Part shown: positions 1 to 64,000 of the stretch, in pieces
Layout of the letters: every line of letters starts with the position of its first letter
Numbering within the stretch: the stretch's first letter is position 1
Assembly: GCA_035309945.1 (NCBI GenBank)
Contig: DATGEQ010000009.1
Coordinates: 2,343-66,342, forward strand
Length of the DNA: 64,000 nucleotides
Direction: 5' to 3'
Origin: Gemmatimonadales bacterium
GTDB taxonomy: Bacteria; Gemmatimonadota; Gemmatimonadetes; Gemmatimonadales; GWC2-71-9
Translations under genes and position numbers: made by a program
Notes under the pieces: model-generated
Databases searched by the model: none
Seen by the model: only the letters and a program-made list of their open reading frames with translations
What the model was told of the DNA's origin: nothing

Positions 1-250
1 AGCGGAAATCGAGCAGATCGGGATACGAGATGGCGAAGCGGGCGGGTTCCGAGTTCCCTGCCGCCAAGTCCACCAGCCGATCCGACTGCGGATAGGGCAA
101 CGGCCGGAGCAGCACGGCATCGACCGCGCTGAAGATCGCGGTGTTCGCCCCGATGCCGAGCGCGAGCGTCAGCACGGCGACGGCGGTGAAGCCGGGGCTT
201 TTTGCGAGTTGCCGCAGCGCGAGACGCAGGTCTTGTAGGACTGTCTCCAT
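1..250 (-). CDS. ADOP/MacB-like ABC transporter permease, N-terminal part only (gene runs off the window start)
   Basis: My own minus-strand translation from the ATG at 250-248 gives [60 protein letters not shown]... This has the same N-terminal pattern as the permease at 369..2876 ([19 protein letters not shown]). It is absent from the ORF track because the window edge truncates it. Confidence 0.8.
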
Positions 251-372
251 CATTGCACGATCCACCCGTCACGAAGTTGGATGACCCGATCGCCGTATTT
301 CGCGTTCTCCTCCGAGTGCGTGACCTGCACGATCGTCGTGCCGGCCGCATTGAGGTCTCGAAGGGCGATCAT
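250..372 (-). pseudogene. 40-codon remnant of an ABC-transporter ATP-binding gene (C-terminal segment only)
   Basis: The frame reads [40 protein letters not shown]. This parallels the C-terminus of the intact ATPase at 2869..3570 (LRELHRGGATICMVTHDPRYAAHADRRIELFDGRVVE). No Walker A, Walker B or signature motif lies upstream. Its ATG overlaps the upstream TGA, and its TGA overlaps the downstream ATG (ATGA in both cases). Confidence 0.55.
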
Positions 373-2876
373 TCGTAACGCAGCGCCTCGACCGGTTCGA
401 CCTTTGACGCCCGCAGAGCCGGCAGGTAGCCGGCCCCCAATGCCACCAGCGTGAGAACGACGAGCGCCAGCGCGAACACCACCGGGTCGGTCCCCTTGAG
501 CCCGAAGAGCAGCGAGCTGGCCACCTGCCCGAGGGCCAGGGCGAGGACCAGTCCGATGATGCCGCCGATCGCCATCATGCCGGCAACCTGCCTCAGCACC
601 ATCACACGCACGCGTGACGCGCTTGCGCCGAGGGCCATCCGTACGCCGATCTCCCGCGACCGCTGGGCGACGGAATAAGCCAGGACACCGTACAAGCCCA
701 CGGCGGCGAGAAGGGTCGCGAGCGCGGCGAACGCAGCCGAGAGAATCGAAATGATGCGATCGAGGAAGATGTTGTCGTCGATTTGCTGCGGCACGGTTTT
801 CAGGTTCTCGACCGGTACGCCGGGATCGATCGCGCGAACCACGCCGGGGACGGCACGCAGCACGGTCTGTGGCTGCCGGGTGCGGACGTAGAAGCTCATG
901 ACCGAGAGATCCGTGTGCTGCCGCCACGGAAGATAGAAGACAGGCGGTACGGCGCCCTTCACTGTCGAATACTTCAGGTCGGGGACGACTCCCACGATCT
1001 GGATGTTCAGCGTGTCCGGGCCGGTCCTGGACATGTACTTGCCGAGTGCGCCTGTCGTGAGGTTGAACTTCTTGACGAAGGTTTGGTTCACCACGGCCAC
1101 GCGCGGCGCGCCCATGCGATCAGCATCGGTGAACTCGCGCCCGGCGATGAGGCGCACGCCGAGCGTCGCGAAATAGCCGCTCCCCACGAGGTTGTAGCGC
1201 GAGTTGTTGTCGACGTCGGGTCCTGTCGGGAATCCTTCTACGAACGTGCTCCTGCTGCGGTTGAAACCGCCGAACAACGGCACCGCCGCCGACGTCGTCG
1301 CGATCACGCTCGGAACCTCTGCAACGGCTTGCTCGACCCGGGCGAAGTAGGGGAGGGCGCGGGTGATGTCGTACCCGGCGCGCTCCGGCGCGAGATTGAA
1401 CGTGATGACGCTGTCGACGTGCACGCCGAGATCCACACGCGTGACGTTGACCAGGCTCTTCATGAACAGGCCTGCGGCGATCAGGAGCATTGTCGCCAGG
1501 GAGATCTGCAACGTGACCAGCAGCGCGCGAAACCGCGCGGCCGCGCGGGCTCCCGAGATGTGACCGGCATTGGCTCTGATCGTGGTCACGAGCTCGCCGC
1601 GGGTGCTGTGCCACGCGGGGAACAAGCCGAACGCGACCCCGGTCGCCAGCGCGAGCACCGCGGAGAAGAAGAGCACCGCGGGATGGAGCGTGAACTCGAG
1701 TCCCCCGCTGGCATTGGCGGGCAAGAGCGACGCGACGCCCGCCAGCGTCCACTTGGCCACCAACAGGCTCGCGGCGCCGCCGAGTGCCGCCAGCAGCACC
1801 GACTCGAGCAGCAGCTGTCCGACGAGGTGGCGGCGGCTCGCGCCGAGCGCCAGCCGGACACCCATCTCCATGGATCGCCCGGCCCCTCGGGCCAAGAGGA
1901 GGTTGGCGATGTTGGCACACGCGATGAGGAGCACGATCGCAGTCACACCGAACAGCAGCAGCAACGGCGTACGGACCTCACCCTGCATCTGACTTTGCCC
2001 TTGCTGGCCCGGCTCGAGCCCAATCTGCTTGGCCCGAAACTGCGCCAGGGTGGCCTCGCTCATCCCCTTCTGCAGGGGTACCTCAACGTCATTGATGATG
2101 GAGTGGTAAAGCCCGTTCAGCCTCGCGCTCGCCTGCTGGAGCGTCACGCCGGGCTTCAATCGGGCGAACAGGTACACCCAGTAGCTCGTCCGGTCCTCGA
2201 AGTCGCCGGCGTAGCCCGGCATCAAGAGTCCCCGCATCGTGATGGGCGTGTACACGAGCGGCCTGCTTCCGAGCGTCGTGCCCTCAAATCCCCGCGGCGT
2301 GACTCCCACGATCGTGAAGGTCTTCCCGTTGATCGCCAGCGGTTTCTCGAGCACATCACGACTGCCACCGAGGTATGCCTGCCAGTAGTCGTAGGACAAC
2401 ACCGCGACGAAGTTTGCTCCGATGCTCTGGTCGTCGGCCGGCGAAAGCAGGCGGCCGAGGGCCGGCTGGACGCCGAGCGTCGGGAAATAGGAGCCTGACA
2501 CCATCAGCCCGTTCCCTGCCACCGGTTGGCTCTGATAGACGACACTCGCGTCGAACGGGTCATGAGCCGCGATGTCGGTGAAGACCCCCCCCGCCCCCGA
2601 CTGCTGTTGCTGCAAGTCGCGGAACATCCGGTAGCTGAAGACCGCGTCGCAGTCTCCGGGCCCTCCGCAAAACCCGAATCCCGGCTTCGGACCAGGCGCC
2701 GTCAGGTTGACGAGTCGGTCCGGCTCCCGCACCGGCAGCGGACGCAGCAGGACCTGGTCGAAGAGCGAGAAGATCGCGGCGTTCGCGCCGATGCCGAGCG
2801 CGAGGGATATGATGGCGATACTGGTGACAAACGGGGTCCGAAAGAGCGTGCGGAATGCCAGGCGAACGCTAAGCAT
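369..2876 (-). CDS. ADOP-family (duplicated FtsX/MacB-like) ABC transporter permease
   Basis: About 835 aa. The N-terminus [37 protein letters not shown] is followed by a large periplasmic domain, an FtsX-like 4-TM block, a second periplasmic domain and a second FtsX block ending SKVEPVEALRYE. I chose the start at the internal ATG 2876, which overlaps the ATPase stop by 8 nt. The track ORF extends to 2948. Confidence 0.9.
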   Translation of the reverse strand: MLSVRLAFRTLFRTPFVTSIAIISLALGIGANAAIFSLFDQVLLRPLPVREPDRLVNLTAPGPKPGFGFCGGPGDCDAVFSYRMFRDLQQQQSGAGGVFTDIAAHDPFDASVVYQSQPVAGNGLMVSGSYFPTLGVQPALGRLLSPADDQSIGANFVAVLSYDYWQAYLGGSRDVLEKPLAINGKTFTIVGVTPRGFEGTTLGSRPLVYTPITMRGLLMPGYAGDFEDRTSYWVYLFARLKPGVTLQQASARLNGLYHSIINDVEVPLQKGMSEATLAQFRAKQIGLEPGQQGQSQMQGEVRTPLLLLFGVTAIVLLIACANIANLLLARGAGRSMEMGVRLALGASRRHLVGQLLLESVLLAALGGAASLLVAKWTLAGVASLLPANASGGLEFTLHPAVLFFSAVLALATGVAFGLFPAWHSTRGELVTTIRANAGHISGARAAARFRALLVTLQISLATMLLIAAGLFMKSLVNVTRVDLGVHVDSVITFNLAPERAGYDITRALPYFARVEQAVAEVPSVIATTSAAVPLFGGFNRSRSTFVEGFPTGPDVDNNSRYNLVGSGYFATLGVRLIAGREFTDADRMGAPRVAVVNQTFVKKFNLTTGALGKYMSRTGPDTLNIQIVGVVPDLKYSTVKGAVPPVFYLPWRQHTDLSVMSFYVRTRQPQTVLRAVPGVVRAIDPGVPVENLKTVPQQIDDNIFLDRIISILSAAFAALATLLAAVGLYGVLAYSVAQRSREIGVRMALGASASRVRVMVLRQVAGMMAIGGIIGLVLALALGQVASSLLFGLKGTDPVVFALALVVLTLVALGAGYLPALRASKVEPVEALRYE

Positions 2877-3570
2877 GATGCTCCTCGACCACTCGGCCGT
2901 CGAACAGCTCGATCCTGCGATCGGCGTGCGCGGCGTAGCGCGGATCATGGGTGACCATGCAGATCGTGGCGCCGCCGCGGTGCAGCTCGCGCAACAGCTC
3001 CATCACGGCTTCGCCGTTCGACGAGTCGAGGTTGCCCGTCGGCTCGTCGGCGAGAAGAATGGCCGGGTCGCCGGCTACCGCACGCGCCACCGCGACGCGC
3101 TGCTGCTGGCCGCCCGACAACTGCGCGGGATAGTGCTTGACGCGATGCGACATCCCTACGCGCTCGAGCGCCGCGGTGACGCGCTTCTTACGCTCGGCGC
3201 CTCCTCCGGAGTTTTCGCGATAGGTCAGCGGCAGCTCGACGTTCTCGTACACGGTGAGATCGCCGATCAAGTTGAACGCCTGGAAGATGAACCCGATCTG
3301 CCGGTTGCGAACGCGCGCGCGGTCGGCCGCGGAGAGGTTCGCCACCGGCTCGTTCTCGAGCAGGTAGCTCCCCTCGGTCGGCGTGTCGAGCAGGCCGAGG
3401 ATCGAGAGCAGCGTCGTCTTGCCGCACCCCGATGGTCCCGCGATCGCGACGTACTCGCCCTGCTTGATGCCAAGGTGCACATCGGCGAGCGCGTGGGTCT
3501 CCACCTCGTCGGTGTAGAAGACCTTCTTGATCCCCTGCAGCTGAATGAGTGTCGCACCGTTCCCCGTCAT
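2869..3570 (-). CDS. ABC transporter ATP-binding protein (MacB/LolD-type)
   Basis: Walker A GPSGCGKTTLL, signature LSGGQQQRVAVARA, Walker B ILLADEPTGNLD and H-loop VTHD are present. The start is the ATG at 3570, preceded by AGGAGAA. The track ORF start at 3654 lies inside the repeat element. Confidence 0.92.
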   Translation of the reverse strand: MTGNGATLIQLQGIKKVFYTDEVETHALADVHLGIKQGEYVAIAGPSGCGKTTLLSILGLLDTPTEGSYLLENEPVANLSAADRARVRNRQIGFIFQAFNLIGDLTVYENVELPLTYRENSGGGAERKKRVTAALERVGMSHRVKHYPAQLSGGQQQRVAVARAVAGDPAILLADEPTGNLDSSNGEAVMELLRELHRGGATICMVTHDPRYAAHADRRIELFDGRVVEEHHA

Positions 3571-3585
3571 TCGGTTCTCCTGGGA

Positions 3586-3655
3586 AGGTGTCAGGTGATA
3601 GGTGTTAGGTGTCAGGGACCTGCCACCTACCACCTGCCACCTATCACCTGCCACC
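3586..3655. repeat. Ten in-register heptamers forming a long imperfect inverted repeat
   Basis: The plus strand reads aggtgtc aggtgat aggtgtt aggtgtc | agggacc | tgccacc taccacc tgccacc tatcacc tgccacc. It fills the gap between the adaptor-gene stop (3655-3657) and the ATPase ribosome-binding site and start. Confidence 0.85.
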
Positions 3656-4899
3656 TATTTGAGTTTCACCCGATCCACGTTCCCGTACTGCGACATATCC
3701 GAGAGAATCACGCGATCGCCCTGGTTCAAGCCCTGGATGATCTCGATCGCATTCACCGATGACCGGCCGACGCGCACCGGCACCCGCACGGCGTAACGGC
3801 CGCCCTCCACCACCTTGAACATCCCGATCGTACTGTTGGACTGGCCGTAGGCGGGACGGCCGGTGTACAGCACGTTCTCGAGCCGGTCGACCTCGATCGT
3901 GCCGTCGACCGAAAGGTCGGGCCGCGCGCCGGCGGGGAGCGCGCCGTCGAGTGCCACGTCGACCGTTACGGTCCCGTTTACGGCGTTCGCATCGTAGCGA
4001 CTCACGTGTCCTGTAATGATTCCGTTCCTGGTATCGATAGACGCAGGCTGTCCGATCGCCACATCCTTCGCCTGGGTTTCGGGGATCTGCAGCACCGCTT
4101 TCAGTTTCCCGGGCTGCACGACCTTCGCGAGGATCGTCCCCTCCGTGACCCACTGGCCGAGCTGCAGCGACAGGTCGGTCAACGTGCCGGCGTCGCCCGC
4201 GCGCACCTGGAGTGCGCGGACGCGGGTTTCCTGGAACTGCGCGATAGCGCGCAACCGGTCGACCTGGGAGACCTGCACCGCGATCTGCGAGTCGAGGGTT
4301 GAGGCCATGAGCTCGAGCCGCTGCTGCTCGACGCGAGAGCGGGTCTCGAGCTCCTGCACGCGGTCCTTGGCAAGGGCGGCATCGTTCTGGGCGATGAGGC
4401 CGTCGCGCGCCAGGGTATCGGCGCCGAGCGCCGCCCGCTTCGCCGCCTCGTAGTCGGTGTGCGTCGTCGCGACGACGCCTTCCTGTGTGAGCTTCTGGCT
4501 CTGTAACGTGGTCCGCAGGCTCACGAGCTGCGCCTGCGCCGCGGTGTACTGCTGCTCGGCCTGCAGCGCCTGAATCTGGACGTCGGGGTTGGACATCTCG
4601 AGCAACAGCGTGTTCGGCTGCACTTGCTGCCCTGGCTGGGCGAGGATGTTCTCGACGCGCGCCGAGGCGAGCGCCGAGATGTAGCGGATGTGCTCGGGGA
4701 CGAGCGTCCCCGGGCCGCGCACTTCACGCAGCATCTCGCCGCGGCGCACCGAATCGATCCACGGCGCCCCGCCTTCGATCGTCGGCGCCGCGGGCCTGAG
4801 GCTCGTCAGCAGCAGCGTGACCAGCAGGACGACACCGGCCGCGATGCCGGCCTGCCAGAGGCGGCGGCGGTTTTTGACTGGCGCGCGCGGAATATCCAA
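3655..4899 (-). CDS. HlyD-family efflux adaptor (MacA-like periplasmic subunit)
   Basis: It has an N-terminal TM segment (IAAGVVLLVTLLLTSL), a long Q/L-rich coiled-coil hairpin region and a C-terminal beta-barrel-like part. It lies directly upstream of the ATPase and permease. The only available start is TTG at 4899, with AGGAGA about 12 nt upstream. Confidence 0.85.
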   Translation of the reverse strand: MDIPRAPVKNRRRLWQAGIAAGVVLLVTLLLTSLRPAAPTIEGGAPWIDSVRRGEMLREVRGPGTLVPEHIRYISALASARVENILAQPGQQVQPNTLLLEMSNPDVQIQALQAEQQYTAAQAQLVSLRTTLQSQKLTQEGVVATTHTDYEAAKRAALGADTLARDGLIAQNDAALAKDRVQELETRSRVEQQRLELMASTLDSQIAVQVSQVDRLRAIAQFQETRVRALQVRAGDAGTLTDLSLQLGQWVTEGTILAKVVQPGKLKAVLQIPETQAKDVAIGQPASIDTRNGIITGHVSRYDANAVNGTVTVDVALDGALPAGARPDLSVDGTIEVDRLENVLYTGRPAYGQSNSTIGMFKVVEGGRYAVRVPVRVGRSSVNAIEIIQGLNQGDRVILSDMSQYGNVDRVKLK

Positions 4900-5063
4900 A
4901 GAGGGTTCTCGATCTCCTGTTGTGGGTGCTTAAAGCACGGGGCATGCCCGCGCTTCAGGTTGGAAGCTGTTGGCAGTCGTGGGCTTACAGGTCAGGCTCG
5001 CCGGCGGATTGAGCGGACATGGGATTCCGCGTCCCAGAACCGGACAGGACATTCCCCAAGACA

Positions 5064-5094
5064 AAGCGCGGTAGCCGACCACTCTACCGCGCTT
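5064..5094 (-). terminator. Candidate intrinsic terminator of the 5126..5812 gene
   Basis: A perfect 11-bp stem (aagcgcggtag / ctaccgcgctt) encloses a 9-nt loop. On the minus strand it is followed by TTTGTCTT and sits 32 nt after the stop codon. Confidence 0.5.
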
Positions 5095-5125
5095 CGTCGC
5101 CTCCCTTCCGAAACCGGCAGCGCCA

Positions 5126-5812
5126 TCACGCCACCTTGATTCCACTGCCACCCGCTCCGGCCGGCGGCTCGTTCTTGGTCTTGAACGGCCCCAGCACGTT
5201 ACGGGCGCTGTGCCACGCTCCCATCAATTCGGCATCTTCGCCGAACTGATACTTCACCACACCGTCCAGCAACTGCACCTGCTCGGCGATCTCCGCGAAC
5301 ACCGCATCGAGATCGGCGCTTGCGCCCACATGCTCGCGCCGGGCCTCACGGGTCGCTTCGAGTGTCTGGTCGAACTCGGCCAGCGCCGCCGCAAGATCCT
5401 CGAGCACCTTCTGCGACATCCCGAGGCTCACGAGTACATCCTTCTGCCCGCTCGCGTTTTCCAACGTCGCACGGGCAGCCGTCAGCAACGCCTGTTGACT
5501 CGCGTTGCCGGGCGGCAGCGGGAACTGGTTCGCCAGCTCCCCTTTTTGCTTCGCCGCCACCTTACCCACGACACGCAAATACCGCAGGATCTTGGTCTGC
5601 AGCGCGCGCCGCACTTCCTTCCGCTGCTTGGTGGCCTGCTGCGCCATCGCCACCCCATTCCGTTGCTGACCCGCAAGCACGTTCGCTCGCTCGATCAGCT
5701 CCTCGAGCTTCGCCAGCCCGAGGCCCTGCCCTACACCTTCCGTTTGATGCGCCCGCAAGAAATCGCGGACTCGCTCGGCCATTTCTAGCCGCCTACGCAA
5801 TTGGGCTCGCAT
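5126..5812 (-). CDS. Hypothetical all-helical protein (about 228 aa)
   Basis: The start is the ATG at 5812, preceded by GGAAGGGGGG. The sequence is MRAQLRRRLEMAERVRDFLRAHQTEG... and is helical and low-complexity, with G/C-rich third codon positions. I recognise no family. Confidence 0.6.
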   Translation of the reverse strand: MRAQLRRRLEMAERVRDFLRAHQTEGVGQGLGLAKLEELIERANVLAGQQRNGVAMAQQATKQRKEVRRALQTKILRYLRVVGKVAAKQKGELANQFPLPPGNASQQALLTAARATLENASGQKDVLVSLGMSQKVLEDLAAALAEFDQTLEATREARREHVGASADLDAVFAEIAEQVQLLDGVVKYQFGEDAELMGAWHSARNVLGPFKTKNEPPAGAGGSGIKVA

Positions 5813-6031
5813 AGAGCCCCCCTTCCTGGGTGAGGACTGGACACGGCGTCGGGATCCGTGTCCGCATTGGAAATCTCCCGACACCCCACCCCAAGGAAAA
5901 AATCGTTCCACGACGAATCGTGCTCAAAGTCCCGCGTGGAGTGTCCCTTTTTGAGGACACTTTTTGCGGACTCCCGGAAAGTGCCCAAACGGCGCGACGA
6001 TCTCGTCTGATATTTCGACACACCCCCTCGC

Positions 6032-6337
6032 CTGATTGTTGATCGAAGTCCGTCGATTGTTGATCCACGCGCATCGATTCCCGATCGACCTCGGCTGATT
6101 CCCCATCGCAGCCCGCTGATCGTCGATCGCGCTCCGCCGATCGCGCCGCTGCGTCCGGTGATTGCCGATCTACGCCTGCTGATTGTTGATCGAGAACCGC
6201 TGATCGTGACTGAAGGGAGGGGGAATGTCGATCGAGGGCCGCTGATTCCGCATCGCGCATCGGTGATCGTCGATCGGCGGTCGCTGATCGTTGATCCAGG
6301 TGCCCGTCCTGGGCGAATCGGTCGTCTGATCGGTCAG
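6032..6337. repeat. 15-unit, exactly 21-bp-phased degenerate tandem repeat (core CTGATYGTYGATCG plus a 7-nt variable spacer)
   Basis: Units start at 6032, 6053, 6074, 6095, 6116, 6137, 6158, 6179, 6200, 6221, 6242, 6263, 6284, 6305 and 6326 with no indel. I counted 15 GATC tetramers in about 306 bp. Confidence 0.9.
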
Positions 6338-6353
6338 TTCTGGAGGCGGACGC

Positions 6354-7322
6354 TCAGATTTCCCAGTTGGAGAACAACACTCCCTGGACGGCTTGCCGCT
6401 CGGGGTAGCCTGCGTAGGTCATTCGCAGGTCGGTCCAGCGCACGCGATAGCCGCGGCTGATCAGGCGACGAAATGCCTCGGTGTAACGGCTCTGGCACCG
6501 GATCGCGATGCGCCGGATGCCGGCCTTTGCGGCGGCCGCCTCGACCGCGCTGACCGCGGCATCGAACGCGGCGTCGCTGCGCGCGGCGAGCTTGAGCACG
6601 CGGACCTCGTCGCGCGTCCGGCTGTCCGCCAATGGCGCCGAGTGCCACACCGCCAGGGCATCGAGGCCGGTGTCGCTCTCCACCAGCGACGTGTCACCGA
6701 GGCCCAGCTCGACGGTGAGCAGGATCTCGCGCGAGAAGTCGATGCCTGGGGCGAGATCGTTGACGAGATGACGGCCCGCCGCCACGGCTGCTTCTTTGTC
6801 TTCCGCCGCGCGTTTGGACAGCAACACCGGCGCGGGATGGCCGCGCGTCGCGATCTCGTTCGTCAGGGTGATCGTCAGGAATCCCGGCGAGAATCCCAGC
6901 CGCGCGTAGAAGCCGATATTCTCCGGCGTGCGCGGCATCGTCTCGAGGCCGAGCGTCCCAACCCCGCGATCGATCAGCCAGTCGGCCGCCGTGCGGACGA
7001 TGGTCTTGCCGATGCCCGTGCCCTGGCGATCGGGTCGCACGGCGAGCGGCCCCATCCATCCCTCGAGGCCGGCCTGGTGCGCCACGTTGAACGCGGCGAT
7101 GTCGCCATGTTCGTCGCGCCACACCATCGCGCCGTCGCCGGCGTCGAGCAGCGCGTAGCGCCATACCAGTGGATTGAGCTGCGGGACGCGGACGCCGATC
7201 AGGCCGTCGCGGCGATAGCGGTCGGTGAACGCTTCCGCAAAGACGCGGTTCAGCTCGTCGATGTCGCGCTCGGTGGCGCGCTCGGGTCCGGTGACCCGGG
7301 TATCAGGCAGCCACGCTCTCAT
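6354..7322 (-). CDS. GNAT-family N-acetyltransferase (two-lobed, about 322 aa)
   Basis: It carries an acetyl-CoA-binding-type motif, RPDRQGTGIGKTIVRTAADWLIDRG, followed by FYARLGF. The start is uncertain: ATG 7322, 7355 and 7385 are all in frame and all overlap the end of the Rad50 gene (stop at 7303-7305). Confidence 0.78.
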   Translation of the reverse strand: MRAWLPDTRVTGPERATERDIDELNRVFAEAFTDRYRRDGLIGVRVPQLNPLVWRYALLDAGDGAMVWRDEHGDIAAFNVAHQAGLEGWMGPLAVRPDRQGTGIGKTIVRTAADWLIDRGVGTLGLETMPRTPENIGFYARLGFSPGFLTITLTNEIATRGHPAPVLLSKRAAEDKEAAVAAGRHLVNDLAPGIDFSREILLTVELGLGDTSLVESDTGLDALAVWHSAPLADSRTRDEVRVLKLAARSDAAFDAAVSAVEAAAAKAGIRRIAIRCQSRYTEAFRRLISRGYRVRWTDLRMTYAGYPERQAVQGVLFSNWEI

Positions 7323-9738
7323 CGGGAGCCGTAGGTCCAAGAGTGGCGGTTTCATCGCGTACGATGCTCGTTCCGGTCGTGGCATCGTACGCCACGCGGA
7401 TGATGCGATCGAGCCCGTCGCGGACCTGTTCGATGTGCGTGATGAGGATGACTTGCGGGAAGCGGTCGCCGAGGCGGCGCAGGAGCGCGAGCACGTGCTG
7501 GCGCCGCGCTTCGTCGAGCGAGCCGAAGATCTCGTCGAGCACGAGCAGCGACAGCGGCTGCCCGGCGCGCTCGGCGATCATCTGGGAGATGGCGAGCCGC
7601 AGCACGAGATTCGCGATGTCCTCTTCCCCGCCCGAGATCACCGGCTTCGGCACGCCTTCGTCGAGCACCACCACGCGATAATCCTCATCCAGATCGACTT
7701 CATCGTAGCGCGCATCGGTGAGATCCGACAGGAACCCCGATGCCAGGGCGCCGATCTCCGGCCGCATGGCCGCGTTCAGCTCGGCGCGCAGATCGGAGAA
7801 CGCGCGGTCGAGCTCGTTGTGCAACCGCAGCTCGACTTTCCGCTCACCAATCGTCCGCTCGCGCGCGGCGCGCTCCGTGGCGCGGCGCTCGCCTTCGCGC
7901 ACCGCCGTTTCCGCCGCCACCAGCTCGCCGCGCGTCTCGGCCACGGCCAATTCGGCGGCGCGCAGCGCGTGCGCCGCGCGATCGTGGCGCTCGCGCGCCG
8001 CCTGGAACTTGGGCTCCGAGAAACCTTGCGCCTTCACGGCGTCCGCAAGCTGGCGCGCGCTTTCCTCGCGGGCCGACAGCGCTTTCTCCGCGATCTCCGC
8101 TTCGCCGACGAGCGCCTCGGCCCGATCGGCGCGCGCGGCCAGCGTCGCGGCCTGCAGCGCCACCGGTTCGAGGCGCGCCAGCTCGGCACGCACCTCGTTA
8201 TGGCGCTCGACGTTGTACCCCGCGTCGCGCGCGGCGACGTGCTTCTCGATCTCCTGCATGCGTTTCGCCAACCCGGCGCGCTCCTTTTTCAGCCGCGCGC
8301 ATTCGCGGGCCTGCTCGCGCAGCGTGGTTTCGCGCTCGGTCACTTGCCGAACCTCTTCCCGCAGCGCGTCGCGCGCGGCTTCCGCCTGCGTCACCGCCGC
8401 GGGCGGATTCGCGAGCTGCTCGATCCGCTGCTTCAGCCACTTCCCATCGACGACAATCAGCTCGAGCTGCTCATCCAGCTCCGCCAGCACCGCGGGGTAT
8501 TCCGATCCGAGCGGCCGCCGGCACGTGGGACATTGCCCCTCGGGCCCGAGCCGCGCGATCTCGTCGCGATGGGTCTTCACCTCTTCGTGCTGCTTTAGCA
8601 GAGCGGCGCGGCGGGTGCCTGCGGACTCCTTCTCACGCACCCAGATCGACTGCTGCTCCTCGGCGGCCTGCTCGGCGGCGTCCAACCGCGCCGCGAGCCC
8701 ACCCGCCTCCTTGCTCACGCGCGCCAGGTCGGCATCGACCTCCGCCAGCTCTGCGATGCGCCGATCGAGGACGTTCAAGTTGCGCGTCAACTCGGTGAGC
8801 TTGGCCTGCTCCTCGCGCCGCGCCGCGTCCTCGCGGTGCAATCGATCGAGCTCGGCAAGCTCGGCCTTCAATTTGGAGATCGGCGCGACCTCGGCATCGA
8901 GGCTGCGCAGCTCCTCGCGCGCGGCAAGCGCCGCGGCCAGCTCCTTGTCGAGCCGCTGGAACTCTTGCCGCGCGACGACGACCCCTTGCTCCGCAACTCG
9001 CAGGTCGCCGTGCAGCGAGAGCGTGCGGTCGCGACGCTCGACCCACTGCTGCCACCGCGGCTCTTCCTCGGCGAGCGCCTGCTGCGCCTTGGCGCGTTCG
9101 TTCGTCGACTGCGTTGCGGCCTTGCGCGCCTCGGTCAATCGCCCCTCGGCGCTCTTCTTCTCTTTCTCGATTTCACTTTGCGGCGGCAGTCCGGTTTCGA
9201 GACCGTCGACTTCGTGGCCGAGCGCGTTGCGACGCTCGCGGATGCGCTCCTGCGCCAGCGTGAGCTGCTCGTGCCGTAGCACGCGCGAGAGGAACGCCGC
9301 GCGCTCGGGGCGCGTCGCGTCGGCCAGCACCGCCAGCTCTTTCTGGCCGGTGAAGTAGGTGTTGAAGAACTCGTCGTGCGTCATGCCGAGCACGCGCTGC
9401 AAACGACTGGTGACTTCTTTCAATGAATTCGCGACGACGGCGCCGTCCTGATACAGCTCCGCGTTGTTGAGGCCGCGCTCGACACGGAACGCGTGGTTGC
9501 CGAGCGCGAATTCGAGCTCGACGCGCACGGGCGCCCGCGCCTTCGCGCGCAGGTTGCGGATCGAGTCCTTGTCGCCGCGCGCGGCCGGATTGCCGTAGAT
9601 GGCCCACGCGATCGCTTCGAGCAACGACGTCTTGCCCGAGCCGTTCGGCCCGATGATCCCCGTGATGCCGTCGCCGAACGCGATCTCGGTGTCGGCGTGC
9701 TGGCGGAAATTCACGAGCCGCAGGCGCTGCAGCTTCAC
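7303..9738 (-). CDS. sbcC: Rad50/SbcC-type SMC-like ATPase
   Basis: Walker A GPNGSGKTS, long coiled coils with a central zinc hook CPTC, signature SGGEEDIANL, Walker B LLVLDEIFGSLD and H-loop ITHIEQV are present. The GTG start at 9738 overlaps the Mre11 stop (GTGA). Confidence 0.9.
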   Translation of the reverse strand: MKLQRLRLVNFRQHADTEIAFGDGITGIIGPNGSGKTSLLEAIAWAIYGNPAARGDKDSIRNLRAKARAPVRVELEFALGNHAFRVERGLNNAELYQDGAVVANSLKEVTSRLQRVLGMTHDEFFNTYFTGQKELAVLADATRPERAAFLSRVLRHEQLTLAQERIRERRNALGHEVDGLETGLPPQSEIEKEKKSAEGRLTEARKAATQSTNERAKAQQALAEEEPRWQQWVERRDRTLSLHGDLRVAEQGVVVARQEFQRLDKELAAALAAREELRSLDAEVAPISKLKAELAELDRLHREDAARREEQAKLTELTRNLNVLDRRIAELAEVDADLARVSKEAGGLAARLDAAEQAAEEQQSIWVREKESAGTRRAALLKQHEEVKTHRDEIARLGPEGQCPTCRRPLGSEYPAVLAELDEQLELIVVDGKWLKQRIEQLANPPAAVTQAEAARDALREEVRQVTERETTLREQARECARLKKERAGLAKRMQEIEKHVAARDAGYNVERHNEVRAELARLEPVALQAATLAARADRAEALVGEAEIAEKALSAREESARQLADAVKAQGFSEPKFQAARERHDRAAHALRAAELAVAETRGELVAAETAVREGERRATERAARERTIGERKVELRLHNELDRAFSDLRAELNAAMRPEIGALASGFLSDLTDARYDEVDLDEDYRVVVLDEGVPKPVISGGEEDIANLVLRLAISQMIAERAGQPLSLLVLDEIFGSLDEARRQHVLALLRRLGDRFPQVILITHIEQVRDGLDRIIRVAYDATTGTSIVRDETATLGPTAPDESVAA

Positions 9739-10940
9739 GCGGGCTCGCCTTCCGTCCGGCCGGCGGTTTCCAGGTATTCGACGCCGAGCTTCACGAACGT
9801 CTCGCGATTCAGCTCCGCGTCGAGCGGCCGGCGGCCCAGAAAGTCGCGGACGGTGTCCGTGAGCGTCTGACGCTTCGCGCCTGCCCCGGAGATCGTACCG
9901 GCGACGCGCGCTGCCTCGGGCCGTCGCAGATCGAGCTGGAAGTTCAAGGCGCGCGCCTTGTAGCCGCGGATCGCTGCGTGATCGAGATCGCGCGCGACGG
10001 CGCGTTCCACGTCCCAGACGAGCAGTCGCACGATCTGATCGTCGATCTTTGCGCCATTCACGCGCTCGGCGATTGCCGCGTCGAGCTCCTTGGCGTTCAG
10101 CCCGGCCGCCTGAATCGGCGGCAGATCGACGTGCCGCCGCGCCGGCGCGATCGGTCGGAAGCTCACGCGTGCGCCCGGCAGATCGACCAGCAGATATCCT
10201 TTCCCGTTGCGCTCCTTCTTGCCTTTGGCGCTCGCGCGCTGCGCGGCTTCATCCTGGAGCTGGCCCCACGGATTCGGCGGCAGATACTCGAGGCTGCCCG
10301 AGTACCACGCGTTGGTCGCGACCGACTGCGCGGTGTGGTAGTGGCCGAGCGCGATGTAGTCCCACTTCTCCGGCGCGAGCAGCTCGCGCGAGAGCTCCGC
10401 GCCGCCGTACTCCACCGTGCCGCGCTCTTCACCCAGTCCGCCGTAAACGCCATGCGTGACCAGCACGTTGAACGTGGGTCCGCCCGGCTCCGGGCGCAGC
10501 GCCGGTCGGTCCGCTTTCGCGAGCGCGGATTGCGGCACGGCGAGCACGGCGCAGTCGAGCTTCGGCAACACGATGCGCCGCGCGTCTTCGACCGCGATCT
10601 CGACGCCGAGCGCTTCGTAGAGACGCAGAATCGTCCCGGTCTCGGTGGAGCGCGGCGTGTCGTGCTCGCCCGCGATGACGACGACCGGTGTTGCCGGCAG
10701 ACCACTGCGGAGCCGCTGCAGCTGCCGGAAGCAAAAGAGGATCGCCTGATTGGTCGGTCGAACCGAATGAAACAGATCGCCCGCGACGACGATCAGCTCG
10801 GGCTGCTGTTCCAGCATGTCATCCACGGCGCGCTTGAAGACCTCGGCGACGTCGGCCTCGCGCTGGTTCGTCCCTCGGGCCGTCTGCCGGTCGAACTGGC
10901 GGAAGCCGAGATGGAGATCGGCGAGGTGCGCGAGCTTCAT
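9735..10940 (-). CDS. sbcD: Mre11/SbcD-type phosphoesterase nuclease
   Basis: Calcineurin-like motifs are present: HLADLHLG, VVAGDLFH, IAGEHDTP, LVTHG and ALGHYH. The real start is the ATG at 10940 (TAATG overlap with the HerA stop). The 700-aa track ORF (to 11837) is an Arg/Ala-rich artefactual extension. Confidence 0.9.
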   Translation of the reverse strand: MKLAHLADLHLGFRQFDRQTARGTNQREADVAEVFKRAVDDMLEQQPELIVVAGDLFHSVRPTNQAILFCFRQLQRLRSGLPATPVVVIAGEHDTPRSTETGTILRLYEALGVEIAVEDARRIVLPKLDCAVLAVPQSALAKADRPALRPEPGGPTFNVLVTHGVYGGLGEERGTVEYGGAELSRELLAPEKWDYIALGHYHTAQSVATNAWYSGSLEYLPPNPWGQLQDEAAQRASAKGKKERNGKGYLLVDLPGARVSFRPIAPARRHVDLPPIQAAGLNAKELDAAIAERVNGAKIDDQIVRLLVWDVERAVARDLDHAAIRGYKARALNFQLDLRRPEAARVAGTISGAGAKRQTLTDTVRDFLGRRPLDAELNRETFVKLGVEYLETAGRTEGEPA

Positions 10941-12892
10941 TAGTACGGCTCGTCCGAGATCGGATTCAGCGGCGGCACCGTGTGGTGCTCGCGCGGCATG
11001 CCGGCATCGGGCGTCACGCGCGCGCCGAGCACTTTGCGGAAGTAGGCGAAGACGTCGTCGGGGCGGGTGCGGCGCACCGTCGCCAGCGCGCGCCGCACGT
11101 CGTCCGGCTCGCGATCGGCGATCAGGTCCTTTACCTGATTGGGGCGCACACGCCGATCGAGCCGGACGAGCTGGCGTACCACGGCATCGTCGAACGGCAC
11201 ATCCTCTGCCGGCGGAAAGCGCTCGACGCCGTCCCGGCCGCGCAGCACCGGCGGTTTGGGAAAGCGCACGAAGATCGGCTGCGTAAAATGCGGGTGGCGG
11301 ATCATCAGCTCGCCGATCGGCAGCGTCGCCAGCTTGCTTTTGGTTGCTGGGCTGAGGACCTGATACCCCGGAGTCGCCAACTCGTCCATGTCCATGCGCC
11401 CGAACAGCTGCGTGCCGGCATTGCCGACCACGCGGCGATGCACCTGCGAGCGGAATTGCTCGGCGCCGAAGAGCACGAGGCCGAGGTAGCGGCCGCGCTC
11501 GGAGATGTCGAGCAGCATCTTCTTGACGTACGTCTCGGGGCCGTCGCCCGGCGCGTACTTGTTCAGCTCGTCGACGAACACGATCACCGCATCGACGCCG
11601 AGCGCACGGCGCTCCAACTGCTCGCGCAGCTTCGAGACCACGCGCGCAAACACGAGATCCTGGCCGAGCGGGTCGACGTTCGCGATGTCGATGACGTAGA
11701 CCGTGCGGTCCGCGAACGCGGTCCAGGGGAGATCGCTCGCCGGCCCGTCGTCGGTCACGAGGCCTTTGCAGCGGGTCGAGATGTTGAGCAGCCGGTTGCG
11801 CACTTTGCGCATCGTGGCGATGTGATGGGTCCGCCACGTGTCGCTGCGCCCGCCCGCCGTGATCTCGAGGCCGTCGAAGATCGACCGGAACAGCCGGTCG
11901 AGATCGGCGAAGGTCTGCACGCGATGCGTCGTGCCGAAGCCGTCGTCGAAGTTCTTCCCCAACACCCGATCCCTCAAAAAGTCGATGAACGCGTCGGCCT
12001 TCGCGTCGATGTCGTCGCGGTTGAGCAGCACCTCCGCGTAGTCCACGACTTCCTGCAAGCCCCAGGTGAGCGGCTCGACGTCGGCGACGAGGTCGGCGTG
12101 CGTGCGGAGCGTGTTGAGGTTCACGCCGTCCGATTTGTACGGCGCGTAGAGCTGCACGCGCTGGAACGGCTCCGCCGGAATCCGCAACCGCTCGTAGCGG
12201 CGGCGGTCCTCGTCACTCAGCTCGCCGGGCTGATCGAGAAAACAGAGATCGGGGCCTTTGACGTTGAAGCACACCGCGGCCACGCGGCCTTTGTGCGCCG
12301 GGAAGTGCGCGAAGATCGAGGCGAGCAGGAACTCGACCGCGCTGGTCTTGGTCGCAAGCCCGGAGACGCCGGAGATGTTGAGATGCGCGGCCTCGGGGCC
12401 GAGCAGGAAATCGGCGTCGAGATAGACCGGCGCGTCGCGTCCCGCCGATGTATAGAGCCCGACGGGAATCGCGGTCGGCGCGGCAGAATAAAGGAAAGCA
12501 TCCATGCGGAGCGCTTGCGCGACGTCGGCGTCATCGGCCAGGTACACTTGCCCGAGCGGCACCGGTTGGAGCGGCTCTTCGGGCGTCTGCCGCAACACCG
12601 CCGCCGTCCAGTAGCGAATCTGCTGGCGCGCGGTGGGTGGATCATCCCTGGTGGGGTCGCCCTCGGCGCCGATGACCTCGTGGAGTGGTGTCGCCAGATC
12701 GGAATACGCGAAGCCTTCGGTCACGACGCCGTACACGATTTTGCCGGGCAGGGGCGCGGCATGCTGCGCCCCGACATCCACTTTCACGATCGCACCGATT
12801 CCAATCTCGGTATCGGTCGCCGTCCAGAAATGGAATTGATGCGGGGTCGCGGGCTTCAGTTCTGTTGCGACGACCCGTCCGATTGCGTTCAC
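10940..12892 (-). CDS. herA: HerA-like (FtsK/HerA superfamily, DUF87-type) ATPase
   Basis: An N-terminal barrel-like segment (GRVVATELKPATPHQFHFWTA..IGAIVKVD) is followed by a P-loop-like GVSGLATKTS and a Walker B VIVFVDELNKYAP. It sits between the NurA-like and Mre11 genes. The GTG start at 12892 overlaps the NurA stop (GTGA). Confidence 0.72.
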   Translation of the reverse strand: MNAIGRVVATELKPATPHQFHFWTATDTEIGIGAIVKVDVGAQHAAPLPGKIVYGVVTEGFAYSDLATPLHEVIGAEGDPTRDDPPTARQQIRYWTAAVLRQTPEEPLQPVPLGQVYLADDADVAQALRMDAFLYSAAPTAIPVGLYTSAGRDAPVYLDADFLLGPEAAHLNISGVSGLATKTSAVEFLLASIFAHFPAHKGRVAAVCFNVKGPDLCFLDQPGELSDEDRRRYERLRIPAEPFQRVQLYAPYKSDGVNLNTLRTHADLVADVEPLTWGLQEVVDYAEVLLNRDDIDAKADAFIDFLRDRVLGKNFDDGFGTTHRVQTFADLDRLFRSIFDGLEITAGGRSDTWRTHHIATMRKVRNRLLNISTRCKGLVTDDGPASDLPWTAFADRTVYVIDIANVDPLGQDLVFARVVSKLREQLERRALGVDAVIVFVDELNKYAPGDGPETYVKKMLLDISERGRYLGLVLFGAEQFRSQVHRRVVGNAGTQLFGRMDMDELATPGYQVLSPATKSKLATLPIGELMIRHPHFTQPIFVRFPKPPVLRGRDGVERFPPAEDVPFDDAVVRQLVRLDRRVRPNQVKDLIADREPDDVRRALATVRRTRPDDVFAYFRKVLGARVTPDAGMPREHHTVPPLNPISDEPY

Positions 12893-13815
12893 GACGCGAG
12901 CCGGGCTTTCAGGTATTCCTCCACATGATGTAAAGGATACAACAGCCGGTCCCAGCGCGCGGCTGGAGTCGCCAGTGGCGCGCGCTCCGCCCACAGCCAG
13001 CCGCTCAGCTCGGCCGCGCGCGCGACGGTGTCGGGGTGCGCGCGCGCTTCGATCCGCAGCAGCCCATACAGCAGATCGTTTCCTTCCCACGGCCGGAGCC
13101 GGAGATACCACGAGTAGACCTCGGTTCGCGTGTGACCGCCGCGCACGGCGAACACGCTCGTGCGATACCCGGCCGGCAAGGTCAACGCGCGTTCAAGTCC
13201 CCTTCCCTCGAGAAATTGCGCGCCGTGACTCTTGATGACGCCGATTGCGCGCGGGTGGCGTGCGACGGCGGGTGAGCGCGACAGCAGACCGTCGCTGACC
13301 AGCCACTCCTCCGGCCCGAGCGCGTCGATCGCTGCTTCGGCCAATTCCCGCTCGAGGCGCGCCCGGATGCGGCGGACCGTCGCCTCGATCATCTCGACGT
13401 AGCGCGCCGGCTGCTCCACGAGGTCGGCATCCACCGGCTCGATGTCCGGCGCCGCCTGCTCGAGCGCTTGCCGCGTCGCAGGGCTCATCCGTTCGAGCGG
13501 CGCGATCGCGAACGCGCGGCTGCGCTCGAACGTGGTGCGCAGGACGCCGGTGCCGTCACGCCGGCGGACCGCCGCGGCGACAGCGGCGTTGACGATCGGG
13601 GTGACGCCGTCATAGGCGACGACGTTCCACCGCTCGATGCCATTGAGGAAGGAGACGACCGGCGGGATGCGCGCGACGCCGCGATCCGGAACGGCATGCG
13701 TCTCGAGCTCCGTCCCTTCTACCAGATCGGCCAGCTCGCCCTTTTCGACTTCATCCGTCTTGCGGCCGGATCCGGGGACGGCGCCCGCGGCGATCAGCGG
13801 CTGCCACCACGTCAT
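12889..13815 (-). CDS. nurA: NurA-like nuclease
   Basis: About 308 aa, starting MTWWQPL. NurA-type landmarks are WLVSDGLL (catalytic Asp strand), IGVIKSHG, and YPLHHVEEYLKA near the C-terminus. It sits immediately upstream of herA. Its ATG at 13815 overlaps the methyltransferase stop (ATGA). The assignment rests on my motif recognition only. Confidence 0.6.
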   Translation of the reverse strand: MTWWQPLIAAGAVPGSGRKTDEVEKGELADLVEGTELETHAVPDRGVARIPPVVSFLNGIERWNVVAYDGVTPIVNAAVAAAVRRRDGTGVLRTTFERSRAFAIAPLERMSPATRQALEQAAPDIEPVDADLVEQPARYVEMIEATVRRIRARLERELAEAAIDALGPEEWLVSDGLLSRSPAVARHPRAIGVIKSHGAQFLEGRGLERALTLPAGYRTSVFAVRGGHTRTEVYSWYLRLRPWEGNDLLYGLLRIEARAHPDTVARAAELSGWLWAERAPLATPAARWDRLLYPLHHVEEYLKARLAS

Positions 13816-14450
13816 GCCGTCTCTCGCAGCTTGACGCCGACCAGCAAGCCATCGCGCACGGGGATGATGGTCGCGACCAGACGCGGATCGCGCGCCGCGA
13901 GCTCGTTGAACTTCCGCACGCCGAGCGCGTTCCCCGACGTATCGCTCGGGTTGACCGCGGCGCCGTGAAAGAACGCGTTGTCGCAGAGCAGCAGGCCGCC
14001 GCGGCGCAGCAGCTTCATGCCCCAGTCGAAGTAGTGCGGGAGCGGCTCTTTGTCGGCATCGATGAACACCGCGTCGAACCCCGGATGCAACGTCGGCAGC
14101 ACGTCGAGCGCCGCGCCCTCGAGCAGTCGCACGCGGCCGTGGAGTCGCGCCATGGCGAACGCCTCGCGCGCCACGCGCGCATGCTTCGGATCTTTCTCGA
14201 TCGTCGTCAGCTCGCCCCCGGCGGGGAGCGCGCGCGCCAGCCACACACCGCTGTAACCTCCCAGCGCGCCGATCTCGAGCACCCGCTTTGCCTGAATCGT
14301 GAGGAGCAGCAGGTGGAGCAGCTTGCCTTCTTCGGGTGAGACGTTGATCTCGGGGAGACCTTCTGCTGCGTGACGCGCGCGGATTTTCGCGAGTATCGGG
14401 TCTTCGGCGGCGAACAGCTCGGTGACGTAGCGGTCGAGTTTCTCGTCCAC
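13812..14450 (-). CDS. Class I SAM-dependent O-methyltransferase (family 3, caffeoyl-CoA OMT-like)
   Basis: Recognisable segments are VLEIGALGGYSGVWLA (SAM-binding glycine-rich loop), FDAVFIDADKEPLPHYF and GGLLLCDNAFFHG. The GTG start at 14450 shares one base with the upstream TAG. Confidence 0.87.
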   Translation of the reverse strand: MDEKLDRYVTELFAAEDPILAKIRARHAAEGLPEINVSPEEGKLLHLLLLTIQAKRVLEIGALGGYSGVWLARALPAGGELTTIEKDPKHARVAREAFAMARLHGRVRLLEGAALDVLPTLHPGFDAVFIDADKEPLPHYFDWGMKLLRRGGLLLCDNAFFHGAAVNPSDTSGNALGVRKFNELAARDPRLVATIIPVRDGLLVGVKLRETA

Positions 14451-14965
14451 TACGCCGTAGCTTCGACGTTGGGGAAGGGCGGAACCTCGAGGAGCCAGAG
14501 TCCCGCAAGCCGCGCCTGTTTGTCCACCTCGACCAGCATGTGATCGGCGATCCGCACCACCGTCGCGGGGCGCTTACTCCCGACGCGAATGTGGAAGACC
14601 GATTCGTTCTGGTTCTTGTCGACCGTGAGCGCCGTATCGAGCTCGACTGCGGCGACGCCGGGCTGCGAGCGACGGTCGGGGAACGTGACCTGCCCTTCCT
14701 TGGAGACCTCCGGCGGTTGCAGCGTCGCGACCGTCCGCACGTCGTCGGGCCACGTCACGACGTCCACGCCGCGCAGCGCGCCGCCGGCGACGTCGAGCAC
14801 CACGAACGAGCCGTCCCCGCCCTCGAGATCGACGGTCCCGTTCATGCCGTTCCCTTTGGTGACGCCCTTGCAGGCGACCGTCAGGATGTCGGTCTCGGGA
14901 TCCCACCGGTAGGAGACCTTGGGCAGCTTGCCGTTGAGTGGCTCGATGCGTGCTTCGAAATGCAT
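14450..14965 (-). CDS. Hypothetical protein, possibly two DUF2283-like halves
   Basis: 171 aa. YRWDPETDILTVACKG resembles the DUF2283 Y-D-x-E-x-D-x-L motif, and a second half contains LVEVDKQARLAGLWLLEV. It is the first gene of the coupled operon. Confidence 0.45.
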   Translation of the reverse strand: MHFEARIEPLNGKLPKVSYRWDPETDILTVACKGVTKGNGMNGTVDLEGGDGSFVVLDVAGGALRGVDVVTWPDDVRTVATLQPPEVSKEGQVTFPDRRSQPGVAAVELDTALTVDKNQNESVFHIRVGSKRPATVVRIADHMLVEVDKQARLAGLWLLEVPPFPNVEATA

Positions 14966-15016
14966 GTCGGGTCTCGTCTTCCTGCGTGCGCGTTGGATGC
15001 GTAATATAGCGGCACT

Positions 15017-16255
15017 ATGGAACGACGCGAGTTTCTGGGTGCTGCGGCAGGAGTAATCGTTAGCGGTGTAACGCGGAACGCGGAACAGTCTCGCCCGCCC
15101 GGTTCCGCGTTCCGACTTCCGCGTTCCGCGTTAGACCGCTCACAGGGTCCTACGCTGACACCGACGGTGTTCGCCCAACGCATCCAGCGGGCGCAGGAGG
15201 AGCTGAAATCCCGCAAGCTGGACATGCTCGTCGTCGAGCCGAGCACGAACTTTCAGTACTTCACGAGCTACAACCCGGGACGGAGCGAGCGGCTGATTCT
15301 GTTGATGATCCCCGCCGCCGCGGCGCCGGTCATCGTGTGCCCCTCGTTTGAAGTCGAGCGCATCAAGCGCAATACCGTCATCACCGACGCGCGTGGCTGG
15401 GAGGAGCAGGAAGATCCCTGGGCGCTGGTCGCGAAAGCCGCGACGCAGCTGAAGCCGCGGGGCCGCGACGGCATCGTCGCGATCGAGCCGACGACGTCGT
15501 ATCAGAGCTACGTGCGGCTCGTCACGAAGCTGCGTGGCTGGCTCCCGCACGATGGCGCACCGGTCACCGAGCGGTTGCGGATCATCAAGAGTCCCGAGGA
15601 GATCGCGCTCATCCGCACCGCGATCGCGGCGACGGAAGCGTCGATCGCCGCGACATTCTCGCAGCTCGCGGTCGGCATGAGCGAACGCGACGTCGCCGCC
15701 CTGCTGTCGCGCGAAATGGCGAGCCGCAGCGCACCGGGCGGCGGCCTGGTGCAGTTCGGTACCTCGAGCGCGCTGCCGCATGGCGGCCCGTCGGCGGGAC
15801 AGTTGACGCGGGAGACGGTCGTGCTGATCGACGCCGGCTCGCGCGTCGAGGGCTACACGTCGGACATCACACGCACGATCTGGTTCGGCGATGCGCCGTC
15901 CGATGAGTTCAAGAAAGTCTTCAACATCGTGCACGACGCCCAGACCGCGGCGATCGAGAGCGCCAAGCCGGGCGTGACGCAGTGCCAGCAGGTCGATCGC
16001 GCGGCGCGGAAAGTCATCACCGACGCGGGCTACGGCCAATACTTCACGCATCGCCTGGGGCACGGCATGGGCATGGACGGGCACGAGCCGCCGTATATGG
16101 TCGAAGGGAACGCCACGCTACTCGAGCCCGGGATCGTCTTTACCGACGAGCCGGGGATCTATCAACTCGGCAAGTTTGGTGTGCGGATCGAGGACGACTG
16201 TATGATGACGCCGACCGGAGTCGAAGTCCTCTCCCACCGCGTGGCGAAGCTCTAG
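15017..16255 (+). CDS. M24-family Xaa-Pro peptidase with a Tat-like signal
   Basis: The N-terminus MERREFLGAAAGV is Tat-like. M24B metal-ligand context is present: VLIDAGSRVEGYTSDITRT, HRLGHGMGMDGHEPPY and FTDEPGIY..GVRIED. Confidence 0.9.
   Translation: MERREFLGAAAGVIVSGVTRNAEQSRPPGSAFRLPRSALDRSQGPTLTPTVFAQRIQRAQEELKSRKLDMLVVEPSTNFQYFTSYNPGRSERLILLMIPAAAAPVIVCPSFEVERIKRNTVITDARGWEEQEDPWALVAKAATQLKPRGRDGIVAIEPTTSYQSYVRLVTKLRGWLPHDGAPVTERLRIIKSPEEIALIRTAIAATEASIAATFSQLAVGMSERDVAALLSREMASRSAPGGGLVQFGTSSALPHGGPSAGQLTRETVVLIDAGSRVEGYTSDITRTIWFGDAPSDEFKKVFNIVHDAQTAAIESAKPGVTQCQQVDRAARKVITDAGYGQYFTHRLGHGMGMDGHEPPYMVEGNATLLEPGIVFTDEPGIYQLGKFGVRIEDDCMMTPTGVEVLSHRVAKL
15070..15132. repeat. Nine in-register heptamers forming an inverted repeat inside the M24 peptidase CDS
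   Basis: It reads aacgcgg aacgcgg | aacagtc tcgcccg cccggtt | ccgcgtt ccgactt ccgcgtt ccgcgtt. The 13-bp segment cggaacgcggaac (15074-15086) is perfectly complementary to gttccgcgttccg (15102-15114). Its 63 nt equal 21 codons, just after the signal peptide. Confidence 0.85.
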
Positions 16256-17439
16256 TCGCCGAGCTTTCGCGCGAAGTTTACGATGCGGTCCAGCGCGTGT
16301 TTGATCGAATCCGTCGCCGCCGCATAGGATAGCCGGACCCACCGGTCGTCGCCGAAGGCGGCGCCGGGTACCAACGCGACTCCCGTCTGCGTGATGAGCC
16401 GAGTACAAAAGTCGGTGCCGGTGATCTGGCCGAACGAGTCCACCCGGAAGAAGAAGTAGAACGCGCCGAGCGGGTCGACGAACTCCACGCCGGGAAGATC
16501 CTGCCGGAACCGGGCGACCACCATGTCGCGGCGCTTGCGGAACTCCGCCACCATCCGATGGACGTCCTGATCCACGCGCTCGTCGCCAAGAGCGGCGGCG
16601 GCGGCGAACTGCGCGGGATGATTGGCGCCGGTGGTCGTGTGCGATTGCAGGGCCGCCATCGCCTTCGCGACCTTGGCAGGCGCCAGCGCGAAGCCGATGC
16701 GCCATCCCGTCATCGCGTACGTCTTGCTGACGCCGGTGATCAGCACGACGCGCTCCAGCAGATCATCGGGCAAGTCGAGGAACGAGGGCGCGGGGCCGGT
16801 GCCGTAGTGAATGCGCCGATAGATCTCGTCCGCGATGATCCAGACCTTCTTGGTCTTGGCCCACTGCGCGATCGCGCGGATCTCGGCGTGCGTGTAGACG
16901 GCGCCGGTGGGATTGCACGGCGAGCACAAGATCAAACCCGTCGCGCCGGGCAGCATGCGCTCCAGGTCTTTCACGCTGGCCTTGAGGCTCCATTCGGGAT
17001 CGCCGGCGATCATCACGGGCCGCGCGCGCGCGAGATGGACGATCTGCGGATACGAAACCCACGCGGGCGCGGGAATGGCGACCACATCGCCGGGCCCGAA
17101 CAGCGTGAAGCACGCGTTGAACAGCGACTGCTTGGAGCCGTTCGAGACGACGATGTGATCGGCGTTGACGGGCCGGCCGCCGGAGAGCAACGACAACTGT
17201 TTGGCGGCCGCGGCGCGGAGCTCGAGAATCCCCTCGTTCGGCGAGTAGTGCGTCTTTCCTTCTTTGATCGCGCGAATGCCGGCCTCCGCCGGAATCGGCG
17301 GTGTCGCAAAGTCGGGCTCCCCCGCGCCGAGATCGATGACGTCCTCTCCCGCGGCCTTGCGCCGCCGGGCTTCGGCGGAAATGGCGATGGTCGCGGATGT
17401 TTCGAGATGCTGGAGATTGGGAGAGAGACCTTCGATCAT
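16252..17439 (-). CDS. Class I/II PLP-dependent aminotransferase (aspartate aminotransferase-like)
   Basis: It starts MIEGLSPNLQHLETSATIAI. Recognisable segments are GEPDF, HYSPNEG, SNGSKQ, NPTG, and SKTYAMTGWRIGF with the PLP lysine. The real start is the ATG at 17439 (ATGA overlap). The upstream part of the 578-aa track ORF is an artefact. Confidence 0.92.
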   Translation of the reverse strand: MIEGLSPNLQHLETSATIAISAEARRRKAAGEDVIDLGAGEPDFATPPIPAEAGIRAIKEGKTHYSPNEGILELRAAAAKQLSLLSGGRPVNADHIVVSNGSKQSLFNACFTLFGPGDVVAIPAPAWVSYPQIVHLARARPVMIAGDPEWSLKASVKDLERMLPGATGLILCSPCNPTGAVYTHAEIRAIAQWAKTKKVWIIADEIYRRIHYGTGPAPSFLDLPDDLLERVVLITGVSKTYAMTGWRIGFALAPAKVAKAMAALQSHTTTGANHPAQFAAAAALGDERVDQDVHRMVAEFRKRRDMVVARFRQDLPGVEFVDPLGAFYFFFRVDSFGQITGTDFCTRLITQTGVALVPGAAFGDDRWVRLSYAAATDSIKHALDRIVNFARKLGD

Positions 17440-18581
17440 CGCGCAATCGCTCCGTGTTGCCTGAGGATGTTGAGGGTCGAATCGACGGGAAGCGCCCGCA
17501 CGACGCCACGATAGCCCCGCACCGTCTCGGCCCGCAACAAGGAATTGTAGATCGCTTCTTCGGTCGCGTCGATCGTCGCCTGGAAGAGCGGGGACATTGC
17601 GTCGTTGCGGACGACCTCGACGGTGTCGGACAGGCGGGCGGGGGCTGTCGACAGCGGGCGCGGTCGAACGGTGGAGAACGCCACCACGTAATCGCCGCTG
17701 CCGTTGCTCATCGAGCTGCCCGTCCGCGCGAGGCCGGCCAACGCGCGATTCGCGAGACGCGTCAGTCTCAAGTGATCGAGTGGCGCGTCGGTGGCGACGA
17801 CCATGATGATCGACCCGTCGCCGTTCGTCGGTGGGGACGCAGCATGCTGCGCCCCTAGTTTGATCTCGATCGGAACGCCCTGAATCCGCAGATCGCCGCC
17901 GAAGTTGGTCTGCACGAGCACGCCCACGGTCCATCCGCCGAATTGCGCAGGAACCTTGCGACTGGCCGTCCCGATCCCGCCTTTCCATCCGAATGCGACC
18001 GTTCCCCGTCCCGCGCCCACCGCCCCCTCCTCGACGGCACCGCCGGCGGCGCTGCGGATCGCATGCAACACGTCGGCTTCCGCGACCGGTCGCGCGCGAA
18101 TGTCGTTCAGAAAACCGTCGTTCGTCTCCGCTACGACGGGATTCGCCGACCGCACGTCCTCGTTGCCGGGAAGCGTCAACAGCCAGGTGAGCACCGCGTC
18201 CGCCGCGCGCGGAACGCAGAGCGTGCAGGTCAACACGATCGGCGACTCCAGCTCGCCGAGCTCGTTCACCTGCGTCGAGCCGGCCAGCTTGCCGAACCCG
18301 TTGCCGACCACGATCGCGGCCGGGACTTTCTCGCGAAACAGATTGCCGCCGTGGGGCAGAATCGCGGTGATGCCGGTGTTGATCGAATCCCCGCGCGTGA
18401 TCGTCGTCTGACCGACGCGGACGCCGGCGACATCCGTTATCGCGTCGAGCGGTCCGGGGGGAAGTGAACCAACGATGATGCCAAGATCTCTGGCTCGGGG
18501 GCGACCCTGCGCGTGAACAGAACCGACAAATAGGAAGAACAGCAGTAACCGGTTAGCTTTCACGCCGTCGAAAGCTAGCAT
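17436..18581 (-). CDS. DmpA/S58 (P1) family aminopeptidase with a signal peptide
   Basis: The signal peptide is MLAFDGVKANRLLLFFLFVGSVHAQG. Further segments are ITDVAGVRVGQTT, NTGITAILP, GAGRGTVAFGWKGGIGTAS and SGDYVVAFST. I chose the start at ATG 18581. Confidence 0.85.
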   Translation of the reverse strand: MLAFDGVKANRLLLFFLFVGSVHAQGRPRARDLGIIVGSLPPGPLDAITDVAGVRVGQTTITRGDSINTGITAILPHGGNLFREKVPAAIVVGNGFGKLAGSTQVNELGELESPIVLTCTLCVPRAADAVLTWLLTLPGNEDVRSANPVVAETNDGFLNDIRARPVAEADVLHAIRSAAGGAVEEGAVGAGRGTVAFGWKGGIGTASRKVPAQFGGWTVGVLVQTNFGGDLRIQGVPIEIKLGAQHAASPPTNGDGSIIMVVATDAPLDHLRLTRLANRALAGLARTGSSMSNGSGDYVVAFSTVRPRPLSTAPARLSDTVEVVRNDAMSPLFQATIDATEEAIYNSLLRAETVRGYRGVVRALPVDSTLNILRQHGAIAR

Positions 18582-18584
18582 CCT

Positions 18585-19793
18585 TTGACAATCGAGGCTC
18601 GTGTGCGGCACGTCGTCGTGGTTCTCCCTCCTGCGCTGGAGCGCGCAGGAAAAATCTGGGAGCAGATCGCCCCTCCCGCCGTTGTGGTGTGCGCGGATTA
18701 CGAGCAGGCATCGCTCTGGGCGGACGCGGCTCCCACAGACCTCCGCGCTCATGCCGTCACCGGCCTCACCCGCAGCACTGCCTTGCTCAAGGAAGGCCGC
18801 GTCGGACTACTGGCCGGCTCCCCCGCCGATCTTGCCGCGCTCGTCGCGCGTTCGGCGCTCAAGCTCGAGACCCTCAACACGATCGTGATCGCCTGGCCGG
18901 AAGCGTTCGCGGGCGAGCTCGATCCGCTGCTCGCCGAGGCAGCCGATGCGCGCCGGGTGATCTTGAGCTGGAATCCGCCCACGCTGGACGCGTTCTTCGA
19001 GCGCCATGCGCGTCGCCCCGAGATCGTCGGCAACCTCCCGCTCGACCCCGACGGCAAACCGCTCGGTCGAGTGGGCTCGGCGCGTTATGTCATCGTGTCG
19101 CTGGCGCGGCGCAGCGCCGCGGTCCGCGACGTGCTGGACGCGCTGCGCGCCAAGCGGCCTTACGTCTGGGCCGGAGGCGCCGTCGCGATCCCGCGGGACG
19201 CTGATGTCGTCGTCGCCGCAATCCTTCCGAGTCGAGAGGAACTGCAGGCGCTCGCCGGCTCGGCCGCCGGTCAGCCCGTCGTGCTCGCGCTCGCCGCGCA
19301 GCTTCCGTATCTCAACGCGATTGCGGCACTGACGCCGTTGCCACTGTCGCCCGCTGCCGATCGCGCGCAGGACCGCAATGCCGAGTTACGCGCACAGATC
19401 TCGGCCCGACTCGAGCAGGGCGATGTCGATGCAGAGCTCGCGGCGCTGGCGCCGCTGTTCGAGGACCACGATCCCGCAATGGTGGCCGGCGCGTTGTTGG
19501 CCATCGGCCGTCTGCCCTCGGCGGCGCCCGGCGAAAAGCCCGTTGAGACTCAGCCGAGCTGGGCGCGACTGTTCGTTACCGTGGGGACCAAGGATCGCGC
19601 GAGTGCGAAGGATTTGGTTGGGGCATTGATAAAAGAGGCGGGACTGCAGAAGGGACAGATTGGGAAGATCGAGGTGCGGGAGACGTTTTCGCTCGTCGAG
19701 GTGGCGACCGCCGCAATGAATCAGGCCGTGCAGCGTCTCTCTGGCGTCGCGATTCGCGGACGCCGAGTCACGGCACGGCCTGATCGAGTGTAG
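18585..19793 (+). CDS. DbpA RNA-binding-domain protein with a degenerate DEAD-box helicase-like N-terminal region
   Basis: The C-terminal 80 aa (LFVTVGTKDRASAKDLVGALIKEAGLQKGQIGKIEVRETFSLVEV...) match the DbpA/YxiN-type RNA-binding-domain pattern. The N-terminal part keeps DEAD-box spacing, but motifs are replaced (no GSGKT; IAWPE where DEAD is expected). The start is uncertain: TTG 18585 lies only 3 nt from the divergent gene start, and an in-frame GTG follows a few codons later. Confidence 0.6.
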   Translation: MTIEARVRHVVVVLPPALERAGKIWEQIAPPAVVVCADYEQASLWADAAPTDLRAHAVTGLTRSTALLKEGRVGLLAGSPADLAALVARSALKLETLNTIVIAWPEAFAGELDPLLAEAADARRVILSWNPPTLDAFFERHARRPEIVGNLPLDPDGKPLGRVGSARYVIVSLARRSAAVRDVLDALRAKRPYVWAGGAVAIPRDADVVVAAILPSREELQALAGSAAGQPVVLALAAQLPYLNAIAALTPLPLSPAADRAQDRNAELRAQISARLEQGDVDAELAALAPLFEDHDPAMVAGALLAIGRLPSAAPGEKPVETQPSWARLFVTVGTKDRASAKDLVGALIKEAGLQKGQIGKIEVRETFSLVEVATAAMNQAVQRLSGVAIRGRRVTARPDRV

Positions 19794-19799
19794 GAGCGG

Positions 19800-20090
19800 C
19801 TACTTCTTGCCGTTCACCGCCATCTTCAGCTGCTTGCCCGCCCGGAACGCCGGAGCAATCGACGCTTTGATCTGAATGACGCCGCCGGTCTTGGGGTTGC
19901 GACCCATCCTGGCCGCACGTTTACGCGCTTCAAAATTGCCGAATCCGGTGATCTGCACCTTCGAGCCTTTCTTCAGCTCTCCCGCGATGATGCCTTTGTC
20001 GTCGAAGAGGGCTTCAATGGTGCGCGTAGCATCGGCCTTCGACATCTTGGTGCGCATCGCCAGCGCGGAGGTGAGTTCAGCCTTATTCAC
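19800..20090 (-). CDS. hup: HU-family nucleoid DNA-binding protein
   Basis: 96 aa: (V->M)NKAELTSALAMRTKMSKADATRTIEALFD...GFGNFEARKRAARMGRNPKTGGVIQIKA. The start is the GTG at 20090, preceded by GGAGA. The 193-aa track ORF is over-extended. Confidence 0.92.
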   Translation of the reverse strand: MNKAELTSALAMRTKMSKADATRTIEALFDDKGIIAGELKKGSKVQITGFGNFEARKRAARMGRNPKTGGVIQIKASIAPAFRAGKQLKMAVNGKK

Positions 20091-20205
20091 GACGGTCTCC
20101 TTGAAGAGGGGCGCGAAAAGCCGCATGAACACTGAAGAACTATGGGATATCCCCCAAAAATCCGCAAGATTGCTGGACTTTCTCGACCCACACTCTGTCC
20201 GACGA

Positions 20206-20227
20206 CATTTCAAGAATTCTTGAAATG
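20206..20227. promoter_or_regulatory. Perfect 22-bp AT-rich palindrome in the hup/tdk divergent intergenic region (candidate operator)
   Basis: catttcaagaattcttgaaatg equals its own reverse complement. It lies 42 nt upstream of the tdk ATG and contains TTGAAA on both strands. Confidence 0.5.
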
Positions 20228-20268
20228 ACGTTGCCGGGGGGGCAGGTCGCGGTTTAACGTCAGGGCCC

Positions 20269-20877
20269 ATGTTCCAACAAGCGGGCCGTCCCGGATGGAT
20301 CGAAGTCATCGCCGGTGTGATGTTCAGCGGCAAGTCGGAAGAGCTCATTCGCCGCGTACGTCGCGCCGTCATTGCCCGCAAGCAGGTCCAAGTCTTTAAG
20401 TCCCATCTAGATGCGCGCTACGCCGGACTCTTCTCTGTCTCGTCGCACGACGGGGTCACCGTCGAAGCCGAGCCTATTGACTCGGCCGCGGAGATCGGCC
20501 GGCGGCTCCGCGACGGCACGGAGGTCGTGGCCGTCGACGAAGCCCAGTTCCTGGACGACGGCATCGTCGATCTCGCGAACGACCTGGCCAACCGTGGCGT
20601 CCGCGTGATCCTTGCCGGCACCGACGTCGATTTCCGCGGCCTCCCGTTCGGCCCGATGCCGACGCTCATGTGCATCGCCGAGGTGGTCGACAAATTCCAG
20701 GCGATCTGCGTGGTGTGTGGCGGGCCCGCGACGCGCAATCAACGGCTCGTCAACGGGAAGCCCGCCCTGTGGGATAGCCCGATCATCATGGTGGGGGGAC
20801 GCGAATCGTACGAAGCCCGGTGCAGACATTGTCACCGCGTTCCTCGGCAGGATGAAGATCAGACTGCGCTGCTCTAG
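20269..20877 (+). CDS. tdk: Thymidine kinase
   Basis: P-loop [20 protein letters not shown], and a C-terminal zinc ribbon (CVVCG...CRHCH) are present. Confidence 0.93.
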
Positions 20878-21864
20878 ATGCTCAACGTAGGTCTGACCGG
20901 CAACATCGCCTCGGGCAAATCGACCGTCGTCGAGCTCTTCAAGAAATGGGGAGCCACGGTCATCGACGCGGACGTGCTCGCGCGCGAGGCGCAGGCGCCG
21001 GGCAGCGCGGTGCTGGCCGCGATCGCCGGTCGCTTCGGCGCCGACGTGCTTGGTCCGGGCGGCAGTCTCGATCGCGCGGCGCTCCGCGCCAAGGTGATGG
21101 GGGACGATGCCGCACTCGCGGCGCTCAACGCCATCGTGCATCCAGCCGTGCAGCGGCGCCGGCTCGAGCTGCAGCGCGCCGCCACCGAGCGCGGCGACGC
21201 GATCGTGATCAATGACATTCCTCTATTGTTCGAAGTCCTCGACCCGGCGCAATTCGATGCCGTCGTACTGGTCGACGCGCCGGTCGCCGTCCGCCGCACC
21301 AGGCTGCGCGCGCTACGCGGCCTCTCCAATGAAGACGCCGATCGTATGATCGCCGCGCAAATGCCCGCCGAGCGCAAACGCGCCCGGAGCCAAGTCGTCA
21401 TCGACAACGCCGGTACGCTCGCCGACCTCGAGTCACACGCGCGCCAGGCATTCGATGAGCTGCGCCGGCTGGCGGCCCGCGCGGGCGTCCGCCAGGAGGC
21501 GCCGAGTCAGACGTTGATTCTCTGCTCCGCGGACGCGAAGGATGCTGCCGCTCCCGCCCTCAAGGCCATCGCCTCGCGCTACACGGATGCCGGAATGCGT
21601 ATCGAATTCACGAATCCCAAAATGCTGGGGAAGCTGCTGAAGGACGTTCGCCCATTGTCGATCGTAACGACGGACGCCGCGGCGGCAGGCGCGCGCACGG
21701 CTTGGGAAACCGCCGTGCCGCCGCGCCCTTGCAGGCTCTATCACCTCTCGCCCGACCCGGATCCGATCGCCGTTCGGCTGGATCTGCGACCCTGGGGTCA
21801 CGAGCGTGTCGCGTTGAGTGAAGAGGACGGCGCAGGACTGGCGCCCCGAGCGGACCTGTTGTAG
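20878..21864 (+). CDS. coaE: Dephospho-CoA kinase with a C-terminal extension of about 125 aa of unknown function
   Basis: The N-terminus is MLNVGLTGNIASGKSTVVELFKKWGATVIDADVLAREA. The CoaE fold ends near aa 200 and the rest matches nothing I recognise. The gene starts directly after the tdk stop (TAGATG). Confidence 0.85.
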   Translation: MLNVGLTGNIASGKSTVVELFKKWGATVIDADVLAREAQAPGSAVLAAIAGRFGADVLGPGGSLDRAALRAKVMGDDAALAALNAIVHPAVQRRRLELQRAATERGDAIVINDIPLLFEVLDPAQFDAVVLVDAPVAVRRTRLRALRGLSNEDADRMIAAQMPAERKRARSQVVIDNAGTLADLESHARQAFDELRRLAARAGVRQEAPSQTLILCSADAKDAAAPALKAIASRYTDAGMRIEFTNPKMLGKLLKDVRPLSIVTTDAAAAGARTAWETAVPPRPCRLYHLSPDPDPIAVRLDLRPWGHERVALSEEDGAGLAPRADLL

Positions 21865-21875
21865 GCTCCGCACCC

Positions 21876-22265
21876 ATGTCGAGCATCCCCAAAGAACTTC
21901 GCTACACACCAGACCATGAGTGGGTGCGGGAAAGCAAAGATCCCCAGATCGTGGAAGTGGGTATCACCGACTACGCGCAGGGGGAGCTGGGCGACGTGGT
22001 GTTCGTCGAGCTGCCCAAGGCATCCGCCAACTTCAAGCAGCGCGATGCCTTCGGCACGATCGAAGCCGTGAAAGCGGTGTCGGAGCTCTACGCTCCCGTC
22101 GCGGGCACGATACTGGAGATCAACAAGGCGCTGGAGCAGGATCCGGCGCTCGTGAACCGCGATCCGTACGGCAAAGGCTGGATGATCAAGCTCAAAATCA
22201 AGAACCCGAAAGAATTGGAGGGCCTGCTTCGCGCCGACGCGTACGCGAAGCACGTCGGAGAGTGA
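21876..22265 (+). CDS. gcvH: Glycine cleavage system H protein
   Basis: 129 aa, with YTPDHEWV and the lipoyl-lysine context TIEAVKAVSELYAP. Confidence 0.93.
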   Translation: MSSIPKELRYTPDHEWVRESKDPQIVEVGITDYAQGELGDVVFVELPKASANFKQRDAFGTIEAVKAVSELYAPVAGTILEINKALEQDPALVNRDPYGKGWMIKLKIKNPKELEGLLRADAYAKHVGE

Positions 22266-22942
22266 AAGCGACATTTCACGGACATGCCTGTTTCGTCTTA
22301 GAGCAGGACGGCAAACGCGTCATCGTCGATCCCTTCCTCACCGGTAATCCCGCCGCCGACGTCGGACCGGACAAGCTTCCTCACCTCGACGCCATCCTGC
22401 TGTCGCACGGCCACGGCGACCACCTCGGCGACGCCGTCGCGCTGTCGCGGAAGCACAAGGCGACCGTCGTGGCGACCTACGAGCTCGCGCAGTTCTGCGG
22501 CGATCAGGGAGCGACGAGCCATGGCATGCACATCGGCGGCGCGCACGACTTTCCGTTCGGGAAAGTGAAGCTGGTGCCGGCGTTTCACGGGGGAAAAGTC
22601 GAAGGCGACAAAACGGGCACCTACACGACGAACCCGGCCGGTATCGTCTGGACGCTGGGCGGCAAGAGCGTCTACCACACCGGCGACACTGCGCTGACGG
22701 TCGAGATGCAGCTTCTGGCGGGGAAGATCGACCTGATGCTGGTGCCGATCGGCGACAACTTCACGATGGGCGTCGAGGACGCCGCGCGCGCCGTCGAGTT
22801 CGTGAAACCCAAAAACGTTATCCCAATGCACTACAACACGTGGGATCTCATCAAAGCCGATCCACAGGAATTCAAGCGCTTGGTGGGAAGCAAAGCGGCA
22901 GTCACGATCTTGAAGCCGGGGGAGTCGTTTACACTGTCGTAA
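22262..22942 (+). CDS. Metallo-beta-lactamase-fold hydrolase (UPF0173-like)
   Basis: The GTG start at 22262 overlaps the gcvH stop (GTGA). Recognisable segments are [26 protein letters not shown] and YHTGDT. Confidence 0.85.
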
Positions 22943-22943
22943 C

Positions 22944-25841
<2,898 letters not shown>

Positions 25842-25896
25842 TGGGGCGTCTTGGAATCTGATCGTCCATCCCGTCGGCCGGTCCGGCGGGGAGAAC

Positions 25897-26484
25897 ATGG
25901 CGATCGACGAAGGCCTGCTGGAGAAAGTTGCGCGAGACGGCGGTGCCTATCTCCGTTTTTACCGCTGGAATCCTCCTACACTCTCCCTGGGGCGAAATCA
26001 GCCGATCACGATCAGCGGTGTTCCAATCGTACGGCGGCCGACGGGTGGGCAAGCGGTGTGGCATGACGATGAGGTCACGTACGCGGTCGTAGCCCCTATC
26101 GAGTCATTCGGATCCTTACGGAAAGCGTATTGCGAGATCCACACCCGGCTCGCTCGAGCCCTGCGGTCGCTCGGCGCGGATGCCGCGCTCGCACCAGCCC
26201 ATCCGCCCATCCGCCCATCTGCCCATCCGAGCTCCTGCTTCGCCTTTCCCGTCGGCGGCGAGATCCTCGTGCACGGCAAGAAGCTCGTCGGCTCGGCGCA
26301 AGTGCGCCGCCGGAACGCCTTTCTGCAGCATGGTTCCATTTTGCTCGGCGGCTCGCAGCAGCACGTCGGCGACGCGGGCGGCGCGACTACGCTGGCCGAG
26401 GCTTTGGGGCGTCCCGTGACGTTCGAGGAGGTGGTAGACGCGATCACCGCAACCTGGGAGATTGCTTCTCTCGCCAGCCGGTGA
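25897..26484 (+). CDS. Lipoate-protein ligase/octanoyltransferase family protein (catalytic domain only)
   Basis: Recognisable segments are NMAIDEGLL, PTLSLGRNQ, RRPTGGQAVWHD, CF..P..GEI and GKKLVGSAQVRR (catalytic lysine context). The conserved N-terminal strand appears to lie upstream of the first ATG (see findings). Confidence 0.8.
   Translation: MAIDEGLLEKVARDGGAYLRFYRWNPPTLSLGRNQPITISGVPIVRRPTGGQAVWHDDEVTYAVVAPIESFGSLRKAYCEIHTRLARALRSLGADAALAPAHPPIRPSAHPSSCFAFPVGGEILVHGKKLVGSAQVRRRNAFLQHGSILLGGSQQHVGDAGGATTLAEALGRPVTFEEVVDAITATWEIASLASR
26197..26228. repeat. (GCCCATCY)4 octanucleotide tandem repeat inside the LplA-like CDS
   Basis: It reads gcccatcc gcccatcc gcccatct gcccatcc and encodes PAHPPIRPSAHP. 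Confidence 0.9.
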
Positions 26485-26485
26485 A

Positions 26486-28159
26486 ATGTTAAGCGCCATG
26501 CCACGGTGCTCTTTCACCTCCTGCTTCATACTTCTGACGCTGACGACGCTCTCCGCCTGCGAACGACGCGGCGGCTGCACGGGCGCGGGCTGCGGCACGC
26601 TGATCGATGCCGCCGTGTCCGAACCGTCCACGCTGCTGCCACCCTCGAGCGAGGACGTCACCGCCAACGACATCGACGAGCAGCTGTTTCTCAAGCTCGC
26701 CGACGTCGGGATGTCCACGAACACCGTCGGCGACGAGGACTTTCAGCCGCTCCTGGCGCAGAAGTGGGAGTGGGACGGGCCGCTGACGCTGGTCTTTCAT
26801 CTCGATCCGCGCGCGCGCTGGCAGGACGGCACACCGGTGACGGCCGCTGACGTCGAGTTCACGTTCAACGCATATACCGATTCCATGGTCGCGTCGCCGT
26901 TTCGTCCCAAGCTCCGGCGCGTGGCGAGCGTGACCCAGCGCGACTCGCTCACGGCCGTGTTCCGGTTCCACGAGAAGTATCCGGAGATGTTCTACGACGC
27001 CGTCTACCACATGCGCGTGCTACCGGCGCATCTGCTGCGTTCGGTGCCGCGCGATCAGTGGCGGACGGCGCCGTTCGGGCGGCAGCCGGTTGGCGATGGG
27101 CCGTATCGTTTCGTGCGCTGGCAGGCGGCGCAGTCGATCGAGCTCGTCGCCGATACGAACTTCTTCCTTGGCAAGCCGGGCATCCGGCGCCTCATCTGGC
27201 GATTCACGCCGAGTCTCCCGGTTGCGGTGCAGCAGGTCATCGCGGATCAGGCCGACATCCGCGAGCAGCTCGTCACGCCGGATAACGTGGCGCGCGCGAA
27301 GGCAGCGCCGCAGCTCGCCGTGTACACCTACCGTGGCAACGTCTACACGTATCTGTGCTTCAACGAGCGTACCGCCGGCGATACGTCGAAGCCGAACCCC
27401 ATTTTCGCCGACCGCGAAGTGCGCCGGGCGCTCACGATGGCGGTCGATCGGGCCAGCCTGGTCGCCAGCGCGCTCCAAGATCTGGGAAAGGTGCCGCCCG
27501 GCCCGATCTCCTCGCTGGTCGGTATCTGGGATCCCGACATTCGCCAGCTGCCCTACGACACCGCACAGGCGAACCGCATTCTGAACGAGCGCGGCTGGCG
27601 CGATCACGACGGTGACGGGATTCGCGACAAGAACGGCAAGCCGCTGGAGTTCCACATCCTCGTCCCGACCACGAGCGCGCTCCGCAGGCAGTACGCGCGC
27701 CTGTTGCAGGAGCAGTTCCACGCCATCGGCGTCCGCGCCGACATCGACGAGCTGGAAGCGTCGGTCGTATCGCAGCGGACCGCGTCCGGCGACTTCGACA
27801 CCGCGCTACTGTCGCGCAGCAACGATCCCTCGCCCGGATCGGGCATCACGCAGAGCTGGACGCGCGATGGTCTTGGCGGCTCGAATTTCGGCCGGTACTA
27901 CAACCCCGAATTCGAGCACCTCGTCGATCGCGCGATTTCGGCCAATTCGCGCGATCAGGCGCGGGCATTATGGAAGACCGCGCTCGAAACCCTGAACGCC
28001 GATGGGGCGGGCATCTTCCTGTATTCGCTCGAGAACGTCGGCGCGGTCCACAAGCGCGTCGAGAACGTTCAGTTCCGGCCCGATTCGTGGGCGGCGCTGC
28101 TGCGCACCTGGCGCATTCCTCCCGACCGGTTGATCGATCGAGACCGCGTGGAGCGTTAA
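26486..28159 (+). CDS. Peptide/nickel ABC transporter substrate-binding lipoprotein (family 5, OppA/DppA-like)
   Basis: The lipobox is LLTLTTLSAC. Family-5 SBP patterns are present (W.DG.P.TA.DV.F..., Y.F..W). ATG 26486 or 26498 is the likely start. Confidence 0.87.
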   Translation: MLSAMPRCSFTSCFILLTLTTLSACERRGGCTGAGCGTLIDAAVSEPSTLLPPSSEDVTANDIDEQLFLKLADVGMSTNTVGDEDFQPLLAQKWEWDGPLTLVFHLDPRARWQDGTPVTAADVEFTFNAYTDSMVASPFRPKLRRVASVTQRDSLTAVFRFHEKYPEMFYDAVYHMRVLPAHLLRSVPRDQWRTAPFGRQPVGDGPYRFVRWQAAQSIELVADTNFFLGKPGIRRLIWRFTPSLPVAVQQVIADQADIREQLVTPDNVARAKAAPQLAVYTYRGNVYTYLCFNERTAGDTSKPNPIFADREVRRALTMAVDRASLVASALQDLGKVPPGPISSLVGIWDPDIRQLPYDTAQANRILNERGWRDHDGDGIRDKNGKPLEFHILVPTTSALRRQYARLLQEQFHAIGVRADIDELEASVVSQRTASGDFDTALLSRSNDPSPGSGITQSWTRDGLGGSNFGRYYNPEFEHLVDRAISANSRDQARALWKTALETLNADGAGIFLYSLENVGAVHKRVENVQFRPDSWAALLRTWRIPPDRLIDRDRVER

Positions 28160-28162
28160 GTA

Positions 28163-29155
28163 ATGGGCGGCGGCGCCTGGCTGTTACGGCGTGTACTCGC
28201 GTCCATCGCCATCGTCGTCGCCGTCGTCACGTTCATCTTCATTCTGATACACGTCGCGCCGGGCAGGCCCTGCACCGAAAACCTCGACCCGCGCGTCTGC
28301 GAGCAGCTCACCCGCCAGTTCGGACTCGATAAACCCATCGTCGTGCAGTACTGGCGGTACCTGGTCCAGGTCGTCCATGGCAACCTGGGCGTCTCGTACT
28401 CCCTGCATCGCCCGGTCGCGGACGCGCTGCTCGAGACGATCCCGTTCACGCTGCAGCTCGCGGGCGCGGCACTCATGCTCGACTTTCTGCTCGGCCTGGC
28501 GCTCGGGATTTATCAGGCGGGTCGCGTGAACCGCATCCCGGATGTGGTGCTCAGCAATTCCACGCTGTTCGTGTATTCGCTCCCGACATTCTGGCTCGCG
28601 TTGATTCTGTTGCTCGTCTTCGGAGAGAAACTGCGCTGGTTTCCGGTCGGCGGCGCGAGCGATCCCATCTTCTGTCCGGTCATCGACTCGTTCTTTTGTG
28701 TCGTGGATCGCGTGTGGCATCTCGTGCTCCCCTCGGCCACACTCGGACTCGTCGGTGCTGCCGGCACCGCGCGGTTCCAGCGCGCCGCGATGCTCGACGT
28801 CGCCACGCAGGATTACGTCCGCACCGCGCGCGCCAAGGGCGTACCCGAACGGCAAATCGTCATGCGCCATCAGCTCCACAATGCACTGCTTTCCTTCATA
28901 ACACGCTTCGGCCTCGCGTTTCCGTTCTTGCTGACGGGCGCTGTGCTCATCGAAACGATCTTCGCCTGGCCGGGCATGGGCCGCCTCGCCTTCGAGGCGA
29001 TTTTGACACGGGACTATCCGCTCGTCACCGCGACCGCCCTGATCGCGAGCACCGTGGTGGTGGCCGGCAATCTCCTGGCCGACATCCTGATAGGCTTGGC
29101 CGATCCGCGGCTGCGCGTGCACGCCACGACCGACGCCGACATCGTCACGGCATGA
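28163..29155 (+). CDS. ABC transporter permease (DppB/OppB-like)
   Basis: Six TM segments and the EAA-type loop (DYVRTARAKGVPERQIVMRHQLHNAL) are present. Confidence 0.92.
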   Translation: MGGGAWLLRRVLASIAIVVAVVTFIFILIHVAPGRPCTENLDPRVCEQLTRQFGLDKPIVVQYWRYLVQVVHGNLGVSYSLHRPVADALLETIPFTLQLAGAALMLDFLLGLALGIYQAGRVNRIPDVVLSNSTLFVYSLPTFWLALILLLVFGEKLRWFPVGGASDPIFCPVIDSFFCVVDRVWHLVLPSATLGLVGAAGTARFQRAAMLDVATQDYVRTARAKGVPERQIVMRHQLHNALLSFITRFGLAFPFLLTGAVLIETIFAWPGMGRLAFEAILTRDYPLVTATALIASTVVVAGNLLADILIGLADPRLRVHATTDADIVTA

Positions 29156-30084
29156 CACTCGGCAACTGGCTCGCGCTCGTCGTCGCGTTGATCCTGGCCG
29201 CGGAAGCCGTCCGCGCGCTGCGCCACCGCGCGCTGCGGCGGGAACGGTGGCGGCGCTTCTTCCGTCACCGCACCGCGTCGTGGGGGCTCGGCATCCTGAC
29301 GTTTCTCGTCATCGTGGCACTCGCCGCGCCTCTGGTCGCCCCGTTCGATCCGAACCGGCAGCTTGACATCGTGCATCTCACGAACCAGCCGCCCTCCTGG
29401 ACGTTTCTCCTCGGCACCGACCTCCTGAGCCGCGACGTGTGGAGCCGTGCGGTCTACGGCGGCCGCATCTCGCTCGGGATCGGCGCGCTGGGCGCGCTGG
29501 TCGCCGTGTCGCTGGGAACGCTCGTCGGCGCGCTAGCGGGTTACTATCGCCGCTGGATCGACGCGGTGCTCATGCGCGGCGTCGACGTCGGCCTGGCCCT
29601 GCCCCGCATTTTCATTCTCTTGATGGCGGTCGCGCTTTGGGACGGGCTTCCGTTCACCGCATTGGTGCTGGCCATCGGGCTCACGTCGTGGTTCGGGACG
29701 AGCCGGCTGGTGCGCGCCGAGGTGCTCGCGCTCCGCCAGCGCGACTTTGTCGTCGCCGCGCGGGCACTCGGCGTCGGCACGAGCCGCGTTATCTTTCGCC
29801 ACGTTCTGCCCAACGCGGCGGCGCCGATCATCGTCTCGGCGGCGCTCGGTGTCGGGAATGTGCTGCTGCTCGAGGCGTCGCTGTCCTTTCTCGGGATCGG
29901 CATCGCGCCACCCGAGGCGAGCTGGGGCAATATGATCGCGGACGGGGCGCCCAGCATCTATACCGCCCCCTGGTCGACACTCTTTCCAGGCCTGGCTATC
30001 GCTCTGGTCGTGATGTCCTTGAACGCAGTAGCCGACGGCGTGCGCGACGCGCTGGACCCGCGTGAGGATGGAGGCGTGGAGTGA
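29152..30084 (+). CDS. ABC transporter permease (DppC/OppC-like)
   Basis: The ATG at 29152 overlaps the upstream stop (ATGA). It has an OppC N-terminal segment and the loop [25 protein letters not shown]. Confidence 0.92.
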
Positions 30085-31094
30085 CGGCTCCGGTCCTGCT
30101 CCGCATCCGCGACCTCAGGACGTATTTCGTCACCGAGCACGGCAAGGGTACGGCGCGCGCCGTCGACGGCGTGTCCTTCGATCTCTACGCCGGTGAGACA
30201 CTTGGCATCGTCGGCGAGTCGGGCTGCGGCAAGACGGTCACATCGCTGTCCATTCTCCGGCTCGTGCCCGAGCCCCCGGGGCACGTTCTGCCGGGCAGTT
30301 TGATCGAGTTCGAAGGCCGCAACCTCTTGACCTTGCCCGCGCCCGAGCTGCGCGGGGTCCGCGGCAATCAGATCGCCATGATCTTCCAGGAGCCGATGAC
30401 GTCGCTGAATCCGGTCTTCACGGTCGGCAACCAGATTGCGGAAGCGGCGATCATCCATCAGCACCTCTCGCGCCGCGCGGCGCGCGCGCGCGCGATCGAC
30501 ATGCTGCGGCTCGTCGGTATTCCCGATCCGGAGGAGCGCGTCGATCACTATCCGCATCAGCTGTCGGGTGGCATGCGGCAGCGCGTGATGATCGCAATGG
30601 CGCTGATCTGCCACCCCAAGGTCCTGATCGCCGACGAGCCCACGACGGCGCTGGACGTCACGATTCAGGCGCAAATCCTCGAGCTGCTCGACCGGCTGCA
30701 ACATGAGCTCGGCATGGCCGTGCTGTTGATCACGCACGACCTCGGCGTCGTCGCGGGACACGCGGATCGCCTCGTGGTGATGTACGCCGGCCGTGTCGTC
30801 GAGACCGCGACGACGCCGTCGCTGTTCGCGCGGCCGACGCATCCGTACACCGAGGGATTGCTCGCGGCCGTACCGCGCATCGACGCGCCGCGCGCCCGGC
30901 TGCACGCGATTCCCGGACAGGTCCCGGCGGCAACGGCATGGCCCACCGGCTGCCGCTTCCATCCGCGCTGCCCCTATGCGTGGGAGAAGTGCGTGGCGCA
31001 GGAGCCGCCGCTCCTGGATGTGGCCGACGAGCCAGGCCACACCGCCCGGTGCTGGCTCGTCACCGAGCCGGAACGGCGCGTGGCGAAACGATGA
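30081..31094 (+). CDS. ABC transporter ATP-binding protein (DppD/OppD-like)
   Basis: Walker A GESGCGKT, signature LSGGMRQR, Walker [12 protein letters not shown] and an oligopeptide C-terminal domain with the Cys motif GCRFHPRCP are present. Confidence 0.93.
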
Positions 31095-32098
31095 CGCTCG
31101 TCGACGTCCGCGAGCTCGTGAAGCACTATCCGGGCGAGCGCAGCTGGCTCGGCCTCGGGCCGGCGCGCGCGAGCATTCGCGCGGTCGACGGCGTGTCGTT
31201 CACGATCGCGTCGGGCCGCACGCTCGGCCTCGTGGGCGAGTCGGGCTCGGGCAAGACGACCGTGGGCCGCACGATGCTGCGGCTGCAGGAGCCGACGTCG
31301 GGGAAGATGATGTTCGACGGGACCGACGTATTCGCGCTCGACGCGGGCGCCCTGCGTGCCTTGCGCCGCCGCATGCAGATCGTCTTCCAGGATCCGTACA
31401 GCTCGCTCAATCCCCGCATGACGGTCGAGGAGACGTTACGCGAGCCGCTCGAGATCCACCGTCTGAACGGCACCGTCGCGGCGCTGCTCGAGGAGGTCGG
31501 GCTCGACGGTGCCTTTGCCAAGCGCTATCCGCACGAGCTCTCGGGTGGCCAGCGCCAACGCGTCGGGATTGCGCGCGCGCTGTCGGTCGAGCCGGTGTTC
31601 GTGGTGTGTGACGAGCCCGTCAGCGCGCTCGACGTCTCGGTGCAGGCTCAGGTGCTGAATCTGCTCGCCGATCTCCAGGCCAAACGGCGGCTCACCTATC
31701 TCTTCATCGCGCACGACCTGGCGGTCGTGCGTCACATCGCCGACGACGTCGCCGTCATGTACCTCGGCAAGCTCGTCGAGCGGGCGCCGGCGGCGGAGAT
31801 CTACACGCAGCCGCGCCATCCGTACACGACCGCGCTGTTGTCGGCAGTGCCGGAGCCGGATCCGAAGGCTGGGAAGCAGCGCATCGTGTTAACGGGCGAT
31901 ATGCCATCACCCGCCCGGCCGCCTTCAGGGTGCCCGTTTCACCCGCGGTGTCCGCATCCGCTCAAGAGCGAACGCTGTCGAGTTGACGTCCCGCCGTTGC
32001 GCGAGATAACGCCTGGCCATCCTGCCGCATGTCATTATGCGGAGCAGCCGATGGCGGTCAGCGAATCCCGCCCATCAGCTTCCGCAGCCAGGGACTGA
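31091..32098 (+). CDS. ABC transporter ATP-binding protein (DppF/OppF-like)
   Basis: The ATG at 31091 overlaps the upstream stop (ATGA). Motifs are [28 protein letters not shown] and GCPFHPRCP. Confidence 0.93.
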
Positions 32099-33395
32099 TA
32101 GCCAGCAGGATCAGCGCGGCCGCAAAGGCCGCACCGGCTACGGCGCCGAAGAGCTTGGGAAGCGGCAACGTCTGGAAGAGTCCACCGGCCATGCCCGCCA
32201 TCAGATTCCCGACCGCAATCGACACGAACCAGACGCCCATCATCGCGCCGACGATGCGCTGCGGCGCCAGCTTCGTGACGATCGACAGTCCGACGGGGCT
32301 GAGGCACAACTCGCCGATCGTGTGCAGGAAATACAGCCCGATGAGCCACCAGGGACTGACCTTCACGCCCGCCTGCGCGACCTTTGCGGCGGGAACGATC
32401 AACGCAAACCCCAGTCCCACAAACAACAGTCCCAGCACGAATTTCACGGGGCTCGACGGCTGGCGGTCGCCCATGCGCACCCAGATCCAGCCGATCAACG
32501 GCGCGAGCCCGAAAATCATATACATCGAGTTCAGCGACTGATACCAGGTCGAGGGAAAGTCGAATCCGAAGAGCCTGTTCCGGGTCAAGCGGTCGGCGAA
32601 CAGGTTCAGGCTCGACGACGCCTGCTCGAACGCACCCCAGAAAATGGCCGAGAACACGAACAGCACCGCGATGGCCGCGACACGCCCCCACTCCTCGCGC
32701 GTAAACTGCCACCACGGTTCCGTGACCGGCGCGGCGTGCTGTTCTGTCTGGCCCAGCCGCGCGAGCGCCGGGAGAAGTCGCGGTTTGCCGGCGACATACT
32801 GAATAAGTCCGATGATCATGCCGACGCCGGCGCAGGCGAAGCCGACGTGCCAGTTCGCTTCCTGCCCCAGCGTCCCCACGATGAGCGGGGCGGCGAACGC
32901 GCCAACATTGATGCCGACATAGAAGATCGAAAAGCCGGCATCACGCCGCGCATCCGCGTCGTCGTACAGCGCGCCGACCATCGTGCTGGCGTTCGGCTTC
33001 AGGAGACCGGTGCCGGCCATGATCAGGCACAAACCCAGGAAGAACGTCACGACCGTCGGCACCGCCATGCTGAAGTGCCCGAGGGCAATGATGATCCCGC
33101 CGAGCAGCACGCTGCGATACTGCCCAAACACGCGATCGGCGAGCGAGCCACCGACGATGGCGGTGGCGTACACGCCGAAGCCGTACACGCCGATGATTTT
33201 GCCCGCCAGCTTGTCGGTGAATCCGAGACCGCCCTGGGTGACGGTCGCCGTCATGAACAGAATGAGCAGCGCCTTCAGTCCGTAGAAGCTGAAGCGTTCC
33301 CACATCTCGGTGAAGAAGAGGGTCGACAGACCGCGCGGATGGCCGAACCAGCCCGCGGTGTCGTGTCCTGGTTGCTGCATCGTGGATTGCGCCAT
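32058..33395 (-). CDS. POT/PTR2-family proton-dependent di/tripeptide transporter
   Basis: The PTR2 signature [18 protein letters not shown] is present and there are about 14 TM segments. The 3' end overlaps the convergent oppF-like gene by 41 nt. Confidence 0.92.
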
Positions 33396-34724
33396 CTAGC
33401 GCACGCCGCCCATCAGCTGCTTGACGGGCTTGACGATCGCGAATGCGACAACGGAAGCGCCGACGCACACGCCGCCCACGACCCCGAACAGCTGCGGAAG
33501 CGGTGCGGATGAGATGAACCCGGCGGCATACCCGGCGACCTTGTTGCCAACGGAATCAGCGAGGAACCAAAGGCCGAGCATCATACCGACGATCTTCACG
33601 GGGGCGAGCTTGGTGAACACCGACAGCCCCACGGGCGAAATGCACATTTCGCCGAGCTCCTGAATGAAGTAGCAACCGACGAGCCAGAATGGGGAGACGC
33701 GCAGTCCACCCCCCGGTGCTCCCTGAATCGCCGTCGCCGGAATGAGGAGAAACAGGAACGACAGGCCGACGAAGAACAGGCCGAAGGCGAACTTTGTGGG
33801 CGTCGTGGGCTCGTACTTGCCGAGGCGGATCCACAGCCACGCGAACGCGGGAGCAAGCAGGATCACGAAGATCGCCTGGACGGACACGTACCAGCTCGAC
33901 GGGAAACTGAAACCCAGAATGCGCAGCGTCGTGTAGCGGTCGCCGAACAGATTGAGGCTCGATCCCGCCTGCTCGTATGCGCCCCAGAAGATTGCGGCGA
34001 ACACGAAGAACACGCCCATCGCGCCGATGCGCTTCCACTCCGTGCCGGTGAATCCCAGGAATCCGCCCGCGGGGGCCGCGGCCACCGGCGCGCTCGCAAC
34101 GGGCTTCGGCCGGCGAGCCAGACGCTCAATGGCGGGTTGCAGGCTCCGCCGCCCGAGCACGTACTGCACCAGTCCCAGGGTCATGCCCACGCCAGCGCAG
34201 GCGAAGCCGTAGTGCCAATCCACTTTCTGCGCCAGCCACCCGGCAATGACGGGCCCGATGAATGCGCCGAGGTTGATGCCCATGTAAAAAATCGAGAAGC
34301 CCGCGTCGCGCCGCGCGTCCCCCGGCTCGTACAGCGCGCCGACGATGCCCGACACGTTGGGTTTGAGCAGACCGGTGCCGACCACGATCAGCGACAGGCC
34401 GGTGTAGAAGAATGGCAGCGGGTGAAACGCCAACGTGAAGTGGCCCAAAGCGATGATGATGCCGCCGATGAGCACGCTGCGGTACTGTCCCAGCCACCAG
34501 TCGGCGATGATGCCCCCGACGATCGCCGCCGCCCAGACGCCGGCGGTGTAATTGCCGTACACGCGGCCGGCGTGGCGGTCGTCGAATCCCAGCGCGTGGA
34601 CCATGTAGAGGATGAGGAAGGCGCGCATCCCGTAGTAGCTGAAGCGCTCCCACATCTCCGTGAAAAAGAGCGTCGAGAGGCCGCGCGGATGGCCGAAGAA
34701 CTGGTTTTCAGTGGCGTCGTTCAT
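33396..34724 (-). CDS. POT/PTR2-family proton-dependent di/tripeptide transporter (tandem paralog)
   Basis: The signature [18 protein letters not shown] is present. Its stop directly abuts the start of the downstream paralog. Confidence 0.92.
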   Translation of the reverse strand: MNDATENQFFGHPRGLSTLFFTEMWERFSYYGMRAFLILYMVHALGFDDRHAGRVYGNYTAGVWAAAIVGGIIADWWLGQYRSVLIGGIIIALGHFTLAFHPLPFFYTGLSLIVVGTGLLKPNVSGIVGALYEPGDARRDAGFSIFYMGINLGAFIGPVIAGWLAQKVDWHYGFACAGVGMTLGLVQYVLGRRSLQPAIERLARRPKPVASAPVAAAPAGGFLGFTGTEWKRIGAMGVFFVFAAIFWGAYEQAGSSLNLFGDRYTTLRILGFSFPSSWYVSVQAIFVILLAPAFAWLWIRLGKYEPTTPTKFAFGLFFVGLSFLFLLIPATAIQGAPGGGLRVSPFWLVGCYFIQELGEMCISPVGLSVFTKLAPVKIVGMMLGLWFLADSVGNKVAGYAAGFISSAPLPQLFGVVGGVCVGASVVAFAIVKPVKQLMGGVR

Positions 34725-35119
34725 CGATCGAAGAGGTCGTCTTGGTCGGCGCTCTCAGGATGCGCGGCCGGGCGCAGCAGGTTGCCGAGCCGCTGCTCCC
34801 ACTTTTCGACGTCGAAGTGATGCTCGTTCTGCAGCGCGCGCCGCAGCACGGGAGAGAACTCGTGGAACGCCTCGAGGAGCTCGCGCGTCGCTTGCCGCAG
34901 CGCTTCCTGCTGGAAGCTGTCGTCGCTCGCGCCCATGTCCTCGAGGATCGCCTGCTCGGTCCGCGACGCCACGATCGGGTCGCTTTGCCCCTCGATGAAC
35001 ACGTTCGTGCGCTGCCCCGGCCCGCGCCCCTGCTCAATTGGCATCAGGCCGAGGATGCGATCCGACCGCCAGTACTTTCCATATCCAAGAAAGACCATCC
35101 GGCCTGGTTTGACGTCCAT
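34721..35119 (-). CDS. Hypothetical protein (132 aa) with weak DUF370/RemA-like N-terminal resemblance
   Basis: It starts MDVKPGRMVFLGYGKYWRSDRILGLMPIE...TNVFIEGQSDPIVASRTEQAIL and has an acidic C-terminal half. Its start shares one base with the upstream stop (TGATG) and its stop overlaps the POT start (ATGA). Confidence 0.45.
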   Translation of the reverse strand: MDVKPGRMVFLGYGKYWRSDRILGLMPIEQGRGPGQRTNVFIEGQSDPIVASRTEQAILEDMGASDDSFQQEALRQATRELLEAFHEFSPVLRRALQNEHHFDVEKWEQRLGNLLRPAAHPESADQDDLFDR

Positions 35120-36114
35120 CAGCGCCTCACATTTCGTCGGTTCTTCCGAATGTCTTCCAACACCACCCGATCGATCTTGCCGTCCATCCGGACGCGCACG
35201 TCGTAGTTCTCCCAATACATGAAATTCGCGAGCGCGGTGAGAAACTTCTGATTGAGACCGGGCTGTGGTGCGTCGAGCCATTTCTGCGATTGATTGGCGG
35301 GCTCCGTCAACAGAATCGCTTCCAGCTCTTTCTGCAACGCGGGCGTGATGGGAATCAGGTCGGCTGAATCACTGGTGAAGAAATACAGCTTGTGGAGCGC
35401 ATAGAGACGCTGCAGCTCTTTGATCGGATCCGGCGCATCGTACACGCGGATGTCGATGTAGCGATCGGTGCCGCCGAGGTATCCGCCCTTCGCGCGAACG
35501 ACGAGCAGCGCGGCCGACTGCATGCCCCGCTTGTCACCGCCGCCCGCCTGTCCGGCAACGAGCGCGGCGATCAGACGATCGGCGAGCGTGCCGCGCGTCC
35601 GCTCGAATGTCTCCGCCATGTTTCGCACGGTCGCATCCGAGACCATGATGTTTGCTTGCGCGGCATAGCCGTGCCCCGTGATCAGCTGGCCTTTGCCGCC
35701 GACCTGCCCTCCGCCCGCCCTTCCACCGGCCCAGTCGAAGGTCGAATCTCCCGTCCAGCTCGCCGAGTTGCCGTGGGCGTCCACCATGCCGACCTGCCGC
35801 TGGGACGGCTGTGGATCGCCGCGCATGATGATCCGCATGGCCTCTGGCGCGGTGGCGCCGCGCGCGAGCAGCTCGAGACCCTTCTCGCCATAGTCGGTAT
35901 TGCTGAGGGCCTGCGTCGCGACCGCCCCGACGCCCGCCTTCGCCCACGGCACGAGCCCGCCCACATTCGGAAACTTCGACTGGACCGCGATGCCGAGGTC
36001 GCCGGTCACCGAATCGTAGGCGACGATGCTGTAGGTGTGGGCGCGTTTGAGAAAATCGGATGGAGGAGGTTGCGGAGGTTGGTGGAGGGCTTGCAGCAGC
36101 GCGAGCAGGAGCAC
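35119..36114 (-). CDS. DUF1028-family (Ntn-hydrolase-like) protein
   Basis: Recognisable segments are HTYSIVAYDSVTGDLGIAVQSKF..VG..VPWA.AGVGAVATQA and RQVGMVDAHGNSASWTG. There is a C-terminal helical extension. The start is the GTG at 36114. Confidence 0.78.
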   Translation of the reverse strand: MLLLALLQALHQPPQPPPSDFLKRAHTYSIVAYDSVTGDLGIAVQSKFPNVGGLVPWAKAGVGAVATQALSNTDYGEKGLELLARGATAPEAMRIIMRGDPQPSQRQVGMVDAHGNSASWTGDSTFDWAGGRAGGGQVGGKGQLITGHGYAAQANIMVSDATVRNMAETFERTRGTLADRLIAALVAGQAGGGDKRGMQSAALLVVRAKGGYLGGTDRYIDIRVYDAPDPIKELQRLYALHKLYFFTSDSADLIPITPALQKELEAILLTEPANQSQKWLDAPQPGLNQKFLTALANFMYWENYDVRVRMDGKIDRVVLEDIRKNRRNVRR

Positions 36115-36119
36115 GGTGG

Positions 36120-36749
36120 TCAGTCCTTTCGCATTTTCTTTTTGAGCTCTTCGAGCTGCCGGGTCGCGGCGGCTTCGCGCGCCGCCCGATCCATGTCCGA
36201 TTTCAGCAGCTCGTCGCGCAGATCCGTTCCTTCACGCGCGCCGCCGGCTTCCTCGATGTCGCGCCAGGCCTGCTCCGTGCTGGGTTGCGCCGCCGCGGCC
36301 GACTTGAGCTGCGCCTGCATGTCATCCAGCTCGCGCTCCCCCAGTCCCAATTCCTCGCGTTGTGCCGCGAGCTTGCGCTCCAGCACGCCGGCGCGCTCAC
36401 GATGCTTCGCGGCAAAGCGATCCGCGACCGACACGGTCTCCTGGTCCCGGATCTCACCGGCGAGCCGGCCGCGCCGTTCCGCGTCTGCGAGCCGCTGGCG
36501 CTCGAGCCCCAGCTCGCGTTCGGTGCGCGCAATCGCTTCCCGGATTTCGGCTACGGCAACCTTGGCGTCGACGACCGCCTCACGCATCTGGCGCGCGAGC
36601 GATCGCAGATCGGGCGTGGACGCCGCAGCGAGGGCGGCGCGAAAGGCGTCCCGCAGGCGCTCGAACAGGGGACTCAGCTCTTGCGGACGGTCTTCGCGAA
36701 GAAGTCGGAAAAGACAGGCTCGACCGCGCGTGACTTGCACTTGGGGCAT
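36120..36749 (-). CDS. Coiled-coil protein, PspA/IM30-like
   Basis: It is a long heptad-rich helical sequence (LARQMREAVVDAKVAVAEIREAIARTERELGLERQRLADAERR...). The start is unresolved. ATG 36749 would overlap the FmdB gene by 76 nt. CTG 36677 would give a CTGA overlap with the FmdB stop. Confidence 0.5.
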   Translation of the reverse strand: MPQVQVTRGRACLFRLLREDRPQELSPLFERLRDAFRAALAAASTPDLRSLARQMREAVVDAKVAVAEIREAIARTERELGLERQRLADAERRGRLAGEIRDQETVSVADRFAAKHRERAGVLERKLAAQREELGLGERELDDMQAQLKSAAAAQPSTEQAWRDIEEAGGAREGTDLRDELLKSDMDRAAREAAATRQLEELKKKMRKD

Positions 36750-36841
36750 ACCGGGCGCGATCGCGGGGTGTGCTGCGTCATCGACTCGGTCCGCGCGAAC
36801 CGGTACTGACAGGCCGTGCAGCGGTACTCGTAGAGTGGCAT
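36674..36841 (-). CDS. FmdB-family zinc-ribbon protein (55 aa; below the ORF-track length cutoff)
   Basis: My own translation gives MPLYEYRCTACQYRFARTESMTQHTPRSRPVCPKCKSRAVEPVFSDFFAKTVRKS*. It has the hallmark MP.YEY.C..C ... CP.C pattern and G/C-rich third codon positions. Confidence 0.75.
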   Translation of the reverse strand: MPLYEYRCTACQYRFARTESMTQHTPRSRPVCPKCKSRAVEPVFSDFFAKTVRKS

Positions 36842-36911
36842 GTCGAAACGTTATTCCCGCGCAAAACCTCGGTCAAGTTGACGCTCACCCGGTCGGGCGC
36901 AAATTGCTGGC

Positions 36912-37421
36912 ATGCACAGGATTTTCTCGCTGTTCGCCTGCGCCGCCATCGTGACGGCGTGCAACGGCGGGCTCGAGCCCGAGCCGATCTGCGCGCCGAG
37001 CCTGGTCGGGCTCTGCGGGAGGCTACGATTCCAGGGAGCAGTCCCCGCCAACACCGAAAACGTCTTCGTCGCCGCGTATCTCAACTTTCCGCAGACCTGT
37101 ACCGATCTCATCGACAATCGCCAACCCATCATTCCGGGCTCGGTCCCATTTACCGACTCGATCGCTGACTACAGCATCGCATTGTCGCCGGGTTCGTATC
37201 ACTGGGTGCTTGCAGTCTGGAAATCACCTGGCGCGCTGACACTCACGCCGGCGGACACGCAATACCTGCGCGTCGCGGGCTACTATCGCAATCCGACGGA
37301 TTCCACGCAACCCGGCATCGTCGTCGTCCCCAACGGCGCCGCCGCGGGCGACGTCAACTTCGTGGTCAATTTCGACAGCCTGAAACCCGCCACCGACTAC
37401 GTGACATGCACCGCGCAATAG
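36912..37421 (+). CDS. Hypothetical lipoprotein
   Basis: The lipobox is AAIVTAC and the mature part is beta-rich. Its end overlaps the TonB-dependent receptor start by 16 nt. Confidence 0.6.
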   Translation: MHRIFSLFACAAIVTACNGGLEPEPICAPSLVGLCGRLRFQGAVPANTENVFVAAYLNFPQTCTDLIDNRQPIIPGSVPFTDSIADYSIALSPGSYHWVLAVWKSPGALTLTPADTQYLRVAGYYRNPTDSTQPGIVVVPNGAAAGDVNFVVNFDSLKPATDYVTCTAQ

Positions 37422-39598
37422 CACTGCTCCTGACACTGGTCGCGCCCGTGCCTGCGGCTGCACAGGGAATCCTGCGCGGCTCGGTCCGCGACTCCGCCGG
37501 CGCGCCCGTGCACGGCGCTGCCGTTGTCGTGCCCGGCACGACAGTCGGCGCGCGCACCGATGCTCAGGGGAGATTTCGCATTCTCGCGGTGCCGGCCGGT
37601 CGAGTTCGCGTCCACGTCGCGGCGATCGGCTACGCATTGGTCGACACGACCGTCGCGCTCACGGGTGGTGATTCGACGACGATCGACTTCGCGCTCGCGC
37701 TCGCGCCGCTCGCCCTGCCGCCGGTCGACGTGATCAGCGACAAGGTGCCGCATTTCGGCGACCGGCCGCCCACGAGCGTCACGGAGGTGACGCAGCAGGA
37801 CCTCGATCGCCGGGCCGTCGGCACGGTGGACGAGGCCATCGATCACGCGCCCGGCGTGCAGTTCGTCAACGGCCAAATCAACCTGCGCGGCTCGACGGGC
37901 TACGTGCAGGGACTGAACTCGCGCGTGCTGCTCACCGTCGACGGCATCCCGATGAATGAAGGAGACCGCGGCGGCATCGACTGGGACCTGCTGCCGGTGG
38001 ACGAGATCGAAAGCGTCGAGATTCTCAAGGGCGCAGGGTCGTCGATCTACGGATCCGCCGCGTTCGGCGGCGTCGTCAACGTGACCACGCGCGACGTCCC
38101 GACCGGCCTGCATGCCCGAGTGCGGCTGACCGGCGGATTGTACGGCGATCCGCCGTACGCGATCTGGAAGTTTCGCGGCAACCCCGGGACGCTCGGCAGC
38201 CTCGATGTCGCTACGTCGTATGGCACCGACCGATTGGGTGCCAGGATTTCCGCCGGCGACCGGCATTCCGACGGCTATCGCCAGCAGGATCAGGACGATC
38301 ATTTGCACTTCGCCGGCAAGGCGCACTGGGAGCCGTCGACGAACACCCGAGTCGATCTCTCCGGCGCGTGGGCCGTGAACCGCTACGACGTACCGCTGAG
38401 CTGGTGCACGCGCGGCACGTGCGACGATCGCGGCCAGGTCTTCCAGCCGTTCATGGTGGATACCAGCAACCTCGGCGCCCGGACGGACTCGCGGAAAGGC
38501 TATCTCGCCGCGCAAGTGCGGACCACGGTTTCGCCCCGTATCGCCTGGGTCGCGCGAGGCTCGTGGCTGCGCACCCATTTCCTCGACGTGCGGCGGCCGA
38601 CTTCCGAATTCGGCGTCAGCGACCGGATCGGCGGGGAGGGGAGAATCGAAGCGCATCCCGATTCCCTGCGCACCGTCGTCGTCGGCGCCGAGGCGACTTA
38701 TTCCGACGCGATGAGCGACATCTTCGGCATTCATTCTCAAGAAGAGTTCGCGGCGTACGGCCAGAGCGATCAGCGCGTCGGCGTGGTGCGCATCAGCGGT
38801 GGGGCTCGGTTGGACTTCCTGGCCGTGGATGGCGGCTCGCTCACCGCCGTCGTCAGCCCGCGACTCGGGCTGACAGTGCCCACCGACGGTCGCGCGCGCG
38901 ACCCCGGTGTGCTCCGCGCATCGATCGGACGCGGGTTTCGCGCGCCGACCACGGCCGAGCGATTCGTCCACACGACCGCGCTCGGATTGGAAGTGGTCCC
39001 CAATCCCACGCTCCGCCCCGAAACGGGGTGGTCATTTGAAATTGGACACACCACCGCTCCGCTCTTCGGCTTCGTGCGGCTCGACGCCGCGTTGTTTTGG
39101 ACCGAGGCACGCGATCTCATCGAGCCGATTCTCGCCCACGGCGATACCGTGCAGCTCGAGAACGTCGTGCGCGCGCGGCTCCGCGGACTGGACGCGAACG
39201 TCGTCGCGGCGCCCATACGCGGTCGGCTCGTCGCGACGCTCGGATACACCTTTCTCGACACCCGTCGCCAACTGGCGGGCGACAGCACGCAAGGGGGGGG
39301 CCCGCTCGCATTTCGGCCGCGAAACCTGCTGACGCTGGGCACGGATTATTTCCTCGGCCCGGTCGATCTGGGCGCGGACTTCCGGTACGCGAGCGAGCCC
39401 GAGCGGATCGAGCTCGAAGGATTCGTCGATCCGCGCCGCGTGCCGGTGAAGGTGCTGGATCTGCGGGCGGGTTGGAAACAGGGACCGGTCGAGCTGCGGC
39501 TACTCGCTACGAACGTCCTCAATTACATCTACAACCTGGTGCCCGAAACCCTCGCGCCTGTGCGGACGATCACGTTGACGGCCGTCTGGTCTCATTAG
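37406..39598 (+). CDS. TonB-dependent receptor with an N-terminal carboxypeptidase-regulatory-like domain
   Basis: A signal peptide is followed by GSVRDSAGAPVHGAAVVVPGTTVGARTDAQGRFRI, a plug segment (VEILKGAGSSIYGSAAFGGVVNVTT) and a long beta-barrel. Confidence 0.88.
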   Translation: MHRAIALLLTLVAPVPAAAQGILRGSVRDSAGAPVHGAAVVVPGTTVGARTDAQGRFRILAVPAGRVRVHVAAIGYALVDTTVALTGGDSTTIDFALALAPLALPPVDVISDKVPHFGDRPPTSVTEVTQQDLDRRAVGTVDEAIDHAPGVQFVNGQINLRGSTGYVQGLNSRVLLTVDGIPMNEGDRGGIDWDLLPVDEIESVEILKGAGSSIYGSAAFGGVVNVTTRDVPTGLHARVRLTGGLYGDPPYAIWKFRGNPGTLGSLDVATSYGTDRLGARISAGDRHSDGYRQQDQDDHLHFAGKAHWEPSTNTRVDLSGAWAVNRYDVPLSWCTRGTCDDRGQVFQPFMVDTSNLGARTDSRKGYLAAQVRTTVSPRIAWVARGSWLRTHFLDVRRPTSEFGVSDRIGGEGRIEAHPDSLRTVVVGAEATYSDAMSDIFGIHSQEEFAAYGQSDQRVGVVRISGGARLDFLAVDGGSLTAVVSPRLGLTVPTDGRARDPGVLRASIGRGFRAPTTAERFVHTTALGLEVVPNPTLRPETGWSFEIGHTTAPLFGFVRLDAALFWTEARDLIEPILAHGDTVQLENVVRARLRGLDANVVAAPIRGRLVATLGYTFLDTRRQLAGDSTQGGGPLAFRPRNLLTLGTDYFLGPVDLGADFRYASEPERIELEGFVDPRRVPVKVLDLRAGWKQGPVELRLLATNVLNYIYNLVPETLAPVRTITLTAVWSH

Positions 39599-39614
39599 CG
39601 TTACATTCCAGCCC

Positions 39615-40133
39615 ATGAAACGCTCGGCCCCCGCCTTGCTCCTGCACCTTCCGGTGGTCTTCCTCCTTGGAGCATGTGGCCGAAGCAACGGCTCGCCGAC
39701 GTGCGGGCTCGCGCTGCTGGCGGGTCCATCGATCATCACATCCCAGCTCGCCAACGCGCGCGCGGTACTGACCGATCCCCCCCGGGGCATTCCCGATTCG
39801 CTGCCGGCGCGCGTCATCGAGCAAAAAGCGGGCAGCGGCGGCGCCGGCGCCCTGATCGTTAGCCACGACACCGAGGGCAGAATCTCCATGCTGTATCGCG
39901 GGACCGGCTTCCCGGCGCGCGGCTATGGCTTGCTGGTGGTGGACGACACCTCGGGACGCGCGATGGGCGTGCTGATGCTCGATCAGGAGGAGCCGGCCAA
40001 TCACCCCGCGATCGGCACCGTGATCGGCGGCAGCACCGTCGTCAACTTGTATGGTGTGCGCGTCGACTGGGCGAGCGTCAGCAATCCTCGTTGTCCATTG
40101 TTCGGCGGGTCTGCGTCCACGACGACGTCGTGA
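39615..40133 (+). CDS. Hypothetical lipoprotein
   Basis: The lipobox is VVFLLGAC. I recognise no family. Confidence 0.6.
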   Translation: MKRSAPALLLHLPVVFLLGACGRSNGSPTCGLALLAGPSIITSQLANARAVLTDPPRGIPDSLPARVIEQKAGSGGAGALIVSHDTEGRISMLYRGTGFPARGYGLLVVDDTSGRAMGVLMLDQEEPANHPAIGTVIGGSTVVNLYGVRVDWASVSNPRCPLFGGSASTTTS

Positions 40134-40861
40134 CGCAGGCCCTGCCGGTCGCCGTGACTGCGCCGCGACGCATGGTAGACGGTCGTGAACGCGTCACCCT
40201 GAACACGGCGTACGTCCGCGCGCTCGAACGGGCCGGTCTCGTCCCACTCGCCGTTCCCACCATGCTCGCCGCCGAGCAGGCCGCGGCCGCATTGACCGCG
40301 GCGCGCGGGCTCGTGCTCACCGGTGGTGAAGACGTAGCGCCCGAGCGCTATGGCGCGACGCCCCATCCGCGACTCGGCGACGTCGATCCCGTCCGCGACG
40401 CGGCCGAGATCGCTCTGATCGAGGCGGCCCGCACGCGCCGCCTGCCCATTCTCGCGATCTGCCGTGGCATTCAGATTCTGAACGTTGCCCTCGGAGGCAC
40501 GCTGTATCAGGACCTGGAAAGCGAACGGGGAGGGCCCGGCGCCGTCGCGCACAGCGATGAGTCGCGTTCCCATGCCATTCGTATGGCAACCGACTCCCTG
40601 CTCGCACGCACGTTGGGAGTGCGCGCCGCAACCGTCAACAGCCGCCACCATCAGGCGATTCGCGCTCTCGCGCCCGGGCTCAAGGCGGTGGCCTGGGCGG
40701 ACGATGGCGTCATCGAGGGCGCGGAACCGGCGGCCTCCGATGCTTCCTGGATGCTGGCCGTGCAATGGCATCCCGAGGATCTCACGGAGCGCGCCCTGTT
40801 CGATGGATTCGCGCGGGCGGTTGCGGCGTTCGAGCCCGCCGGCGCCGGAGTGGGGGCATGA
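40130..40861 (+). CDS. Class I glutamine amidotransferase / peptidase C26 (gamma-glutamyl-GABA hydrolase-like)
   Basis: Recognisable segments are ILAICRGIQILNVALGGTLYQDL (nucleophile Cys), VNSRHHQA and AVQWHPE. The GTG at 40130 overlaps the upstream stop (GTGA). Confidence 0.87.
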   Translation: MTQALPVAVTAPRRMVDGRERVTLNTAYVRALERAGLVPLAVPTMLAAEQAAAALTAARGLVLTGGEDVAPERYGATPHPRLGDVDPVRDAAEIALIEAARTRRLPILAICRGIQILNVALGGTLYQDLESERGGPGAVAHSDESRSHAIRMATDSLLARTLGVRAATVNSRHHQAIRALAPGLKAVAWADDGVIEGAEPAASDASWMLAVQWHPEDLTERALFDGFARAVAAFEPAGAGVGA

Positions 40862-41307
40862 CGTCCGCCGCGACGCTGCATCCGTTCCCATCGCCGGAGT
40901 GGGTTGCCGCGTATGAAGCGGCGATCAACGCGAGTGACGATTACCGCAGCGCGTCCACCGAGTGGACCCATGGATCGGTCGCGCTCGTCATGCCCGCGCA
41001 GCCGGCTATCGGCGTGCCGGACGACGTCGGGATCTGGCTCGATCTCGATCGCGGCGTGTGCCGCGAGGCGAAGCTCGTCCCCAAGTCCGAGGCGCAGGGG
41101 GCGCCGTTCGTCCTCACCGCCGAATACCGTTTCTGGAAGCAGATCATCAAGAAGGAGCTCGGCCCGATCGCCGGCATCATGCAGCGCAAAGTAGCGCTGC
41201 AAGGATCACTGCCGATCGTGGTGCGCTTCATCAAGTCAGCGGAAGCGCTGGTCGATGCGGCCACCCGCGTGCCGACGCGATTCCTCGACGATGGCGGCGG
41301 GGCGTGA
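40858..41307 (+). CDS. SCP2 sterol-carrier-like domain protein
   Basis: Recognisable segments are GIWLDLDRGVC...FVLTAEYRFWKQIIKKELGPIAGIMQRKVALQGSL. It has an ATGA overlap with the upstream gene. Confidence 0.72.
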   Translation: MTSAATLHPFPSPEWVAAYEAAINASDDYRSASTEWTHGSVALVMPAQPAIGVPDDVGIWLDLDRGVCREAKLVPKSEAQGAPFVLTAEYRFWKQIIKKELGPIAGIMQRKVALQGSLPIVVRFIKSAEALVDAATRVPTRFLDDGGGA

Positions 41308-43268
41308 ACGGATCGGTCGCCGACATCCTGACGCGGCTCACCACACTCTCGCAGGAGCTGGCGGGCGCGTTTCGCCCGACGACCATCGTCGAGATCGTGG
41401 CGCGCGCGCTCACCGAGCAGCTCGCGCCCGGCCGCCTCTCGGTCATGCTGCTCGACACCGACACCAATCAGCTGGTCGTGAGCTACCACAACGGGCCGCG
41501 TCCGGCGACCACGGACGACCCGCTGCTCCAGCTCGCGCTGCGGCGCGGCCCGCTCGTCTTTCCCGACAACGTCACCACGCGCGCGGCGGCGCTCGACGTG
41601 GAGGTCGACGGGCCGACACCGCAGAGCTGGCTGGGCGCGCCCATCGTGGCCGTCACCCGCCCGATCGGCGCCGTCTCGATGGAGAGCGATCGCAAGAACG
41701 CGCTCGACGACGGGGCGCTCATGTTCACGCGCGCGGTGTTGGCGCAGGCCGGCATCGCGCTCGAGAACGCGCGTTTGGTGGAGCTCCTCTCGAGCGGCAA
41801 GCGCGAATGGGAGCAGACGGTCGACGCGTTCACTCACGCGATCTGCTATGTCGACTCGCAGGGCCAGGTGCGGCGCGCCAACCGGGTCTTTGCCGACCTC
41901 ATCAAGCTGCCGGTGACCGCCCTGCCCGGACGCCCCTGGCTCACGCTGCTGCCCCCGGTCTGGGTCGAATCCATCGCGCGTTTGCTCACCCCGGAGGGCT
42001 CGACGACACCGGTGGAAGTGCGCGCCGGTGATCGTACCCTTGCCGTGACCGCCATTCCGACCGGCGAGCCGGGCGCCGCCATCCTCATGTTCGAGGATCA
42101 AACCGAGAAACGCCGGCTGCAGGACCAGCTCCTGCAGTCCGAGAAGATGTCGGCGATCGGTCAGCTGATCGCCGGCGTGGCTCACGATCTCAACAATCCG
42201 CTCGCGTCCGTAGTCGGCTTCAGCGATCTGCTCAGCGAAGCGGCGGACGTCCCGCCGCGTCTCGCCGAGCCGCTCGCGGTCATTCGCCAGGAGGCGGAGC
42301 GCGCGTCGGCGATCGTTCGCAACCTGCTGTCGTTCGCGCGGCGCCAGGAAGGCGAGCGCCAGCTGCAATCCATCCGGCCGATTCTCGAGTCGACGCATCA
42401 ACTGCTCAAGAATCAGCTGCTGGCCGCGCGCATCGAGCTGACCCTCTCCTTTGAGCCCGGTCTCCCGGAAGTCGACGTGCACGCGAACCAGATCAAGCAG
42501 GTGTTCGTCAACATCATCAACAACGCCGCGCAGGCGATTGCCGGCTCGCGTTTGAAGGCCGGTGGCGGCCGCATCGACATCCTCACGAAATGCGAGCCGG
42601 ACGGCCTGTCGGTGAACATCAGCGACAATGGCCCCGGTGTCCCGGAAGGCGTGCTACAGCGCATCTTCGAGCCGTTTTTCAGCACCAAGTCCGAAGGCGA
42701 GGGGACGGGCTTGGGTCTCTCGATCTGCCTGGGCATCGTCAAAGAGCACGGCGGCAACATCACGGTCGTGCCCGGCGGCGCGGGCAGCGGGCGCGGCGCG
42801 ACGTTCACCGTCGAGCTGCCGACTGGCCTTCACGCGGAGCTAAGCCCCCTGGCGCGCGGAGCGAGCGATGAGCCCTCGCCCGCCGAACGGCACGAGCATT
42901 TGCGGGTACTCGTCGTGGATGACGAGCCGCACATTCTCCACTATATGCAGGCGACGCTGGAGAGCTGGGGACATGAGGTGGTCCTGGCGCGTGACGGCAG
43001 CCAGGCGTTGAAGCGGGCACTCATGCAACCGTTCGATCTCATCATCTGCGATCTGCGCATGCCGCGCCTCGGCGGCCGCGAGATGTTCCACACGCTCTCG
43101 CGCATGCATCCGACGGTCGCCGAACGCATCATCTTTGCCACGGGCGACACGGTCCGCGGCGACACGCTGCAATTCCTCGAGGAGCTGGGCCGACCCTTCC
43201 TGCAAAAGCCCTTCAAGCTCGACGCACTGCGCCGCGTACTCGCCGGAGTCGTGAAAGTCCCGGCATAA
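41304..43268 (+). CDS. Hybrid sensor histidine kinase (GAF-PAS-HisKA-HATPase-REC)
   Basis: H-box AGVAHDLNNPLASV, N/G boxes NIINNAAQA and DNGPGV..GTGLGLSI, and receiver VLVVDDEP...DLIICDLRMPRLGG are present. The GTG at 41304 overlaps the upstream stop (GTGA). Confidence 0.9.
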   Translation: MNGSVADILTRLTTLSQELAGAFRPTTIVEIVARALTEQLAPGRLSVMLLDTDTNQLVVSYHNGPRPATTDDPLLQLALRRGPLVFPDNVTTRAAALDVEVDGPTPQSWLGAPIVAVTRPIGAVSMESDRKNALDDGALMFTRAVLAQAGIALENARLVELLSSGKREWEQTVDAFTHAICYVDSQGQVRRANRVFADLIKLPVTALPGRPWLTLLPPVWVESIARLLTPEGSTTPVEVRAGDRTLAVTAIPTGEPGAAILMFEDQTEKRRLQDQLLQSEKMSAIGQLIAGVAHDLNNPLASVVGFSDLLSEAADVPPRLAEPLAVIRQEAERASAIVRNLLSFARRQEGERQLQSIRPILESTHQLLKNQLLAARIELTLSFEPGLPEVDVHANQIKQVFVNIINNAAQAIAGSRLKAGGGRIDILTKCEPDGLSVNISDNGPGVPEGVLQRIFEPFFSTKSEGEGTGLGLSICLGIVKEHGGNITVVPGGAGSGRGATFTVELPTGLHAELSPLARGASDEPSPAERHEHLRVLVVDDEPHILHYMQATLESWGHEVVLARDGSQALKRALMQPFDLIICDLRMPRLGGREMFHTLSRMHPTVAERIIFATGDTVRGDTLQFLEELGRPFLQKPFKLDALRRVLAGVVKVPA

Positions 43269-43287
43269 TCGCGCGGAGATCCCCCGC

Positions 43288-44319
43288 ATGCGGGTGCTCC
43301 AGGTCGACTCGGGCCGACATTGGCGCGGCGGACAGCATCAGGTATGGCTGCTGTGTCGCGAGCTCGCCCGCGAACGCGGCATCGAACAGGCACTGGTTAC
43401 CAAGCAGGGCAGCGAGCTCGCGCAGCGCGCGGCGAGCGGCGGCATCAGCGTACATGGGACCACGTGGGACATCGGCCTCGACCCCCGCGCGTGGTGGCAT
43501 TTGCGCCGCACGATCGCGACCTTTCAACCAGACATCATTCACGTGCACGACAGTCACGCGCTCACGCTCGCTGCAACCGTCGCCATGGGTCGCACGATCG
43601 TCGCGACCCGGCGCGTGGAGTTTCGGATCGGCCGCTTCGGCTCCTGGCGCCGCCCGGACCGCATCATCGCGATTTCCGAAGCCGTGAAGCGCTCCCTGAT
43701 CCGCGACGGCATCGCGAGCGACGCCGTCGTCGTCGTTCATGATGGCGTCGACGTTGCGGAGATCCGGCGGGCGGCAGAGCCGCCGCTCGCGATCCGCCGG
43801 CAGCTCACCATCCCGGCCACGGCACCGCTCGCCATCAACGCGGCCGCGTTGACCGCAGAGAAGGATCACCGGACGCTGATCCTCGCGGCGCACTACGCGC
43901 GCGCCAAACGGCCCGATCTCTACTGGGTGATCGCCGGCGAGGGAAAACTTCGCGAGGACCTGACCGCCGAAATCGCCCGCCTCGGGCTGCGCGATCGCGT
44001 GCATCTGGTCGGTTACGTCGATCGTATCGATGCGTTGATTGCCGAGGCGAGCGTGTTCGTGCTGTCGTCCAAGAGCGAAGGCCTGGGCAGCGTCCTGCTG
44101 AACGCGCTGGCCCTGGGACGGCCCGTTGTTGCCACAGCGGCCGGCGGCATTCCCGAAATCCTCCCACCGGAGGCGCTCGTGCCCATCGAGGCGGCACAGC
44201 CCCTGGCCGACAAGGTGGTCGCGACACTGGACCGTGCGACGTCCGTTTCGCTTCCGGAGGGCTTCACCGCGAGCGCGATGGCGCGCGGAGTCTTGGATGT
44301 CTATGGGGGCCTTCCCTAG
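43288..44319 (+). CDS. Glycosyltransferase family 4 (GT-B)
   Basis: It starts MRVLQVDSG..GGQHQV and has the C-terminal E-x7-E context (SKSEGLGSVLLNALALGRPVVATAAGGIPE). Confidence 0.85.
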   Translation: MRVLQVDSGRHWRGGQHQVWLLCRELARERGIEQALVTKQGSELAQRAASGGISVHGTTWDIGLDPRAWWHLRRTIATFQPDIIHVHDSHALTLAATVAMGRTIVATRRVEFRIGRFGSWRRPDRIIAISEAVKRSLIRDGIASDAVVVVHDGVDVAEIRRAAEPPLAIRRQLTIPATAPLAINAAALTAEKDHRTLILAAHYARAKRPDLYWVIAGEGKLREDLTAEIARLGLRDRVHLVGYVDRIDALIAEASVFVLSSKSEGLGSVLLNALALGRPVVATAAGGIPEILPPEALVPIEAAQPLADKVVATLDRATSVSLPEGFTASAMARGVLDVYGGLP

Positions 44320-44330
44320 ATTGCAGGGCC

Positions 44331-45878
44331 ATGATTTACGTCTGCGTTCCGGTTCACAACGAGGCGCGCACCGTGGGCCTCGTGCTCTGGAAGGTGCGCC
44401 AGGTATTCACCGCGTTCGAGCGGGAATATCAGATCATCACTTGCGATGACGCCTCGACCGACGGCTCGGCCGACGTGCTGGCGTCGTATGCGCGTGTCCT
44501 GCCGCTGACGGTCATCAAACACCCCGCGCGACTGGGATACGCGAAGAGTCTGGAGGAGCTGCTCCGGCTCGCGCTGCAGCGTACCGACCGGCCCAAACGC
44601 GATTGCGCGATCACGCTCCACGCCGATTTCGTGCACGCGCCGGAAACGATGGAAGAGATGGTCAAGCGCCTGGAGTCGGGCGCCGACCTCGTGGTCGCCG
44701 AGCAATACCGCGAGCACGGCGCGCGAACCTGGGCCGAGCGTTGGGTGCGCCGCTGGGCACCGCGGCTGCTGCGCGTCGGCGGCGCCGTCAAAGACACGGT
44801 CTCCGGTTTCCTGGCGCTGCGCCTCATCGTGCTGCGGCAGGCAACGCGGGGCGGCGAAGCGCAGCTGCTCACGTCGGACGGTTGGGCCGCGAACGCCGAG
44901 CTGCTCGCGCGGCTTTCGACGCACGCGCGCCGGATTGAAGCGGTCTCCAGTACGGCGCGCTACGACCTGAAGCAGCGTCCCTCGCGCTCGAAACCGTGGC
45001 AGCAGATTTTGGCGGCGTGGCGATCGCGCCGCGTCATCAGCGCCGCGCGCAAAAGTATTATCGTGCTCGCGCTCCTCGCCGCCGGCCGCGGCGGGCTCCG
45101 CGCTCAGGACACCGTTTGCACCGGAGTCATCGTGGGCTCGACACCAGCGTCGGTCACCGCAGCGTCTCCGGCTCTTCCAGTGTCTAAGCCGGTCCAGCCG
45201 GCACCCGCCGTTCCGTTTCCGGTCGGTGAGCGCCTGTCGTTCGGCGCGCGGTATGGGATCTTCAACGTCGGAAACGCGACGATGGAGGTCGTAGGCATCG
45301 ACACGGTCCACCACGTGCCCGCGGTTCACATCCGGTTCCAAATCTCCGGCGGCGCGCTGTGGTATCACCTCAATCAGACGATCGAGTCGTGGGTCGGACT
45401 CTACGACTTCCGCTCGCGCCGCTTCTGGTCCATCCAGGACGAGAGGGACCGCCACCGCGAAGGTCGCTACGAAATTTTTCCGGACTCCGGCTTCTATAGA
45501 GAAGAAGGGCGCGACACGACGTTCGCGACGGTACTCGAGCCGCTCGATGACGCGTCCTTTCTGTACTGGATACGCACCGTACCGCTGGAGGTGGGCAAGA
45601 AGTACGAGTTCGCGCGGTACTTCCGGCCCGACCGAAATCCGGTCATCATCGAAGTGCTCGGATACGACAAGGTCAGCGTGGCCGGCAAGAAGTGGCGGGC
45701 ACTGGTCGTGCGGCCCACGATTCCGCAGGGGCGCGGTATCTTCGCGGAGAAATCCGAGACACGCATCTGGCTCTCGGACGATCCGCAGCGTCTGGTGCTC
45801 GCGATTCAGTCCAACTTCTCGTTCGGCCAGGTGACGCTGAAGCTCAAGGACTACGCGGTTCCAGGAGTCCACCAGTGA
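44331..45878 (+). CDS. Glycosyltransferase family 2 domain fused to a DUF3108-like C-terminal domain
   Basis: The N-terminus is VCVPVHNEARTV...ITCDDASTDGS (GT-A). A central hydrophobic/Ala-rich segment follows. The C-terminus is GERLSFGARYGIFNVGNATMEV...WLSDDPQRLVLAIQSNFSFGQVTLKL (DUF3108 pattern). Confidence 0.78.
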   Translation: MIYVCVPVHNEARTVGLVLWKVRQVFTAFEREYQIITCDDASTDGSADVLASYARVLPLTVIKHPARLGYAKSLEELLRLALQRTDRPKRDCAITLHADFVHAPETMEEMVKRLESGADLVVAEQYREHGARTWAERWVRRWAPRLLRVGGAVKDTVSGFLALRLIVLRQATRGGEAQLLTSDGWAANAELLARLSTHARRIEAVSSTARYDLKQRPSRSKPWQQILAAWRSRRVISAARKSIIVLALLAAGRGGLRAQDTVCTGVIVGSTPASVTAASPALPVSKPVQPAPAVPFPVGERLSFGARYGIFNVGNATMEVVGIDTVHHVPAVHIRFQISGGALWYHLNQTIESWVGLYDFRSRRFWSIQDERDRHREGRYEIFPDSGFYREEGRDTTFATVLEPLDDASFLYWIRTVPLEVGKKYEFARYFRPDRNPVIIEVLGYDKVSVAGKKWRALVVRPTIPQGRGIFAEKSETRIWLSDDPQRLVLAIQSNFSFGQVTLKLKDYAVPGVHQ

Positions 45879-46834
45879 CGGACTATCGTGAAGCCGATTT
45901 CTCCCGCCTCAAGACCGTTCCGATAGCCAAACGCCCCAACAAAGTCGACGCCTCACTCCTCGCGCATCCGCCCCAACCCTCCGACATGTCGTTCACCGCT
46001 TTCCTGGATTCGCTGCCGTCCATCCTGGCCGCGCACGATCTCCGTTACGTGGTAGACCAGATCGTCAGCGCGGCCGGGCGTCGTGGCGTGGTCGCGATGC
46101 TTGGCGGTCACGTGATCAAGGTGGGGCTTGCGCCCTTGCTGATCGCGCTGCTGCGCAAACGCGCGATTACCGCGATCGCGCTGAACGGCAGCGCCGCGAT
46201 CCACGATTTCGAGCTCGCCGCATACGGCGGCACCAGCGAAGACGTGGCCGCAGGTCTCGGCGACGGCACGTTCGGCATGGCCGAGGAGACCGGGCGCGAG
46301 ATGAATGCCGCGCTGAGCCACGGGTTCAAGGCCGGACAGGGCGCCGGTGAAGCGCTCGTGGAGTCTCTGCGCGCGCGCAAAGATCTCATCGGCCGCGACG
46401 TATCTGTGCTGGTGGCGTGCGGCGAGCTGAACGTGCCGGTCACCGTCCATGCGGCGATCGGCGCGGAAATTATCCACCAACATCCGAGCGCTGATGGCGT
46501 CGCGATCGGCGCGACGAGTCATCGCGACTTCAAGCGCCTCGCCGGCATGTTACCCGATCTCGACGACGGCGGGGTCGTACTCAATCTCGGCAGCGCAGTC
46601 GTGATGCCGGAAGTCTTTCTGAAGGCACTGACGATTGCGCGAAACCTGCATGGTGGGAAACCGAAAAACTTCACGGCCTGCGATTGCGACATGCAACGAC
46701 ACTATCGTCCGCGGGTCAATGTCGTGGAACGGCCGACGCTCGCCGGTGGCCGGGGCATTCAGCTCACCGGACACCACGAAATTCTGTTTCCTTTACTGGC
46801 CTGGGCGGTGCTCTCGCGGCTGGAAAAACGATAG
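45875..46834 (+). CDS. Hypothetical protein, possibly with a deoxyhypusine-synthase-like fold
   Basis: The GTG at 45875 overlaps the upstream stop (GTGA). MLGGHVIKVGLAPLLIALLRKRAITAIALNGSAAIHDFE resembles the DHS family core. The assignment is weak. Confidence 0.45.
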   Translation: MTDYREADFSRLKTVPIAKRPNKVDASLLAHPPQPSDMSFTAFLDSLPSILAAHDLRYVVDQIVSAAGRRGVVAMLGGHVIKVGLAPLLIALLRKRAITAIALNGSAAIHDFELAAYGGTSEDVAAGLGDGTFGMAEETGREMNAALSHGFKAGQGAGEALVESLRARKDLIGRDVSVLVACGELNVPVTVHAAIGAEIIHQHPSADGVAIGATSHRDFKRLAGMLPDLDDGGVVLNLGSAVVMPEVFLKALTIARNLHGGKPKNFTACDCDMQRHYRPRVNVVERPTLAGGRGIQLTGHHEILFPLLAWAVLSRLEKR

Positions 46835-46881
46835 GGGCGCAGCACGCTGCGCACCCACACCGTCATGAATGTGTTATCTGT

Positions 46882-47100
46882 TTACGATTCGGACGGACGT
46901 CCTTTGATCATATCGCGGACGCGATCGGCCGTTGACGGGCTGAGTATGCGCAACACCATATAGAAGAAAAAGCCGACGACCGCTAGCGTGAGGACCGTAG
47001 TCGCGATGCCGAACAGGCTGCCGACGATGCCGAAGATCAATTTCAGCGCGAGCCACGCGACGATTGCGAGAACTGCGAACCCGATAATGCTCCGGAACAT
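46882..47100 (-). CDS. Small two-TM membrane protein (72 aa)
   Basis: The sequence is MFRSIIGFAVLAIVAWLALKLIFGIVGSLFGIATTVLTLAVVGFFFYMVLRIL... and the start is preceded by GGAGGA. Confidence 0.6.
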   Translation of the reverse strand: MFRSIIGFAVLAIVAWLALKLIFGIVGSLFGIATTVLTLAVVGFFFYMVLRILSPSTADRVRDMIKGRPSES

Positions 47101-47143
47101 GATATCCTCCGTGGTGTCCGGTGCGTTTGCAGCGTACGCCTAA

Positions 47144-48250
47144 ATGTCGCACAAAGTTTCGTCCTGTGAAGTCTTAGTCGCGGGCGGCGGGATCATCGGC
47201 GCCGCCTGCGCCCGCGCCCTCGCACTGCGCGGACTGCAGGTGGCAATCTGTGATCCCGGGCCCGACCCGGCCGCGGCGTCCGCTGCGTCGGCGGGGATTC
47301 TCGGCCCGCAAATCGAGCGCGCTGATGAGTCACTGCGGGCATTGGGCCTGCGGGCGCGCGATCTCTACGACTCACTGGCCGTTGCACTTGCCGACAGCAC
47401 CGGCATCGACATTGGGTTGTGGCGCGAAGGCATCGCCTCGATCGCCTTCGAGGAAGCCGAGGCCGAACAGCTGCGCGAGGCGGTGGCGCACCAGCGCCAG
47501 GCCGGCCTGCGATGCGACTGGCTCGAGGCCGCCGACGTTGCAGAGCGTTTTCCCGCGGCCGCGCCCTGTCGCGGCGCACTCTTTGCGCCGGAAGATGGCG
47601 CGGTAGATGCCCCCGCGTTGACCCGGGCGCTGCGAGAGGATGCCAAACGCCTGGGTGCGCGGACGTTCACGACACGCGTGAACCGCATCAACACGATTCT
47701 CGGTCGTGTGACAGGCGTGGAAATTCCCGCCGGCAAAATCAAAGCGGAGCACGTTGTCATCGCCGCGGGCGCCTGGTCGACGCAGATCAATCATCTCCCC
47801 CGGCGCTTGCCCGTCGAGCCCATCCGTGGTCAAATGGCGGCCGCGCGGTGGCCGTCCAATATGCCGCGCACGGTGCTGTACTACGATCACGCCTACGTCC
47901 TCGCGCGCAGCGGTGAAGCGATCTTCGGCAGCACCATGGAGCACGCCGGTTTTGACGGAAGCGTCACCGAATCGGGTGTGCGCGAGATCGTGGCGGCGGC
48001 GCGGCGACTCCTGCCTCAGCTTCCGCTGGCGCCCACGCGAACGTGGGCCGGCCTGCGGCCGATCACCCCCGACGGGCGTCCGATCGTCGGCGCCGACCCG
48101 GACATTAGGCGATTGTGGTACGCAACGGGCCACGGCCGTAACGGTGTCCTGCTGGCGGGGCTGACGGGTGAGATCATCGGTGACCTGGTGGCCACGGGTA
48201 ACACCGAGGTGGAGATTGCCTCTCTCGCCCCGGAGCGATTTACTTCTTAG
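47144..48250 (+). CDS. thiO: FAD-dependent glycine oxidase-like oxidoreductase (DAO family)
   Basis: It has the dinucleotide fold VLVAGGGIIGAACARALALRG and the C-terminal segment GHGRNGVLLAGLTGEIIGDLV typical of ThiO-like enzymes. Confidence 0.75.
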   Translation: MSHKVSSCEVLVAGGGIIGAACARALALRGLQVAICDPGPDPAAASAASAGILGPQIERADESLRALGLRARDLYDSLAVALADSTGIDIGLWREGIASIAFEEAEAEQLREAVAHQRQAGLRCDWLEAADVAERFPAAAPCRGALFAPEDGAVDAPALTRALREDAKRLGARTFTTRVNRINTILGRVTGVEIPAGKIKAEHVVIAAGAWSTQINHLPRRLPVEPIRGQMAAARWPSNMPRTVLYYDHAYVLARSGEAIFGSTMEHAGFDGSVTESGVREIVAAARRLLPQLPLAPTRTWAGLRPITPDGRPIVGADPDIRRLWYATGHGRNGVLLAGLTGEIIGDLVATGNTEVEIASLAPERFTS

Positions 48251-48251
48251 G

Positions 48252-49253
48252 ATGTTCAGCCGTTGTGGATTCTGCAACGCCGCGTTTGATGGGGATGGTG
48301 GCCCCTCGGGCCTCGGCATTGGTCGGCGCATCGCATTCGACGAGTGGAAAGGCCGGCTCTGGGTCGTCTGCCCACGCTGCAGCCGTTGGAATCTCACCCC
48401 GTTTGACGATCGCCTGGAACGCATCGAGGCTGTGGCGCGCGCCGCGAGCCAGGGACGGGTTGCGGCTTCTACCGATCAAGTCGCGCTGATTCGTTGGCAG
48501 CGCTACGACTTCGTGCGCGTCGGCAAGCCGCCGCGCATCGAGCTCGCCACGTGGCGCTACGGCGAGCGGCTGCGGAACCGGCAGCGCGAGCGCATGAAGG
48601 TCGTCGTGCCACTGACCGTCGCGGCGATCGGCCTCGGCGTCGCGGCCAACGTCGCGGCCGGCGGCGGCTTCGGGGTCATGATCTGGAACCTGCACCGCGT
48701 CGTCGATTCGGTGTACGTGGGGCTGATGGGGCGCCGCAAAGTGACCTTGACCGAGCCGCCGATTTGTGCCCACTGCGGCAGCCTCATGCAGCTGCGCGCC
48801 AAACACATCCAGCATGCGCGCATTGTCCCCGATCGCCAGGCGGACATGGCGGTGGTATTGAGCTGCCCGAACTGCCAGCAAGAGGGCGCGCACCTGACGG
48901 GGAGCGAGGCAACCCTGGCGCTGCGTCAGGGCCTGACCTACCTGAATCTCGTACGCGGCGGTCGCCGCAGGGCCGAGGATGCGGCTCGCGAGGTGGACTC
49001 GGCCGGCGGGGCCGACCGCCTGGTGCGCGACATAGCGCGTCGCGAGCTCACGCTGCGATCACTGCGTCCGGAACGGGGATTGGCGCTGGAAATGGCCGTC
49101 GACGAGCGGGCCGAGGTCGAAGAGCTCGAGCGGCAGTGGCGAGAGGCGGAAGAGATCGCCGATATCGCGGACGGCACCCTTGGCACGTCGAGCCAAGTCG
49201 AGGAGGAGCTGCGGCGTCTCAAACAGCCGGACGGTGATCAACCGTCTGGTTGA
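48252..49253 (+). CDS. Hypothetical protein with two CxxC...CxxC zinc-ribbon-like modules, a central TM segment and an acidic coiled-coil tail
   Basis: The ATG at 48252 lies 1 nt after the thiO stop. The two modules are CGFC..x31..CPRC and CAHC..x30..CPNC. The TM segment is [29 protein letters not shown]. Confidence 0.6.
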
Positions 49254-49299
49254 AAAACAGCCTACCCGCCCCCCCTCACACTCGCTATCTTCGGGGTCC

Positions 49300-50208
49300 A
49301 TGGCCGCCCCGTTAGTGCAGATCCAGCCATCCGTTAGGCCCCAAGCTGAGCCAGCACGTAAACCCTCTTGGCTCAAGGTGAAAGCGCCCGGTGGCCCCAA
49401 CTACGTCTCGCTCAAGCACATGATGCGGGACCTCAAGCTGCACACCGTCTGCGAGGAAGCCCATTGCCCGAATATCGGGGAATGCTGGGAGCACAAGGCG
49501 GCGACCTTCATGATTCTGGGGGATGTGTGCACGCGTAACTGCGCCTACTGCGCGGTCGCGCATGGCACGCCGGCGCCCCTCGACACCGCGGAGCCGCAGC
49601 GCCTGGCCGATGCTGTGGCCCAGATGGGGCTCGCGCACGTCGTCATCACGAGCGTCGATCGCGACGATTTGCCGAACGGGGGAGCCGAGATCTTTGCCGC
49701 CTGTATCGCGGAAATCAGGCGACGGATGCCGGAGACGTCGATCGAGGTTCTGATTCCCGACTTCAAAGGCAATCCCGCGGCACTGCAGATCGTCGTTGAC
49801 GCCCAACCCGACATTCTCAATCACAATCTCGAAACCATCGCTCGACTGTATCGCATTGCCCGGCCGGGGGGCCGGTACGCGCGGGCGCTGGAGCTGCTCG
49901 ATCGCGCCAAGGATTTGAACCCTGAGCGACTCACGAAGTCGGGGCTCATCGTCGGGCTGGGCGAGGACTGGGACGAGCTGCTCGCCGCGCTGCGCGATCT
50001 CCGGGCCGCGCGGGTCGACATTCTCACGATCGGGCAGTATCTGCGGCCCTCCGATCAGCATCTACCGATTGCGCGGTGGTACACACCCGACGAGTTCGCC
50101 GAGCTGAAGCGCTACGGCATGTCGCTCGGGTTCCGGCACGTAGAATCGGGGCCGCTGGTGCGCTCGAGCTATCACGCGTGGGAGCAAGTGGAGGCTGCCA
50201 AGGCATGA
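49300..50208 (+). CDS. lipA: Lipoyl synthase
   Basis: The cluster motifs [12 protein letters not shown] and CTRNCAYC (radical SAM) are present. The start is the ATG at 49300. Confidence 0.95.
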
Positions 50209-51212
50209 CCGCAACCGCGAGATCCGCGAAACAGAACGCGTCTTCTCCCAAGGAGAAGGAATTGCACCTCAAGATGCTGCGGGAAATGCTCCTCATCCGC
50301 CGCTTCGAAGAGAAGGCGGCCGAAGCCTACGCGCTCGGCAAGATCGGCGGCTTCTGCCACCTGTACATCGGCCAGGAAGCGGTCGCGGTCGGCGCGCTCG
50401 CGGCGCTGCGTGACGACGACTACGTCATCTGCTCTTACCGCGAGCATGGTCAGGCCCTGGTCAAGGGCATCTCGCCCAACGCGGTAATGGCCGAGTTGTT
50501 CGGCAAGGCAACCGGATGCTCCAAGGGCAAGGGCGGCTCGATGCACCTGTTCGACGCCAAACGCGGCTTCATGGGTGGCCACGGCATCGTCGGCGGCCAC
50601 ATCCCGCTCGCTGCGGGCCTGGCGTTCGCGAGCAAGTATCAGGGTAACGACAAGGTCTGCGTCTGCTTCTTCGGCGAGGCCGCCGTCAACATCGGATCGT
50701 TCCACGAGACGCTGAACATGGCGTCGGTGTGGAAGCTGCCCGTCATCTTTCTTTGCGAAAACAATCGCTACGGCATGGGGACTGCATTCGAGCGCGTGGC
50801 CGCCGTGACCGACATCGTGGAGCACGCCTGCAGCTACGACATGGCGGCGGAGCTCGTCGACGGCATGAACGTGTTGACGGTGTACGACGCGACGCGGCGC
50901 GCGGTCGAGCGCGCGCGCAACCAGAGCAATCCCACGCTGCTCGAGGTACGGACGTATCGTTACATGGGTCACTCGATGTCTGATCCGTTGCACGGGGTGT
51001 ACCGGACGAAAGACGAGGTCGAAGAGCAGAAGGCGCGCGATCCCATCACCCATCTTGCCGACAAGCTGAAGGATGACGGGATCATCGATCAGGCGGGCCT
51101 CGATGCCCTCGACGCCGAGATCCACACGGAAGTCGAGCAGGCGGTGAAGTTCGCCGACGAGAGTCCCGATCCAGAGCCGGGCGAGCTCTACACCGACGTG
51201 ATGGTCGACTGA
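50205..51212 (+). CDS. pdhA: Pyruvate dehydrogenase E1 alpha subunit
   Basis: Recognisable segments are [27 protein letters not shown], the ThDP motif GG.G..G and [11 protein letters not shown]. It has an ATGA overlap with lipA. Confidence 0.92.
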
Positions 51213-52192
51213 TGGCCACACTCACCTACCGTGATGCGTTGAATCAGGCGCTGCGCGAAGAGATGCAGCGCGACCAGAACGTCTTTCTGATGGGCGAAGA
51301 GGTGGGCGTGTATCAGGGTGCCTACAAGGTGAGCCGCGGACTCCTGGAGGAGTTCGGTCCCAAGCGCATCGTCGACACGCCGATCGCCGAGCTGGGGTTT
51401 GCCGGGATCGGTGTGGGTGCGGCGATGGGAGGGCTCCGGCCGGTCATCGAATTCATGACCTGGAACTTCGCCGTGCTCGCAATGGATCAGATCGTGAACT
51501 CGGCGGCCAAGATGCTGTACATGTCGGGCGGCCAGATTAACCTGCCGATCGTCTTTCGCGGGCCCAACGGCGCAGCCCTCCAGCTCGCGTCGCAGCACTC
51601 GCAGGCCTGGGAGAGCTGGGTCTCGCACATCCCCGGCCTCAAGGTCGTCGCGCCGGCGACGCCGGCCGACGCGAAAGGGCTGTTGAAGTCGGCCATCCGC
51701 GACAACAATCCCGTCATCGTGCTCGAAGGCGAGATGCTGTACAACCTCAAGGGCGACGTGCCCGACGGTGAGCATCTCGTACCGATCGGAAAAGCCGAGA
51801 TCAAGCGTGAAGGCAGGGACGTGACGCTCGTCTGTCACTCCAAGACCCTTGCCGTCGCCACCAAGGCGGCGGAGATGCTCGCCGAGCAGGACCTGTCCGC
51901 CGAGGTGCTCGATTTGCGATCGCTGCGCCCGCTCGATGAGGCGGCGATTCTCGATTCAGTCCGGAAGACGAATCGCGCCGTGGTCGTGGAGGAAGGCTGG
52001 CCGCACGCCGGGATCGGCGCCCAGATCGTCGATCTCATTCAGCGCGATGCGTTCGACGATCTCGACGCGCCGGTCCAGCGAATCACGCAAGCGGACGTGC
52101 CGATGCCCTACAACAAGCACCTCGAGCGCGCCGCCAAAGCGTCGCCCGAGAAAGTCGTCGCGGCGGCGCGGCGCGTGCTCTACCTCGAGTAG
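51212..52192 (+). CDS. pdhB: Pyruvate dehydrogenase E1 beta subunit
   Basis: Recognisable segments are MGEEVGVYQGAYKVS.GL..FG..R..DTPI.E and a transketolase-like C-terminal domain. Confidence 0.95.
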   Translation: MATLTYRDALNQALREEMQRDQNVFLMGEEVGVYQGAYKVSRGLLEEFGPKRIVDTPIAELGFAGIGVGAAMGGLRPVIEFMTWNFAVLAMDQIVNSAAKMLYMSGGQINLPIVFRGPNGAALQLASQHSQAWESWVSHIPGLKVVAPATPADAKGLLKSAIRDNNPVIVLEGEMLYNLKGDVPDGEHLVPIGKAEIKREGRDVTLVCHSKTLAVATKAAEMLAEQDLSAEVLDLRSLRPLDEAAILDSVRKTNRAVVVEEGWPHAGIGAQIVDLIQRDAFDDLDAPVQRITQADVPMPYNKHLERAAKASPEKVVAAARRVLYLE

Positions 52193-52199
52193 CCCGCCG

Positions 52200-53447
52200 A
52201 TGGCCACCAAAGTTCACATGGAGGCGCTCTCGCCCACGATGGAAGAAGGGCGTCTCGTGAAGTGGACCAAGCACGAGGGCGATGCGGTAAAGTCGGGCGA
52301 GACGATCGCCGAGGTCGAGACCGACAAGGCCGTGATGGAGCTGGTGGCGCGTGCCGATGGACAGCTGCTCAAAGTGATGGCGCCCGAAGGGGCGACGGTA
52401 CCTGTCGGCAATGTCGTCGCGTGGATCGGGAAGCCTGGAGAGAAAGTCGATGGGGCCGGGAGTCAGGAGCCGGGAAGCGGGGCTGCAAAGCCTGCTCCTG
52501 CTGCTGCTCCGGCGAAGCCGGCTCCGGCTGCCGCATCACCTGCACCCGCACCTGCCCCGGTTGCTGCTCCAGCCGACGCGACCCGCGTGAAGGCCTCTCC
52601 GTTGGCCCGGCGCATCGCCAAGGATGCCGGCGTCGATCTGAAGCTCGTGCAGGGTTCAGGACCGGGTGGTCGTGTTATCAAACGCGATGTCGAGGGAGGA
52701 GCCACGCAAACCCGAGCCGCAGCCCCGGCTCCCGGCTCCCGGCTCCCGGCTCCCGGTGTTCCGTACGAAGACGTCCCGCTGACCCAGATCCGCAAAACGA
52801 TCGCCAAGCGGCTCGTCGCCTCGATCGGCCCGATCCCGCATTTCTTCCTCACGACCGAAATCGACATGGAGCGCGCGGCCGAAGCGCGCGACGCGCTCAA
52901 CAAGCAGCTCGGCGAAGAAGGCGGGAAGATCTCGTTCAACGACATCATCATCAAAGCCGTCGCGCTGGCGCTGGCGCAGCATCGCGCGTGCAACGCCTGG
53001 TTCCAGGAGGATCATATCCGTTACTGGAACGAGGTGCACATCGGGATGGCCGTGGCGATCGAGGATGGTTTGATCACCCCGGTGATCCGCAACGCCGATC
53101 TCAAGAGCCTGCGCCAGATCGGCGCCGAATCGCGCGATCTCGCGGGGAAAGCGCGGAATCGCCGCCTGAAACCGGAAGAGTATACCGGCTCGACGTTCAG
53201 CCTATCGAATCTCGGAATGTTCGACATCGACCAGTTCACAGCGGTCATCAATCCGCCCGAAGCGGGGATCATCGCCGTCGGATCGATCGCGCCGAAGGCC
53301 GTGCCTGAAGGCGATCGGATCGTCGCGCGCCGGCGTACGCGGCTCACGATGAGCTGCGACCATCGCGTGATCGATGGCGCGACGGGGGCCGCGTTTTTGA
53401 AGACGTTGAAACAGATGCTGGAAAACCCGTTGGCCATGTTGTTGTAG
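52200..53447 (+). CDS. pdhC: Dihydrolipoamide acetyltransferase (E2), single lipoyl domain
   Basis: It has the lipoyl site EVETDKAVMEL, an Ala/Pro linker, the subunit-binding domain SPLARRIAKDAGVDL and the catalytic motif DHRVIDGA. Confidence 0.93.
   Translation: MATKVHMEALSPTMEEGRLVKWTKHEGDAVKSGETIAEVETDKAVMELVARADGQLLKVMAPEGATVPVGNVVAWIGKPGEKVDGAGSQEPGSGAAKPAPAAAPAKPAPAAASPAPAPAPVAAPADATRVKASPLARRIAKDAGVDLKLVQGSGPGGRVIKRDVEGGATQTRAAAPAPGSRLPAPGVPYEDVPLTQIRKTIAKRLVASIGPIPHFFLTTEIDMERAAEARDALNKQLGEEGGKISFNDIIIKAVALALAQHRACNAWFQEDHIRYWNEVHIGMAVAIEDGLITPVIRNADLKSLRQIGAESRDLAGKARNRRLKPEEYTGSTFSLSNLGMFDIDQFTAVINPPEAGIIAVGSIAPKAVPEGDRIVARRRTRLTMSCDHRVIDGATGAAFLKTLKQMLENPLAMLL
52724..52751. repeat. 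(CCCGGCT)4 heptanucleotide microsatellite inside pdhC
   Basis: Four perfect copies are followed by cccggtg. It encodes APAPGSRLPAPG in the inter-domain linker. Confidence 0.9.
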
Positions 53448-53486
53448 GAAGGCCCGTTGCAGTAACACCAACCATGGGAACCCTTC

Positions 53487-54878
53487 GTGGCGAATCCATT
53501 TGACGCGATCATTCTGGGCGGTGGTCCGGCAGGCTACGTCTGCGCCATTCGCGCCGCACAGCTCGGACTCGCGACGGCGGTCATCGAGCAGGAGAAGCTG
53601 GGCGGCGTCTGTGTCAACATCGGCTGCATTCCTACGAAGGCGTTGCTCCATTCCGCATACATCGCGAAGCTGCTGAAGGACTCGAAGGATTTCGGGGTCG
53701 AGGCGAGCAACGTGACCACCGATTACGGTGTCGCCATGAAGCGCTCGCGCCGGGTGAGTGATCAGAACTCCAAAGGTGTCGAGTTCCTGATGAAGAAGCA
53801 CAAGATCACCGTCGTGAAAGGCACCGGCGTGCTGCAGCCCGGCAAGAAAGTGAGAGTGGGGAGCGACGTCTATGAGGCGAAAAAGGCGGTCGTGATCGCG
53901 ACCGGCTCGCGCGTCAAAGGCATCCCGCAGATCGGTCTCGACATCAACAAGACGACCGTGATTTCCTCCGACGAGGCGCTGGTGATGGAGAAGGTGCCCG
54001 CCTCGCTGGCGATCATCGGCGCCGGGGCCGTCGGAATGGAATTCGCCGACATCTTCAATGCGTTCGGCGTCAAGGTAACGCTCATCGAGGCGCTGCCCCG
54101 TATTCTCCCGCTGGAGGACGCCGAGTCTTCCGACGTATTGAGCAAGAGTTACCGAAAGCGCGGGATCGAGGTGATCGCCGGCGCCAAGGTCACCAAGGCC
54201 GCCGTCGCCAAGGACAAAGTCACGCTGGACGTCGAGGCCGGCGGCGAGAAGAAGCAGATCACGGCCGCGGCCGTGCTGATGGCGGCGGGACGAGCAGTGA
54301 ACACCGAGAACATCGGGCTCAAGGAGTGCGGCATTCAGCTCACCGACCGCGGTTTCATCAAGGTCGACAAGAACCTGCAAACCACGACGCCGGGCTATTA
54401 CGCGATCGGCGACGTTGCCGGACCGCCCATGCTCGCGCACAAGGGCAGTCGCGAGGGGATCATCGTGGCGGAGCTCATCGCGGGCCAGAAGCCGCATCCG
54501 ATCAAATACGACAATGTGCCGAGCGTCACGTATTGCCATCCTGAGGTCGCGAGCATCGGGCTGACGGAAGATCAGTGCAAAGAGAAGAAGCTCGACTACG
54601 TCGCGGGCAAGTTTCCGTTCTCCGCAAGCGGCCGCGCCCGTGGGACGGGAGAGACCGAGGGATTCGTCAAAATCCTGAAGGACAAGAAGTACGGTGAGAT
54701 TCTCGGCGCACACATCGTGGGCTCCCAGGCGTCCGAGATCATTCACGAGCTCACCGTCGCGCGCGAGAACGAGTACACGGTCGAAGAGGTCGAGCTCGCG
54801 ATCCACGCGCATCCCACCATGTCCGAAGCGGTGGCCGAGGCCGCGCTCGATTCGCTCGGGCGCGTGATCCACGTGTGA
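53487..54878 (+). CDS. lpdA: Dihydrolipoyl dehydrogenase (E3)
   Basis: Recognisable segments are GGGPAGY, the redox disulfide GGVCVNIGCIPTK, and the C-terminal HAHPTMSE. Confidence 0.95.
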   Translation: MANPFDAIILGGGPAGYVCAIRAAQLGLATAVIEQEKLGGVCVNIGCIPTKALLHSAYIAKLLKDSKDFGVEASNVTTDYGVAMKRSRRVSDQNSKGVEFLMKKHKITVVKGTGVLQPGKKVRVGSDVYEAKKAVVIATGSRVKGIPQIGLDINKTTVISSDEALVMEKVPASLAIIGAGAVGMEFADIFNAFGVKVTLIEALPRILPLEDAESSDVLSKSYRKRGIEVIAGAKVTKAAVAKDKVTLDVEAGGEKKQITAAAVLMAAGRAVNTENIGLKECGIQLTDRGFIKVDKNLQTTTPGYYAIGDVAGPPMLAHKGSREGIIVAELIAGQKPHPIKYDNVPSVTYCHPEVASIGLTEDQCKEKKLDYVAGKFPFSASGRARGTGETEGFVKILKDKKYGEILGAHIVGSQASEIIHELTVARENEYTVEEVELAIHAHPTMSEAVAEAALDSLGRVIHV

Positions 54879-55297
54879 CGGACCAAACGGTCAAGGACCC
54901 GCTCGCTCTCGGCCTCGGCTCACTCGCCGCCGGCGTGGGATTCGGCGGCGCGTGCCTCACGACCTCACAAATCGTAGCGTCGGTCCTGCGCGGGGACCTC
55001 GATCCGACCGTCTACCGCGATGCCGTGCCCGATCCGCTGCTCGCCGGCCTCATTGCCGCCGTCGGTGTCGGTGGCGCCGTCGGATGGGCCCGCAGCGCCT
55101 CGCTCGAGAATGTCTGGCAGCGTGGCGTCATTGCGGTCCTGGCCGCCATCGGCGCCATCCTGATCGGTTTCCTCGCCGCGCCCCTCGACCGCTTTCTCGG
55201 CGTCATCGGCATCGCCATCTGGTTGGGGATCAACATCATCATCGGCGTCGTGGCCACGCGGTGGGCGAGGAGCGGCAAAGGAGTTGAAGGGCCGTGA
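54875..55297 (+). CDS. Hypothetical integral membrane protein (140 aa, about 4 TM)
   Basis: It has Gly/Ala-rich TM segments. There is a GTGA overlap with lpdA upstream and a GTGA overlap with lipB downstream. Confidence 0.55.
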   Translation: MTDQTVKDPLALGLGSLAAGVGFGGACLTTSQIVASVLRGDLDPTVYRDAVPDPLLAGLIAAVGVGGAVGWARSASLENVWQRGVIAVLAAIGAILIGFLAAPLDRFLGVIGIAIWLGINIIIGVVATRWARSGKGVEGP

Positions 55298-55965
55298 TTG
55301 AGGTTCGCGAGGTGGGGATGATCCCCTACCGCGAGGCTCTCGAATGGCAGCGGGAGCTCGCGGAAGATCGCATCGCCGGCCGGTTGGATCATGATGTCCT
55401 GCTGCTGCTCGAGCATCCTCCGGTCGTCACGCTCGGCAGAAACTCTGATGCCGGCAATCTGCTACGCCCGCAGGGCATCGATGTTTTCGAGGTCGAACGC
55501 GGCGGCGATGTCACGTTTCATGGACCCGGCCAACTCGTCGGCTATCCGATACTCGATCTCAACGGGTACAGGCTGGATCTGCATTGGTATCTGCGCACGC
55601 TCGAGCAGGCGTTGATTGAAGGATTGACGCTGCTCGACATTCCCGCCGAGCGGAATCCCGGGTTCACCGGGGTGTGGACGCGCGGCAGGAAGATCGCCAG
55701 CATCGGCATTCACGTGAAGCAATGGGTGACCTGGCACGGCTTCGCGCTGAACGTGACGACCGATCTCGCCGCGTTCGATCGGATCGTGCCGTGCGGGATT
55801 CAGGGCGTGGAGATGACGTCGGTGGAAAGGGAGAAGGGAGAAGGGAGAAGGGAGCGGTTGCGGGAGGAGAGCGTTGAGGCGGTAGTAACCGGATTCGCGA
55901 GCGCGTTTGGAATTGATCCCATTCTGAGGAATGGGCCCAGTGAGACACTGCGAGCCCACGCTTAA
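55294..55965 (+). CDS. lipB: Octanoyltransferase
   Basis: Recognisable segments are LLLLEHPPVVTLGRN, ERGGDVTFHGPGQLVGYP, KIASIGIHVKQWVTWHGFALNV and PCG. Confidence 0.9.
   Translation: MIEVREVGMIPYREALEWQRELAEDRIAGRLDHDVLLLLEHPPVVTLGRNSDAGNLLRPQGIDVFEVERGGDVTFHGPGQLVGYPILDLNGYRLDLHWYLRTLEQALIEGLTLLDIPAERNPGFTGVWTRGRKIASIGIHVKQWVTWHGFALNVTTDLAAFDRIVPCGIQGVEMTSVEREKGEGRRERLREESVEAVVTGFASAFGIDPILRNGPSETLRAHA
55827..55854. repeat. (AAGGGAG)4 heptanucleotide microsatellite inside lipB
   Basis: Four perfect copies encode REKGEGRRE near the C-terminus. Confidence 0.9.
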
Positions 55966-55968
55966 GCG

Positions 55969-56604
55969 GTGCGTAACCCGAGAGTGCCACCTGGTCAGGC
56001 GGTCACCACCAAATGGCCGGTCCTGCATTACGGCGATGTGCCCACCGTCGATACCACGAAATGGATGTTCACGGTTTCCGGTCTGGTCGAACGGCCGTTT
56101 TCGCTCACCTGGAATGCATTCATCGCGTTGCCGCGCAAAACGGTCCACTGCGATATCCACTGTGTGACCACATGGAGCAGGCTGGATAATGACTTCGAGG
56201 GAGTTTCTGTCCAGGATTTGCTGCGGCGAGCGCAGGTGAAACCGACGGCCAAGTACTGCCTGGTCGTGGCCGAGCAGGGCTTCACGACGAATCTGCCGCT
56301 GTCAGATCTGGATCGACCGGAGAACCTCATCGCGTTGAATTGGGGGGGCGAGCCGCTGACGCCCGAGCACGGCTGGCCCGCGCGGCTGCTCGTCCCACAC
56401 CTCTATTTCTGGAAGAGTGCGAAGTGGGTACGCGGCTTTGAGCTATTAGAGGAAGATCTGCCGGGCTTTTGGGAGCAGAACGGCTACCACATGCGCGGCG
56501 ACCCCTGGACGGAAGAGCGATACGGCGGGCGAGGGCTCACGCAACACGAGATCAACCGATTTCGTAACGCGAGCAAGAACCCGCTGAAGAATCGGAATCA
56601 GTAA
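55969..56604 (+). CDS. Sulfite-oxidase-like molybdopterin-binding oxidoreductase domain protein
   Basis: Recognisable segments are VSGLVERPFSLTW..F..LP......DIHCVT.WS and HGWPARLLVPHLYFWKSAKWV. The start is the GTG at 55969. Confidence 0.85.
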   Translation: MRNPRVPPGQAVTTKWPVLHYGDVPTVDTTKWMFTVSGLVERPFSLTWNAFIALPRKTVHCDIHCVTTWSRLDNDFEGVSVQDLLRRAQVKPTAKYCLVVAEQGFTTNLPLSDLDRPENLIALNWGGEPLTPEHGWPARLLVPHLYFWKSAKWVRGFELLEEDLPGFWEQNGYHMRGDPWTEERYGGRGLTQHEINRFRNASKNPLKNRNQ

Positions 56605-56639
56605 TCATTGATCAATGATCAATGATCATTGATTATTGA
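56605..56639. repeat. AT-rich run of five palindromic heptamers (TCAWTGA) between convergent genes
   Basis: It reads tcattga tcaatga tcaatga tcattga ttattga and contains four TGATCA hexamers. It spans the 28-nt convergent intergenic gap and the stop codon of the M20 peptidase gene. Confidence 0.85.
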
Positions 56640-57970
56640 TCATGCGCTCCCGCGCCAAGCAGCTCGTAAAACCGCCGGAACACGCCGATCCCGTCCCACA
56701 ACTGCTTCAGCTCGAGCTTTTCGTTGGGCGCGTGTAAGCGGTCGTCCGGTAAACCGATCCCCGTGAGAATCACCGGCGCTCCTCCCGACGCGAGTGCGGG
56801 CACCACGGGAATCGAGCCGCCCGCACGCGCCGCGACCGTGCCCCGCCCCGTGACTTCCTTGAATGCGCGATCGAGCAAACCAAACGCGGGATGGTCGACC
56901 TTGATTTGCGCCGGGCCGGCGCCATGCAGAAACCGCACCGTCGCGGTGACATACTTCGGCGCAAAGCGCTTGACGGCGGCCGCAAGCTGCCGCTCGACGG
57001 TCGCCAGCTTCTGATTCGGCACGAGGCGCATGCTGACCTTGGCGGTCGCCTCGGCAGGAATGACGGTTTTCGCTCCTTCTCCCGTAAAGCCGCCCACAAT
57101 GCCGTGGATCTCGAACGTCGGCAGCGCCCACAGGCGCTCCAGTACTGACGCCTTCTTCAGGCCGACGAGTCCCTTTCCTTGCACGCGCTGGTTCAGGAAG
57201 TCCTTCTCGTCGAACGGCAGCTTCTTCCACGCGGCGAGCTCGGCTTTGGCGGGCCGTTTCACGGCTTCGTAAAAACCGGGAATGTTGACCTTGCCGTCCT
57301 CGCTTTTCAGACGGCACAGCAGCCGGCACAATTCTTCGTGGGCATTCGGCGCGGCGCCGCCGTACTCGCCGGAGTGCAAATCGGTCTTCGACGTGCGGAC
57401 CGTGATCTCGCCGTAGCACAACCCGCGCAGTGTCGTGTAGACCGCGGGCCAGCCCGGCGCGACGTACGACATGTCGGCTACGAGAACCGCGTCCGCGCCG
57501 ACGCGCTGCGGCTCGCGCTTCAACAAGTCGAACAGCACTTTCGAGCCGTATTCCTCTTCGCCTTCGATCAGGAAGCGGAAATTGACGCTCGGGTTCGCCG
57601 CGTCGATTGCTTTGAGCAGGCAGAACACCTGCCCCTTGTCGTCCGCGGCGCCGCGCGCGTAGATCCGGCCGTCGCGCCGCGTCGGTTCGAACGGCGGCGT
57701 CGTCCACTCGGCGAGCGGATCGGGCGGTTGCACGTCGTAATGCCCGTAAATCAGCAGTGTCGGCGCACCGGGAACTTCCGGACCTTTGGCCCACACGACG
57801 GGGTGCGTTTCACTGCCGAGGAACTGCACGTCATGACAGCCGCTGCGTCGCAATTCCGCTCCGACCCATTCCGCGGCGGTGCGGCAGTCCTCGTTGTGTG
57901 CCGGCAGTGTCGAGACGGAGGGAATCCGCAGAAAGTCGCTCAGCTCGCTGAGCAGTCGCTCTTGATCCAT
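56633..57970 (-). CDS. M20-family dipeptidase
   Basis: Recognisable segments are IPSVS, LLIYGHYDVQP and ARGAADDKGQ. I chose the start at ATG 57970 (MDQERLL). Confidence 0.88.
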   Translation of the reverse strand: MDQERLLSELSDFLRIPSVSTLPAHNEDCRTAAEWVGAELRRSGCHDVQFLGSETHPVVWAKGPEVPGAPTLLIYGHYDVQPPDPLAEWTTPPFEPTRRDGRIYARGAADDKGQVFCLLKAIDAANPSVNFRFLIEGEEEYGSKVLFDLLKREPQRVGADAVLVADMSYVAPGWPAVYTTLRGLCYGEITVRTSKTDLHSGEYGGAAPNAHEELCRLLCRLKSEDGKVNIPGFYEAVKRPAKAELAAWKKLPFDEKDFLNQRVQGKGLVGLKKASVLERLWALPTFEIHGIVGGFTGEGAKTVIPAEATAKVSMRLVPNQKLATVERQLAAAVKRFAPKYVTATVRFLHGAGPAQIKVDHPAFGLLDRAFKEVTGRGTVAARAGGSIPVVPALASGGAPVILTGIGLPDDRLHAPNEKLELKQLWDGIGVFRRFYELLGAGAHDQ

Positions 57971-58016
57971 GGCGGCAGAATGTAGATACACGCGTCGCGG
58001 CTAGCCAGCAAGTGAC

Positions 58017-59168
58017 GTGCAGCTAGATTTGAGCGCCATGCGCACCACGGCCTCGTACGATCTCTTCCCGGACGCGCGCAGCGAACGGGCGCTCGCGCGC
58101 GCGCGTTGGCTGGCGCGCGAAGGACGGGTGCGCGATGCCCAAGCCGCCTACGACGAGCTGCTCGCCGCGAAGCCGGACCTCAAGGCCGCGTGGGCCGAGT
58201 ATTTCGAGCTGCTGCGGGCGAGCGGCCGGGGCGCAGAGGCGTTGCAGCTCGCCGATCGTGCGCGCGCCGCGTTCGGCGAAACCGGCTTTTCGTTCACGCT
58301 GCGGGGCGCGGCGCTCACCGAGCTGGGCCGCTACCCCGAAGCGCTGGCCGAGCTCGAGCGTGCCGTCGAGGCCGATCCCGACCTGGCGCTCGTCTGGCAC
58401 GAGCTCGGTTACGCCGCCTACAAGCTCGGCGACAAGAATCGGGCGCTGCTCGCGCTCGATCGCGCGTTCGCGCTGGAACCGCACACCGACACGCTGAAGC
58501 TGCGCGGGCAGATCCTGCGCGAGGCGGGTCGCTATCAGGCGGCCGAAGTCGCGTTCGAAGGCGCCGCCCAGGCCGCCGAGCACGCGGAGCAACGTGCGGA
58601 CGCGGAGCGCGAAATCCTGGCCACCCGCCGCTACGGCGCCTACGCGCCGCGGCGTCCCGACGATCTCACCGATCATGAGCGCTGGTTCGCGGATACGGGC
58701 ACGCTCGTCCTGGCCTCGACGCCCGGCCCCGTGGCGCCGAGCGATGAGACGATCGTCGCGACGTTCGCCGAGGTCGTCACCAACAGCGACTGGCGCTTCG
58801 GCCAGGTCATCCTGCTCGGCGCCGGATTTCCGGCCGTCAACGATCTCGCCTACCGGCTCGGCGCTCCGCTGGTCACGCCGGCCGCGCTCGATCTCGCTGC
58901 CTGCCCTTTGATCGTCGGTCTCCGGCCGCTGTCCGCCGACCGCACCTGGAACGGCATCGTCGCGAAGTTGACGAGCCAGCAGACCGGCCTCGTCTTCGCC
59001 ATCGAGCATCCCGCCGAGGAACCACCGGCCTCCGTGTCGAGCGACGTCATCGGCGTGCTGACGGACGGCGGTCAACGCCGCGAACGCGCGCCCAATCCCG
59101 CTCAGGCGCTGGACGATGCGCAGAGCCCCAGCGCCCGCCTCGCGGAGCGGCGGCTCCGCCCCTCTTAG
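58017..59168 (+). CDS. TPR-repeat protein with an uncharacterised C-terminal half
   Basis: Several TPR-like units are present (e.g. GRYPEALAELERAVEADPDLALVWHELGYAAYKLGD). The start is GTG 58017 or ATG 58038. Confidence 0.68.
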   Translation: MQLDLSAMRTTASYDLFPDARSERALARARWLAREGRVRDAQAAYDELLAAKPDLKAAWAEYFELLRASGRGAEALQLADRARAAFGETGFSFTLRGAALTELGRYPEALAELERAVEADPDLALVWHELGYAAYKLGDKNRALLALDRAFALEPHTDTLKLRGQILREAGRYQAAEVAFEGAAQAAEHAEQRADAEREILATRRYGAYAPRRPDDLTDHERWFADTGTLVLASTPGPVAPSDETIVATFAEVVTNSDWRFGQVILLGAGFPAVNDLAYRLGAPLVTPAALDLAACPLIVGLRPLSADRTWNGIVAKLTSQQTGLVFAIEHPAEEPPASVSSDVIGVLTDGGQRRERAPNPAQALDDAQSPSARLAERRLRPS

Positions 59169-59179
59169 ATCTCATAACG

Positions 59180-60457
59180 ATGACCGCCACCGACAGACCG
59201 CCGCGCCCCAGCCGTGCGCCGATGTCCGGCCGCGCGATCGTGCAGAGCCAGTTCGACCGCGCCGCCGACCTGATCAACCTCGAAGCGTATATGCGGAAGA
59301 TCCTGATGTCGCCGTTCCGCGAAGTACAGGTCGAGGTGCCGGTGCGCATGGACGACGGCCGCATCGAGGTATTCACCGGTTATCGCATCCAGCACAATGG
59401 CGCGCGCGGGCCGTGCAAGGGCGGGATTCGCTATCACCCCGAGGCCGATCACGATGAAGTCCTCGGCCTTGCGACCATCATGACGTGGAAGACGGCGTTG
59501 ATGGACATCCCGTTCGGCGGCGCCAAAGGCGGCGTCACCGTCGATCCGAAGAAGCTGTCGCGGCTCGAGCTCGAGCGACTGACGCGCCGCTTCACCCAGC
59601 GCATCGCCATCGTGCTCGGCCCCTACCGCGACATTCCCGCTCCCGACGTCAACACCAACGCGCAAGTCATGGCCTGGATCCTCGACGAGTACTCGAACCG
59701 CCAGGGCTACACCCCCGCCGTCGTCACGGGGAAGCCGATCTCGCTCGGCGGCTCGCTGGGACGTGAAGAGGCGACGGGCCGCGGCGTGATGTACGTGATG
59801 CAGGAGTACGCGCGCGACTTCGGAATTCCCCTCAAGGGCGGACGCGTGGTGATTCAGGGCTTCGGCAACGTCGGCAGCCACCTCGCGCGGCTATTGGACA
59901 GGGAAGCCGGCGCCACGATCATCGCCGTGACCGACGTCGAAGGCGGGACGTACAACGACAAGGGGATCGACGTCCCCGGTCTCCTCGCGCACGTCGCGCA
60001 GGGAAAGAAGATTGCCGAATGGAAGAACGGCAAACGCATCACCAATGAGGAGCTGTGGACGATCCCGTGCGAGTGGCTCGTGCCGGCGGCCCTGGGCGGT
60101 GTCATTACCAAGGAGACGAACGCGCGGAGCGTCGACTGCAAGGTCGTCGTCGAGGCGGCGAATGAGCCGACCACGCCTACGGCCGACCTGATTCTCGAGG
60201 AGCGCGGCATCGCCGTGATTCCCGACTTTCTGGCGAACGCCGGCGGCGTGACGGTCAGCTATTACGAGTGGGCCCAGAATCTTCAGCAGTACCGCTGGAC
60301 GCACGAGCAGGTGAATCGCGAGTTGAAGGCGACGATCACGAAGGCATATACCTCGGTCCGAGATCTGGCAAAAGAAAAGCAAGCGACGTTCAGAACGGCA
60401 GCGTACGGGATCGCGTTACAGCGTGTGGCAGACGCGGAGCGGCTGCGGGGAAACTAG
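59180..60457 (+). CDS. gdhA: Glutamate dehydrogenase (Glu/Leu/Phe/Val dehydrogenase family)
   Basis: The catalytic Lys motif PFGGAKGGV and the Rossmann segment VIQGFGNVGSH are present. Confidence 0.94.
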   Translation: MTATDRPPRPSRAPMSGRAIVQSQFDRAADLINLEAYMRKILMSPFREVQVEVPVRMDDGRIEVFTGYRIQHNGARGPCKGGIRYHPEADHDEVLGLATIMTWKTALMDIPFGGAKGGVTVDPKKLSRLELERLTRRFTQRIAIVLGPYRDIPAPDVNTNAQVMAWILDEYSNRQGYTPAVVTGKPISLGGSLGREEATGRGVMYVMQEYARDFGIPLKGGRVVIQGFGNVGSHLARLLDREAGATIIAVTDVEGGTYNDKGIDVPGLLAHVAQGKKIAEWKNGKRITNEELWTIPCEWLVPAALGGVITKETNARSVDCKVVVEAANEPTTPTADLILEERGIAVIPDFLANAGGVTVSYYEWAQNLQQYRWTHEQVNRELKATITKAYTSVRDLAKEKQATFRTAAYGIALQRVADAERLRGN

Positions 60458-61572
60458 TCCTCGACTTTCATGCCGGGGCGAGAATACAGTGCCTGGTAGG
60501 GATCGCCCGGTTGCGTAAAGACTCTGATCTGAATCGCGCGAATCGTTTCCGAAACATCCGCGTTGTTCTGCAGGTAAATCTCATCGAACAGATTCAAATC
60601 CATCCGATAGAGCCGCTCGGCAATGATCACGGCGTTGTTCAGCGGCGCCTGCGCGAACCAGCGCCAGTCGTAGGTCTCGAGGGATTGCCCGACCGGCCCG
60701 CGCAGTTGATCGCGCGCCCAGCCGAACAGCGTCGTTCGCACTTGCTCCAGTCGCTCGGCGTTCAGCGGCTCCGCGTACGCCGAGTCGAGCCGGCGCGCGA
60801 GCTCCGCGTAGAACACGTCCAGCGTGCGCTCGTCGCGCCAGCGTGCCGCGGCGCGCCGGGCGTCCAGCGTGTCGTGCCGCGCGCGGAAGAAGGCTTCGGC
60901 GCCGCGATAGCCCACGAAGCTCGCGAAACTCTCGTTGAACGGCGTCTGGCTCTTCACGTACAGCGTGTTGTGCGCCAGCTCGTGGATCACGGTCGCGACC
61001 AGCTCCATCGTGTCGCGACTCATCGCCGTCGAAAACAGCGGATCGCTGAAGTAGCCCAGCGTCGAGAACGCGCCCGAGGGGCGCAGGAAGACGTCGAGCC
61101 CCTGCGCGTCGAGCCGCTGGGCTTCGCCGCGGGCGCGGCTCGCATTGAAGAACCCCTTGTAGGGCACGACGCCGACAATGGGATAGTGCCAGGTGACCTC
61201 GCGGAGCTTGTCGCGGCGGCTGGCCGACAGCACGAGCAACAGCGTATCGCGGCCGACATCGACGTACGTCGTGTACGTCTTGCCGACCGCCAGCTTGAGC
61301 GATTCAGCCGCGAACGCGCGCGCCGCGAGCACCAGCGCGAAGCGCTCGCGCAGCGCCGGCGCCGTGGTCGAGTCGGCGACGAGCTTGTCGAGCGAGCGGC
61401 GCCGGAGCAGCAGCCGGCCTTCCTCGAGACCGGCGCGCGCGATATAGCGCGCATCGTCGCTGACGAGGAGCAACAGCGCGAGCGTCGCGGCGGCGCCGGC
61501 CAGGGCGAGGAGCACGATACGCCGCAACAGCCGGCCCCAGCGTGGCCGCGCGCGTTCCGTCAGGGCGTCCAT
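60454..61572 (-). CDS. Putative zinc aminopeptidase (HExxH...NESFA gluzincin-type)
   Basis: It has an N-terminal TM/signal segment and the zinc site VIHELAHNTLYVKSQTPFNESFASFVG. Confidence 0.78.
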   Translation of the reverse strand: MDALTERARPRWGRLLRRIVLLALAGAAATLALLLLVSDDARYIARAGLEEGRLLLRRRSLDKLVADSTTAPALRERFALVLAARAFAAESLKLAVGKTYTTYVDVGRDTLLLVLSASRRDKLREVTWHYPIVGVVPYKGFFNASRARGEAQRLDAQGLDVFLRPSGAFSTLGYFSDPLFSTAMSRDTMELVATVIHELAHNTLYVKSQTPFNESFASFVGYRGAEAFFRARHDTLDARRAAARWRDERTLDVFYAELARRLDSAYAEPLNAERLEQVRTTLFGWARDQLRGPVGQSLETYDWRWFAQAPLNNAVIIAERLYRMDLNLFDEIYLQNNADVSETIRAIQIRVFTQPGDPYQALYSRPGMKVED

Positions 61573-62474
61573 CGCAGCCCCACGCGGTGCGTGCCGCCAC
61601 CGAGCACGTCGTACGCCTGAAAGGCATAGTCCAGCGCGAGCCGTCCCAGCACGATCCCGCCGCCGAACGAGAACCGCGACGCATCGCTGACCGCCGCGCG
61701 CGTCGCATAGCCGACCCGGCCGACCAACCCGACCCCGCCGGTCACGATCCCTCCCTCGATGCCCTGCACGAGCACCGCGCTATGATCGCGGGTCCACTGG
61801 CCCTCGAGCGTCGTGAGCAGCCGGAACGTGCCCTGCGGATCGGTATAGTTGAGCGTCAGCCCGGCGCGCGTTCGACGCGGCAGCAACGCCCCGTTGCCGA
61901 GGTCGCCGCCGAGATTCTGCACGCTCACGCCAAAAGCCATGATGTCGAACACGGCGACGGCGACGCCGACGTCTCCGGCCCACGCGTCGCTCACTTCCGC
62001 GCCGATCTGCTGCCGATTGTACTTCACGTTCACGCCGATCGCGGCAAGACTGCGCCGGTAGACCAGCGACGTCGTGGCGAGCGCCTCATACGGGTGGAAC
62101 GATGCGCCCGTCGGCATGCCCCGCCGGCCGCCGGTCGACGGATCGGGAACGATCTCCGCCTCGGAGCCATAGTCGAGCGCCTGCGCGCCGAACCCCCAGG
62201 TCAAGCGCGAAACGCGGAGCGCCAATGCCGCGGTCGAGATCGCGCTGCCGGCAAGGTACGGCTCATACGAGCCCTCGAGACTGAGATGACGGATCGTCGC
62301 GATACCCGCGGGATTCGCGAACATGTCACCGGCGTCCCCGACGAGCGCGACGCCGGCGCCGCCGAGCGCGGCTGAGCGCGTCGTTCCGGGCAGCGCCGTG
62401 AGGACCGAGCCCTCGGTTTGCGCAGCGAGCTGGGCCGCGAGGCCGGCGATCAGCAGCAGCACCGGCGATTTCAT
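61560..62474 (-). CDS. Outer-membrane beta-barrel protein (PorV/PorQ-like by pattern)
   Basis: The signal peptide is MKSPVLLLIAGLAAQLAAQ. Gly-rich alternating strands run throughout. It is coupled to both flanking peptidase genes. Confidence 0.5.
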   Translation of the reverse strand: MKSPVLLLIAGLAAQLAAQTEGSVLTALPGTTRSAALGGAGVALVGDAGDMFANPAGIATIRHLSLEGSYEPYLAGSAISTAALALRVSRLTWGFGAQALDYGSEAEIVPDPSTGGRRGMPTGASFHPYEALATTSLVYRRSLAAIGVNVKYNRQQIGAEVSDAWAGDVGVAVAVFDIMAFGVSVQNLGGDLGNGALLPRRTRAGLTLNYTDPQGTFRLLTTLEGQWTRDHSAVLVQGIEGGIVTGGVGLVGRVGYATRAAVSDASRFSFGGGIVLGRLALDYAFQAYDVLGGGTHRVGLRWTP

Positions 62475-64000
62475 TGCAGCCGAATCACATTCAGCCGCGG
62501 CACGAGCGTCGCGTTGATCACATCACCGCTCGGCGCGGTGAAGCTCAACGTGAACCCAGGGTCACCGGCCGCCTGTGCGGCGAGCTGATAAATCCCCGAG
62601 CCCGCGCGGAGCGTGCCGGTCATGTTCACTGCGCGTCCGGGGGACATCACTGGAACCAGCGGATACGCCTTCCCGAACGAGCTGCTCTGGGTGTGCAGCG
62701 ACGCATAAACCGAGTGCAGCGCCCACGAGTTGTACCGGAGCTCCGGGGGTGCGCCGCTCATGTCGGTGACCCATTGCGTGAGCGCCCAGCGGCTCACGGT
62801 CGTGGCGAACGGCTCGCCCGTGACCGCCGCGATGTTGGCGGCGCCGGTGTTCGTCGTCTGGATGAGCGAGCGCGTGAGCGCGTCCCAATCGGCCCGCGTA
62901 CTCCCGGCAGCGTAGTGATCGACCACGTAGCGCACGAACAGCCACGCCGCGCCACGCTCGGCGAGCGTGCCGATACCGTCGGTGGGCAAGAGGAAATGAT
63001 CGCCCGTCGAATCCAGGTAGTGATACGCGTTGTAAAGATCGCCGACGAAAAACGCGCAATCCGGCTGGCCGAGGCTGCAGTCGGTGACGCGAGCATCGGG
63101 CGTGCCTTCGTAGCTACGACCTCCCAGCTCCTCGGCGTAGTGCGAAAATCCTTCGTTCAGCCACAGCACCTCGCCCGTGCCGCCGCGGTCGAGGACGTGC
63201 TGGCCGAAACTGATCATGTGCTGGAATTCGTGAATGAACGTGACCGGCAAGATCGACTGCACCACCGACACGCTATGCGCGCAGCTCAGCTTCCCCAATG
63301 GGTCGGCGACGATGGAGTAGAAGATCTCGCCTTTGTTCGAGCGCGGGTCATTGCGAAAATTGGGGTCGAGGTCCGCGCCGTAAAAAAATCCCGCCACAAA
63401 GCCCGTATTACAGGCACTCGCGGTCACCAGCTTGTTCACGGTATTGGTCATCAGCACCAGCACCACGCTGTTGGAATCGATGTCCGATTCCCGCCCGAAT
63501 GCCGTCGTGTCGATCGGATACAGCCGCTGATCGAACGTATTGGCGATGTTGTCGAGCTGGGTCGAATCGAGGCCGCCCGACGGCGCCAGCGTGTCCACGT
63601 AGATCGCGACCTTGCTCTTGACCACGCGCACACGCGCGTTCACGCGATTGAACGTGGAGCAGTCCGTGTTGGCGCAGACCATGAACGCGCGCAACGTGTT
63701 CACGGCCGGCGGGCCGCCAGTAGCGACGGTCGGCTCGAACGCAGGCGCGCGCGGCGCGACACGCGGCGCAAATCCCCAGTAGCGACGCTCGTCGCCGAGT
63801 CTCAAGAACTGGTGAAAGCGCTCGGCGGGGCCTGCTTCCAGTCGCGCGGTCTGCGGTGCCGACGGGGTCGCAGGAATGATCGTATCGCCCACGAGGCGAA
63901 ACGCCGCAGTCTGTGCGGGCACACCGGTCGCGAGCTGGGGAACGACGAGGTACTCAGCCGCCGTCGCACTCGCCGAAAACTGCGCGCAACCCGAGTCGGT
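62471..64000 (-). CDS. Gluzincin (M1-like HExxH-x-NEG..E) metallopeptidase, N-terminus outside the window
   Basis: The zinc site is HEFQHMISFGQHVLDRGGTGEVLWLNEGFSHYAEE. The frame stays open to position 64000, so the true start lies beyond the window. The GTG at 63922 in the track is probably internal. Confidence 0.7.
   Translation of the reverse strand, partial: TDSGCAQFSASATAAEYLVVPQLATGVPAQTAAFRLVGDTIIPATPSAPQTARLEAGPAERFHQFLRLGDERRYWGFAPRVAPRAPAFEPTVATGGPPAVNTLRAFMVCANTDCSTFNRVNARVRVVKSKVAIYVDTLAPSGGLDSTQLDNIANTFDQRLYPIDTTAFGRESDIDSNSVVLVLMTNTVNKLVTASACNTGFVAGFFYGADLDPNFRNDPRSNKGEIFYSIVADPLGKLSCAHSVSVVQSILPVTFIHEFQHMISFGQHVLDRGGTGEVLWLNEGFSHYAEELGGRSYEGTPDARVTDCSLGQPDCAFFVGDLYNAYHYLDSTGDHFLLPTDGIGTLAERGAAWLFVRYVVDHYAAGSTRADWDALTRSLIQTTNTGAANIAAVTGEPFATTVSRWALTQWVTDMSGAPPELRYNSWALHSVYASLHTQSSSFGKAYPLVPVMSPGRAVNMTGTLRAGSGIYQLAAQAAGDPGFTLSFTAPSGDVINATLVPRLNVIRLQ

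Follow-up and report, generated by a model that had tools for sequence, protein, structure and literature searches.

A Strictly Phased 21-bp Repeat Array Upstream of a Helical-Protein Gene Family in Gemmatimonadales: a Probable Array of Protein-Binding Sites

A strictly phased array of 21-bp repeats precedes the gene for an all-helical protein in the 64-kb stretch of Gemmatimonadales DNA that we analyzed, referred to here as the window. The array is probably a set of protein-binding sites of a kind that has not been described before. Its position and its period are conserved across the family to which the gene belongs, and its rows are in register with a promoter-proximal operator row, op1. 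With moderate confidence, we read the tract as a cis-regulatory lattice of protein-binding sites that extends an enhancer-like region at its distal end and would control the helical-protein gene through a sigma-54-type promoter. The features of the region are collected in Table 1.

Table 1. Features of the array and of its surroundings, in coordinates of the window
Feature	Position	Strand	Description
21-bp array	6032..6337	-	About 15 units on an exact 21-bp lattice, from register, GATC phase, lag-21 z of 9.8 and per-column information
op1, degenerate copy	6003..6020	-	TGTCGAAATATCAGACGA; family consensus TGTCGAAATGTGTGGACA; promoter-proximal end of the lattice
op2, palindromic operator	5942..5959	.	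TGTCCTCAAAAAGGGACA; TGTCC-N8-GGACA = TGTC-N10-GACA
Conserved block	5915..5925	-	GAGCACGATTC; directly upstream of the -24 element; family consensus gagcacg.tTc
-24/-12 type promoter element	5895..5910	-	TGGAACGATTTTTTCC in the window; family consensus TGGaaCGATTTAcGCA
Leader stem-loop	5839..5891	-	GGUGUCGGG...CCCGACGCC; at or near the predicted 5' end of the transcript
Helical-protein gene, 228 aa	5126-5812	-	GC3 0.78; all-helical product; gene to which the array belongs
GNAT acetyltransferase gene	6354-7385	-	Stop side faces the array

The repeat array and the gene family that it accompanies

Successive units (CTGATTGTTGATCG.., TCGATTGTTGATCC.., etc.) follow one another in 21-nt steps from position 6032. 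The initial annotation had described 15 such units without a single indel, and the periodicity of the tract bears this out. The lag-21 identity over positions 6032 to 6346 is 0.531, compared with 0.265 +/- 0.027 in 1,000 dinucleotide-preserving shuffles, the best of which reached 0.337 (z of 9.8). Since lags 20 and 22 are both at background level (0.23 and 0.26), the phase is unbroken by indels over about 15 units. Read along the minus strand, which is that of the gene, the units have the consensus CGATCrrCAATCAGCGGnCnn; namely, two RATCR heptads (GATCAAC and AATCAGC) followed by a G/C-rich third heptad. The units are only about 50% alike (~53%), which is why Tandem Repeats Finder sees just 2.2 copies (6034-6079). 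In a sliding 21-bp detector, the tract at 6032 is by far the strongest of the window, with a score of 0.60 versus 0.42 to 0.43 for the others. The earlier count of 13 recognizable cores among 15 units is a fair one, given about nine units with a good 14-nt core and about four more with one half; the unit at 6305 is unrecognizable, and that at 6326 has half a core. The 7-nt spacer is G/C-rich, as had been proposed, but it is not freely variable: columns 16, 19, and 20 are G, C, and G, respectively, in 10 to 12 of the 15 units.

All 15 GATC and all 22 GAT[CT] words of the tract fall in a single phase modulo 7. While the number of GATC tetramers had been counted correctly, the expectation of about one was too low, as the window holds 634 of them in 64 kb (9.9 per kb), a local density that predicts about 3.0 in the tract. 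The excess is still significant (Poisson P of 6e-7) and amounts to a 5-fold enrichment. A special role of GATC is not supported by comparison with other lineages of the family, whose equally phased arrays have GTGAGCG, GACCGCG, or other cores without GATC. Because paralogues and lineages have other cores, GATC characterizes one lineage rather than the element as such.

The array sits between the stop codon of the GNAT gene (6354) and the start of the helical-protein gene, in a locus that includes GNAT, SbcC-like ATPase, HlyD, and ABC genes. More than 750 homologues of the helical protein were found, none of them informatively named; loci of the family in the genome collection are nearly all from Gemmatimonadales/Gemmatimonadota, with a few in bins labeled otherwise. 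Pfam and PHROGs contain no family for the protein, PADLOC returned nothing specific, and the NCBIfam model PQLLE_fam gives a weak, subthreshold match in 32 of 40 family members. The AlphaFold model (pLDDT of 80) predicts long helical hairpins, and sequence and fold searches of the PDB retrieved generic coiled coils only; fold and family searches gave no hint of DNA binding. An exact-sequence look-up of the protein of the window had no match, probably because another start codon has been called. The family is restricted to Gemmatimonadales and has no assigned function.

The array follows this gene family across non-syntenic loci, in agreement with the link to the helical-protein gene that had been suggested from the window. 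Among loci with enough upstream sequence, not all of which are independent, the top autocorrelation lag upstream of the homologues is 21 or 42 bp in 77 of 85 cases (30 of 34 genome loci and 47 of 51 metagenome loci). The homologues in this set are 32 to 100% identical, and the lattice is also found before paralogues of 32 to 40% identity with unrelated neighbors. The neighbors of the homologues are non-syntenic with those in the window, in sets of 7 and 46 genome loci as well as in 80 loci from metagenomes. In particular, only the closest orthologues (L177, L202, and L238) retain the GNAT gene, most related loci having unrelated genes in its place, and the genes upstream of the array vary between loci in both identity and orientation. 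Because the lattice recurs before non-syntenic homologues, it is part of the upstream region of the helical-protein gene and not of that of the GNAT gene.

In 24 of the 34 genome loci, the sliding detector places a 21-bp tract upstream of the gene at a distance of no more than 900 bp. Its other peaks in about 250 kb of flanking sequence are mostly marginal, the two strongest of those checked lie inside coding regions, and comparable noncoding tracts are absent from the remainder of these flanks. Across the family, the lattice measures 200 to 450 bp, with up to twenty sites, and its lengths cluster around 285 bp. It is chromosomal and present in several copies per genome, the cores differing between copies; it was not found on viral contigs. 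A scan of the whole collection for RATCR motifs in 21-bp phase had, among the matches listed, unrelated and apparently coding 21/42-bp tandem repeats from many phyla.

Promoter-proximal elements and their relation to the array

We aligned the 250 bp upstream of the family genes and found the conserved elements that lie between array and gene. The palindromic operator op2 is a perfect copy in the window, where it is the sole inverted repeat of its type in 64 kb. It is located 47 to 50 bp before the TGG of the promoter in 57 of 94 loci, and the distance is exactly 48 bp in the window as well as in 37 of the 57 anchored loci; the family promoter block, GAGCACGaTTC...gTGGaaCGATTTAcGCAa, starts 47 to 50 bp (mostly 48) downstream of op2. 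The op1 row, TGTCGAAATGTGTGGACAGCG, is 21 nt long and is itself a TGTC-N10-GACA palindrome. It lies upstream of op2, by 75 bp in 24 of 45 loci and by 61 bp in the window, where op1 is displaced by 14 bp from its usual position. Downstream of the promoter, a leader stem-loop and then a ribosome-binding site precede the gene. The sequence of the stem-loop is conserved in the family alignment, and the stability of its fold is unexceptional (z of -0.4 relative to shuffles).

In 40 nonredundant loci, the promoter element is conserved at C5 (36/40), G6 (40/40), G13 (29/40), and C14 (38/40), where the invariance of the GG is no independent test, as this dinucleotide served as the alignment anchor. 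The family consensus spaces its GG and GC by 10 bp, which is the arrangement of sigma-54 promoters (TGGCACG-N4-TTGCW); the -12 dinucleotide of the window is TC, not GC. If transcription starts about 12 bp past the -12 element, at about position 5884, the center of op2 would lie at about -66, that of the op1 copy of the window near -127, and the array would span from about -148 to -453. Inverted repeats some 60 to 200 bp upstream of the promoter, as expected of activator sites, are present in the form of op2 and op1. Searching six-frame translations for GAFTGA and RpoN-box motifs, we found no gene for RpoN or an enhancer-binding protein in the window or in the fetched flanks (L001-L007 and L128-L172), and for this reason sigma-54 dependence is something that we infer from the promoter sequence. 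The exact promoter block has two matches in species-representative genomes, both at known family loci. Because palindromes and a -24/-12 type promoter stand between the array and the gene, the array lies in an enhancer-like context.

On a lattice anchored at op1, the rows of the array are in register with the op1 row and partly homologous to it. In the lineage of the window (L175 and L180), the unit ...AATCAGCGGAC... aligns with AATGTGTGGAC of op1, and in another lineage the unit CGCGaCcGaGAGccGACCGCG has G.G..GAC.GCG in common with TGTCGAAATGTGTGGACAGCG. The far end of the array carries a distal direct pair, TGTCCTC-N13-TGTCCTC, in five loci, at -445/-446 or -466/-467 from the TGG, i.e., in 21-bp steps; a sixth locus, L159, has a weaker copy at -487. 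This pair is absent from the window and its close orthologues. From the common register and the partial homology, the units seem to have diverged from copies of the operator row, op1 itself ending the lattice, and the 21-bp steps in distance suggest that the lattice changes its length in whole units. GGAC or GAC is common to the op1 row and to the units of the lineages that we labeled A and C. A universal rule of one GGAC half-site per unit was rejected, since 40 arrays contain only 55 GGAC, with a weak peak at the operator phase.

Core sequences, constraint, and alternative explanations

The cores differ between lineages. The core of the window, CGATC..AATCAGCGGAC, is found in L128, L175, L177, L180, and L202, whereas L135 and L137 have CGATCG, L138 and L140 have AGTGAGCG, and L141, L151, L155, and L204-L217 have GACCGCGCG; L158 has 42-bp units containing GACAGGTGTCTCC. 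Paralogues within one genome also have different cores, together with a common op1, op2, and promoter. Since the cores differ while op1 and op2 are common, one activator cannot read all arrays in a sequence-specific manner.

Within a lineage, the core is kept. Orthologues at 74 to 88% protein identity retain CGATC..AATCAGCGGAC in arrays of 9 to 16 units. L173, which is the closest relative, is 96.9% identical over 1.65 kb. It has an equal number of units, zero indels, and 15 substitutions in the 322-bp array; by our own assignment of positions to lattice phases, 6 of these fall in spacer columns, 4 in degenerate units, and 4 are consensus-allowed Y-to-Y changes, leaving 1 that breaks a GAT. 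Across ten independent orthologue pairs, substitutions affect 32 of 551 core positions versus 100 of 825 positions in variable columns (Fisher P of 8e-5), a test that unit-shift misalignment can inflate in distant pairs; the three closest pairs, which form the clean subset, have 4 of 243 versus 35 of 752 (P of 0.036). The core thus changes about half as fast as the spacer columns between orthologues, a pattern that indicates purifying selection on the core positions. Gaps within arrays are rare and often occur as compensating pairs.

These results answer the refuting conditions named in the initial annotation: the array does not encode a protein repeat, and it does not vary freely as a minisatellite would. 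The initial annotation had preferred constrained sites to a slippage repeat, a view that gains from a core evolving about 2-fold more slowly, from the unchanged copy number in a strain of 97% identity, and from the persistence of the core down to about 74%. It had also placed weight on the two-helical-turn phase, and this phase, rather than the whole sequence, is indeed what is conserved.

The strongest rival to a lattice of binding sites is a structural one, in which the tract acts as sequence-independent DNA, a phased spacer or looping arm of which only periodicity and length count, while the cores drift by concerted evolution. One task of such an arm might be to carry distal TGTCCTC sites toward the proximal palindromes, and any 21-bp repeat would do. 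The retention of the period with wholly different cores between lineages and between paralogues of one genome speaks for this model, and the quantization of the distal pair in 21-bp steps (in five loci, with a weaker sixth) and the clustering of array lengths near 285 bp agree with it. Nevertheless, the core columns outconserve the spacer columns between orthologues, and the window and its close orthologues have no distal operator pair to be brought in. Neither does the shape of the DNA favor an arm: the Bolshoy-Trifonov wedge model, whose outcome is model-dependent, predicts a straight path for the array (end-to-end/contour ratio of 0.975 versus 0.947 for shuffles), and its predictions of curvature are inconsistent across related loci. 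Overall, we consider the structural explanation rather unlikely. Intrinsic curvature as such was rejected on the same wedge-model results.

A neutral minisatellite, that is, an operator-like 21-bp unit duplicated in tandem and homogenized by unequal crossing-over without any function, seems improbable to us. It could account for the range of 9 to 16 units among orthologues and for locus L133, where nearly identical, recently expanded units come with a 1-bp deletion; the divergence of the whole array between the window and L173, at 4.7%, also equals that of other noncoding DNA of these two closest strains (3.7 to 5.8%). Yet the array occupies the same location in 77 of 85 loci, including those of paralogues of 32 to 40% identity, and old units that are about 50% alike hold an exact phase over 300 bp. 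Selective conservation of the core positions and a copy number that is unchanged at 97% identity are likewise at odds with neutrality.

There is little to recommend a transcribed repeat, whether as a 3' untranslated region of the upstream gene, a long leader, or a small RNA, that would titrate an RNA-binding protein. Read-through transcripts may contain the repeats, as the stretch from the GNAT stop (6354) to the array has no predicted terminator. However, the array lies upstream of the conserved promoter, the genes upstream of it differ in identity and orientation at other loci, no Rfam family matched anywhere in the window, and RNA folding of the array is no better than that of shuffles on either strand (z of +1.0 and +0.6). 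The folding and Rfam results led us to reject a structured RNA.

Iteron- or centromere-like sites, which the initial annotation had favored, are very improbable, as is a Dam/GATC methylation switch. Direct 21-bp repeats at two helical turns are iteron-like, the RATCR heptads recall the arrays of ribbon-helix-helix partition repressors, and the 5-fold enrichment of GATC would suit a Dam switch. Against these stand the neighbors of the array (GNAT, SbcC-like, HlyD, and ABC genes), with no Rep, ParA/ParB, or ribbon-helix-helix gene adjoining, its chromosomal location in several paralogous copies per genome with different cores, its absence from viral contigs, and, for the Dam switch, the arrays of other lineages that have no GATC. 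An IHF-like reading of the WATCAR in the core was discarded because the TTR part of the IHF consensus is missing.

Finally, a protein-coding heptad repeat of 7 aa can be dismissed: although 21 bp equal 7 codons and one plus and one minus frame are open across the array of the window, GC3 in the open frames is 0.51 to 0.56 versus 0.78 to 0.87 in neighboring genes, there is no Pfam match, 26 of 66 distinct related arrays have zero open frames, and in the others the best open frame has a mean GC3 of 0.69 versus 0.84 for genes. On the GC3 and stop codons of the window and of these 66 arrays, the coding repeat is ruled out, and the array is noncoding. These values agree with the A/T-rich third codon positions that had been noted for the open frames at the outset. 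The open plus-strand frame had been reported correctly as well, but of the minus-strand frames, at least two of which were said to be open, only one is fully so, and the other two contain one stop each.

Proposed mechanism and comparison with known systems

The binding-site lattice suggests the following mechanism. RNA polymerase with sigma-54 would occupy the TGG-N10-(G/T)C element, and the TGTC-N10-GACA palindromes, located at about -66 and -127/-140, would be recognized by an enhancer-binding activator. Nucleated at these palindromes, a sequence-specific protein could fill the phased sites cooperatively. Since the spacing is exactly two helical turns, the 13 to 15 sites or so would all face one side of the DNA, and the resulting one-sided nucleoprotein filament may set the threshold or amplitude of activation or may silence the promoter until it is displaced. 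Two candidates can be put forward for the binding protein. One is the activator itself, which might act through units close to the operator in sequence, because GATC-N10-GGAC resembles TGTC-N9-GGAC; the partial homology between units and op1 points to this regulator. Alternatively, the paralogue-specific cores point to a lineage-specific binding partner, for which the encoded helical protein itself is the obvious candidate. Several observations weigh against this reading: the -12 dinucleotide of the window is TC, its op1 is degenerate and displaced by 14 bp, no gene for RpoN or an enhancer-binding protein was found in the window or in the flanks searched, and between the two closest strains the whole array diverges at the pace of other noncoding DNA.

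More speculatively, the lattice of each paralogue might be its own "address," on which a dedicated protein, possibly the helical protein, polymerizes as a one-sided filament that gates the common sigma-54 enhancer. We put this forward as a tentative idea. If such a self-specific lattice is real, a co-evolving protein-DNA lattice would represent a new bacterial enhancer or silencer architecture, as opposed to discrete operators.

Bacterial enhancers are usually seen as two to five activator sites; here, a lattice of about 300 bp is kept family-wide while the sequence of its sites is reinvented in each lineage, and the hosts belong to an abundant, barely studied soil phylum. If bound as proposed, the lattice would be a natural large-scale, cooperative, and face-specific assembly controlling a bacterial promoter and would offer a tractable system for studying the co-evolution of operator arrays and their binders. 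It also provides a first entry point into the regulation of a widespread protein family (>750 members) with no assigned function.

None of the known systems with which we compared the array joins a strictly phased lattice of 200 to 450 bp, lineage-specific cores, and conservation before a chromosomal gene family, and we found no description of such arrays in Gemmatimonadota or at sigma-54 promoters in the searchable literature. At glmY, the sigma-54 activator GlrR occupies three TGTCN10GACA motifs that lie upstream of the gene by more than 100 bp (PMC3045617). Sigma-54 enhancers such as this one (GlrR/QseF at glmY) resemble the upstream region of the family, in which the consensus has a GG-N10-GC element preceded by TGTC-N10-GACA palindromes roughly 60 to 150 bp upstream. 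Yet known enhancers of this class have 2 to 5 activator sites, whereas the lattice adds 300 bp with 13 to 15 phased units and lineage-specific cores. Unlike them, it has no linked activator gene, and its sigma-54 dependence is predicted from the DNA sequence.

DnaA forms arrays at oriC in which low-affinity sites are nucleated from strong ones. The logic proposed here is the same: high-affinity palindromes would terminate a phased array whose sites, weaker but related, would fill cooperatively. The two differ in protein, spacing, and process (transcription versus replication). PpsR/CrtJ acts at TGT-N12-ACA sites in cooperating pairs, sometimes far apart; to our knowledge, no phased array is known for this regulator. 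A full-text search for the palindrome TGTCN10GACA also lists a paper on the PpsR system. PpsR sites overlap sigma-70 promoters of photosynthesis genes, whereas the palindromes described here lie at enhancer distance from a -24/-12 element.

Iterons are direct repeats of 17 to 22 bp, spaced by about 22 bp, in the origins of plasmids and phages. The array has in common with them the two-turn direct repeats, the conserved core with a variable spacer, and, presumably, cooperative binding on one face. In contrast to iterons, it lacks an initiator gene, an AT-rich unwinding element, and the setting of a replicon; its units number 15 rather than 3 to 9, and it is chromosomal, multicopy, and always located before one gene family.

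The ribbon-helix-helix protein omega of pSM19035 binds arrays of WATCACW heptads, and the array of the window is likewise built from 7-bp RATCR subrepeats (GATCAAC and AATCAGC). Here, however, the motif occupies only two of every three heptads, and no ribbon-helix-helix, partition, or small DNA-binding gene was found in the neighborhood of the array. Because other lineages of the family use unrelated cores, the heptad resemblance is specific to one lineage. Elsewhere in the window, a second heptad tract consists of eight contiguous RATCAWT heptads at 56590-56645.

Copies and surroundings of the helical-protein gene

The gene for the 228-aa all-helical product belongs to a multicopy family. At one related locus (L131, also numbered L003), a second helical-protein copy lies in tandem with the first, and single genomes carry two separate loci in the pairs L134/L138, L135/L144, L140/L148, L146/L153, and L160/L163. 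In these two-locus genomes, the array core is particular to each helical-protein copy. Metagenomic contigs with the gene are mostly only 1-2 kb long, which may simply be because assemblies of this type tend to consist of short contigs. At L155 (also L006), identical copies of a small ORF (MCRSTAKLSRKFYEKFGDDVANELVDWFNMVDATYRSDLR...) flank the helical gene on either side in direct orientation, and a relative is found downstream at L135 (also L004); these copies may represent a duplicated or mobile segment.

Within the coding sequence itself, one stretch has a weak 21-bp periodicity, as does the matching position in L131, L132, and L145 (about 0.43-0.45). Heptad (coiled-coil) repeats of the helical protein would fit this pattern.

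Coordinates of the features described in this part
Feature	Coordinates	Strand	Reference
Tandem second helical-protein copy	~5338-5964		L003 (L131)
Small ORF, first copy	3041-3319		L006 (L155)
Small ORF, second copy	5976-6254		L006 (L155)
Small-ORF relative	7595-7921		L004 (L135)
Intragenic 21-bp periodicity	5217-5430		window
Hairpin-element remnant	~5828-5837	-	window
Heptad tract	56590-56645		window
Convergent gene	55969-56604	+	window
Convergent gene	56633-57991	-	window
Pair of 7-bp tandem repeats	3586-3658	+	window
HlyD-family gene, stop	3655		window

A hairpin element inserted in family loci

The leader or upstream region of L129, L135, L151, L202, L208, L213, L215, and L238 contains an inserted repetitive hairpin, GTCCTCACCCCCTGACCCCCTCTCC...GGAGAGGGGGAAC, sometimes in two copies. 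Its appearance is that of a REP/MITE-type element belonging to these genomes. Several family loci carry it downstream of the conserved leader stem-loop and ahead of the ribosome-binding site; in L202 and L238 it occupies the position of op1, the conserved TGTC-N10-GACA palindrome row. The window retains a remnant, GTCCTCACCC.

Short repeats and GATC frequency in the window

Eight contiguous RATCAWT heptads (in order, GAATCGG, AATCAGT, AATCATT, GATCAAT, GATCAAT, GATCATT, GATTATT, and GATCATG) form an A/T-rich, almost palindromic tract wedged in where two convergent genes have their stops. The tract has the RATCR heptad in common with the main array: of the 28 occurrences of RATCRNNRATCR in the window, where 5.6 would be expected, 10 fall in the array and 8 in the tract. 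The tract could be a site for the same factor as the main array or, alternatively, a bidirectional terminator-like hairpin.

GATC occurs 634 times in the whole window against ~200 expected at 66% G+C; at ~3 times the base-composition expectation, there is therefore no sign of GATC avoidance in the genome.

Two adjacent 7-bp tandem repeats, AGGTGTC (4.4 copies) followed by ACCTGCC/ACCTATC (5.6 copies), with Tandem Repeats Finder scores of 41-75, are located at the junction of the HlyD-family gene and an ABC ATPase gene.

What the first reader, a model, noticed from the sequence alone, without database searches (positions are those of the whole stretch)
6354..14965. Archaeal-style HerA-NurA-Mre11-Rad50 module as one seven-gene translationally coupled bacterial operon with three extra genes
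On the minus strand seven ORFs follow each other with overlapping stop/start codons. The order is a DUF2283-like protein, then a class I O-methyltransferase (TAGTG overlap), NurA-like (ATGA), HerA-like (GTGA), Mre11/SbcD (TAATG), Rad50/SbcC (GTGA) and GNAT (start inside the Rad50 3' end).

The four-gene herA/nurA/mre11/rad50 linkage is the hallmark of DNA-end resection loci in thermophilic archaea. In bacteria NurA-HerA pairs are known, for example in Deinococcus, but as far as I know they are generally separate from sbcCD.

Here all four are fused into one coupled unit and flanked by a small-molecule-type methyltransferase, a DUF2283-like protein and an acetyltransferase. None of these has an established role in end processing. 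The tight coupling suggests stoichiometric co-expression. It raises the possibility of a modified repair machine or a nucleic-acid-targeting system in which methylation or acetylation modulates the nuclease/ATPase complex.
Basis: partly seen in the sequence, partly recalled or inferred. Interest (0 to 1): 0.7.

Follow-up and report, generated by a model that had tools for sequence, protein, structure and literature searches.

The report
Bacterial NurA-HerA-Mre11-Rad50 repair operon plus acetyltransferase
This is a chromosomal DNA-break-processing operon of a soil Gemmatimonadales bacterium; its four-gene core is common in bacteria, but the acetyltransferase gene locked onto rad50 across the phylum and the lost catalytic aspartate in the NurA nuclease are new details.

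Summary
Seven minus-strand genes (6354-14965) follow each other with 1-4 nt overlaps, and the last junction overlaps by 20 nt. All seven assignments were confirmed, NurA only by fold and profile and DUF2283 only weakly.

The four-gene nurA/herA/mre11/rad50 linkage is not an archaeal oddity. It was reported in Oceanithermus. Here it was found in 5 of 5 actinobacterial, cyanobacterial and Chloroflexota records and in most of 80 metagenome loci.

In 80 Gemmatimonadota species the cluster sits in a conserved housekeeping neighbourhood, which fits vertically inherited repair rather than defence.

The three extra genes differ:
- **GNAT:** follows rad50 in 51 of 52 loci, usually with the same 20-nt overlap, and is never separated from it.
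- **DUF2283-like gene:** present in 66% of loci.
- **O-methyltransferase:** present in 29%, so it looks like a lineage-specific passenger.

None of the three occurs with the cluster outside the phylum. The fully compact seven-gene form is confined to about three species.

Two findings are unexpected. The window's NurA carries Asn at the catalytic Asp and has lost a second family-invariant Asp. Mre11 motif III reads GEHD, not GNHD.

Verdict: a new variant of a known system, of moderate interest.

The parts
14450..14965 (-). g1: 171-aa protein that looks like two tandem DUF2283-like units. It is the first gene of the unit, with AGGAAG 12 nt upstream of the ATG.
   Evidence: The ORF and gene call agree. 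Its own DUF2283 hit is E 0.03, below cutoff. 16 of 27 orthologues hit PF10049, best 2e-5. The conserved motifs are YRWDxETDIL and LAGxWLLNVPPFP. The AF2 model is unusable at pLDDT 42. The gene is present upstream of nurA in 38 of 58 loci.
13812..14450 (-). Class I SAM-dependent O-methyltransferase, family 3 (212 aa). It is probably a lineage-specific passenger.
   Evidence: PF01596 4.8e-43. Present in only 17 of 58 Gemmatimonadota loci with enough upstream sequence. Other genes are often interposed. Absent from all non-Gemmatimonadota clusters.
12889..13815 (-). Bacterial-type NurA (308 aa, RNase H/PIWI-like fold). It has Asn at the catalytic Asp position (residue 58) and Ala at the otherwise invariant Asp285.
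   Evidence: Foldseek matches 7f6d_G at 9.4e-12 and 1zup at 4e-10. Profile A2 hits 1zup at 3e-9 and the 7f6d NurA at 3.4e-9. 16 of 96 relatives hit PF09376. Mapping to TmNurA D49/E140/D157 rests and PMC3300031.
10940..12892 (-). Bacterial-type HerA ATPase/translocase (650 aa). The Walker A-like segment is GVSGLATKTS and the Walker B segment is VFVDELNKYAP.
   Evidence: phmmer gives 1e-43 to D. radiodurans HerA 7f6d_B, and both motif segments align. There is no Pfam, NCBIfam or PADLOC hit.
9735..10940 (-). Mre11/SbcD nuclease (401 aa). Phosphoesterase motifs I, II, IV and V are intact. Motif III is GEHD instead of GNHD.
   Evidence: Metallophos 1e-12. Mre11_Sulfo 4.8e-20 and sbcd 7e-19. The best PDB matches are P. 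furiosus and M. jannaschii Mre11, then T. maritima. Motif table.
7303..9738 (-). Rad50/SbcC ABC-ATPase (811 aa). It has Walker A GPNGSGKTS, a CPTC zinc hook, the SGGE signature and Walker B LLVLDE.
   Evidence: NCBIfam Rad50 PRK03918 2.1e-61 and SMC_N 9e-22. The best PDB matches are P. furiosus Rad50 at 6e-31, then M. jannaschii and T. maritima. The motifs were read from the translation.
6354..7322 (-). Two-part GNAT acetyltransferase (322 aa). The N-terminal GNAT domain is weakly RimI/Naa30-like. The conserved about 170-aa C-terminal half has no known family and ends in an invariant SNWEI. The start lies 20 nt inside the rad50 3' end.
   Evidence: PF00583 about 8e-13. The best PDB profile hits are RimI 5isv at 4e-7 and 2cnm. 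The start is supported by orthologue N-termini. Adjacent to rad50 in 51 of 52 loci with a gap of -20 to +21 nt. Invariant residues.
14966..15016 (.). A 51-bp divergent intergenic region between g1 and the oppositely oriented M24 peptidase gene. This is the presumed promoter region of the unit.
   Evidence: Sequence. No sigma-70-like consensus was found.

Best explanation
The locus is a vertically inherited chromosomal operon for processing DNA double-strand ends in a Gemmatimonadales bacterium. It joins a bacterial-type NurA-HerA nuclease/translocase pair to an Mre11-Rad50 (SbcCD-type) end-binding nuclease/ATPase.

**Inferred working model, from the characterised Deinococcus and archaeal homologues**
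- Rad50-Mre11 recognises and trims ends.
- The HerA hexamer, capped by a NurA dimer, translocates on the duplex and feeds the strands for resection.

**Shown here**
- The four-gene linkage is the usual state for this bacterial HerA family.
- In Gemmatimonadota, mre11-rad50 is followed almost invariably by a GNAT acetyltransferase gene whose start overlaps the rad50 stop. This is the only extra gene likely to be functionally tied to the machine. It may be a protein acetyltransferase acting on a subunit or on a DNA-end or nucleoid protein.
- The DUF2283-like gene is a frequent neighbour. The O-methyltransferase is a lineage-specific one.
- The fully overlapping seven-gene unit arose recently in the window's narrow lineage, through loss of genes that are interposed in relatives.
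- In that lineage NurA has lost the catalytic Asp (D58N) and a second invariant Asp (D285A).

**Inferred**
NurA here is probably nuclease-impaired and serves mainly as HerA's structural partner. Cutting would fall to Mre11, whose motif III is itself altered to GEHD, or to another nuclease.
For: **Identities:**

**Linkage outside the phylum**
- Literature: PMC5448004.
- herA-sbcD-sbcC is adjacent in 5 of 5 plasmid-database records from three phyla. NurA was confirmed by hhalign at 97-99% probability in three and by tblastn in a fourth.
- Metagenomes: sbcD follows herA in 53 of 62 loci, and sbcC is present in 40 of 50.

**Vertical inheritance and core location**
- All 80 best genome hits are Gemmatimonadota, with HerA identity grading from 91% to 60%.
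- The same upstream housekeeping genes (aminotransferase, S58 peptidase, TK and others) are present in 40-49 loci.
- GC content matches the surroundings.

**GNAT**
- Present in 51 of 52 loci.
- The 20-nt overlap recurs in about 35 loci, and the gap never exceeds 21 nt. Insertions occur at the OMT|nurA, nurA|herA and herA|mre11 junctions but never here.
- Synteny ends exactly at the GNAT stop.

**NurA active site**
- Window positions 58, 155 and 175 align to TmNurA D49, E140 and D157. The 12-residue tag offset is consistent at all three (PMC3300031).
- Position 58 is D in 91 of 96 representatives and in 61 of the 63 other loci (the other two are truncated there). It is N or A in all 8 members of the window's clade. 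D285 is lost in the same 8.
- Mutation of the equivalent PfNurA Asp51 abolishes nuclease activity (PMC3300031).
Against: - No expression, interaction or activity data exist. Co-transcription is inferred from the overlaps alone.
- Synteny is generally high in this region of Gemmatimonadota genomes, so GNAT adjacency could partly reflect inheritance rather than function. One locus (L069) lacks it.
- GNAT is absent from the homologous clusters of other phyla, so it is not required for the core machine.
- E155, D175 and E299 of NurA stay invariant in the clade. A Q61E change precedes the D58 loss, so a rewired but still active site is possible.
- NurA is still under constraint within the clade.
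- Some plasmid-borne relatives of the four-gene cluster lie next to Wadjet, TIR/HEPN and ImmA/IrrE genes. A defence role for the module in general is therefore not excluded.
Confidence: 0.6

Rival explanations
1. The four core genes form a repair operon, and all three extra genes, GNAT included, are unrelated housekeeping passengers. GNAT could be a RimI-like protein acetyltransferase. The extras would share the transcript only through inherited gene order and genome compaction.
For: - OMT and g1 are patchy, at 29% and 66% of loci.
- Unrelated genes are tolerated inside the cluster in relatives: a lipoprotein-like gene, a GlpD-like gene and an Lrp/AsnC-like gene.
- Flanking housekeeping synteny is also conserved across the phylum.
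- The nearest solved relatives of GNAT are RimI and Naa30, which are general protein N-acetyltransferases.
- GNAT is absent from clusters in other phyla.
Against: - The rad50-GNAT junction is the most rigid in the locus. It holds in 51 of 52 loci, is never interrupted, and keeps a 20-nt overlap down to about 63% HerA identity. The herA|mre11 junction is interrupted in most loci.
- Synteny breaks immediately after GNAT.
Confidence: 0.28
2. The seven genes form an anti-phage or anti-plasmid system that targets nucleic acid. An SMC-like ATPase, nucleases and a HerA motor would act together, with self/non-self marking or regulation by the methyltransferase and acetyltransferase, as in Lamassu, Wadjet, MADS or the HerA-based systems.
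For: - PADLOC: OMT matches mad2 at 5.8e-18, and Rad50 matches mad3 at 7e-32 and LmuB at 1e-26.
- Plasmid-borne relatives of the four-gene module lie beside Wadjet-like (TIGR02680, TIGR02678, DUF2397), TIR, HEPN and ImmA/IrrE genes.
Against: - The PADLOC matches are limited to the generic methyltransferase core and the ABC head. HerA, NurA, g1 and GNAT have no defence-model hits, and Mre11 has only two marginal ones.
- The locus occupies the same housekeeping neighbourhood in about 80 species, with identity tracking taxonomy. This is unlike sporadic, island-borne defence genes.
- The OMT is a small-molecule or RNA-type family 3 O-methyltransferase, not a DNA methyltransferase, and it is missing from most relatives.
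Confidence: 0.06

Closest known systems
Deinococcus radiodurans NurA-HerA end-resection complex (PDB 7F6D; PMC9960219)
   Same: HerA is the only solved HerA detected by sequence (1e-43), and the Walker segments align. NurA has the same fold, and 7f6d_G is the top Foldseek match. The nurA-herA pair is adjacent and in the same order.
   Different: In Deinococcus the pair is not linked to sbcCD. The window's NurA lacks the catalytic Asp and Asp285. NurA sequence identity is only about 20%.
Bacterial nurA-herA-sbcD-sbcC clusters (Oceanithermus profundus, PMC5448004; plasmids of Sphaerospermopsis, Aulosira, Chlorohelix and Streptomyces; Nonomuraea chromosome)
   Same: herA, sbcD and sbcC lie on one strand with short gaps. 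HerA is 25-32% identical. NurA homology was confirmed for four of the five records: by hhalign for three and by tblastn for Aulosira.
   Different: These clusters have no GNAT, OMT or DUF2283-like gene (0 of 5 and 0 of 80). Their SbcC is about 1000-1100 aa against 811 aa here. Some have nurA after sbcC. Several are plasmid-borne and lie near defence genes, whereas the Gemmatimonadota locus is in the chromosomal core.
Archaeal herA-mre11-rad50-nurA operon of thermophilic archaea (Constantinesco et al. 2004, cited in PMC9960219 and PMC5448004)
   Same: The same four functions are linked in one operon. Mre11 and Rad50 here score best against archaeal (P. furiosus, M. jannaschii) structures and NCBIfam archaeal Rad50 models.
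   Different: HerA and NurA are of the bacterial type. No archaeal HerA or NurA structure was detected by sequence, and neither protein hits a Pfam family on its own. The host is a mesophilic soil bacterium, and an acetyltransferase gene is attached.
RimI / Naa30-type GNAT protein N-acetyltransferases
   Same: The N-terminal domain matches PF00583, and RimI (5isv, 2cnm) and Naa30 are the best solved relatives. The acetyl-CoA motif RQGTGIG is present.
   Different: The protein is twice as long. Its conserved about 170-aa C-terminal half matches no known family. Its gene is translationally coupled to rad50 across a phylum.

Membership tests
NurA nuclease (PF09376; RNase H/PIWI-like) | NurA fold | tested here: met
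   The AF2 model (pLDDT 72, pTM 0.74) has DrNurA 7f6d_G (E 9.4e-12, TM 0.53) and TmNurA 1zup (4e-10) as its top PDB matches. Argonaute PIWI domains follow.
NurA nuclease (PF09376; RNase H/PIWI-like) | Sequence or profile similarity to recognised NurA proteins | tested here: met
   The protein's own sequence gives no Pfam, NCBIfam or PDB hit. The family profile A2 hits 1zup at 3e-9 and the 7f6d NurA at 3.4e-9. 16 of 96 members hit PF09376.
NurA nuclease (PF09376; RNase H/PIWI-like) | Catalytic acidic residues (PfNurA D51/E105/D126; TmNurA D49/E140/D157) | tested here: not met
   E155 and D175 are present. The first Asp is Asn58 in the window, and N or A in all 8 clade members, against D in 91 of 96 family representatives.
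NurA nuclease (PF09376; RNase H/PIWI-like) | Gene adjacent to herA | tested here: met
   There is a 4-nt overlap with herA. The median nurA-to-herA gap is 20 nt across 70 loci.
HerA (FtsK-HerA superfamily ATPase) | Homology to a characterised HerA, including the P-loop and Walker B | tested here: met
   7f6d_B at 1e-43. NISGVSGLATKTS aligns with NISGISGVATKTS, and VDELNKYAP with LDELNKYAP.
HerA (FtsK-HerA superfamily ATPase) | Match to curated HerA/DUF87 family models | tested here: not met
   There is no Pfam or NCBIfam hit at E up to 10. The same holds for the actinobacterial, cyanobacterial and Chloroflexota homologues. This bacterial subfamily is simply not covered by the models.
HerA (FtsK-HerA superfamily ATPase) | Hexameric ring that binds a NurA dimer | not testable with these tools
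   No multimer prediction was available.
Mre11/SbcD | Five calcineurin-like phosphoesterase motifs | tested here: inconclusive
   Motifs I (DLHLG), II (GDLFH), IV (THG) and V (GHYH) are intact. Motif III is GEHD rather than GNHD. Position 92 is N in 56 of 70 orthologues, and E, D or T in the window's wider clade.
Rad50/SbcC | Split ABC head, coiled coil and CxxC zinc hook | tested here: met
   SMC_N spans residues 3-784. Rad50 PRK03918 scores 2e-61. GPNGSGKTS, CPTC, SGGE and LLVLDE were read in the translation.
Archaeal-type herA-nurA-mre11-rad50 operon | Four genes linked in one operon | tested here: met
Archaeal-type herA-nurA-mre11-rad50 operon | HerA and NurA of the archaeal lineage | tested here: not met
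   Only the bacterial (Deinococcus, Thermotoga) HerA and NurA structures are detected. The relatives recovered are bacterial.
DUF2283 (PF10049) | Match above Pfam's gathering score | tested here: inconclusive
   The window protein scores 14.9 bits against a cutoff of 23, E 0.03. 16 of 27 orthologues match at E up to 1, best 2e-5. The structure model is too poor to test.
Class I O-methyltransferase family 3 (PF01596) | Full-length family match | tested here: met
   147 bits against a cutoff of 22, covering profile positions 5-201 of 204.
GNAT acetyltransferase (PF00583) | GNAT domain with the acetyl-CoA motif | tested here: met
   49 bits against a cutoff of 20.7. RQGTGIGK is present. All 27 orthologues match.
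MADS / Lamassu-type defence systems | Full complement of system genes recognised by defence models | tested here: not met
   Only domain-level hits were found: OMT to mad2 (residues 259-395 of 492) and Rad50 to mad3 and LmuB. g1, NurA, HerA and GNAT have none, and Mre11 has only two marginal hits to candidate families.

The most novel reading that the evidence does not exclude
In Gemmatimonadota the GNAT protein is a dedicated third partner of Mre11-Rad50. It would act as an acetyltransferase that binds the complex or acetylates it, HerA-NurA, or a DNA-end or nucleoid protein, and so gates end resection. In the window's lineage the machine has been rewired further. NurA has become a non-catalytic cap for the HerA motor, and Mre11 has an altered metal site. 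That would amount to a bacterial double-strand-break resection complex controlled by acetylation, with a pseudo-nuclease subunit.
Probability: 0.2. Interest if true: 0.65.

Novelty: new variant of a known kind. Interest (0 to 1): 0.4.

Why it matters
- NurA-HerA is well studied in archaea but poorly understood in bacteria. This work shows that in this bacterial HerA family, linkage to SbcCD/Mre11-Rad50 is the usual state across several phyla. That argues the four proteins cooperate in bacteria as well.
- A phylum-wide, translationally coupled rad50-GNAT pair is a concrete, testable lead for acetylation-based control of a bacterial Mre11-Rad50 machine. Cultured Gemmatimonas species carry the cluster.
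- The natural D58N/D285A NurA clade offers a test of whether NurA's structural role on HerA can be separated from its nuclease activity.
- If these leads fail, the locus is simply an ordinary repair operon with passenger genes.

Tried and rejected
- **Direct family searches.** Pfam, NCBIfam and PADLOC gave nothing for g1, NurA and HerA. phmmer of NurA, and of a low-diversity NurA profile, against the PDB also gave nothing.
- **Locus search with NurA alignments.** I used HerA motifs instead.
- **Third homologue search, with the diverse NurA profile.** It again returned only Gemmatimonadota, so this NurA subfamily is essentially phylum-specific.
- **g1 structure.** The AF2 model has pLDDT 42 and was not searched. 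The g1 profile against the PDB found nothing meaningful.
- **GNAT look-up.** A look-up by exact sequence with the M22 start found no record.
- **GNAT C-terminal half.** No family or structure match. An internal-duplication test by hhalign was not significant, at 3% probability.
- **Promoter, terminator, RNA and tRNA scans.**
  - The promoter and terminator scan was uninformative: 0 promoter-like sites, and terminator-like sites at or below the chance expectation.
  - Rfam and tRNA scans of the window found nothing.
- **MADS reading.** Rejected, because the matches are confined to generic domains.
- **Relaxed selection on NurA.** Within-clade NurA divergence is not faster than expected from HerA divergence. 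Only the branch leading to the clade is accelerated.
- **D297.** Considered as a third lost catalytic residue, but it is only about 50% conserved in the family.
- **Literature.** No paper links a GNAT to SbcCD or Mre11-Rad50 in bacteria.

Full report
**1. Observation**

The window is 62-69% G+C throughout, and the operon is not compositionally distinct. On the minus strand of 6354-14965 there are seven consecutive ORFs.

I checked every junction in the sequence:
- g1 to OMT: TAGTG, 1 nt shared.
- OMT to NurA: ATGA, 4 nt.
- NurA to HerA: GTGA, 4 nt.
- HerA to Mre11: TAATG, 1 nt.
- Mre11 to Rad50: GTGA, 4 nt.
- The GNAT ORF begins inside the Rad50 3' end.

Gene calls made independently on three public contigs that encode the identical NurA give the same products of 171, 212, 308, 650 and 401 aa.

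Two corrections apply. Mre11 is 9735-10940. The real GNAT start is almost certainly M22 at 7322, because orthologues start at the conserved 'MRAWLP' and the resulting 20-nt overlap with rad50 recurs in about 35 species.

**2. Gene identities**

- **OMT.** Full-length family 3 O-methyltransferase, PF01596 at 4.8e-43.
- **Mre11.**
  - Metallophos plus Mre11/SbcD models.
  - The best solved relatives are P. furiosus and M. jannaschii Mre11, then T. maritima.
- **Rad50.**
  - Archaeal-type Rad50 models score best at 2e-61, against 6e-34 for the sbcC model.
  - P. furiosus Rad50 is the best solved match.
  - The Walker A, CPTC hook, SGGE signature and Walker B are visible in the translation.
- **GNAT.** PF00583.
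- **HerA.**
  - No Pfam, NCBIfam or PADLOC hit.
  - It matches D. radiodurans HerA (7F6D) at 1e-43, and the P-loop and Walker B segments align.
- **NurA.**
  - No direct hit anywhere.
  - An AlphaFold model (pLDDT 72, pTM 0.74) has D. radiodurans NurA (E 9e-12) and T. maritima TM1739/NurA (4e-10) as its top PDB matches, followed by Argonaute PIWI domains.
  - A profile of 96 diverse relatives from the exhaustive representative search hits both solved bacterial NurAs at about 3e-9.
  - 16 of the 96 relatives match Pfam NurA.
- **g1.** It scores below threshold on DUF2283 (E 0.03). However, 16 of 27 orthologues match, best 2e-5, so 'DUF2283-like' is fair. Its structure model was too poor to use.

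HerA and NurA are thus of the bacterial (Deinococcus/Thermotoga) type. Mre11-Rad50 are closer to archaeal and Thermotoga proteins than to E. coli SbcCD.

**3. Is the four-gene linkage unusual in bacteria? No.**

Blesa et al. 2017 already described nurA-hepA-sbcD-sbcC in Oceanithermus profundus (PMC5448004).

A tblastn of HerA against the plasmid collection found six records. Five of these had usable context:
- Streptomyces sp. and Nonomuraea (Actinomycetota).
- Sphaerospermopsis and Aulosira (Cyanobacteriota).
- Ca. Chlorohelix (Chloroflexota).

All five have herA followed at once by sbcD and sbcC. A flanking 331-346-aa 'hypothetical protein' proved to be NurA by profile comparison, at 97-99% probability, in three of them. 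In Aulosira it was supported by tblastn. No NurA was detected in the Nonomuraea stretch.

A metagenome scan seeded with these non-Gemmatimonadota HerAs returned 80 loci. sbcD lies directly downstream of herA in 53 of 62 loci with enough sequence, and sbcC is present in 40 of 50. nurA lies either upstream of herA or downstream of sbcC.

Linkage to SbcCD is therefore the usual state for this HerA family. None of these loci contains a homologue of the window's GNAT, OMT or g1.

**4. Conservation within Gemmatimonadota**

A genome scan with HerA motifs returned 80 species-level loci. All are Gemmatimonadota, with HerA 91% to 60% identical. Both NurA homologue searches also returned only Gemmatimonadota names.

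I mapped all seven proteins onto these loci.

| Junction | Loci measured | Finding |
|---|---|---|
| nurA to herA | 70 | Median gap 20 nt |
| herA to mre11 | 75 | Median gap 868 nt |
| mre11 to rad50 | 68 | Gap -4 to +9 nt in every locus |
| rad50 to GNAT | 56 | Gap -20 to +21 nt |

The herA-mre11 gap exists because most species carry an extra same-strand gene there. It encodes a roughly 280-aa lipoprotein-like product with no known family.

GNAT follows rad50 in 51 of 52 loci that extend more than 1.2 kb beyond rad50. The gap is exactly -20 nt in about 35 of the measured loci, and nothing is ever inserted. Only L069 lacks it.

g1 is present in 38 of 58 loci with at least 3 kb upstream, and the OMT in 17 of 58. 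Where both occur they may be separated. An Lrp/AsnC ligand-binding-domain gene lies between g1 and the OMT, and other DNA lies between the OMT and nurA.

The fully overlapping seven-gene arrangement is seen only in the window's species and in L005 and L008.

Upstream of the cluster the same housekeeping genes recur in 40-49 loci in the same order: class I/II aminotransferase, S58 peptidase, thymidine kinase and others. Downstream, similarity stops exactly at the GNAT stop codon. In the window a MacAB-type efflux operon follows.

This pattern fits a vertically inherited core-genome locus, not a mobile defence island.

**5. Unexpected changes in the nucleases**

In the profile alignment to TmNurA, window positions 58, 155 and 175 align with chain residues 61, 152 and 169. 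These are native Asp49, Glu140 and Asp157, and the 12-residue tag offset holds at all three.

They are the active-site residues named in PMC3300031. That paper also reports that mutating the equivalent PfNurA Asp51 abolishes nuclease activity.

- **Position 58.**
  - It is Asp in 91 of 96 family representatives.
  - It is Asp in 61 of the 63 other Gemmatimonadota loci; the other two are truncated there.
  - It is Asn in the window and Asn or Ala in all eight members of its subclade (HerA at least 88% identical).
  - It is Asn in 23 and Ala in 1 of 24 close metagenomic homologues.
- **Position 285.** The same eight loci have also lost the otherwise invariant Asp285, to Ala, Val or Thr.
- **Retained residues.** E155, D175 and E299 stay invariant.
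- **Possible compensation.** A Q61E change arose in the slightly wider clade before D58 was lost, so partial compensation cannot be excluded.
- **Selection.** Within the clade NurA is still constrained. Only the branch leading to it is accelerated.

Mre11 motif III is GEHD in the window's clade, and E, D or T in the next wider clade. It is the canonical GNHD in 56 of 70 orthologues.

I infer that NurA is nuclease-impaired in this lineage and retained as HerA's structural partner. This inference is untested.

**6. Mechanism**

*Shown:* the gene identities, the linkage and the conservation pattern.

*Inferred from the Deinococcus and archaeal systems (PMC9960219, PMC3326311, PMC3300031):*
- Rad50-Mre11 binds and trims DNA ends.
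- HerA6-NurA2 translocates on the duplex and resects.

*GNAT.* It is the only extra gene whose linkage looks selected.
- Its N-terminal domain is weakly closest to RimI and Naa30 protein N-acetyltransferases.
- Its conserved C-terminal half, including the invariant SNWEI terminus, has no known relatives.
- I consider a role as a protein acetyltransferase connected to the Mre11-Rad50 module the most likely single reading. A passenger role remains a serious rival at about 0.28.

*Defence reading.* It is unlikely, at about 0.06.
- PADLOC hits are confined to generic domains.
- The locus is phylum-wide and syntenic.
- The OMT is neither a DNA methyltransferase nor conserved.

**7. Novelty and verdict**

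The four-gene operon in a bacterium is a new member of a known and, as shown here, common kind.

The features I did not find described are:
- the phylum-wide rad50-GNAT coupling;
- the loss of the catalytic Asp in NurA in one clade;
- the motif III variation in Mre11.

Together they make this a new variant of a known system. Interest is moderate at 0.4. The leads are testable in cultured Gemmatimonas, whose genus carries the cluster (L047, L072 and L073).

Noticed in passing
window 6035-6350: Immediately after the GNAT stop codon lies an array of about 15 degenerate 21-bp units in perfect register (consensus about TCAGCGGnnnnCGATCrACrA). It has 15 GATC sites in 330 nt and 52% self-identity at period 21. 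It overlaps a low-complexity heptad-repeat ORF (5793-6260). It is absent downstream of GNAT in 17 related loci. Whether it is an array of protein-binding sites or a coding repeat is unknown.
   Followed up: partly
L006:11938-12759; L013:11943-12815; L021:11910-13654 (two copies); most of L004-L083: In most Gemmatimonadota a same-strand gene for a roughly 280-300-aa lipoprotein-like protein sits between herA and mre11. It has a signal peptide with Cys and an LRYRP/LLRYHP motif, and no Pfam family. It is absent from the window. An exported protein inside a DNA-repair operon is odd.
   Followed up: partly
L029:8251-9963; L034:8252-9973: A GlpD-like FAD-dependent oxidoreductase gene is inserted between nurA and herA in two species. 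Even that junction therefore tolerates insertion.
   Followed up: no
L084 (Streptomyces plasmid) 1-7313; L086 (Chlorohelix plasmid) 1-6829: Plasmid-borne herA-sbcD-sbcC(-nurA) clusters lie next to ImmA/IrrE metallopeptidase genes. They also lie beside Wadjet-like genes (TIGR02680, TIGR02678, DUF2397) or TIR, HEPN and kinase genes. In other phyla the four-gene module may therefore sit in defence or mobile contexts.
   Followed up: no
L089-L168: Metagenome relatives show two orders of the four-gene cluster. One is nurA-herA-sbcD-sbcC and the other is herA-sbcD-sbcC-nurA.
   Followed up: partly
window 9735-10940, Mre11 residue 92; L004-L019: The Asn of Mre11 phosphoesterase motif III (GNHD) is Glu in the window's clade and Glu, Asp or Thr in the next wider clade. 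It is Asn in 56 of 70 orthologues. A few other loci have motif II His replaced by Asn.
   Followed up: partly
window 15069-15130: A long imperfect palindrome, GGAACGCGGAAC...GTTCCGCGTTCC, lies about 100-165 bp upstream of the g1 start codon. It falls inside the 5' end of the divergent M24 peptidase ORF, whose N-terminus MERREFLGAAAG resembles a twin-arginine signal. It could be a regulatory site for the divergent genes.
   Followed up: no
L065:7250-7561; L078:3301-3612; L058:4302-4592: A roughly 100-aa protein consisting only of an Lrp/AsnC ligand-binding domain (PF01037, 5e-14) is encoded between g1 and the OMT in several Gemmatimonadaceae.
   Followed up: no
window 12889-13815 versus relatives: The window's NurA is about 17 residues shorter at the C-terminus than nearly all close homologues (308 aa against 320-330 aa). 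This apparently reflects a small deletion that created the GTGA overlap with herA.
   Followed up: no
window 372-4899: A MacAB-type efflux operon lies downstream of the locus on the same strand: HlyD-family adaptor 3655-4899, ABC ATPase 2872-3654 and MacB/FtsX permease 372-3002. It is not syntenic in relatives.
   Followed up: no
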